Shown: piece after piece, positions 1 to 31,539 of the stretch
How the letters are laid out: every line of letters starts with the position of its first letter
Numbering within the stretch: the first letter of the stretch is position 1
Virus record (IMG/VR): IMGVR_UViG_3300046010_010811
Coordinates: 1-31,539 of that record
DNA from: a virus
Taxonomy: Duplodnaviria > Caudoviricetes
Reading direction: 5' to 3' (one strand)
Length of the DNA stretch: 31,539 nucleotides
Program-made: the position numbers and the translations under genes
Notes under the pieces: generated by a model
Told to the model about the DNA's origin: nothing
Databases searched by the model: none
What the model saw: only the letters and a program-made list of their open reading frames with translations

Positions 1-2
1 GG

Positions 3-1016
3 ATCGACGCGCTGGGAGTCAAGCTCCCGACCATTGATGAGACTCCGGCGGCCCCCGAGGCCGACCAGGAAGCAGTCGCGGATGAGACCCCTACTGACAA
101 CACCCCAGAAGATCAGCCCGAAGACGCCGATCCCGCCGAGTCCACCGAGGATTCGTCTGATCCGTCCGATTCGACTGAACAACCCGAAGACGCCACCGAG
201 GAAGACGCCGACGAGGCCGCCGAGGAAGACCCTGAGTCTGCCGAAGCCCCCGCCGTGAAGAAGCTCGCCAAGCGAGTGGACAAGCTTACCGCCCGCGCCA
301 AAAGCGCCGAGGAGCAAGCCACCACGCTGCAAGCCGAACTCGCCGCCGCCAAGGATGCGCTCACCCGCGCCCAGCCTATCGTGCTGCAAGATGCAGCCGA
401 CCCGCTGGCCGATGTGACCAGCGCCGAAGCCCTCGAAAGCCGCCTCGCCGCAGCCAATACCGTGCTCGACAATGTGCCCGATCTCATTGCGAAAGCCGAC
501 TACGAAGGCGGCGAAGTGGAAGTGCCTATGGGAGACGGCAGCACCCGCAAGTTCACGAAGCAAGAGCTTCAAGAACGACTGCGAGTCGCCCGCCAGATTC
601 TCAAAGCCGAGCCAGCCCGCCGGACCTACCTTGCCCAACGCGAGAGTTTCCAGCACGAAGCCCGGCAGGTTTACCCCGAGTTGTTCCAAGAAGAATCCCA
701 GGCCAGGCAGATGATGATGGCTACGCTCCAAGCGTATCCCGGCATCGCCAAGCTACCGAATCTGGAGCTGATCATCGGTGACGCCATTCGTGGACAAGCC
801 CTCCGCTTCCAGCAAGCCGAGGCCATCCAAAAGAAAGCCGCCACAGCCAAGGCCAAGCCTGCCGCACCGGCAGCCGCCAAGCCAGCCGTAGCCCCGAAAG
901 TTGTCAGTCCCTCAGCCGCCCCCAAGACCAAATCCCAAGCCGACCCGCTCGAAGCGTTGAAGAAGTCTGGAAACCGTGACGCCGCCGAAAATTTCGTCGC
1001 CTCACTTTTCAACTAA
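3..1016 (+). CDS. Capsid scaffolding protein (5'-truncated by the window edge)
   Basis: Frame of ORF 255..1016 is open back to position 3 (IDALGVKLPTIDETPAAPEADQE...). Very acidic N-part, coiled coil (KKLAKRVDKLTARAK), Ala/Pro/Lys-rich tail; directly upstream of the capsid gene. Confidence 0.7.
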   Translation: MDALGVKLPTIDETPAAPEADQEAVADETPTDNTPEDQPEDADPAESTEDSSDPSDSTEQPEDATEEDADEAAEEDPESAEAPAVKKLAKRVDKLTARAKSAEEQATTLQAELAAAKDALTRAQPIVLQDAADPLADVTSAEALESRLAAANTVLDNVPDLIAKADYEGGEVEVPMGDGSTRKFTKQELQERLRVARQILKAEPARRTYLAQRESFQHEARQVYPELFQEESQARQMMMATLQAYPGIAKLPNLELIIGDAIRGQALRFQQAEAIQKKAATAKAKPAAPAAAKPAVAPKVVSPSAAPKTKSQADPLEALKKSGNRDAAENFVASLFN

Positions 1017-1051
1017 CCAACCCCAAAACCTAATCCCCCCAAACTACTATT

Positions 1052-2062
1052 ATGGCAGCAACCCCCATCACTACAGTCAAAGGCCAACGCGAGGATCTTT
1101 CCGACGCAATGGTCCTAATCGAACCCGGCGACACCCCCCTGTTTTCAATGTGCAAGAAGGCAAAAGAGCCTCAAAATGTTCTTTTTCAGTGGCCCGCCGA
1201 CCGCTACAACGACCCGCAAACCGCAGGCGTTCTTGCTAATGACGATGTGTCTTCCTTCGACGACCAGCACGCCAACCGCGAACTCCTCTCAGGCCGAATT
1301 CAAAAGACACGCCGCAGCTTTCAAGTAGACGACCTCGTTGAGCAAGTCTCTGATTTGGCAGGTGTTGGCAAAAAGCAAGCCTTCAACAAGGCCGCTGCCA
1401 AGGCCCTCGTCGAATTGAAAATCGACATCGAAGCCATCATGGGCTCCGACAACGACAGCCAAGTGCAGTCCGGCTCGAACCCCTACAAAACTCGCGGCAT
1501 CGGCGAATGGATTAAAGCCACCGCACAGGCCGATACAGCCACCGCCGTTCCCGCCGCGTTCCGCACCCCAGCCGCTTCGATCAACACGACTGCCACTACT
1601 TCTCTCACCGAGAACAATGTCATCGATGTGCTTCAGAGCATCTACGGCGTGCGCCGCGCTCGTCGCAACTACGACCTCGTTTGCGGCGTCGCCCTCAAGC
1701 GTGCGTTTACAAACTTCATCCGCACTCAGACTGGCTCGACGAATGTCATGTCCAGCGTCCGCACCTTCAACAGCAATGTCGAAGACAAGAAGATCGTGAA
1801 CACCATCGACATCTACGAAGGCGACTTCGGCATCCTGTCACTCCATGTGTCCACCTACCTCGCCCATGGCGCGGCAGCAGCCGTCTCGGCCGCTCGCGGA
1901 TATGTGCTCGATATGGACCTCGTTTCCATCGGCTTCAATCGCAAGCCTCGCATGGAAGAGCTCGAAGACCGTGGCGGCGGACGCCGTGGCTTCTGCGACG
2001 CCATTTTCGGCGTTGCCGTGAGCAACCCGCAGGTTCTCGGAAAATTCGCAGCAACTGCGTAA
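1052..2062 (+). CDS. Major capsid protein (HK97 fold, DUF5309/SU10-like)
   Basis: 336 aa; N-terminal GQREDLSD...DTPLFSM...FQW pattern and C-terminal IDIYEGDFG typical of this capsid family; follows the scaffold gene and is followed by a hairpin. Confidence 0.85.
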   Translation: MAATPITTVKGQREDLSDAMVLIEPGDTPLFSMCKKAKEPQNVLFQWPADRYNDPQTAGVLANDDVSSFDDQHANRELLSGRIQKTRRSFQVDDLVEQVSDLAGVGKKQAFNKAAAKALVELKIDIEAIMGSDNDSQVQSGSNPYKTRGIGEWIKATAQADTATAVPAAFRTPAASINTTATTSLTENNVIDVLQSIYGVRRARRNYDLVCGVALKRAFTNFIRTQTGSTNVMSSVRTFNSNVEDKKIVNTIDIYEGDFGILSLHVSTYLAHGAAAAVSAARGYVLDMDLVSIGFNRKPRMEELEDRGGGRRGFCDAIFGVAVSNPQVLGKFAATA

Positions 2063-2079
2063 CACCCGCCCCCCAGCCC

Positions 2080-2135
2080 TTGCCGGTGGCCCCTCGTCTC
2101 AGGACAGGCCACCGGCAACCGGGGCTCCCCTTTTC
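2080..2135 (+). terminator. Hairpin/probable terminator after the capsid gene
   Basis: Perfect 12-bp inverted repeat TTGCCGGTGGCC (2080-2091) / GGCCACCGGCAA (2107-2118), followed by CCCCTTTTC. Confidence 0.6.
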
Positions 2136-2139
2136 AATA

Positions 2140-2487
2140 ATGGAAATACTCAAAGAAGCGTTAAGCGACATCCCCGGCGAAGTGGCCGAGGGCGTAAAGA
2201 ACGAGCTCCTCGCCCAGTGGAACTCCAAGGCTGTGCAAGCCGACGCCCGCCAGCACCTCATCGCCGCCGACCACGCCAAGCAAGACCTCCGCGCCATCGA
2301 GGGCGTAGGCGCTTTGACTCTCTCCATCGACCCTCAGATTTACCACTTCTGGAACTGGCAACTCCCCGGTTGCTGGAACGACCCAGACTTCATCCCATGG
2401 TTCAAGCGGAATTACCCCCAGTGCGTCGTGCGCTGCGGCGGCACAGGCAAGACCATGCTCCTCATGCCGGGCCTCAAAGCAGCATGA
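2140..2487 (+). CDS. Hypothetical phage protein (115 aa)
   Basis: ATG at 2140 within ORF 1681..2487 gives MEILKEALSDIP...WNDPDFIPWFKRNYPQC; phage-like codon usage; upstream part of the listed ORF overlaps the capsid gene. Confidence 0.7.
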   Translation: MEILKEALSDIPGEVAEGVKNELLAQWNSKAVQADARQHLIAADHAKQDLRAIEGVGALTLSIDPQIYHFWNWQLPGCWNDPDFIPWFKRNYPQCVVRCGGTGKTMLLMPGLKAA

Positions 2488-2600
2488 CAAATCTTTTTGC
2501 CAGTTCACGCATTGCGGCGGGGTGTGTTTCCCTGGTCATTTCATACGCGCTGGCCGTAACCGCATTAAAAGCGGCCTCTGGCAACTCTCTCCTCGCATGA
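2484..2600 (+). CDS. Putative 38-aa hydrophobic peptide
   Basis: MTNLFASSRIAAGCVSLVISYALAVTALKAASGNSLLA; ATGA overlap with the upstream stop and with the portal start. Confidence 0.35.
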   Translation: MTNLFASSRIAAGCVSLVISYALAVTALKAASGNSLLA

Positions 2601-4690
2601 AGTCCTACGACGACGAGCCAGACCGCGACACGAAGTATTGGGTAGGCCAGCTCACCGAAGCCGCCACCGATGGCAGTTGGTTTTCCGCCGTGCGGTCTCG
2701 CAACTACGACACCCGCATGTCGCTCTGGGACGGGCAGTCCTCGGATGGCAAGAAGTGGGCTGAAAATCTGGGCAAAAACCCATTTCCATGGAATGGATCG
2801 AGCGACAGCCGCATCCGCCTCGCCGATCTTGTTTGCAACCGCGAGACCCAGCTTTGCCTCACCTCGACCTTTGCCGCCCGCCTGCAAATGATGCCGGTAG
2901 AGTCCACCGACGCCATGTCCCGCACCGCCGCCGAGTCTGTGCTGAAGTGGATGCTCTTCACCCACTGCGCCAGCGACCTCCGGCGCGAACTCGAACTCGC
3001 CCTCAACATCCGCGCCACCTACGGCCTCGCCATCATGGGCGTGTTTTGGAAAACGACGACACGCATTGAGCAAAAGAGCGTCAGCCTCGAAGACCTCATC
3101 GTCATGGCCCAAGAGCAGGGCGACCCAAACTCCCCGCTCGCCATGCTCATTGGCGCAATCCTCGATCCACTCCAAGAGGAAGTGGCTATCGATCTGGCCG
3201 AGCAATTTGCCCCCGGCACTGGCACGGCCGCTAACATCCGCAAGCTCCGCGAAGGCGGCACGGTGGAATACACCGAGCCCTACATTTTCGAGAGCAAGCC
3301 CGAGTGGACGGCGTTGGAGCCTTTCAACGACATCATTTTCCCCACTGCCACCTACGACTTGCAACGAGCCCCATGGATCGCCCGCCGCGAGATGGTCACT
3401 TGCGAGGAGCTGGAGGAGCGCACGCTCACCGAGGGCTACCCCTACGAATTTTACGAGAAGGCCGAGAACTACAAAGGCGCAAGCCTCTGGCCCGTCTATT
3501 CGCAGCAGAACCACAACCGCCGCGATAGCATCCTCTGGCAAGACCACCGCGACCTGGTGGAAATCTGGCATGTTTACAGCAAGGAGACGGATGAGAAGAC
3601 CGGCGCGACCAAGGTCATGTGCCGCGTCATGCACCCGAATGTGGACATCTTCGCCAAGGAGGAAATTTCCCCCTACTCACACGGCGAGTATCCCTTCATC
3701 GAGTTGGCCCGCGAGCGTGTGAGCCGGTGCATCCTCGAAGCCCGAGGCATCCCCGAGATCGTTTCGACGATGCAGGCCGAAATCAAGACCCAGCGCGACT
3801 ACCGCACTGATCGCGCCGGGATCGCCATACTTCCCCCAATGCGCATACCGAGCAATAGGGGGAAACTTGACATCGTGCTCGGCCCCGCCGTGCAAATACC
3901 CGAACGCCGCCCGAATGAGTTTGGCTGGATGCAGCCGCCGCCGTTCGACCAAGGCACCATCGAGATCGAACGCGCCGTGCGCCGCGATGTAAATGAATAC
4001 TTCGGCATGGCAGGCGAGGGAGTCGATCCCAACTATGTCGCCCTCGTCACCCAGCATACGGTGGACCGCTGGCTCCGCGACTTCAAAGCCATCGTCACCC
4101 AGACCTACCAGCTCATGCAGCAATACATGCTGCCGGTGCAAATCCTCCGCGTCTCCGGCGGGCAGGCTCTCCCCTTCCAAGCCGACCGCGAAAGCATCCA
4201 AGGCAAGTTCGACCTCATCGTAGATTGGGACGCCAAGAACCTCGACGCCGAAGCCCTCGGCGTGAAGCTGAATTATATCTCCCAGGCCATCGTCCCAATG
4301 GATGTCGCCGGTGTCATCGACCGCGCCGGGCTCGTCAAATTCATCATGGCTGCGGTTGACCCAAACCTCGCCGACATCCTCGTCCGCGACCCCGGCCCCG
4401 CCGCCGCCATCGAGGCGAACGAGGAGCAACTGGCCTATACCAAGATTGCCGCAGGCACAGAGCCCGAGCTACCCGCCGAAGGCCAAAACCACCAACTCCG
4501 CGCCCAAGTCCTCCAAGGCATCATCCAAGCCAACCCCGCCGTGCAGCAGCGCTACCAGCAGGATGAAATTTTCCGCAACATGATCGACGCCCGCATGAAG
4601 GGCTTCAACTTCCAACTCCAGCAACAACAAAACGCCCAGATCGGCCGCCAAGGCACACTGCCAGCGTTGCAACAAGGAGGCCCGCAATGA
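2597..4690 (+). CDS. Portal (head-tail connector) protein
   Basis: 697 aa from ATG 2597; size, head-module position, YPFIEL...RGIPEIV..MQAEI segment and Gln-rich helical C-terminus fit P22/T7-type portals. Confidence 0.75.
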   Translation: MKSYDDEPDRDTKYWVGQLTEAATDGSWFSAVRSRNYDTRMSLWDGQSSDGKKWAENLGKNPFPWNGSSDSRIRLADLVCNRETQLCLTSTFAARLQMMPVESTDAMSRTAAESVLKWMLFTHCASDLRRELELALNIRATYGLAIMGVFWKTTTRIEQKSVSLEDLIVMAQEQGDPNSPLAMLIGAILDPLQEEVAIDLAEQFAPGTGTAANIRKLREGGTVEYTEPYIFESKPEWTALEPFNDIIFPTATYDLQRAPWIARREMVTCEELEERTLTEGYPYEFYEKAENYKGASLWPVYSQQNHNRRDSILWQDHRDLVEIWHVYSKETDEKTGATKVMCRVMHPNVDIFAKEEISPYSHGEYPFIELARERVSRCILEARGIPEIVSTMQAEIKTQRDYRTDRAGIAILPPMRIPSNRGKLDIVLGPAVQIPERRPNEFGWMQPPPFDQGTIEIERAVRRDVNEYFGMAGEGVDPNYVALVTQHTVDRWLRDFKAIVTQTYQLMQQYMLPVQILRVSGGQALPFQADRESIQGKFDLIVDWDAKNLDAEALGVKLNYISQAIVPMDVAGVIDRAGLVKFIMAAVDPNLADILVRDPGPAAAIEANEEQLAYTKIAAGTEPELPAEGQNHQLRAQVLQGIIQANPAVQQRYQQDEIFRNMIDARMKGFNFQLQQQQNAQIGRQGTLPALQQGGPQ

Positions 4691-5634
4691 AGGCCACTCC
4701 CTACCGCACCGTCCGCGATGGCGTGATCTCCCGCATGGGCATCGACCCCGCGCAGCCGCTCATGGCCTCGCAGGCTACGGCGCTGGCGGAGTATCTCACC
4801 ACCGCTGCCGCGACGGCTTGGACCTTCTTCGATTGGCCGGATGTCTATCTCACCGAGGCCCGCACGCCGGTGGGCGATGGCTATGCGCCGGGGCTTTATA
4901 CCTACGAGAGCGATTATGTCGGCACGACCTCCTACATCGGCCGCGCCTTGCAGGGATCGCAATTTGCGGACCCTGTGTGGCGCATCAAACGCGTCACCAC
5001 GACCGCAGCGGGCGATCTCCTGAATATCGACACCGCCGTGGATGTCGCGTGGAACGACCGCACAACGGCGACCTACATCGAGACCAGCACGAATGCGCCT
5101 GCGGAGGAGTTCATCCCCTACATCCCGCTTCTGGCTCCAGGGCAGAAGGCGATTGGGAATGTGCTGAAGGTTTATGACATCAAGCCCGACGAGGGCCGCC
5201 TCACGCTGTCGCTTGATTTCGTCGTCACCGAAGACCGCATCCTCATCACCGATACGGACTACATCTCCGGCCAAGTCTGGGTGGAGTTCTCGCTACCGCA
5301 GCCGAAGTTCACCGCCACCGCGTTCAACGCCTCCACCGCTTACGCAGCGGGCGATCTTGTTTACTACAACACCACCGGCGATTGCTACGAAGCCCTCGCC
5401 GACACCACCGGCAATCTCCCGACGAATGAGGAGTTCTGGCTGCGCCACCGCATCCCTGCCTTCCTCGCCGATTACCTCAAGTTCTACGCGCTCGCCGAAA
5501 CGCTCAGTGAGGACGGCCAGATGGACAAGGCCAACTACCAGTTCTCCCGCGCCGAAGGCATCCTGCAACAACGCATGGACGACGCCTGGCTGCGCAAAGG
5601 CGAGGTGCGCCGCTACTCCGCCAGCTTCCAATAA
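4687..5634 (+). CDS. Head-tail adaptor-like protein with inserted modules (including a CBM5/12-like motif)
   Basis: ATGA-coupled to portal; N-term helix ...AWTFFDWP and C-term IPAFLADYLKFYALAE..EDGQMDKA fit adaptor proteins; FNASTAYAAGDLVYY...YEAL...P....W resembles CBM5/12. Confidence 0.55.
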   Translation: MKATPYRTVRDGVISRMGIDPAQPLMASQATALAEYLTTAAATAWTFFDWPDVYLTEARTPVGDGYAPGLYTYESDYVGTTSYIGRALQGSQFADPVWRIKRVTTTAAGDLLNIDTAVDVAWNDRTTATYIETSTNAPAEEFIPYIPLLAPGQKAIGNVLKVYDIKPDEGRLTLSLDFVVTEDRILITDTDYISGQVWVEFSLPQPKFTATAFNASTAYAAGDLVYYNTTGDCYEALADTTGNLPTNEEFWLRHRIPAFLADYLKFYALAETLSEDGQMDKANYQFSRAEGILQQRMDDAWLRKGEVRRYSASFQ

Positions 5635-5641
5635 CCACCCC

Positions 5642-5666
5642 CTTGACACCCTCTCCCATAATAAAA
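5642..5666 (+). promoter_or_regulatory. CTTGACA-N8-CATAATAAAA motif (putative late promoter/operator, copy 1)
   Basis: TTGACA 5643-5648 and CATAAT 5657-5662; same architecture recurs at 12339-12363; both lie just upstream of a start codon. Confidence 0.4.
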
Positions 5667-5674
5667 ATAACGAC

Positions 5675-5968
5675 ATGAACCCCACCGTCCAAATCGCCGC
5701 ACGCAACACCGCTGGAATTGTCCAGCCCGTCCAAGCCACACCAGATGGGGCTCTGCGGGTGAGCACAGGTTTTCCTACTCCCGCTTACACGAAGTATGAA
5801 AATGTTCGTTTCGCCGCCCCCGCGACGAACAACACAAGCTATGTCGATTTCACTTTCAACGGCACCTCGGTAGCCCGAATCGTAAATACCTATTTCGGAG
5901 CCAATCCCCCCACGGCCGACAACGCGGAGATCCGCAGCGTCGAGATTAAATTCCCGCCCTACGCGTAA
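5675..5968 (+). CDS. Hypothetical virion-associated protein (97 aa)
   Basis: ATG 5675 after an A-rich leader (MNPTVQIAARN...KFPPYA); stop abuts the next ATG. Confidence 0.65.
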   Translation: MNPTVQIAARNTAGIVQPVQATPDGALRVSTGFPTPAYTKYENVRFAAPATNNTSYVDFTFNGTSVARIVNTYFGANPPTADNAEIRSVEIKFPPYA

Positions 5969-6235
5969 ATGTCGCAGGTTTTTTTCAATCCCTTTTCCGG
6001 CGCAGCGCAAAACATCGCTCTGCCCCAGCTCGACTCCTCGGGTCAAATCTCCGGCGCGATGATCCCCGACGACTTTGACGATGTGCAGCGCTTCGACTCC
6101 GTGGCCAGCTTCCCGAACCCCGGCACCGTCGCCCGCATTTACTTTCCCGCAGATACCAACATCCCGCACCGCTGGGATGTGGACACCCTTTCCTACAAGC
6201 CCATCTCGTCCGACACGGACGGCGGTGAGTTTTAG
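5969..6235 (+). CDS. Small fibre/decoration module protein
   Basis: LDSSGQI...DDV..F.S...FP..G....IY...DTN...RW pattern seen in phage fibre proteins; ends DGGEF. Confidence 0.55.
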   Translation: MSQVFFNPFSGAAQNIALPQLDSSGQISGAMIPDDFDDVQRFDSVASFPNPGTVARIYFPADTNIPHRWDVDTLSYKPISSDTDGGEF

Positions 6236-6276
6236 GCAACCCCCGCAGTAACAACCCCAAATACCCCCAAAACATC

Positions 6277-7050
6277 ATGGCTAATACCCTACGCATTAAA
6301 CGCAGACTCACAGGTGCCTCCGGCGCCCCTACCGGCCTCGCTCTCGGCGAGTTGGCCCATAGCTTCGTTGACGACAAACTCTGGATCGGCAATGGCTCGA
6401 CCTCAGTTGTCATCGGCGGCGAAGGCCACTTCGCTACCAACGCCGACCTCGCATCCGAAGTCTCGACGCTGAACTCCAGCATCAGCTCCGAAAACTCCCG
6501 CGCCGTCGCAGCGGAGCAAGCCCTCGGAACTCGCATTGATTCGGTCCTCTCGAACACCACACAAGGATCGCTTGATTCGTTGACGGAGGTTGTCACAGCC
6601 TTCCAGGCCGCAGACTCCAGCCTCAACGGAGCGATAACCACCCTCGCCAATAGCGCCTCCAGCGCTCTCAGCTCGGCCGTGGCGACACTCGAAGCAGCCG
6701 ACAGCGCCCTCGACGGACGCCTCGACACCGCAGAGAGCGACATCAACGCGCTTGAGAGCCGCGCCACGACCATCGAAGGCGACGCCTCCGCTCTGGCCGC
6801 ACGCGTCACCACAGCCGAAGGCGACATCGACGCCATCGAGTCAGCAGCCACAGCCCTCGCAGGCCGTGTGTCAACTGCCGAAGGTGACATCAACTCCATC
6901 GAATCCGCAGCGACAGCCCTCACAGGCCGAGTCTCCACTTTGGAGACCACCGCAGCAGGACTCGGCACGATGTCCACGCAGAATGCCAACAATGTCGCCA
7001 TCACCGGCGGCAGCATCGACGGCATCAGCTTCGACGGCGGCAGCTTCTAA
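6277..7050 (+). CDS. Coiled-coil fibre protein with Mtd_N/hyaluronidase-N-like N-terminus
   Basis: MANTLRIKRR...LALGELA...KLWIGNG N-terminus; LDSLTEV motif; 21-aa heptad repeats; LGTMSTQNANNVAITGGSI; ends DGGSF. Confidence 0.7.
   Translation: MANTLRIKRRLTGASGAPTGLALGELAHSFVDDKLWIGNGSTSVVIGGEGHFATNADLASEVSTLNSSISSENSRAVAAEQALGTRIDSVLSNTTQGSLDSLTEVVTAFQAADSSLNGAITTLANSASSALSSAVATLEAADSALDGRLDTAESDINALESRATTIEGDASALAARVTTAEGDIDAIESAATALAGRVSTAEGDINSIESAATALTGRVSTLETTAAGLGTMSTQNANNVAITGGSIDGISFDGGSF
6781..6945 (+). repeat. 63-bp (21-aa) coding tandem repeat, about 2.5 copies
   Basis: DASALAARVTTAEGDIDAIES / AATALAGRVSTAEGDINSIES / AATALTGRVSTLE. Confidence 0.8.
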
Positions 7051-7068
7051 GCTCCCCTCCCTCCCCAC

Positions 7069-7100
7069 AGCGGTGGCGCGGTTCATCCCGCGCCATCGCT
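7069..7100 (+). terminator. GC-rich intergenic hairpin
   Basis: AGCGGTGGCGCGG-TTCATC-CCGCGCCATCGCT, 13-bp stem with one G-U pair; no clear U tract. Confidence 0.5.
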
Positions 7101-7114
7101 CCACGGGGCCCCTG

Positions 7115-7145
7115 CTTAAAACTTAATCCTTAAAACTTAAAACTT
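7115..7145. repeat. Heptamer tandem repeat (CTTAAAA)n
   Basis: CTTAAAA CTTAATC CTTAAAA CTTAAAA CTT directly upstream of ATG 7151. Confidence 0.8.
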
Positions 7146-7150
7146 CCCAA

Positions 7151-7519
7151 ATGGCCACGGTCATAAAACTCCTGCGAAGCACGGTCCCAGGCCGAGTCCC
7201 CACCGCCGCGCAAGTGGCGCAGGGTCAACTCGCCCTCAACCTCCCCGACCGCCGCCTCTACAGCAAAGACCACAACAACGAAGTTTTCCGCCTCGCCCGC
7301 CCCCGCGACCCCAGCGACTACCAGCTCCTCCACGCCGTGGACGGCGACAATCTCTACCTCGGACGCCTCGCCTGGGCAGACTACCCCGCCTCCGGACCCG
7401 CCGAGGACTCCGCAGAGTGGACCATCTACAAAATTTCCACCGACGCCGCAGGCGATGTCGTCTCGGAGCAATCGGCCACCGGCGCGTGGTCGAACAAAAC
7501 CAATCTCCAATTTTCTTAA
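7151..7519 (+). CDS. Small fibre-associated protein (Mtd_N-like N-terminus plus YxGR...W.I.K module)
   Basis: MATVIKLLRSTVPGRVPT...GQLALNLPDRRLY; C-half resembles the insert in 4687..5634. Confidence 0.6.
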   Translation: MATVIKLLRSTVPGRVPTAAQVAQGQLALNLPDRRLYSKDHNNEVFRLARPRDPSDYQLLHAVDGDNLYLGRLAWADYPASGPAEDSAEWTIYKISTDAAGDVVSEQSATGAWSNKTNLQFS

Positions 7520-7538
7520 ACCCAAAAATCCAAACACC

Positions 7539-7820
7539 ATGAACGCTACCAACCCAATTGAAATCAACGGAAAATCCTACGACAAATTCAGCCTCAACCT
7601 CGCCATCACGGGCAAATACAACGGCGACGGAAGCACTGACGCCAATGTCGCCATGCGCCTCGTCCCGACACGCATTGAAGCTGGCATAGTCGAGACCGCA
7701 GACGAAGCCGCCATCGGCATTGCGCTCGGATCACTCGCAGGCAGCGACGAAGCCACAACGCAAGCCGTCGGCGCGATCCAAGCCGCTCTGCAAGCCTACA
7801 TCAACGCAAAAGGACTCTAA
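7539..7820 (+). CDS. Hypothetical protein (93 aa), possible fibre assembly factor
   Basis: ATG 7539 after an A/C-rich leader; lies directly before the long fibre gene. Confidence 0.6.
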   Translation: MNATNPIEINGKSYDKFSLNLAITGKYNGDGSTDANVAMRLVPTRIEAGIVETADEAAIGIALGSLAGSDEATTQAVGAIQAALQAYINAKGL

Positions 7821-7823
7821 GCC

Positions 7824-9623
7824 ATGGCACTCATTACCTCTGCCGCAAGCGGCAACTTTAATGCGGGCGCAACATGGGTGGGTGGCGTTGTTCCTACCAC
7901 AGGCGACGAGGCTCGCGCCTCCACGGGTCACACAATCACGATCACCGCAAGCGTAACTTGCACCGAGTTGAGCAATGCAGGCACAGGCACATACGTTCTC
8001 AACAACGGCGTCACGCTTACGGCAAACGTCACGAACAAGAGCGCGACAAACACCGTGAATTGCCTTACTTTTTCTGCGGCTTTACCCGCCACGGCAACGA
8101 TCGTGGGAAACATCACGGGCGGCACTCCAACCGGTGCTGTTGCCGTCAATAATTCTGGGTCTGGAACTCTGACCGTGACAGGCAATATCATTGGCGGAAG
8201 CGGTAACTCCACCTTTGGAATCAACAACACGGGAACAGGCTCAGTAAATGTAACCGGGAATGTAAACGGCGGCTCATCAGTTTTAGCTCATGGCATCAAC
8301 AACAATTCCATAGGCATAGTCTTAGTGACAGGCAACTCTACGGGCGGCACAGGCAGCGGAAACCAGCCGCACGGAATCAACAATGTAACAATCGGCACCA
8401 TCACTTTAACTGGCAGCGTCACAGGTGGAATCAGCACCGGTGTTCCGTCTAACGGTATAATGAATGCTTCGACTGGAACGCTCACGGTGACAGGTGGTGA
8501 AATTACCGCGACAGTTGCCGCCGCCGCTATTGTCTCCCGCACAGGAACAAATCGCATATCTGGCAGTTTAATCTCAGCGATCAACGGCAATCTCCCCGTC
8601 GATGCCGTCCGATTCATCACGCTGACCACCCCGGCTGCTGCCAAGACCCGCTACGCGCTCAACGGCACCGGCACTTATGTGGATATGTTCACCGCCGACA
8701 ACTCGCTCGGTCAAGCCAACCCGAGCGATGTCCGAACCGGCGTGAGCTACGCCAGCGGCAACCTCACTGGCACTCTCACCGTCCCCGTGCGCGGCACGAT
8801 CAGCTACGGCGTCACCTACGGCCCAGCCATGCCATTCACCGCAACCCGCAGCGGCACGACAGCCACGGCTACGCTGGCCTACAGCTACCCCTACCAAGTC
8901 GGCGACACCTTCACGGTCACAGGCGCATCGAACCCAGAGTGGAACGGCGACTACACGGTGGCCTCGGTCGTTTCCGGCACCTCGGTCACCTTCAGTGTGC
9001 CAGCCACCCTTCCAGCCTCGACCAGTTCGGGAGCCGTGCTACAGACCAAAGGCACTGCCGTCCTAGACGGAGCCAGCGTTGCCTCTGCCGTCTGGAGCGC
9101 CGCCACGCGCTCCATAACCGGCGGCACGGTCGATACCCTAACCAACCCGCCGACCGTGCCAACGGTCGTCCAAATTCGCCAAGAGATGGACAGCAATTCC
9201 ACCAAGCTCGCAAACCTCGACGCCACCGTCTCAAGCCGCCTCGCTCCAAACGGCACTTTGGCAACGGTTACAACATTGACCAACGCGCCGACCGTCCCAA
9301 GTGCAACCGATATTGCCACACAGGTCCGCACCGAGCTATCCACCGAACTCGGCCGCCTCGACGCCACCGTCTCCAGCCGCCTCGCCTCCGCCAGCTACAC
9401 CGCACCAGCAAACAGCGACATCTCGGCCATCAAAGCCAAAACCGACAACCTGCCCGCCTCACCAGCAGCAACCGGAGACATCCCTACAGCCGCGCAGAAC
9501 GCCACCGCCGTCTGGTCTAAACCGGCAAATGAATTGACGGTGGCAGACTCCATCGGTGAACGCGCCAAGCAACAAAGCACGGTAGCAATTACCGGTGCGC
9601 AACTGGCCGCCGCCCTCAGCTAA
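7824..9623 (+). CDS. Tail fibre/spike with Gly/Thr/Asn beta-helix-like repeats
   Basis: 599 aa; SAASGNF..GATW.GGVVP N-terminus; repeated NNxxxGTLTVTGNxxGG units; repeated LDATVSSRLA. Confidence 0.7.
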   Translation: MALITSAASGNFNAGATWVGGVVPTTGDEARASTGHTITITASVTCTELSNAGTGTYVLNNGVTLTANVTNKSATNTVNCLTFSAALPATATIVGNITGGTPTGAVAVNNSGSGTLTVTGNIIGGSGNSTFGINNTGTGSVNVTGNVNGGSSVLAHGINNNSIGIVLVTGNSTGGTGSGNQPHGINNVTIGTITLTGSVTGGISTGVPSNGIMNASTGTLTVTGGEITATVAAAAIVSRTGTNRISGSLISAINGNLPVDAVRFITLTTPAAAKTRYALNGTGTYVDMFTADNSLGQANPSDVRTGVSYASGNLTGTLTVPVRGTISYGVTYGPAMPFTATRSGTTATATLAYSYPYQVGDTFTVTGASNPEWNGDYTVASVVSGTSVTFSVPATLPASTSSGAVLQTKGTAVLDGASVASAVWSAATRSITGGTVDTLTNPPTVPTVVQIRQEMDSNSTKLANLDATVSSRLAPNGTLATVTTLTNAPTVPSATDIATQVRTELSTELGRLDATVSSRLASASYTAPANSDISAIKAKTDNLPASPAATGDIPTAAQNATAVWSKPANELTVADSIGERAKQQSTVAITGAQLAAALS

Positions 9624-9805
9624 TGGACACCCACCAAGCCACAGCCAGCTTCACCGGCCTCCTCGCCACCGCGACGGGGCTCACGGTGTCCATGCTCCCA
9701 GAGCTCGAAGCCTGGCTGCGCATAGCCTCTCTGCTCATCGGCTGCTTGGTCGGTCTCGCATCCCTCTACGCCATCCTCAAAAACAGAAAACACCCCCATG
9801 AATAA
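9623..9805 (+). CDS. Small membrane protein (holin/antiholin candidate)
   Basis: 60 aa with two hydrophobic stretches and a basic C-terminus; first gene of the lysis cluster. Confidence 0.55.
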   Translation: MDTHQATASFTGLLATATGLTVSMLPELEAWLRIASLLIGCLVGLASLYAILKNRKHPHE

Positions 9806-9965
9806 CATCCTCGCTCGTCTCAAAGAAAAATCCACCTACGCTGGCCTCGCCGCACTACTCAGCGCCTTCGGCCTAGTCATCGACCCCGCTTTGTTTGGTC
9901 ATGCCAGCACGATCCTGATCTCCCTCGTTGGCCTCTACGAAATTGTCCGCCGGGAAAAGAAGTAA
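9798..9965 (+). CDS. Holin-like protein (55 aa, not in the ORF track)
   Basis: Translated by hand: MNNILARLKEKSTYAGLAALLSAFGLVIDPALFGHASTILISLVGLYEIVRREKK; two TM segments, basic C-terminus; overlaps both neighbours. Confidence 0.65.
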   Translation: MNNILARLKEKSTYAGLAALLSAFGLVIDPALFGHASTILISLVGLYEIVRREKK

Positions 9966-10132
9966 TGTTGCACCCCGCCCAGATCGTCACCGGCCTGCTC
10001 GCCACTGCCTTTGCCGTAGGAGCCCTCCTGCTCCTCGGTGGATGCAGCACGCTGGGCATCTCGCTCCAGACGGACTACGGGCAATTCAGCTACACGCTGC
10101 CGGAGATGCCCAAGCCGACTTCCTCAAAATGA
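9965..10132 (+). CDS. Small lipoprotein, spanin-like candidate (55 aa, not in the ORF track)
   Basis: MLHPAQIVTGLLATAFAVGALLLLGGCSTLGISLQTDYGQFSYTLPEMPKPTSSK; lipobox LGGC; TAATG overlap with the holin-like gene. Confidence 0.55.
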   Translation: MLHPAQIVTGLLATAFAVGALLLLGGCSTLGISLQTDYGQFSYTLPEMPKPTSSK

Positions 10133-10154
10133 CTCATAAAATTTAATCCTCCCC

Positions 10155-10700
10155 ATGCTCCCCCCGAGCCGCCCACAACAAGCGAAATCCAAGACGCAAG
10201 CCCTGCTCACCAAGGCCCGCGTGGATGATGCCGTGGCGCTTGTGGGCATTCGAGGCTACTACCGCGACAGCATGGGCGAAGTCGGTAAGAACGACCGAGG
10301 CATCTACGACGACGCCATCTTTCTCGTTAGCCCAAACGCCTACGCAACCTTCAACGCCAACACCGATCCCTCGATCCGCCGCAAAGGCATCGCTGTTCTA
10401 AAGCCTGGCGTGCATCGCTACCGCAAGGGCAAGCATGGCCTCAGTAAGCCCGGCGGCGGCTATCCCGCCCTGCGCCCCGCGAACCCCGCCGAAGAACTCC
10501 CCGTGACCCGTGACGGCCAAGGCGACAGCATGGGCATCGCCCTCAACATCCACAAAGGCGGCTTCCGCACCACCAGCAGCGAAGGCTGCCAGACCATTTA
10601 CCCCAGCCAGTGGGAGTCTTTCATTTCCCTGGTCTATTCCGAAATGGACCGCGCCGGGCAGAAGACAATCCCTTACCTGCTCGTCGAGGAGGAAGCATGA
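10155..10700 (+). CDS. Putative endolysin with L,D-transpeptidase (YkuD)-like His/Cys motif
   Basis: NIHKGG....SSEGCQ matches the HxG...SxGC catalytic pattern; follows the holin and lipoprotein genes. Confidence 0.6.
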   Translation: MLPPSRPQQAKSKTQALLTKARVDDAVALVGIRGYYRDSMGEVGKNDRGIYDDAIFLVSPNAYATFNANTDPSIRRKGIAVLKPGVHRYRKGKHGLSKPGGGYPALRPANPAEELPVTRDGQGDSMGIALNIHKGGFRTTSSEGCQTIYPSQWESFISLVYSEMDRAGQKTIPYLLVEEEA

Positions 10701-10927
10701 GCGCCAAACGCAAGCCCGCCACCCGCAAAGCCGTGCTGGAGCGCATCCGAAAAGAACTCGTCGAGCAATTTGATGTCGGTCTCGCAGTGGTTTCTTGGGA
10801 AGAAGGCGGCACGACCTACCACATGGATTTGAAATTCGGGAACCAATACGCCGTCGAAGCACTGGCAGATAGGACCAGCGACATATTGTTCCCGTTTGAA
10901 GACGAAGAAGAGGAGGAAGAAGTATGA
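10697..10927 (+). CDS. Hypothetical protein (76 aa), basic N-terminus and acidic C-terminus
   Basis: MSAKRKPATRK...EDEEEEEEV; ATGA overlaps at both ends. Confidence 0.65.
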   Translation: MSAKRKPATRKAVLERIRKELVEQFDVGLAVVSWEEGGTTYHMDLKFGNQYAVEALADRTSDILFPFEDEEEEEEV

Positions 10928-11931
10928 AAACATCCTGGAGTTCCATAGCCCGCGAGCAAGCGGACAAAGCGCACAAGACCGAAGTCGATGCGCTCAAAGC
11001 CAAGCTCGCGCAATACCAAGCCAGCGTCGAGTCGTTGGAGAAGCAACTCGGCATCGCGCTCTCGCTCGGCAAGACACGCATCCGTCCCCAGCCCCTCACC
11101 GTCTCGATGAACGACAAGGCCGAAGCTGTCGCCATCGCGCTTGCCAGCGATTGGCATGTTGAGGAAACCGTCGAGTCCGCCTCCGTCAACGGCCTCAACG
11201 AATACCGGCTCCCCATCGCCAAGACCCGCATCGAGAAATTTTTCTCCACCATCGCCCGCCTCACCGAGATCGAGCGCCACGGAGCCAAGATCGACGACCT
11301 CATCCTCTGGCTTGGCGGCGATTTGATGACCGGCATGATTCACGAAGAGCTTGCCGAATCGAATAGCAAGACGCCCACGCAAGTCATCCTCTGGCTCCAA
11401 GACCGCCTCGCAGACGGCCTCGCCACCCTCAAGCCGCACTTCAAACGCATCCTCATCCCGACCAGCTACGGCAACCACGGCCGCACCACCGTCAAACCGC
11501 GCCACGCCACCGGAGCCGCCCACAGCTACGAATGGCTCCTCTACCGCATCCTCGAAGGCCGCTTCCACGACGACCAGCAAATCGAATGGCAGATTGCGGA
11601 TTCCTACTTCAACTTCATGACGGTCTATGACCGCCGCCTGCGCTTCCACCACGGCGATGGACTCAAATTTCAAGGCGGCATCGGGGGCCTCACGATCCCT
11701 ACCGAAAAAGCAATAGCTTCATGGAATAAGTCGCCGAACCGAGCCGACCTTGATCTATTCGGCCACTGGCATCAATACCAGCAGAACCGGCACTGGCTCT
11801 GCAACGGGAGCCTCATCGGCTACAACGCCTACGCCCTCTCGATCAAAGCCAGCTTCGAGCCGCCCACGCAGACCTATTTTCTGCTCGATAAGAAACGCGG
11901 CCGCACCATGACCTCCCCCATCTACCTATGA
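10924..11931 (+). CDS. Calcineurin-like metallophosphoesterase
   Basis: All metal-binding motifs present: SDWH, GGD, GNHG, HHGD, GHWH; N-terminal coiled coil. Confidence 0.85.
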   Translation: MKTSWSSIAREQADKAHKTEVDALKAKLAQYQASVESLEKQLGIALSLGKTRIRPQPLTVSMNDKAEAVAIALASDWHVEETVESASVNGLNEYRLPIAKTRIEKFFSTIARLTEIERHGAKIDDLILWLGGDLMTGMIHEELAESNSKTPTQVILWLQDRLADGLATLKPHFKRILIPTSYGNHGRTTVKPRHATGAAHSYEWLLYRILEGRFHDDQQIEWQIADSYFNFMTVYDRRLRFHHGDGLKFQGGIGGLTIPTEKAIASWNKSPNRADLDLFGHWHQYQQNRHWLCNGSLIGYNAYALSIKASFEPPTQTYFLLDKKRGRTMTSPIYL

Positions 11932-12368
11932 CCTGGAAACACCTCGCCAAAAAGTCCAACTCCCTCCCGCCCGGCTGGAGCACCGCCGACGAAATCGCCG
12001 CCGACCTCGACTGCGAACCAAGCGAAGTCCCAAAAATCCTCGCCGCCTCGATCCGCGACGGCCTCGTCGAGAAACAAAACTTCCCCCACTGGCAACCCGG
12101 CAGCCGTCAACTCCTCTACCAGACCGGCTACCGGCAAAAGACCGGCAAGGTTATCTCGGAAAAAAGCCCACAAGTTTCTGACAAAACCCCAGACTCCATC
12201 CCCGGCATCCCCGACGATTTGCTGCCAAAAGTGCGAGACAAAATCCTCGCCAACCCGCACAAAACCGCCAGCGCGATCAAGGACCTGTTTTCCACAAACA
12301 ACCGCATGCGCCTAAGCGTAGCCGCCATCCGCAGCCTACTTGACAAGCCTCCGCAGAATAGAAGGTAG
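11928..12368 (+). CDS. Hypothetical protein, possible DNA-binding (HTH-like)
   Basis: 146 aa, ATGA-coupled; WSTADEIAADLDCEPSEV resembles a helix-turn-helix. Confidence 0.55.
   Translation: MTWKHLAKKSNSLPPGWSTADEIAADLDCEPSEVPKILAASIRDGLVEKQNFPHWQPGSRQLLYQTGYRQKTGKVISEKSPQVSDKTPDSIPGIPDDLLPKVRDKILANPHKTASAIKDLFSTNNRMRLSVAAIRSLLDKPPQNRR
12339..12363 (+). promoter_or_regulatory. CTTGACA-N8-CAGAATAGAA motif (putative late promoter/operator, copy 2)
   Basis: TTGACA 12340-12345 and CAGAAT 12354-12359, just upstream of ATG 12369. Confidence 0.4.
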
Positions 12369-14270
12369 ATGCCCGACGATCAGACCATAGTCGAAGGCGA
12401 TGCCGGATTCCTCGGCATGGCCTCCCGCCTCAACCCGCTGCAACTCCAGCCGGGCATGGTGCAGTATTGCGAAAACATGCGCCTCGACCGAGGCGTGGCG
12501 CAGACGCGCAAAGGCGCGAAGCGGCTGGGTGATGGCATATCGGCAGGCACGCAGCCTCTCACTCTTCCATTTGTGCTGGATGCCAATGCCCGCGTGCGCA
12601 CGATCTACTCGGGCGGCATCTTCGCCTCGGGCGTTTTCTCCTCGCCGAACTACGACGATGAAAATGAATACATCGTTCTCTGCGGGCCGACCTCGGCGTT
12701 TCTCTACCGGCAGGATGAGCCTATTGAGGAGATCAACTATCCCGCCACTGGGACAGCGGCCGACGAGATCATCGAGCCAACGGACAGCGTTTCGACGATC
12801 CAAGCGTTCAACCGCTTCTACCTCTTGCGCGAGGCTGACATGACGCTCCCAGCGTGGGATTGGAAATACACCACCGCCAGCGGCATCGCAGTCTCTGGCA
12901 CTACGGCCACCGTCCACATCACCGCCCATGGCCTCGCCGCCGGGCAGCGGGTGCGGATAGAGGAGGGGAGCCAAGCGGCATTCCAAGGGCATGAGTATGA
13001 CATCCTCACCGCTACGGCCAATGCCTTCACCATCGCCGTGCCCGCTGGCACATTGCCGGATGTCGCCGCCGACATCGCAATCCGCCGCGTCAAAGCCCCG
13101 CTGTGGTGGGATGGCTCGACGATGGACTTTCAACGCGCCGCCTCGGGCGTGCCTGCCGCAGGCGTGACCTTCAAGACCCTGCGCTCTGTGGGGTGGGCGG
13201 CTTACATCAATAACCGCCTGTGGATCCCCGATGGCCGCGACACCGTGGCCATCTCGGATGTTCTCGACCCCGACCTCTACGACCCTTTTTTCCAATCCTT
13301 CCGCGCCAACCAAGGCTCGAACGACTACCTGGTGGCGATTCACCCATGGGTGGAGGGGCAGGCCCTCGTCTTCATGCGGAACAGCATCTGGCTCGCCAAT
13401 CTCTCCGACACCAGCAACGCGACGGGCGACACCTTCACGGTGGACAGCGCCGTCTCCCGCCTAACTCTTCTCACCGACGAGATCGGCTGTGTCGCGCGGC
13501 GCTCGATCCAAACAGCTGGGCAATTTGTCTTTTTCCTCTCGGACGCCGGAGTTTACCGCCTCGACACCCAGCTCGACCTCAAGCTCCGAGCCAACACCCA
13601 GCCGCTCTCGGACCCCATCGCCGACCAGATCGACGAAATCAACAGCGACTACGCGCACCTCGCCGTAGGCCGTTGGTGGAACAACCGCTACTACCTCGCC
13701 GTGCCCATCGGCGAGAATGTCACAAGCAACAACACCCTTTTCTTGTGGAACGCGCTCAACTCGCAATGGGAAAGCCGCGACACCTACGCGATCAATCTCG
13801 ACGAGCTTCTGGTCGCCGCCTACTCCAGCCAACGCCGCCTCTTTGCAGCAAGCCGCGCCGGAACGCTCTTCCTGCTCGATGAGCTGGACTACGGCGACGA
13901 AGTGCCCTACGCCAACGCGCAAGAGCTCTACACCGAAATCCCCTCCGAACTCATTACCCGCCGCTACGGATGGGGGAGCCTCAATACCAAGCGCCTCACC
14001 CGAGCCAAAGCCAGCGTGCTCCTGCCAGACGCCTCCGCCTGCACGCTGGATGCCGTGACGACCGACTACGACGCGGACTTCCAAGTCGCCGCCCTGGAGA
14101 ACACCACCGGCGACGAGGAGGACTACACGCTCAAAGCCCCCCTGCGCTGCAAAGCCACCGGCCTCGACCTCCGTTTCCGCACGCAAAGCGGCCGACCCAT
14201 CCTCCGCCAGATCAGCGCCGAAGCCACCCGCTCCGCCCTCGACCCCACCGAAACCCGCACCCTCAACTAA
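12369..14270 (+). CDS. Tail nozzle / tail tubular protein B-like (DNA stabilization) protein
   Basis: 633 aa, beta-rich; GCVARRSI...VFFLSD.GVY and NRYYLAVP segments typical of podoviral nozzle beta-propellers; inserted AHGLAAGQRVRI module. Confidence 0.7.
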   Translation: MPDDQTIVEGDAGFLGMASRLNPLQLQPGMVQYCENMRLDRGVAQTRKGAKRLGDGISAGTQPLTLPFVLDANARVRTIYSGGIFASGVFSSPNYDDENEYIVLCGPTSAFLYRQDEPIEEINYPATGTAADEIIEPTDSVSTIQAFNRFYLLREADMTLPAWDWKYTTASGIAVSGTTATVHITAHGLAAGQRVRIEEGSQAAFQGHEYDILTATANAFTIAVPAGTLPDVAADIAIRRVKAPLWWDGSTMDFQRAASGVPAAGVTFKTLRSVGWAAYINNRLWIPDGRDTVAISDVLDPDLYDPFFQSFRANQGSNDYLVAIHPWVEGQALVFMRNSIWLANLSDTSNATGDTFTVDSAVSRLTLLTDEIGCVARRSIQTAGQFVFFLSDAGVYRLDTQLDLKLRANTQPLSDPIADQIDEINSDYAHLAVGRWWNNRYYLAVPIGENVTSNNTLFLWNALNSQWESRDTYAINLDELLVAAYSSQRRLFAASRAGTLFLLDELDYGDEVPYANAQELYTEIPSELITRRYGWGSLNTKRLTRAKASVLLPDASACTLDAVTTDYDADFQVAALENTTGDEEDYTLKAPLRCKATGLDLRFRTQSGRPILRQISAEATRSALDPTETRTLN

Positions 14271-14272
14271 CC

Positions 14273-15301
14273 ATGGCAACTCTCACTAAAGGCAAAACAT
14301 TCGTAAACGGCGAACTCGTCACCCCTGCCAACCTCCACCAGATGGTCGATGCCGCCACCGTCGCCAACATCGTCAACGCCGACATCGCCTCAAATGCCGC
14401 CATCGCCGACACGAAGCTCGCCACCATATCAACGGCCAACAAAGTCGCCCAATCTGCGGTTGCAAACCTCACGACCGACCTGGCTGGGAAAGCTGCTTCC
14501 TCGCACACGCACACGATTGCCAATGTGACCGGCCTGCAAACAGCGCTCGATGGTAAGCAAGCGTCTGGAAGCTATGCTCCTGCAACAGGCATCGCGCCAA
14601 GTGCCATCACTGGAACGGCCGTCATCACGACCGACTCCCGCCTCTCGGATGCGAGGACTCCGACCACGCATACGCACGACGACCGCTATTACACAGAGTC
14701 CGAGATGAATACTCTGTTGGCAGGCAAGCAAGCGTCTGGCTCTTATGCCGCTGCCACGCATACGCATTCCGCCGACGCCATTACCAGCGGGACTCTTGCA
14801 AACGCCCGCACCACCGCCACGAGCAGTAATTTACCCAATACTATTGTAGCTCGTAATAATTTTGGCGCCATACATATAGGTCTTATAACAGGTTTTTCGC
14901 CTGGGTCTAATAGTGGAATATACAATATAAATACATCGGAATTTGAATACATCGGCGGAATTTTAACCAACAGCACTAACACTGGCGTCATTTATAGCAC
15001 TGGCTCCGACCACCGGCTCAAAACCGACCTCGAAAAACTAACCGGCGCATTGGATCGTTTGTCGGCCTTGCCGGTCCACCGGTTCAAGTGGGTTGGCCAT
15101 CCTACCGCACCGAAAGTCGATGGCTTCCTAGCCCACGAAGCCCAAGCCGTTGTGCCCGAAGCCGTCACCGGCACCAAGGACGCCGTGGATGCAGACGGCA
15201 AACCCATCCATCAAGGCATCGACCAAAGCAAGCTCGTCCCGCTACTCGTCGCCGCCGTCCAAGAACTCGCCGCCCGCGTCGCTGCCCTCGAAGCCAAATG
15301 A
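14273..15301 (+). CDS. Tail fibre with C-terminal peptidase S74 intramolecular chaperone
   Basis: ATG 14273 (MATLTKGKTF); HTH-tripeptide fibre repeats; SDHRLK cleavage motif, GFLAHEAQ..VPEAV, IDQSKLVPLLVAAVQEL. Confidence 0.88.
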   Translation: MATLTKGKTFVNGELVTPANLHQMVDAATVANIVNADIASNAAIADTKLATISTANKVAQSAVANLTTDLAGKAASSHTHTIANVTGLQTALDGKQASGSYAPATGIAPSAITGTAVITTDSRLSDARTPTTHTHDDRYYTESEMNTLLAGKQASGSYAAATHTHSADAITSGTLANARTTATSSNLPNTIVARNNFGAIHIGLITGFSPGSNSGIYNINTSEFEYIGGILTNSTNTGVIYSTGSDHRLKTDLEKLTGALDRLSALPVHRFKWVGHPTAPKVDGFLAHEAQAVVPEAVTGTKDAVDADGKPIHQGIDQSKLVPLLVAAVQELAARVAALEAK

Positions 15302-15696
15302 CCCCCGCCCCCACCATGCTCCGCCCCGAGCCCTACCACGCGACCAAGCTCGCCGTGCGCCGCTCCCCGTTGCACCGGTGGGGAGTATTCGCCACCGCCC
15401 CCATCGCCAAGCACGAAGTGCTCGAGGAGGCCCCCTACGCCTGCGTGCCCAAGAAGCAACTCGCCAAAGCCCCGGCCTGTGAGACCTACAGCTACTATCT
15501 CGACGACGCCACCAGCATCATCGGCTTCGGCCTCGCTCCCCTCTACAACCACCACGACACCCCCAATGCCTGCCATGAGATCGACCAGGTAAACGAACTC
15601 ATGCGGCACTACGCCCTGCGCGACATCGCCGCAGGCGAAGAGATCACCCTCAACTACGGCGCAGAAAACGCCAAGCACTTCTTAGAAAAGGACTAA
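15298..15696 (+). CDS. SET-domain methyltransferase
   Basis: 132 aa from ATG 15298; SET motifs SPLHRWGVFA, YNHHDTPN and ALRDIAAGEEITLNYG. Confidence 0.88.
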   Translation: MTPAPTMLRPEPYHATKLAVRRSPLHRWGVFATAPIAKHEVLEEAPYACVPKKQLAKAPACETYSYYLDDATSIIGFGLAPLYNHHDTPNACHEIDQVNELMRHYALRDIAAGEEITLNYGAENAKHFLEKD

Positions 15697-15700
15697 TCCT

Positions 15701-18607
15701 ATGGCAATGAACATGAGCAACAGCGGCGGAGGAGGGGGAATGTCCGGCGGAGGTGGTGGCGGTGGCGCGATGAGCGCTCCCGCGATGAGCGCAGCCATGT
15801 CCGACAACAACATGGGCAACAACGCCATGTCCGGCAACAACGCCATGTCAACAGGGTCAACAGGGTCAGCAATGTCCAACGCCATGTCCGGCGGAGGAAT
15901 GTCCACCGGCGGCATGGGCATGGGCGGCATGAGCGCCCCGCCAGCCCCACAGCAGCGCAGCCTCTCCGAAGAAATGGCCGCCATCTCTGGCTATGCGCAA
16001 GCAAACGCCCAGGCGCAAGCCAACACCACCGTGGACACCGCAGGCCGCTTGAGCGACCAAGCCATCGAGAACACCGGCGACATTGCGCAACGCCTCCAAG
16101 ACAGCACCTACACCGCCGCCGCCAACCAAAACATCCGCGACGCCGGAACCTCAGCCGCCCAGCTCGGCCAGAGCTACAACCAAGTCGGCCAGACTGCCGA
16201 CCGCGTAGCCGCCTACAACGACCCCGCCCAAGCCCGGCTAAACCAGATGGCCCTCGGCCAGCTCTACCGGCCCGACCAACTTTCCTCCCAGAATGTCTCC
16301 GCCGATCAGGTGACCGGCTCTCGCGTAGCCAACATAGGCAACACGCAAACCGCCCAAGTCGGACCCGTGGCCGATGCTCAAGCAGCCCAAGCCCGAGCTG
16401 CTCGCATGGGCCAAGTGCAAAATGTCCAAGGTCCAGCAGGCTATGCTGCCGATCAGGTCCAGGCGCAACGCATCCTGTCCTCGCAGATGGGCCCAGTTGC
16501 CGATGTGCAAGCCGCCCAAGCTGGGCAAGTCAATGATGTCCGCGCCCAGCGTGTCCGCGCCGCCCAAGGCTACGCCTCGCAAATGGACGCCGTTGATAAT
16601 GTCCAAGCCGCTACCACCGGCGCAATCGAGCGTGTCGGTGGAACACAAGTCGGAGCGGTGGACCCCATGGAAGCCGCCCGCGTCCGCCGAGTGCAAGACA
16701 TCCAAGCGCAGAATGTCCGCGCCAGTGCCGCCGAGCGTGGCCTCATGAATGAAGCCCGTGGCAATGGGCTCCTCGGCCAACTCGAAGGCCAGGCCAGCAA
16801 CGACCTCGCCCTCGGACGCTCCCTCTCAGCCGAGCAAAGCCGCGACGCCATCCAATCTTCCCGTGCCGCATCATCCGCCCGTGGCCTCGGCCTCGGCCAA
16901 TCCGCCATGGCCGCCGAGCTTCTCAACCGCGACCGTTTCGCCACCGCCAGGGAAAACGAACGCCGCACCTTTGCAGGCAATGTCCTCGGCCAAGGCATGG
17001 CTCTCCGCACCTCGGCCAACCAAGCCTACGCCCAGCGGCAGGACGCCAACGCAGGGCGCTCCCTCCAAGCCGACAGCACAAACCAATCTGTGGCTCAAGC
17101 CCGCGCCATGCAAAATGCGCAGTTTGCCCAGCAGGCAAATCTCACCGACAACCAAAACGCCCAGCAGCGCGTCCTCGCCAACGCCGGTTACGCCCAGCAA
17201 GCCGGATTGAGCAACCAAGATTTCAGTTTCCGCGCCAACTCCCAAGACGCTCAATTTTCTCAGCAAGCCAACCTTGCCAACCAACAGGCCGCCCTTCAAC
17301 AAGGCCAATACAACGCCAGCAACCAGCAGGCCATGGCATTGGCCAACCTGCAAAACCGCCAGCAGGCAAGCCTCTCAAACCAAGACGCCTTCCTGCGTGC
17401 AGGACTCGCCAATCAATCCTCGGGCCTCCAACTCGGCCTCACCAACGCCCAGCTTCAGCAGCAAGCAGCCTTGGCTAACCAGCAGACCGCTTACAACACC
17501 GGCCAAGCCAACGCCCAGCTTGCCCAGCAAGCCGCCCTTGCCAACCAAAGCACAGGGCTCCAAGCCTCTCAACTCAACCAAGCCGCCAACGCCCGCGCCG
17601 CAGAGTTTCAGCAACAAGGCGGCCTTCAAGCCGCCCTCGCCAATCAGCAAGTTGGATTTCAAACGAACCAATTCAACGCAGCCAACCGCCAAGCCGCCAA
17701 CCTCGCCAACGCAGGCTACGCTCAACAGGCAGGTCTCGCCAACCAAGCCACCGCCCTCCAGCTCGGCCAGACCAACGCCCAGCTCCGGCAACAAGGCTAC
17801 CTCACTGATAATTCCAACGCGCAGCAGGCCGCCATGGCCGATGCAGGCTACGCCCAGCAGGCCAACCTCGCCAACCAATCGGCCAACCTCAACGCCGCCC
17901 AATACAACTCCTCGCAAAACCTCGCCGCGCAGCAGGCGAACCAATCGGCCAACTACAACGCTAACTACGCCAATCAAAATTTTCTGCAAGGAGTCGCCAG
18001 CCAGAACTTCAACCAATTTTCGGGCCAGCAAAGCATGCTCGGCAGCCTCTACGGCCAGCAAGCAGGCATCGCTCAAAACCAATACGCCAACAATCTCGGC
18101 CTCGCCCAAGCCAATGTCGCCCTCGACCCCTACCAACGCGCCCTCGGATCCAACATCCCCATAGCCAGCCAAGGCAACGCCGCCTCGATGATCGGCCAGA
18201 GCTACGGCAACACCATGACCTACGGTTCCGACCTCTACAACACCAACACGAACATGCAGGCCAGCTTGTATAACAGCTACTACAACAACAGGACCGCCCT
18301 TAAATCTGCTAATATCCAAGCCGATGCCTCACGCGACGCCGCAGGCATGGGCCTCCATGGAGCAGCCATGGGAGCCAGCGCCGTCATCGGAGCCGCCGCT
18401 GCCGCCTGCTGGGTAGCCCGCGCCGCCTTCGGCACGGCCACTACTCGTTGGGTGGAATACCGCCGCGCCATGCTCCGCCATGCCAGCGACCGCACGATCC
18501 GCCTCTACTGCCAGCACGGCCAATCCATCGCCGCCGCCATCACCACGCCACTTCGCCGCCTCATTGCCCGCCTCACGCTCCGCACCCTTCAATGGTCTTG
18601 GAACTAA
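15701..18607 (+). CDS. 968-aa Gln/Asn/Ala-rich probable DNA-ejection (pilot) protein
   Basis: Met-Ser/Gly N-terminus, long 11-residue Q/N/A repeats, Gly/Ala hydrophobic segment, C-terminal CWVARAAFG domain; lies between the fibre and internal virion genes. Function inferred. Confidence 0.6.
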   Translation: MAMNMSNSGGGGGMSGGGGGGGAMSAPAMSAAMSDNNMGNNAMSGNNAMSTGSTGSAMSNAMSGGGMSTGGMGMGGMSAPPAPQQRSLSEEMAAISGYAQANAQAQANTTVDTAGRLSDQAIENTGDIAQRLQDSTYTAAANQNIRDAGTSAAQLGQSYNQVGQTADRVAAYNDPAQARLNQMALGQLYRPDQLSSQNVSADQVTGSRVANIGNTQTAQVGPVADAQAAQARAARMGQVQNVQGPAGYAADQVQAQRILSSQMGPVADVQAAQAGQVNDVRAQRVRAAQGYASQMDAVDNVQAATTGAIERVGGTQVGAVDPMEAARVRRVQDIQAQNVRASAAERGLMNEARGNGLLGQLEGQASNDLALGRSLSAEQSRDAIQSSRAASSARGLGLGQSAMAAELLNRDRFATARENERRTFAGNVLGQGMALRTSANQAYAQRQDANAGRSLQADSTNQSVAQARAMQNAQFAQQANLTDNQNAQQRVLANAGYAQQAGLSNQDFSFRANSQDAQFSQQANLANQQAALQQGQYNASNQQAMALANLQNRQQASLSNQDAFLRAGLANQSSGLQLGLTNAQLQQQAALANQQTAYNTGQANAQLAQQAALANQSTGLQASQLNQAANARAAEFQQQGGLQAALANQQVGFQTNQFNAANRQAANLANAGYAQQAGLANQATALQLGQTNAQLRQQGYLTDNSNAQQAAMADAGYAQQANLANQSANLNAAQYNSSQNLAAQQANQSANYNANYANQNFLQGVASQNFNQFSGQQSMLGSLYGQQAGIAQNQYANNLGLAQANVALDPYQRALGSNIPIASQGNAASMIGQSYGNTMTYGSDLYNTNTNMQASLYNSYYNNRTALKSANIQADASRDAAGMGLHGAAMGASAVIGAAAAACWVARAAFGTATTRWVEYRRAMLRHASDRTIRLYCQHGQSIAAAITTPLRRLIARLTLRTLQWSWN

Positions 18608-19767
18608 CAGAAAAAATCCGACTCGAAGGAGCCCACCGCGCCTGCACTCCAGAGCAAACGCTGGAGCGCATGCGGCCGCATTTCCACGCCGCAGGCATTA
18701 CCCGCCTCGCCGAGATCACCGGGCTCGACCGCATCGGTATTTGTGTTGCCCAGTGCATCCGGCCAGATGCCATAGTGCTGGCCGTGGATTCTGGCAAAGG
18801 AGCCACCCCCGCCGCAGCAAAATGCTCGGCCATGATGGAAGGCTTTGAGCGCCATGTCGGCGAGACCAGCCGCCCTCGGCACATCCTCGCCACCGCAGCG
18901 CAGCTCGGCGACAAAGCCGAGACACGCCTGCCGCTTTCCAAAGGAGCTGTCTTTCACCCCCACGCCCTCATGCCATGGACCGAGGTGCGCGGCCTACAAA
19001 GTGGATCCGCCCGCATGGTGCCTACCGACACCGTGCGCCTCATCGCCCGTCCAGACCCCGCCCCGCTTACCAGCCTGCCATTTGCCTACACCAGCAACGG
19101 TCTCTCTTCCGGCAACACCTACGCCGAAGCCGTCGCCGGTGGCCTCTACGAGTGCATCGAACGAGACGCCACAGCCATCGCCCAGCACAGGCTGCAAGAT
19201 TTCCCCCGTGTCGATCTCGATACCATCACCGACCCCACCGTAGCCCGCCTCGTCCGCACACTGCGCGACGCCGACATCACCCCTGTGCTCCTTGATGTCA
19301 CCAGCGACATCGGCCTGCCCACCTACATAGCATATCTCATCGACTGCGAGAGCGGCTGCGGAGTCAATAAAGGCTACGCCGCCCACCTCGATCCAGCCGT
19401 GGCCCAAGCCCGCGCTCTCACCGAGACCATCCAAGCCCGCGCCGTATGGATCGCTGGAAGCCGCGACGACTTCCTCCACGCCCGCTACGAGAAGGTCAAA
19501 GCCACCGACTCCTCCGCCATCCTCGCCCGCCTCTACAAGCACGCCACCACCAGCGCAAACGCCCATCCCGACCGATCCGGCGACACCTTTGAGGCAGACA
19601 TAGACACCCTCCTTGATCTCCTCGATGCTGCCGGTATCCCCGAGCCACTCGTCTATGAGTTCACCCACGACTACCCATGCAGCGTCGTGCGAATCATAAC
19701 CCCTACGCTGGAAGGCTACACCTTCGACTACTCGCAACCAGGCCACCGCGCCAGGAGGGTCAAATGA
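18592..19767 (+). CDS. ycaO: YcaO-family protein (TfuA-associated, thioamide-forming type)
   Basis: 391 aa from ATG 18592; GITRLAEITGLDRIG, SGKG...SAMMEGFER, SNGLSSGN....A...LYECIERD, RALTETIQAR..WIAGSRDD, VVRIITP.LE. Confidence 0.93.
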   Translation: MVLELTEKIRLEGAHRACTPEQTLERMRPHFHAAGITRLAEITGLDRIGICVAQCIRPDAIVLAVDSGKGATPAAAKCSAMMEGFERHVGETSRPRHILATAAQLGDKAETRLPLSKGAVFHPHALMPWTEVRGLQSGSARMVPTDTVRLIARPDPAPLTSLPFAYTSNGLSSGNTYAEAVAGGLYECIERDATAIAQHRLQDFPRVDLDTITDPTVARLVRTLRDADITPVLLDVTSDIGLPTYIAYLIDCESGCGVNKGYAAHLDPAVAQARALTETIQARAVWIAGSRDDFLHARYEKVKATDSSAILARLYKHATTSANAHPDRSGDTFEADIDTLLDLLDAAGIPEPLVYEFTHDYPCSVVRIITPTLEGYTFDYSQPGHRARRVK

Positions 19768-20780
19768 AAATCTTCCTCGGCCCCACACGCCCCGCAAATA
19801 TCCCCGCCGATGCCGACCTCCGCCCCCCGGCCCAGCAAGGCGACATCGCCGCCGCCGCTCTTGAAGGTCCAGATACCATCCTCCTCATCGACGGCCTCTT
19901 TCACCAAAGCCTCGCCCCCTGGCACAAGGAAATCCTCTTCGCCATCGAGCAGGGATGCCGCGTCATCGGCGCAGGCAGCCTCGGCGCACTCCGCGCCGTC
20001 GAGTGCGCCCGCTACGGAGCCGAGCCAGTCGGCATCATCGCCGGGTGGTATGCCGACGAATCCTGCACCGACGATGCGGATGTAGCCCTCGCTCACGGCC
20101 ATGCCGAAGACGGCTACCGCGCCCTCTCCATTCCAATCGTCAACCTCCGCGCCACCGCCGAGTGCCTCGTCGCCGACGGCCTCCTGCCCGCAGCCGATCT
20201 CGCAGGCATCCTCACCACAGCCCGCAGCATCTACTATGTCGAGCGCAGTTGGCCCCGCCTACGCCAAGCCCTCGGCCCCGTGGCAGACCTCCTCCGCGAG
20301 AACTACCGCGACCAGAAAGCCCTCGACGCCGAGGAAGCCATCCGCCACGCCCAGCATGTCGCCGCACCCCTCCAGTGCGACACGCCCCAGCACACGCACA
20401 GCGCCTATTTCCTCGCCCTCCTCGCCAACGACCTGCCAATCAGCGACGGCCAACGCCAGCACCATCTCACCAGCGAAGCCGACCGCACCCTCGCCACCGA
20501 CCTCCACCTCGTCTCCGAGTTGGCGCAACTCCTCGGCATCGTCACCACGCCCGAAGACATCTTCGCCGCCAGCACCCGCATGTGGCATCGCCTCGGCATC
20601 ACCGACCCCACCGCCGCGCAAGCCTGGCTCTCCGAGCACGCCTGGACCGACCAGCAATGGTATGCCCACGCCCAGCGGGAAGCACTCCGCCAAGCCGCCC
20701 GCGATTGGCACAACGCCAGCGGTGCCTGCCTCGACATCGTTCCACTCACCCTCGCCCACAACCTACTCAACCCAGCCTAA
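19764..20780 (+). CDS. tfuA: TfuA-like protein with C-terminal helical extension
   Basis: 338 aa, ATGA-coupled to ycaO; IFLGPT, PPAQQGDI, LIDGLF....PWHKEIL, GAGSLGALRAVE, DDADVAL, S.PIVNLRAT, DQKALDA. Confidence 0.93.
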   Translation: MKIFLGPTRPANIPADADLRPPAQQGDIAAAALEGPDTILLIDGLFHQSLAPWHKEILFAIEQGCRVIGAGSLGALRAVECARYGAEPVGIIAGWYADESCTDDADVALAHGHAEDGYRALSIPIVNLRATAECLVADGLLPAADLAGILTTARSIYYVERSWPRLRQALGPVADLLRENYRDQKALDAEEAIRHAQHVAAPLQCDTPQHTHSAYFLALLANDLPISDGQRQHHLTSEADRTLATDLHLVSELAQLLGIVTTPEDIFAASTRMWHRLGITDPTAAQAWLSEHAWTDQQWYAHAQREALRQAARDWHNASGACLDIVPLTLAHNLLNPA

Positions 20781-20785
20781 TACCC

Positions 20786-21394
20786 ATGCCATACAACCCC
20801 TCCGTAAACGACAACTCAGGCCAGATATTGGGCCAAGCCACAGCAAACGCCGCTGCTATACAAGCGCAAGGCACAGCTCAATTTTCACAAAATTTAACAG
20901 ACTCGTTCAACACCGTCATGGGCATGGTGAATAAACGCGTCGAGAAGAACCAGGCCGATAACTCCAAGATGCAGCAATCCATGGCAAGCGGCCAAGCCAT
21001 GATGAGCCTCTCCGACAACTACGGAGAGCAAGGCGAGAAATTCAAAACCTCTCTGGCTAAAGCTCTCGAAGAAACCAAAGGCAACCCCGACAAAATGTCC
21101 GGCGCAGTCATGGCCCACACCGCTGAGTTTGAAAACATGCAGAAACAGCAGTTGGCAAGAGAGCAATACACTGCCCTCGGCAACGCCTACGCAGGCAAGG
21201 CCGCTGCGACCGCCGCTGCTAAAGCAGCGCAGCCCGACAAGATGAACGCCGAGACGATCCGCTCCTATGCACGGGACGCGGCTGCCCAAGGTGCGACGCA
21301 AGATCAGATCAAGGCCGGGCTTTTGAATGGTTTTGGTCAATGGGCCGTCGATGCTGTGTTTCCACAAGCTAAACAAGGATTTTGGGGGCCTTAG
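20786..21394 (+). CDS. Probable internal virion protein (202 aa)
   Basis: ATG 20786 (MPYNPSVNDNSGQILGQ); helical, Ala/Gln-rich; precedes the giant internal protein. Confidence 0.55.
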   Translation: MPYNPSVNDNSGQILGQATANAAAIQAQGTAQFSQNLTDSFNTVMGMVNKRVEKNQADNSKMQQSMASGQAMMSLSDNYGEQGEKFKTSLAKALEETKGNPDKMSGAVMAHTAEFENMQKQQLAREQYTALGNAYAGKAAATAAAKAAQPDKMNAETIRSYARDAAAQGATQDQIKAGLLNGFGQWAVDAVFPQAKQGFWGP

Positions 21395-21408
21395 TATAAT
21401 AGCATTCC

Positions 21409-24400
21409 ATGGCTCTAAACCCCCTTCTGGACATCATCCGTTCCTCTGGCTCGTCGGCTCGCGCCGGTGCGCTGGCTATCGACCAAGACACCGCGCTGCC
21501 CGAGCAGGTCGAGGTGCCGTATCCGCAATCCGATCTGGTCGGTGCGTTGGATAGCATGGACCTCACGGAAGACGCGCCGCAAGATGTTGCCGCCAATGAA
21601 GCGCCTGCCGAGCCAGCGCCGCTACCGAAGGGGAATCCCCTCATGGACATCATCAGGGGCAACGCGCCCGCTGCGCCGACATTACCGAAGGGCAATCCCC
21701 TCCTCGATGTGATCCAGGCAAACGAAGCCGCCACCCAGCAAGCCGTCGCCGAGGCCACCACCCCAGCCGAGAATCTCCCCGTCCTCAAGTCCGACCTCGC
21801 CAATGCCCTCGGCGTCCTCGATTACCGCGACCCCGAGGAAGGCCAGCGCCGCCAGCAAGCCACTGCCATGGGCGAAATCCTCGGCCTTCCGGAATACGAG
21901 AAGGTCCAACTCGGAGCCGCCCCGGTGAACGCCGACGGCACCGTCACCATCCGCCGCGCCCAGGCCGTCAGCCCCCAGGCCAATGCCGCCGCTGCCAAGC
22001 AGCTTGCAAATATGCAGACGATGGCCGCTGGCGAAATGCTCGTCGAAGAATCTCCCAAAGAAGTCGGCTCCCTCCAAGGCATAGCCAACGCCGCGCAGAA
22101 TGCTTTCGACTCCGCCCGCCAAGCCCTCATGGCCACCGATGGTCTCGATGAGAACGACGCCTCGCAGATCGCCCGCATCGAATACAATAAAGCCGCCCGC
22201 CGTGTGGCCCCAGGCTACGCCGCCTACCAGCAAGCCGAAGGCTGGGATGCCGCCAAAGCCTTTGCCAAAAATCCATTTGAGGTTACGGCAAATATCATCA
22301 CCGAGGGTCTTGCTGGAAGCTGGCCTGCGCTCGCAAGCGGCCTTGCCACAGGTGCCACTACTGCGCTTGCGACCGGTGCCGCTGGATCGGTTGTGCCAGG
22401 CGTGGGTAATGTCATCGGCGCAGGCGGTGGCTTCACCGCAGGCATGGTCGGAGGCACAGCCGCCGGTTCCTTTGCCACAGAATACGGCAGCAAAATCCTC
22501 GAAGAGTTGCAGACCGCCGGGATGAATCCCAAAAACCCCGAGAGCATCGCCAAATTTTTCAGCAACGAAACGCTCATGGCTGAGGCAAAGGATGCCGCCC
22601 TCAAGCGAGGCGTTCCCGTTGCCGCCTTCGACGCCCTCTCCGCAGGCATCGCCGGGCGAGTCGGCTCAGTCTTCCGCGCCGCCGCCAAGACCCCTGTCCG
22701 CCTGGCCGTCACAGAAGGAGTCATCCAAGGAGGGCTTGGAGGAGCAGGCGAGGTAGCCGGATCCGTCGCAGCCGGAGACCCAGTAAACCCCAAGGCCGTC
22801 TTCGGAGAAGTCATCGGCGAAGTCGGACCCGCCGCCATCGAGATAGCCGCCGGACGCCAAGCCGCAGCCCCCGCCGAAGTCCCGCAAAACTTCACCCCCA
22901 TTTCCTCCCCGGCACCATCCGCCCCCACCGGCCAACCCCCGCGCACCCTCGGCCAAGTCCGCGCCCCCGAAATCCCCATCGACCAAACCGCCCTCGATGA
23001 AGCCTTCGGCTCGACCTTCGCCCCGCCGCCCGAGGTATCAAATGATACCTTCGCCCCGCCTGCCGCAGTTAACCCACAGGTTAACCCGCCCGATGCTGCA
23101 CCAGCAGAAGCTCCCGCGCCAGAGGTTGCGCCTGCTCAAGTTACTTTGTGGCGTGCAGAAAGAAGGGTCGGCGACATTAAAGAAGGTAAATCGCTTGGAA
23201 CATTCCTAACATCTTCTGAAGATACAGCATATAGCCTTGCAGATATGCAGGGAGAAGTTGAGCAAGTTGATGTTCAAATAGCAAAACCACTTATAATTCC
23301 ATCTGGAGAAAACAACAATGAATTATACTTTGATTCACAGCAAGTAAATGGAATCCTTAAAAATGCTGGTGTAAAATATAGGGTAGACCCCAGATACGGC
23401 TATGATGAATTCTGGAGGATTCTTGATTCAGAAGGACCGAAAATGGTAAACGCCATCAAAAAGGCCGGATATGATTCAATTCAATATCCAGAATTTTTAG
23501 GCAGACAAAATCAAACAACGACACTTCTTCTTCAGCATGAAAGAGAAGGACAACAATTCAAATCTAAACTTGCCGCCCCTATTCCCCCGAACACCTCTAC
23601 GGCCCCAGCCGCCGCAAGTGGAGCGCCTGAACCAACAGGATCACCCGACCTGATCACCGGGGAGGGGGCATCTGTTTCTCCGACAGCGGTTCTTCCATCT
23701 CCTGAGACTACCCCCGCCGCCACCGCCCCCCGCCCGTTTTCCGAAATCATGGCAGAGAACATGAAGCGCAAAGGCGAGGCAGGCTATATCGACTTCGGCG
23801 TGGTGCAGGATTTCGGCCAGAGCATCTACCAAGCGGGCATGGATTTCGCCGCATGGTCTGGGCGCATGGTGCAGAAGTTTGGTGAAACCATCCGCGATGT
23901 GCTCTCTTCTCTCTGGCAAGCCGTCTCCGGCGGGCAATACCTGCCGCAAGCCCGCGAGCGTGGCAGCGTAAACATTTCTCCTGGCACTGGACCCAAGCCC
24001 CGCAAGTTCGGCCAATCCCTCCAAGCCGCCCCCGGCGTTGCGCCCGAAGTCAAATCCCGCCTCACCTCGCTGGATTACGATCCCGTCTCGAACGCCCAAA
24101 CCCTCGCCAACGCCCGCGCCCGCATCGACTCCGCAGGCAGCATCGACACCGCATTCACCGACCTCATGGGCAAGCCCGCCATCGAAGGCTGGCAGCCCAC
24201 CGCCGAGGATTACGCCACCGGCATGGAACTTATGGCGCAACTCCAAAACCGAAGCCGCCATGCCGATGCCGCCTCCATCGCCAACATGATGGCCACTCGC
24301 GCCACCGACCAAGGCCGCGCCATCCAAGCCCTCTCGATGATTGGCCGCCTCGGGCCGCAAGGCATCGAGCTATTCGCTCAAAGCCAACTTCAAGCCGCCG

Positions 24401-26973
24401 CCACCAAGCCCGCCAAAACCGACAAGCAGAAGGCCGATATCCAAGCCAAGATCACCGAGGCCGGTCAGTTGCAAGGCGAGGTGGACAAACTCCGCCGCGA
24501 CTCCACTACCGCAGCCATCGTCGGCAATAAAGACCTCATCAAATCCTCGCTCCCCGCCGGAGTCGATGCCGTGCAGGTCAACATCGCCATCCGCGAAGCC
24601 ATCCTCGGCGCACCCACGCCGCTGGCCGCCCAAGCCGCCACCTCATCCATCCTCACCGGCCAAGGTCTTTCAGACAAAGGAGCCGCCCGCATCGCAGGCA
24701 GCATCGTCCGCGACTTCCTCAAGACCACGCAGGACACCCGCGCCACCGTCCTCCAAGACCTCCTCGCTACCGCCGATTCCGACCGCCGCCTGGATAAATC
24801 CAAGCTCGGCTCCCTCATTCGCCTCAACCGCGAAGGCAAGCTCACCGATGCCAGCCTCCACGCAGGCATGGCCAAGATGCTTGGCATCCCGCACTGGAGC
24901 GCCGAGCACAGCGCCAAGGTCCGCCGCATCCTCGCCCAGCACGAGAAAGCCACCGACCCCCGCATCAAGCTCGTCAAGGCCGCCGAAGCCCTCGATGTCG
25001 TTTACCGCGACTTCATGCCGCCAGGCTTCCTCGATAAAGTGGACACCATCCAGACCATTGGCATGTTGCTGAACCCAAAAACGCCGATACGAAATGTCAT
25101 TGGCAACGCTCTCATGGCTGGGGCCGACCTCGCTGCCGATACCGTCTCCGTGCCTATGGATGCCTTGGTTTCCCTGGGCACCGGCGAGCGCACCCGCACC
25201 GGCCTTTCACTCGGTGAACGCATCATGGGTCTCGGAGCCGGAGTAGGCGACATCAAGGCAGGCTACGACTTCGCCCGCTCCGAAGGCCGTGGCCGCATGG
25301 GAAGCATCGCCGAGGGCGTCGATACGCTGGTCCGCCTCGGCCGCCTGCAATCCTCGGGCAAATACAACGCCTCCGACATCTCCGCCCTTAGCGGCCCCAC
25401 CTTCACCGCTCCCGTCCTTCGCCAACTGGAATCCACTCTTGGCCTCGTCCTCTCTATCTCAGACCGTGGCTTTTACGAATCTGCCTTTCGAGCCAGCCTC
25501 GACACCCGCATGAAAGCTGCCGCAGCAAATGGCACCCCTATGCTTGCCCCTGATCCAGATATGGTCACAGCCGCCCGCATGGATGCTGGCCGCGCTATTT
25601 ACCAAGACCCCAATCTTGCCAGCCGCACGCTCGGCAACCTGCGCCGAGTCCTCAATTTCAATCAACGATGGGGCATCGGCTCCCTGCTGATGAAATTTAC
25701 CCAAGTCCCCGGATCGATCCTCACCCGCGCCGTGGAATTTTCACCCTTTGGATTCATCAACACCGCCTACCAAAGCCTCGCGCCGATGCTCTCCAACTCC
25801 CGCGAGTTTGACCAAAAAGCCTTTACCGACTCCTTCTCCCGCGCCCTCGTCGGCACCACCGGCCTCGTCGCCACCGGCTACTGGCTCGCCCACCTCGGCA
25901 TCATCTCCGCTGGCGGCGACTCAAAAGACGAAGACAAACGCAACCTTAACCGCGCCACCGGCTGGGGGTCCTACAAACTCAACACCAGCGCCCTCAAACG
26001 AGCCCTCATGACCGGCAACTTCTGGACCCCTCAGAAACAGCAGCGCGACGACATGGTAATCGGCTACGATTGGGCGCAGCCTCTTTCCATTGGCGTCGCC
26101 ATGGGTGCCTACTCCCGCGAAAATCAAGAAGCCATCAAGCAAGACATCCTCGCAGGTAAGAAGCAAAGCCTCGCCGCCACCGGCCTCAACTGGCTCGCCT
26201 ACGCAGGCGGAGCCGCCACCGGAGCCATGAACTCCCTCGTCGAGCAACCCCTCCTCACCGGCCTTAATCAATTCGCCCGCGATGTCGGCTACGACAACAT
26301 CCCCGGCGCTCTCCTCAAAACCGCCGCCGACGCCCCCGGCACCTTCATCCCCACCGCCGCCCGGCAATGGATGCAACTCACCGACAACGCCGTCCGCGAA
26401 ACCCGCGACAGCTCCCCAGCTCGCCAATTCATCAACGAACTCAAGGCGCAACTCCCCGGCCAAAGCCAAACCCTCCCGCCGAAATACGACATCACCGGCC
26501 AACCCATCGAGCGTTGGGCCAAGGACAGCAACACGCTCTTCAATGTCCTCTTCAATCCCTCGATGGTCTCCTACATCAAAGGCAGCCCTGCGCTCACCGA
26601 GATGAGCAAGGTTTACAAATACACCGCCGAGGCCGGAGCCATCCCGAACCAGGTTAAACCGGAGTTCACCCTCGAAGGCGTCAAGGTCCGCCTCAGCTCC
26701 GAAGAGATCAGTGCCATGCAGAAAGACATGGGAGCCCTCAGCATCGCCGCGCTGGAGAAATTCGTCCTCTCCGATCCCCGCTACGACAAAGCCACATGGG
26801 ACATCAAAGCCAAAGCAATGACCCGCGCCTTGGAGAAAGCCGCCACCGCCGCCAAATACCGCATCCTCCTCGCCCGCCCCGACCTCAAGACCCGCGCCAA
26901 GCAAGAATACGAAGCTGCCATAGCCGCCGACGCCGCCACCCAAGCCGAAATGGTCGCAGCAGACGGGCCGTGA
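21409..26973 (+). CDS. Giant internal virion/ejection protein (large polyvalent protein-like) with ART-like insert
   Basis: 1854 aa; Gly/Ala-rich membrane-like segments, Pro-rich linkers, long helical C-half ending ...ELKAQLPG.SQTLPPKYDITGQPI; last gene of the virion operon. Confidence 0.7.
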   Translation: MALNPLLDIIRSSGSSARAGALAIDQDTALPEQVEVPYPQSDLVGALDSMDLTEDAPQDVAANEAPAEPAPLPKGNPLMDIIRGNAPAAPTLPKGNPLLDVIQANEAATQQAVAEATTPAENLPVLKSDLANALGVLDYRDPEEGQRRQQATAMGEILGLPEYEKVQLGAAPVNADGTVTIRRAQAVSPQANAAAAKQLANMQTMAAGEMLVEESPKEVGSLQGIANAAQNAFDSARQALMATDGLDENDASQIARIEYNKAARRVAPGYAAYQQAEGWDAAKAFAKNPFEVTANIITEGLAGSWPALASGLATGATTALATGAAGSVVPGVGNVIGAGGGFTAGMVGGTAAGSFATEYGSKILEELQTAGMNPKNPESIAKFFSNETLMAEAKDAALKRGVPVAAFDALSAGIAGRVGSVFRAAAKTPVRLAVTEGVIQGGLGGAGEVAGSVAAGDPVNPKAVFGEVIGEVGPAAIEIAAGRQAAAPAEVPQNFTPISSPAPSAPTGQPPRTLGQVRAPEIPIDQTALDEAFGSTFAPPPEVSNDTFAPPAAVNPQVNPPDAAPAEAPAPEVAPAQVTLWRAERRVGDIKEGKSLGTFLTSSEDTAYSLADMQGEVEQVDVQIAKPLIIPSGENNNELYFDSQQVNGILKNAGVKYRVDPRYGYDEFWRILDSEGPKMVNAIKKAGYDSIQYPEFLGRQNQTTTLLLQHEREGQQFKSKLAAPIPPNTSTAPAAASGAPEPTGSPDLITGEGASVSPTAVLPSPETTPAATAPRPFSEIMAENMKRKGEAGYIDFGVVQDFGQSIYQAGMDFAAWSGRMVQKFGETIRDVLSSLWQAVSGGQYLPQARERGSVNISPGTGPKPRKFGQSLQAAPGVAPEVKSRLTSLDYDPVSNAQTLANARARIDSAGSIDTAFTDLMGKPAIEGWQPTAEDYATGMELMAQLQNRSRHADAASIANMMATRATDQGRAIQALSMIGRLGPQGIELFAQSQLQAAATKPAKTDKQKADIQAKITEAGQLQGEVDKLRRDSTTAAIVGNKDLIKSSLPAGVDAVQVNIAIREAILGAPTPLAAQAATSSILTGQGLSDKGAARIAGSIVRDFLKTTQDTRATVLQDLLATADSDRRLDKSKLGSLIRLNREGKLTDASLHAGMAKMLGIPHWSAEHSAKVRRILAQHEKATDPRIKLVKAAEALDVVYRDFMPPGFLDKVDTIQTIGMLLNPKTPIRNVIGNALMAGADLAADTVSVPMDALVSLGTGERTRTGLSLGERIMGLGAGVGDIKAGYDFARSEGRGRMGSIAEGVDTLVRLGRLQSSGKYNASDISALSGPTFTAPVLRQLESTLGLVLSISDRGFYESAFRASLDTRMKAAAANGTPMLAPDPDMVTAARMDAGRAIYQDPNLASRTLGNLRRVLNFNQRWGIGSLLMKFTQVPGSILTRAVEFSPFGFINTAYQSLAPMLSNSREFDQKAFTDSFSRALVGTTGLVATGYWLAHLGIISAGGDSKDEDKRNLNRATGWGSYKLNTSALKRALMTGNFWTPQKQQRDDMVIGYDWAQPLSIGVAMGAYSRENQEAIKQDILAGKKQSLAATGLNWLAYAGGAATGAMNSLVEQPLLTGLNQFARDVGYDNIPGALLKTAADAPGTFIPTAARQWMQLTDNAVRETRDSSPARQFINELKAQLPGQSQTLPPKYDITGQPIERWAKDSNTLFNVLFNPSMVSYIKGSPALTEMSKVYKYTAEAGAIPNQVKPEFTLEGVKVRLSSEEISAMQKDMGALSIAALEKFVLSDPRYDKATWDIKAKAMTRALEKAATAAKYRILLARPDLKTRAKQEYEAAIAADAATQAEMVAADGP

Positions 26974-26984
26974 TTTTTGCACAC

Positions 26985-27016
26985 CCCCTCGGCCAGATTT
27001 TTCCAGCGCCGAGGGG
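26985..27016. terminator. Hairpin between convergent genes
   Basis: CCCCTCGGC (26985-26993) / GCCGAGGGG (27008-27016); no good U tract on either strand. Confidence 0.4.
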
Positions 27017-27018
27017 AA

Positions 27019-28149
27019 TTACAGCGGCTTCGGGCGGTCCAGCAGGCCGAAGTAGTGAGCCTCCACCACGGCGATGCTATCCCGCAGGAGCTTGGCAGCG
27101 GTTTCGATCCCATTGCGCTCGACAATGGCAGAGCCAAATTCTTTCCGCAGGTTGTAAGCCCCCTTGCTGCCGTCGGGAATAAACCGCCGCACAAATTTGT
27201 TAATATCGTAATGCGTGAGGTTGTAGGCGTCCGCGTCGCTTGTCCTCGGGATCACAAAATCGCCCTCATCTCCAAGCGCGGCGCGAATCAATCTCATAAG
27301 GCGGGGGTTGAACGGCACGCGCCCGTATTTTTTGTTTTTGGATTTCCAATTTGCCCGCCGCAGCATGGCTATGTGAACTTGGTTATCTTTGGACTCAACC
27401 CAGCTCCACTCCAAAACCTCCACCTCACTGTTACGCAGCCCAGCCTTGCGCATTAGCCAGTAGATGGCCCATACGCGCTTATTTTGACGCCGCAGCGGGA
27501 TCCGCGCCGCCCGATCCATAGCACGCATCACCTCACGGTCCACCGGATCATAAGCCTGGTCTGGAGCAGCAACGCCCGCGACGCTCCAGAACTCCTCCAG
27601 ATTTGGCAGCTTGAGATCCTTGAATAGGTAAAATCTTTTGCGGGCCACGATGCTCTTGATCGTCTGAACATCCGTGTGAATCCCGCTCTCCGAACGCAAT
27701 TCATCTTCCGCTCCTTTTTTCTTTGTCTTGGTCTTTTTCTGCACCTCAATCCATCCTCGCAGCGCCGCTGCCGTCAGCACCTGGTGCGTGCTCTGCTCTT
27801 CCCAATCCTGCCGCCCCGTCACCTCGCGCACAAAAGCCGCAAACCGGCTCAAACTTTTCGTCGCCGATTTCTCGGGGCCATGCTCCTTGTAAATCGCCGC
27901 CACCTCCCCACACTTTGCATAGCCCGGCCGCTTCACCACCGCCGCAAGCTGGTGCTCATCCTTCGAGCGCAGCGCCGCCGCCAGCTTCTCAGCCGCCCGC
28001 ATCGCCTGCTTGCGCCCCGCTTCGCTGTAAGTCGTCACGCCCGTGGAAAACTTCTTGGGCTGGCCATCAATCTGCACGCGGTAATACCAAGCCGGATGCC
28101 GCCCCGCCTCCTCCCGCCAATAAACCGAAACCTCGTTATGCCGTCTCAT
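27019..28149 (-). CDS. int: Tyrosine recombinase / phage integrase
   Basis: 376 aa; N-terminal arm-binding-like WYYRVQIDG; AGLRNSE (Arg I), KSKNKK, YNLRKEFG (Arg II), VVEAHY (Tyr); adjacent to att core. Confidence 0.85.
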   Translation of the reverse strand: MRRHNEVSVYWREEAGRHPAWYYRVQIDGQPKKFSTGVTTYSEAGRKQAMRAAEKLAAALRSKDEHQLAAVVKRPGYAKCGEVAAIYKEHGPEKSATKSLSRFAAFVREVTGRQDWEEQSTHQVLTAAALRGWIEVQKKTKTKKKGAEDELRSESGIHTDVQTIKSIVARKRFYLFKDLKLPNLEEFWSVAGVAAPDQAYDPVDREVMRAMDRAARIPLRRQNKRVWAIYWLMRKAGLRNSEVEVLEWSWVESKDNQVHIAMLRRANWKSKNKKYGRVPFNPRLMRLIRAALGDEGDFVIPRTSDADAYNLTHYDINKFVRRFIPDGSKGAYNLRKEFGSAIVERNGIETAAKLLRDSIAVVEAHYFGLLDRPKPL

Positions 28150-28152
28150 ATC

Positions 28153-28395
28153 GCGGGGACAACCTTAAGCGGGGACAACTTTGGGGTCAACTGGGACGCG
28201 AAAATACAGCAATGCTGACGATGCTGGTCGTGCAACAGGAAACCTGAGAAAGCCCGCAGAAGCAGGCTGGAAGCGGGTTTGCAGAGGGAGAGGAAGTGCA
28301 GCCATGAGGAGTCGAACCTCAAACCTTCTGATCCGTAGGTAGTCATTGTTTTATTGGTGATCATGGGGTTATGGGAAAGGGGGACAACTTTGGGG
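28153..28395. repeat. Integrase arm-type direct repeats (GGGGACAAC)
   Basis: GCGGGGACAAC at 28153 and 28169, GGGGTCAAC at 28183; exact 16-mer GGGGACAACTTTGGGG at 28171-28186 and 28380-28395, on both sides of the tRNA fragment. Confidence 0.75.
28297..28338 (-). other. attP core: 3' half of tRNA-Arg(ACG)
   Basis: Minus strand CTACGGA-TCAGA-AGGTT-TGAGG-TTCGACT-CCTCA-TGGCTGC-A = anticodon loop, 3' anticodon stem, variable loop, T arm, 3' acceptor strand; 5' half absent. Confidence 0.85.
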
Positions 28396-28473
28396 ACGGG
28401 TGGGGTTTAACCTTCTGAGTGTGGTTAGAAGTTTTCATTCAATAAGTTACGCTCGATTTTTGGGTTTTTGGCG

Positions 28474-28710
28474 TCACATTTTGATTTGGCGGCGTTCTTC
28501 GTCGGTGGGTTCTTCTGGTCGGCCGGTGGCTTGGTTGAGTTGTTGGCGGATCCAGGCGCTGAGGCGTTGGGGGTGGGCGGCGCGGATCCAGGCGCTCTTT
28601 TCTTCGGGCCAGCAGAAGAATTGGATTTTGGCGGTCATGTTTTCCAGCTCGGGGTTGCGGGCGTTGTGGCGGTTGTTGGCGTTGCCGTGTGGTTCGATGT
28701 CGGGTGTCAT
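28474..28710 (-). CDS. Small putative DNA-binding protein (ribbon-helix-helix-like; possible excision factor)
   Basis: 78 aa; KIQFFCWPEEKSAWIRAA...LSAWIRQQL strand-helix-helix pattern; next to attP. Confidence 0.5.
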   Translation of the reverse strand: MTPDIEPHGNANNRHNARNPELENMTAKIQFFCWPEEKSAWIRAAHPQRLSAWIRQQLNQATGRPEEPTDEERRQIKM

Positions 28711-28880
28711 TGGTTAAATGGGATGGGATGTTTCAAAAGGATTTTCTCGGCGGCGCGCATGGCTTGGGCGAGGTATGCGAGGTTGGCGGCGAGGGTGTCT
28801 GGGTTTTTAATGTCGCTCAAGACCAGTTTTGCGGTGTCGGTGAGCAGCGCCAAGGCGTTGTAGAGTTTGAGGGTTTCCAT
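28707..28880 (-). CDS. Hypothetical protein (57 aa, not in the ORF track)
   Basis: METLKLYNALALLTDTAKLVLSDIKNPDTLAANLAYLAQAMRAAEKILLKHPIPFNQ; ATGA overlap with the downstream gene. Confidence 0.6.
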   Translation of the reverse strand: METLKLYNALALLTDTAKLVLSDIKNPDTLAANLAYLAQAMRAAEKILLKHPIPFNQ

Positions 28881-28942
28881 GGTTTCGGTGCCGGATGCCG
28901 TCCGGCGCGGGTTGAGTTTTTATGGGGTGGGTTGGTTGGGGT

Positions 28943-29137
28943 TCAATTTTCGCGGCTATCCGCCTGGTTGTAGTTCGGCTCGGGGGTAATTACCGGCTGG
29001 CCATCCACCAGGGCGGGCAGGATTTCGGCGTCGTCGGCGGCCAGCTCGGCCGCCGTAGTGACGCCGGGCTCGATGTCGAGACGGGCAAGCGCCGCCTCCA
29101 TCGAGGAGGCGGCGCGGTTGAGTTGCTCGGGGGTCAT
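28943..29137 (-). CDS. Hypothetical protein (64 aa)
   Basis: MTPEQLNRAA...; ATGA-coupled to the upstream gene. Confidence 0.55.
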   Translation of the reverse strand: MTPEQLNRAASSMEAALARLDIEPGVTTAAELAADDAEILPALVDGQPVITPEPNYNQADSREN

Positions 29138-29286
29138 GGCTTGGGCCTTGGGTAATAACCGGCGGGCGTGTCAACCTGAGTAAAGTTTGGGTTTTTCTGC
29201 ATGATTTCGGCGGCCTGCTCTGGGGTGATTTTCTTTGAGACAACGGCCCGCGTGCCGATGGTTTGGAATTTGATTTCGGTTTTCAT
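29134..29286 (-). CDS. Hypothetical protein (50 aa)
   Basis: MKTEIKFQTIG...YYPRPKP from ATG 29286; ATGA overlaps at both ends. Confidence 0.55.
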   Translation of the reverse strand: MKTEIKFQTIGTRAVVSKKITPEQAAEIMQKNPNFTQVDTPAGYYPRPKP

Positions 29287-29726
29287 TTTGCGTCCTCCAA
29301 CTCTTTTAAAGCGGAATTGAGCGGAAAAGGCCGCCCTTTCCATTTAAATTCGCCGCTCTCGCCTGCTTCTAATTCGCAATCGAGCGCGTCCTTAAGGTCA
29401 ATACGCAATTTGGCCGCCGCATTTTTGGCAGTTTGGAAAACACGCCTCCGTGTGGTTTCAAATCGGGCGTTTAAATCCAACACTTCAACTCTTCCGTCGG
29501 GTAAGAGTTGGCAATGTATATGCGGATCAACAATGATGGTTTTCATTTTGTGCGTTGGTTTGGTTGGTTTTTTGGTTTGTGTCAATAGTCCGTCGAATTC
29601 CATGTCAGCAATGCCCTGGGCGTCGCTGGTGTCGCAACCTTCGGCTTCGAGTTCTTCGACTCGGGCGACATAGGCGGCGTGCTGGGGGCTGGCTTCGTGG
29701 CAGGCTGGTAGTGCTGTGGTGCTCAT
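29283..29726 (-). CDS. Hypothetical protein (147 aa; possibly two fused small genes)
   Basis: Acidic N-half, A/C-rich linker, internal Met (MKTIIVDP). Confidence 0.55.
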   Translation of the reverse strand: MSTTALPACHEASPQHAAYVARVEELEAEGCDTSDAQGIADMEFDGLLTQTKKPTKPTHKMKTIIVDPHIHCQLLPDGRVEVLDLNARFETTRRRVFQTAKNAAAKLRIDLKDALDCELEAGESGEFKWKGRPFPLNSALKELEDAK

Positions 29727-29770
29727 GTTTTGAAAGGTGGCGCGGGGATCGGACCCGCGCCGGGTTGAGA

Positions 29771-30637
29771 TTAGGCGGCTTTCAGTTTCTTCATTTCCTC
29801 AGCCAAGGCCCACAGGGCGCGGTTGATGTTGGTGTTTTGGTCGATGCCTCCGACTTCGCGGGTGCGGCGGCGGGCTACGAGGCGGCCGTTTTCGTTGCGT
29901 TGGTTGTAACGCAGGCCGCCACGGATAAGGTTTTCCTGCACGGCGTTGAGGGTGTTCCACATGGTAGGGGCTGCGTCCTCATGTCGGCGGAGGGTCAAGA
30001 CCTGATCGGCGGTGACGGGTGCGGGCTTGTCGGCGTCGTCGTATTTGGCGACCAGGGCGGCGCGGGCGAATGCTTGGCGCTCGCCTTCGGTGAGCCGGAG
30101 GGCGGCCATCTCGTTGACGCTCTCGGAGACCTCGGGGAGCCGGTCGAGGATGCTGATGCAACCTTCGATGACTTGGCCCTCGATGTTTCCTTTGTGGGGG
30201 ATGCGGATGTCGTCGATGAGGTTTTGAGCTACTACCATGCCGTTGCCGCAGATGAGGCGGAAAACTCCGGCCATGAGGCGGTATGAGGAGGTGCCGTCAT
30301 GGGAGTTGAGTAGGACGATCTCGTTATGCGTGCCGCCGACCTGGAGGGGCTGGCTGTCGTGGCGGAGGCGCAAAAGGTGCTTTGTGAAGCCGCGTTTTTC
30401 TTCTTCTCTGCTGCCTCCCTGCATGACGGCGTAAGGGCGGAAGCCTTCACGGGCAAGGCCGGTGAGGATTTCGCTCGTTGGGATGTATTTGTAAGCTGCT
30501 GACCGGCTGTTGTGGGCCTGCTCGGCGAACACCGAAGGGGCGATCTGGCGGAGTTGGTCGAATGGGATGGAGCCGTTGCGGCTGGTGTAGTTCACTGCGC
30601 CGTTGCTGCGGGTGCGGGCAAATCGTGTGATTGTCAT
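29771..30637 (-). CDS. DUF932 (DUF945) family protein
   Basis: 288 aa; APSVFAE..H.SRS..Y.YIPT, KHLLRLR, EIVLLNSHDGTSSY...AGVFRLICGNG, WNTLNAVQENL, NRALW. Confidence 0.88.
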   Translation of the reverse strand: MTITRFARTRSNGAVNYTSRNGSIPFDQLRQIAPSVFAEQAHNSRSAAYKYIPTSEILTGLAREGFRPYAVMQGGSREEEKRGFTKHLLRLRHDSQPLQVGGTHNEIVLLNSHDGTSSYRLMAGVFRLICGNGMVVAQNLIDDIRIPHKGNIEGQVIEGCISILDRLPEVSESVNEMAALRLTEGERQAFARAALVAKYDDADKPAPVTADQVLTLRRHEDAAPTMWNTLNAVQENLIRGGLRYNQRNENGRLVARRRTREVGGIDQNTNINRALWALAEEMKKLKAA

Positions 30638-30652
30638 AATATGGGGCCTTTC

Positions 30653-30826
30653 TTAGATGGTTGGGTTGAGGGTGGCGGCAAATCCGGCGAATGCCAGGAA
30701 GAGGGCGAGGCCGCCGATAAATGCGGCGGGGCCGTGGGTGAGGGTGAAAGCCGCGCCGAGGGCGAGGCTGAGGATGGAGGCGGTGGCGAGTGCGACCGCT
30801 ACGGCTTTTTCGATTTTTTGGATCAT
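30653..30826 (-). CDS. Small two-TM membrane protein (57 aa)
   Basis: MIQKIEKAVAVALATASILSLALGAAFTLTHGPAAFIGGLALFLAFAGFAATLNPTI from ATG 30826. Confidence 0.6.
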   Translation of the reverse strand: MIQKIEKAVAVALATASILSLALGAAFTLTHGPAAFIGGLALFLAFAGFAATLNPTI

Positions 30827-30912
30827 TTGTTTCTGTGTCAGATACCGTCTGACGCGGTTTTTTGGTGCCGGTTGCCGACCGACTCGGGCGGGCCGTTGGT
30901 GGCCTGCGGAAA

Positions 30913-30980
30913 TGAACCTACGGAGGTTCAGAATGGAGTGCAAGAATTATTTTTATTTTTTTGAAAATATTTTTTTAGAA
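30913..30980 (-). promoter_or_regulatory. Sigma70-like leftward promoter with UP element and overlapping palindromic operator
   Basis: Minus strand TTGCAC (30943-30938) - 17 bp - TAGGTT (30920-30915), A/T tract upstream; palindrome TGAACCT-N4-AGGTTCA at 30913-30930. Confidence 0.6.
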
Positions 30981-31024
30981 AGTGCTTGACACTTGCGGAG
31001 GCTGATAAAATGGTGCTCTGCGGG

Positions 31025-31447
31025 TCACGGCGTTTTCTTTTGCGTGAGTTTTTTATTTTGTGCGGCGATGATTTCGAGGAGGGGATTGCGGGCTGCGGGG
31101 CAAATGATGGCGATGCGTTGGGGTGGCAATTCGTCGGCCATGAATAGCTCGGCGGCGCGGGCTCCGTTGGGCCAGCGGGCGCGGAAAATGTGGGCGTTTG
31201 CGCCGGTGTTTGGCCAGATGGGGCGGCCTCCTATTCCAAGCCGGGGCGTGATGGTGAGCGTGACGGGTGAGCTGCCGAGAACATTTCCGTTCCAGTCCAC
31301 AAGGCCGCCCGCCGGGCTTGTCTCAATAAGAATTTCCATGGGAGTAGGCGAGGGAAGCGGAGCGGGCCGCCAGATTGGCTCAGGCTCAGGGCTGGCGCAG
31401 GCTGCCAGGAGTAAAGTAAAGCAGCATATTGTTAATGTGTTTTTCAT
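31025..31447 (-). CDS. Lipoprotein with PEGA-like domain
   Basis: MKN + hydrophobic stretch + LAAC lipobox; Pro-rich linker; ILIETSPAGGLVDWNGNVLGSSPVTL matches the PEGA pattern. Confidence 0.65.
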   Translation of the reverse strand: MKNTLTICCFTLLLAACASPEPEPIWRPAPLPSPTPMEILIETSPAGGLVDWNGNVLGSSPVTLTITPRLGIGGRPIWPNTGANAHIFRARWPNGARAAELFMADELPPQRIAIICPAARNPLLEIIAAQNKKLTQKKTP

Positions 31448-31539
31448 TTTAATAATGTTGTAAAGCTAACAAAATAAATGTGATAGCTACCCCCCCCCCC
31501 CGCGTTCCGGTGGGGGGGTGTGGTTGTGGGTGTGCCCGA

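Follow-up and report, generated by a model that had tools for sequence, protein, structure and literature searches.

What is a YcaO-TfuA pair doing among the virion genes of an uncultured lake phage, and on which protein would it act? The window, meaning the whole 31,539-nucleotide stretch of DNA that was analysed, holds SET, a 968-aa protein, YcaO and TfuA in the order and at the coordinates first claimed for them, in a preliminary description which proposed that the phage thioamidates, and perhaps methylates, a virion protein of its own. The features considered here are the following:

15298..15696, + strand: minimal SET methyltransferase gene, 132 aa (PF00856)
15701..18607, + strand: gene of a 968-aa A/Q/N/G-rich protein, predicted first DNA-ejection protein and putative substrate (from its position and C-terminal domain)
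15701..15940, + strand: Met/Ser/Gly-rich N-terminal repeats of the 968-aa protein, putative SET target (from composition and co-occurrence with SET)
18359..18406, + strand: Ala-rich uncharged tail segment, residues 887-902 (GAAMGASAVIGAAAAA), putative thioamidation site
18407..18607, + strand: CWVAR helical C-terminal domain of the 968-aa protein, predicted YcaO docking site
18592..19767, + strand: ycaO, 391 aa, stand-alone thioamide-forming type (PF02624)
19764..20780, + strand: tfuA, 338 aa (PF07812)
20786..21394, + strand: gene of a 202-aa protein, predicted second ejection protein, which does not co-segregate with YcaO

Results

The locus and its enzymes

The genes are as tightly linked as had been described, neighbouring genes overlapping by ATGA at 15298 and 19764 and by 16 nt at 18592-18607, with gaps of 4 nt ahead of 15701 and 5 nt ahead of 20786, and they belong to a longer run in which intergenic gaps do not exceed 14 nt (11928 to 26973) and no plus-strand terminator-like site was found (11900-27400). 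An S74 fibre lies upstream of the cassette and an SU10 major capsid protein at 1052 (both by Pfam), and the 968-aa gene sits between the tail genes and those of the 202-aa and an 1854-aa protein. There is no separate small precursor between the cassette genes (gaps of at most 14 nt), in line with the original reading; Nif11 gave 0 matches among the 30 window proteins (Pfam), no dedicated short precursor with a leader of the thioamitide or Nif11 type was seen, and macrocycle-forming enzymes are absent from the cassette.

In a complete 42.2-kb record (G154) the proteins matched at locus L001 show 100% identity to those of the window, and the four best DNA sequencing-run matches are lake-water metagenomes, one of which may be the source; no RNA sequencing run with these genes was among the runs listed. 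The search for a prophage or host found none, the best cellular YcaO being 45% identical and none of the 63 closest protein clusters lying on a contig longer than 62.8 kb, and YcaO, TfuA and the tail domain had no tblastn match in 50,697 GenBank phage records.

All three enzyme assignments are confirmed by profile searches: SET matches PF00856 (E 2e-13; closest solved structure vSET, 1n3j, E 3e-13), YcaO falls well within its superfamily (PF02624, E 6e-66, 223 bits against a curated cut-off of 25.7) and TfuA matches PF07812 (E 1e-33, 116 bits, cut-off 30). Judging from dN/dS (0.06-0.33 for SET, 0.03-0.27 for YcaO and 0.14-0.52 for TfuA), all three are under purifying selection. The best solved match of YcaO is MJ1094 (6pe3), others being the cyclodehydratases TruD, LynD and MusD. 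Its residues K69, S79, E83, E86, S172, N175, E187, E190, R191, R274 and E278 align with those which we take to bind ATP and Mg in E. coli YcaO, so the motifs are intact, as claimed, and not degenerate; ten of these 11 positions are invariant in 14/14 aligned YcaOs, and S172 is nearly invariant or Ala/Ser. With TfuA adjacent, its predicted fold intact (model pLDDT 87; match to 6xp8, E 6e-13, TM 0.77) and S72 and K185, presumably the catalytic Ser/Lys pair, invariant in 19/19, the pair has the features of the thioamide-forming type. TfuA also carries a helical C-terminal extension of ~145 aa, for which neither a Pfam family match nor a known fold was found.

More specialised types do not describe this YcaO. 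Scores fall below the curated cut-offs of the McrA thioamidation equivalogs TIGR03266 (197.8 vs 365) and NF033432 (127.9 vs 235.2), and the uL16-modifying type, defined by a ~570-aa model above cut-off with no TfuA nearby, is far from a protein of 391 aa with 50.2 vs 700 bits (NF040716) and an adjacent TfuA. Azoline-forming YcaOs (TruD/LynD) are marked by a Pro-rich C-terminal end; that of the phage is not Pro-rich, and no E1/ThiF-like partner was found (PF00899, 0/5 records searched). As to sulfur supply, it had been stated that ThiS and ThiF are missing, which holds for the window and for the complete record G154; of the related viral loci, 13/75 do encode a ThiS (PF02597, E 4e-8) between ycaO and tfuA, that of L026 having 88 aa.

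An Ala-rich tail inherited with YcaO

The neighbourhood is widely conserved, as the preliminary description would require: YcaO comes after the first ejection-type protein in 72/75 viral loci, even where YcaO identity is as low as 31% and the set of tail genes differs, the exceptions being three loci (L050-L052) whose YcaO-TfuA genes lie apart from the ejection gene and on the other strand. The putative substrates in these loci measure 270-980 aa. The 968-aa protein had no direct family match, ejection-protein families included; another protein with the same C-terminal CWVAR domain (L286) matches phrog_4287, 'DNA ejection protein' (E 7e-15), and the 968-aa protein is predicted to be one too. 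The domain is weakly CFI-box-CTERM-like (NF041770 at E of at most 1 in 8/18 members, best 1.2e-4, the window's own domain being unmatched), Cys903 is invariant in 18/18 aligned domains, comparison with solved folds gave no clear match (best Z 6.1, generic helices) and the tail region hit only viral clusters without names in the Atlas. The idea that this domain is specific to YcaO had to be rejected, since ~870 viral stretches carry it, with YcaO adjacent in 0/121 of those sampled for the domain's Cys; conversely, L057 and L136-L138 are YcaO-positive and have no such domain.

It is the segment just before the domain that follows the enzyme. Residues 887-902 fall in the most hydrophobic 19-residue window of the 968-aa protein, and the last 16 tail residues average 8.2 Ala in 41 unique YcaO-linked tails (at least 6 Ala in 40/41, charged residues in 0/41) as opposed to 3.0 in 114 unlinked tails (8/114 and 60/114, respectively). 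Among sister phages (37 complete SET-linked proteins, one unreadable) at least 7 Ala/16 are found in 9/9 with YcaO and 0/27 without it, 18 of the latter 27 having a PAPS-reductase-like enzyme instead. Since the locus counts hold many near-copies, and the YcaO label changes only ~4 times on the CW-domain tree, the significance of such counts overstates their independence.

Sisters up to 92% identical exchange the tail along with the enzymes that follow: in L434, which matches residues 1-902 at 92% identity, the DNA departs from that of the window near position 18290, and tail and enzyme change together there. No YcaO was found elsewhere in the genome in any of eight YcaO-less records at least 90% complete (six from the sister set, two close relatives). 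Comparison of the loci shows YcaO-TfuA and the Ala-rich tail to be one swappable, co-inherited cassette, although the tail adjoins ycaO and hitchhiking therefore accounts for part of their co-segregation. The sole YcaO carrier among 118 CWVAREV[YF]G records (1/18 at 90% completeness or more), G001, has YcaO-TfuA far from the ejection gene, yet its tail holds 9 Ala/16. There is also a counterexample, a complete YcaO-less record (G037/L336) with 8 Ala/16, and a hidden YcaO is not predictable from an Ala-rich tail: 0/5 unlinked loci picked beforehand carried one (four were incomplete). Taken together, residues 887-902 are the likely thioamidation target.

A predicted complex and bacterial relatives

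Structure prediction of YcaO with the last 101 aa of the 968-aa protein gave a complex score of 0.74, the best of three controls giving 0.01; the mark for this score was reached by 116/157 solved pairs and 2/215 mismatched pairs, a calibration that is only rough because own alignments and ligands were used. Contact agreement between runs was at least 36% and partner pLDDT at least 56. The predicted interface consists of fragment residues 54-71, within the CWVAR domain, and the Ala segment is placed with low confidence. Mean net charge of the interface segment is +3.5 in 48 YcaO-linked domains versus -1 in four YcaO-less sister domains, so that a basic CWVAR domain is predicted to dock on an acidic YcaO surface. 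Such docking would not be universal, because the CW segment of G001 is acidic (-2) and the four loci mentioned above have no domain.

The closest cellular YcaOs (up to 45% identity) belong to uncharacterised YcaO/long-TfuA clusters of Acidimicrobiia, Synergistaceae and Azospirillum (loci L145-L223), TfuA being present in 78/79 bacterial loci, and in the tree the window's YcaO clade nests among YcaOs of bacterial Nif11-precursor clusters. Several of the Nif11-type precursors, from a search partly seeded with Ala-rich queries, end in an Ala-rich stretch (e.g., AAGAAIGAAAAAI, SAVGASAAAAAAF and AATAAAMAAAV) whose pattern is nearly that of the phage tail, and the last of these comes from the sister group of the phage clade (SH-aLRT 96). 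Set beside the bacterial cores, residues 887-902 qualify as a core of small residues (Ala/Val/Met). A quick tree hinted at two independent phage captures of YcaO; this could not be established, as one common origin for the phage YcaOs is not rejected (AU p 0.315).

SET as a separate module

SET does not belong to the YcaO system. It accompanies YcaO in 12/75 loci and is present in many sisters that lack YcaO, always next to a Met-rich N-terminus, which is also Lys-poor in 50/50 readable loci. The 968-aa protein has 16 Met in its N-terminal 80 aa and one Lys (K868) in its whole length, and 12/37 complete SET-linked proteins lack Lys altogether, so no conserved target Lys was found in the coupled protein. 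SET is a second, independent module which probably S-methylates Met of the N-terminal repeats, giving the positive charge that Lys supplies in SET-less relatives. A SET fold able to S-methylate Met is described for BurB (PMC12542666), which acts on free Met; vSET (PBCV-1 A612L) is likewise a minimal SET domain but methylates histone Lys, whereas the protein coupled to the phage SET is nearly Lys-free and Met-rich. A small gene that replaces SET could not be established as a GNAT (E 0.04 to phrog_1249 in 1/11, no Pfam match).

Discussion

Thioamidation by the phage of one of its own virion proteins, as first proposed, is thus supported by the intact residues, the 72/75 linkage, the lack of a small precursor and the swapping of the tail with the enzymes, whereas SET is no part of this system. 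In the reading that we think probable, phage YcaO and TfuA thioamidate the backbone in the Ala-rich tail (887-902) of the 968-aa predicted ejection protein. In YcaO chemistry ATP phosphorylates a backbone carbonyl and sulfide displaces the phosphate, and TfuA releases the sulfide from a thiocarboxylated ThiS-type carrier. This carrier would be host-encoded for the window phage and phage-encoded in the 13 relatives, with a host ThiF-type enzyme charging it, and the CWVAR domain, just after the tail, would play the part that a leader or follower has in a RiPP precursor. The enzymes may descend from bacterial RiPP clusters with Nif11 precursors, and in the phage the peptide core would have given way to the hydrophobic tail of the ejection protein. 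The least certain step is the benefit: while DNA is injected, thioamides might keep host proteases off a tail that inserts into the membrane, or adjust how it folds.

Would the enzymes instead modify some other phage or host protein, the link to the Ala-rich tail being mere hitchhiking on a recombination block? The tail does physically adjoin ycaO, three loci hold YcaO-TfuA off the ejection gene and on the opposite strand, and the substrates of cellular YcaOs include whole proteins, McrA and uL16 among them (according to PMC5589413 and PMC13063428). Even so, the tail of G001 is still Ala-rich though the genes are unlinked, the 202-aa protein is equally adjacent, downstream, and does not co-segregate (26-100% identity among YcaO-positive loci, with homologues also after YcaO-less cassettes), the predicted YcaO-tail complex passes its controls and the bacterial relatives have similar Ala-rich cores, all of which makes another target rather unlikely. 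A different chemistry on the same tail, in which the activated Ala902-Cys903 amide is attacked by a Cys thiol or amine and leads to cleavage, a thiazoline or a cross-link, would fit the invariance of Cys903 and agree with the cyclodehydratases among the YcaO matches. It is quite improbable, given the adjacent TfuA and the ThiS inserted in 13 loci, the lack of a ThiF/E1-type partner in the records searched and of a Pro-rich end, the presence of the same Cys in the many viral stretches sampled without an adjacent YcaO, and the absence of the Cys domain from some YcaO-positive proteins.

There is little probability, too, that the tail is a RiPP core lodged in a virion protein, which is thioamidated and cut out for the peptide to act in the infected cell. 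Its pattern is near-identical to the bacterial precursor cores, thioamitides carry their thioamides on Val/Met/Ala stretches where these protect against proteolysis (PMC8153245), and a host protease trims P22 gp7 (PMC8402733); nevertheless, YcaO-less ejection proteins also have a hydrophobic Gly/Ala tail, a sign that its role is structural, inspection showed no conserved cleavage motif ahead of the Ala segment, and no protease was matched in 15298-21394 (Pfam).

Thioamidation of the tail in place would set the phage pair apart from known systems in several respects. The archaeal pair (MJ1094, 6pe3; TfuA, 6xp8; thioglycine in McrA, PMC5589413) is alike in its stand-alone YcaO next to TfuA, provides the best solved matches and acts on a whole protein, as would the phage; the latter differs in being viral, in the TfuA extension, in its scores below the equivalog cut-offs and in a putative substrate that is a virion protein encoded next door. 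E. coli YcaO (uL16 thioamidation; E202A mutant reported, PMC13063428) shares the ATP-binding residues and recognises a folded protein, but it is described there as having 586 aa and no TfuA nearby. Thioamitide RiPPs (thiostreptamide S4, thioviridamide; PMC8153245) share the YcaO-TfuA pair and have several thioamides on a Val/Met/Ala stretch; the phage cassette has neither their short precursor nor their macrocycle-forming enzymes. As compared to the bacterial Nif11 clusters, it has no dedicated precursor or transporter, and its core-like segment lies inside a structural protein and is followed by the CWVAR domain, the bacterial core being preceded by a Nif11 leader. The Bcep22-like late cassette of phage JC1 (gp63 acetyltransferase, gp64 virion protein, gp65 PAPS reductase; PMC9144972) has the same slot layout of enzyme, virion protein and enzyme, with gp64 present in purified virions, and the sisters of the window phage carry their PAPS-reductase-like gene in the slot matching gp65; the JC1 genes are treated in that source as moron genes and not as neighbour modifiers, and the slots here hold SET and YcaO-TfuA. 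The PP-loop (PAPS-reductase-like) enzyme of the sisters had no tblastn match to cultured phages (50,697 GenBank phage records). Enzymatic backbone thioamidation of a whole protein is described for McrA (PMC5589413) and uL16 (PMC13063428), and otherwise for small RiPPs; a literature search mainly of titles and abstracts, with subscription papers mostly outside its scope, found no description of a phage YcaO-TfuA thioamidation system.

It is tempting to go further and speculate, with considerable doubt, that podophages have made their first ejection protein into an outsized RiPP-like precursor served by two interchangeable modification cassettes. The N-terminus might pair with SET (Met S-methylation) or another small enzyme, and the C-terminal tail either with a captured YcaO-(ThiS)-TfuA that polythioamidates the Ala-rich core via CWVAR docking, or with a PP-loop ATPase and a CxxCxxCC protein, such as the pair of L428, that activate a terminal Ile; both tail cassettes may add sulfur to the same membrane-inserting tail, as an armour against host proteases or defences at injection. 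The preferred reading, thioamidation of the Ala-rich tail, is precisely and cheaply testable with a 130-aa substrate and two or three small enzymes, the tails of YcaO-less sisters serving as natural negative controls, and it might provide a small set of enzymes for thioamidating Ala-rich segments that carry a fused docking domain of ~65 aa. The exchange of cassettes also suggests that genes annotated 'PAPS reductase' or 'S12 methylthiotransferase accessory factor' in this slot are virion-protein modifiers and not auxiliary metabolic genes. If true, this would give a rare modification a new role, on a structural protein of a virus, and RiPP machinery would have been put to another use through the graft of a peptide core onto a virion protein.

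Results

The window, a 31.5-kb phage record whose best DNA matches are lake-water metagenomes, carries an SU10-type capsid gene, tail genes, an S74 fibre and an integrase, and its lineage consists of 40-42-kb, integrase-bearing phages. The complete 42.2-kb record bearing locus L001 encodes proteins 100% identical to the window's and is therefore no independent evidence. Re-reading the sequence gave the same gene order and junctions as the preliminary description:

15298-15696, plus strand: SET (PF00856)
15701-18607, plus strand: 968-aa protein, between SET and YcaO
18592-19767, plus strand: YcaO (Pfam match)
19764-20780, plus strand: TfuA (Pfam match)

No plus-strand terminator-like site was found within 11900-27400. 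A tyrosine integrase (27019-28149, minus strand) converges on the late operon, which suggests that the phage is temperate; a genome scan found no prophage copy of it. The GC content is low (0.52) at 23001-24000, inside the gene of an 1854-aa protein that is mosaic among relatives and has in common with them a short segment near residues 720-770.

The enzymes are intact and under selection. YcaO and TfuA widely exceed their Pfam cut-offs, and neither reaches the McrA-specific NCBIfam cut-offs. The ATP-binding positions of E. coli YcaO align with K69, S79, E83, E86, S172, N175, E187, E190, R191, R274 and E278 of the window YcaO. The TfuA model (pLDDT 87) matches 6xp8 (TM 0.77). It has an additional C-terminal helical extension (20330-20777), which the aligned phage TfuAs share and which matches no Pfam family and, clearly, no known fold; long TfuAs occur in bacterial relatives too. 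Against nine relatives, dN/dS is 0.03-0.27 (YcaO) and 0.14-0.52 (TfuA); for SET, compared with seven relatives, it is 0.06-0.33.

Two scans yielded 75 distinct viral YcaO loci, many of them near-copies. In 71 of them the YcaO start coincides with the end of a long ORF, and one further locus, L058, has a small gene in between (9427-9966, 179 aa, HNH endonuclease-like by eye), which its close relative L142 lacks. The linkage to the upstream gene that had been noticed in the window thus extends to 72/75 viral loci, down to 31% YcaO identity and in differing tail-gene sets. The exceptions are L050 (9998-12120), L051 and L052 (G001), where the YcaO-TfuA pair sits apart, encoded on the opposite strand amid non-structural genes and far from the ejection gene. 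The protein upstream of YcaO measures ~270 to 980 aa and has a hydrophobic segment at its end, in most cases with a CW[VIL]AR domain after it. Neither YcaO nor TfuA was found in any of 50,697 cultured phage records, and literature searches turned up no description of a phage YcaO-TfuA.

The 968-aa protein is probably an ejection protein, since a protein bearing the CWVAR domain matches phrog_4287 ('DNA ejection protein'), the cultured Puniceispirillum phage HMO-2011 has this domain in the same first ejection slot (L514, 4102-6222, phage1322_25), and in P22 ejection proteins build a trans-periplasmic conduit (excerpts of PMC8402733). That the domain might be YcaO-specific is ruled out: CWVAREV[YF]G occurs in ~870 viral stretches, and none of 121 sampled (70 with at least 600 nt downstream) has YcaO within 2 kb. 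L315/L316 (2001-3409) has three such domains at a spacing of ~690 nt, and ahead of each is a Pro-rich linker, not a hydrophobic tail. At L293 (67-1088), L297 and L299, two enzyme-like genes (oxygenase-/cupin-like by eye), possibly another modification cassette, lie ahead of the gene for a CWVAR ejection protein whose N-terminus is unusual.

The 16 residues before the CW domain average 8.2 Ala in YcaO-linked tails (41 unique), with a charged residue in none; unlinked tails (114) average 3.0, and 60 are charged. Among 29 metagenome loci, mostly duplicates of earlier records, 25 have at least six Ala, two are of the unlinked type and two lack such an ORF; two tails contain one acidic residue. A whole-record search (118 records, from 120 of the 121 sampled loci) found YcaO in G001 alone (1/18 of those at least 90% complete), where it lies well away from the ejection gene and the tail has 9/16 Ala. 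Against a coupling of Ala tail and YcaO counts the complete record G037, with eight Ala and no YcaO; nor was YcaO present in any of five Ala-rich loci picked in advance.

Close relatives give a sharper view. SET loci number 53, of which 37 have a complete ejection protein. YcaO follows in nine (tail Ala 7-9 of 16) and does not in 27 (3-6 of 16), the remaining one meeting the contig edge directly. In 18 of these 27 sisters a PAPS-reductase-like PP-loop enzyme comes next and the protein ends in an aliphatic Ile without CW domain; the other nine have no enzyme there. YcaO is absent elsewhere from all eight YcaO-less records at least 90% complete. The L434 protein matches residues 1-902 of the window protein at 92% identity, and its DNA departs from the window's near 18290, the point at which tail and enzyme switch as a pair. 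The downstream 202-aa gene does not co-segregate with YcaO. The tail is thus inherited cassette-wise with YcaO-TfuA, and YcaO-TfuA and the PP-loop cassette are swapped directly between close sisters.

The PP-loop enzyme and an overlapping 97-aa CxxCxxCC (PF03692) gene replace YcaO-TfuA at L428 (7730-8853), L432, L456 and L476-L513. The CxxCxxCC gene was seen in 5/5 sisters translated and in 31/38 loci of a PP-loop scan, the other seven ending early; in all 38 the upstream protein ends in LAI, and it lacks the CWVAR domain. Some YcaO-less sisters (L450, 7398-7955; L454; L463; L473) have a 185-aa Gly/Ala-rich ORF after the ejection gene, matching no known family.

SET precedes the ejection gene in 12/75 YcaO loci, and these are precisely the ones whose ejection protein has a Met-rich N-terminus; a Met-rich neighbour is present in all 50 readable SET loci (of 53), the distant L474 included. 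Lys occurs once in the window protein and is missing from 12/37 complete SET partners. These Met-rich, Lys-poor partners, together with BurB, where SET catalyses Met S-methylation (abstract of PMC12542666), and SETD3, able to methylate peptide Met (excerpts of PMC8537074), make Met S-methylation the likely activity. In most SET-less loci (e.g., L047, 8505-8882; L124, 6561-7019; L135, 6600-6986) a 115-160-aa gene, weakly hinted to be an acetyltransferase (E 0.04, one protein), fills the slot before Lys-rich ejection proteins starting Met-Gly-Gly or similar.

A complex predicted from YcaO, ATP/Mg and the C-terminal 101 residues of the 968-aa protein scored 0.74 (best control 0.01), against a mark reached by 116/157 solved and 2/215 mismatched pairs, counts only roughly valid here; across runs, contact agreement was at least 36% and partner pLDDT at least 56. 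The partner has no clear match among solved folds, which makes it unlikely that the model merely reproduces a known complex. The contacts predicted with confidence run between the basic CWVAR segment 921-938 and YcaO 208-230, 252-253 and 308-319, zones including D208, D210, D226, D228 and E253. This segment averages a net charge of +3.5 across 48 YcaO-linked domains, against +1.1 for 106 domains in general and -1 for four from YcaO-less sisters. Docking is predicted for the window clade only, because the Ala segment is placed without confidence, the G001 segment is acidic and four YcaO-positive loci lack the domain.

The nearest cellular YcaOs reach at most 45% identity, with TfuA in 78/79 loci. 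Several of these relatives encode precursors that combine a Nif11-type leader and a double-Gly site with an Ala-rich end (e.g., AAGAAIGAAAAAI, AATAAAMAAAV). Some of the queries in that search were themselves Ala-rich, and the cores differ in some neighbours (L174, L202). Azospirillum-type precursors adjoin YcaO-TfuA (L158, 5556-6368; L161, 6951-7778; L154; L151), and their Ala/Met/Ser repeats resemble N-terminal repeats of the 968-aa protein. A quick tree of 85 YcaOs places 21 phage sequences, the window lineage among them, inside these bacterial clusters as the sister group of Acidimicrobiia loci (SH-aLRT 96), and L058, L142 and L144 fall apart from them; an AU test on 28 of these sequences does not reject one common phage origin (p 0.315).

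Discussion

An adjoining TfuA marks the thioamide-forming type of YcaO (excerpts of PMC5589413 and PMC8153245). Outside sulfide-rich habitats a ThiS carrier and TfuA hydrolase tend to serve such enzymes, according to excerpts of PMC13063428, where the E. coli YcaO variant E202A also appears. An 88-aa ThiS-family gene with a Gly-Gly end lies between ycaO and tfuA in 13/75 loci, preceded in three (L036, 5158-5376; L039; L045) by a 72-aa ORF of no known family. As previously remarked for the window, ThiS was not found in its phage, and ThiF was in none of five records searched; carrier charging would therefore need a host enzyme, which would charge a ThiS-type carrier for the phage YcaO-TfuA.

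The proposal that the phage thioamidates its own virion protein can now be narrowed: the CWVAR domain would dock on YcaO, and YcaO-TfuA would thioamidate the Ala-rich residues 887-902, a target that the sequence comparisons make quite probable. The purpose is the most speculative part. Thioamides shield peptides from proteolysis (excerpts of PMC8153245) and would so protect a tail crossing the periplasm, although in MCR the thioamide gave no global stabilisation (excerpts of PMC5589413). The literature searched holds no paper on such a pair in phages; it would work like the thioamide RiPP systems, yet is not itself a member.
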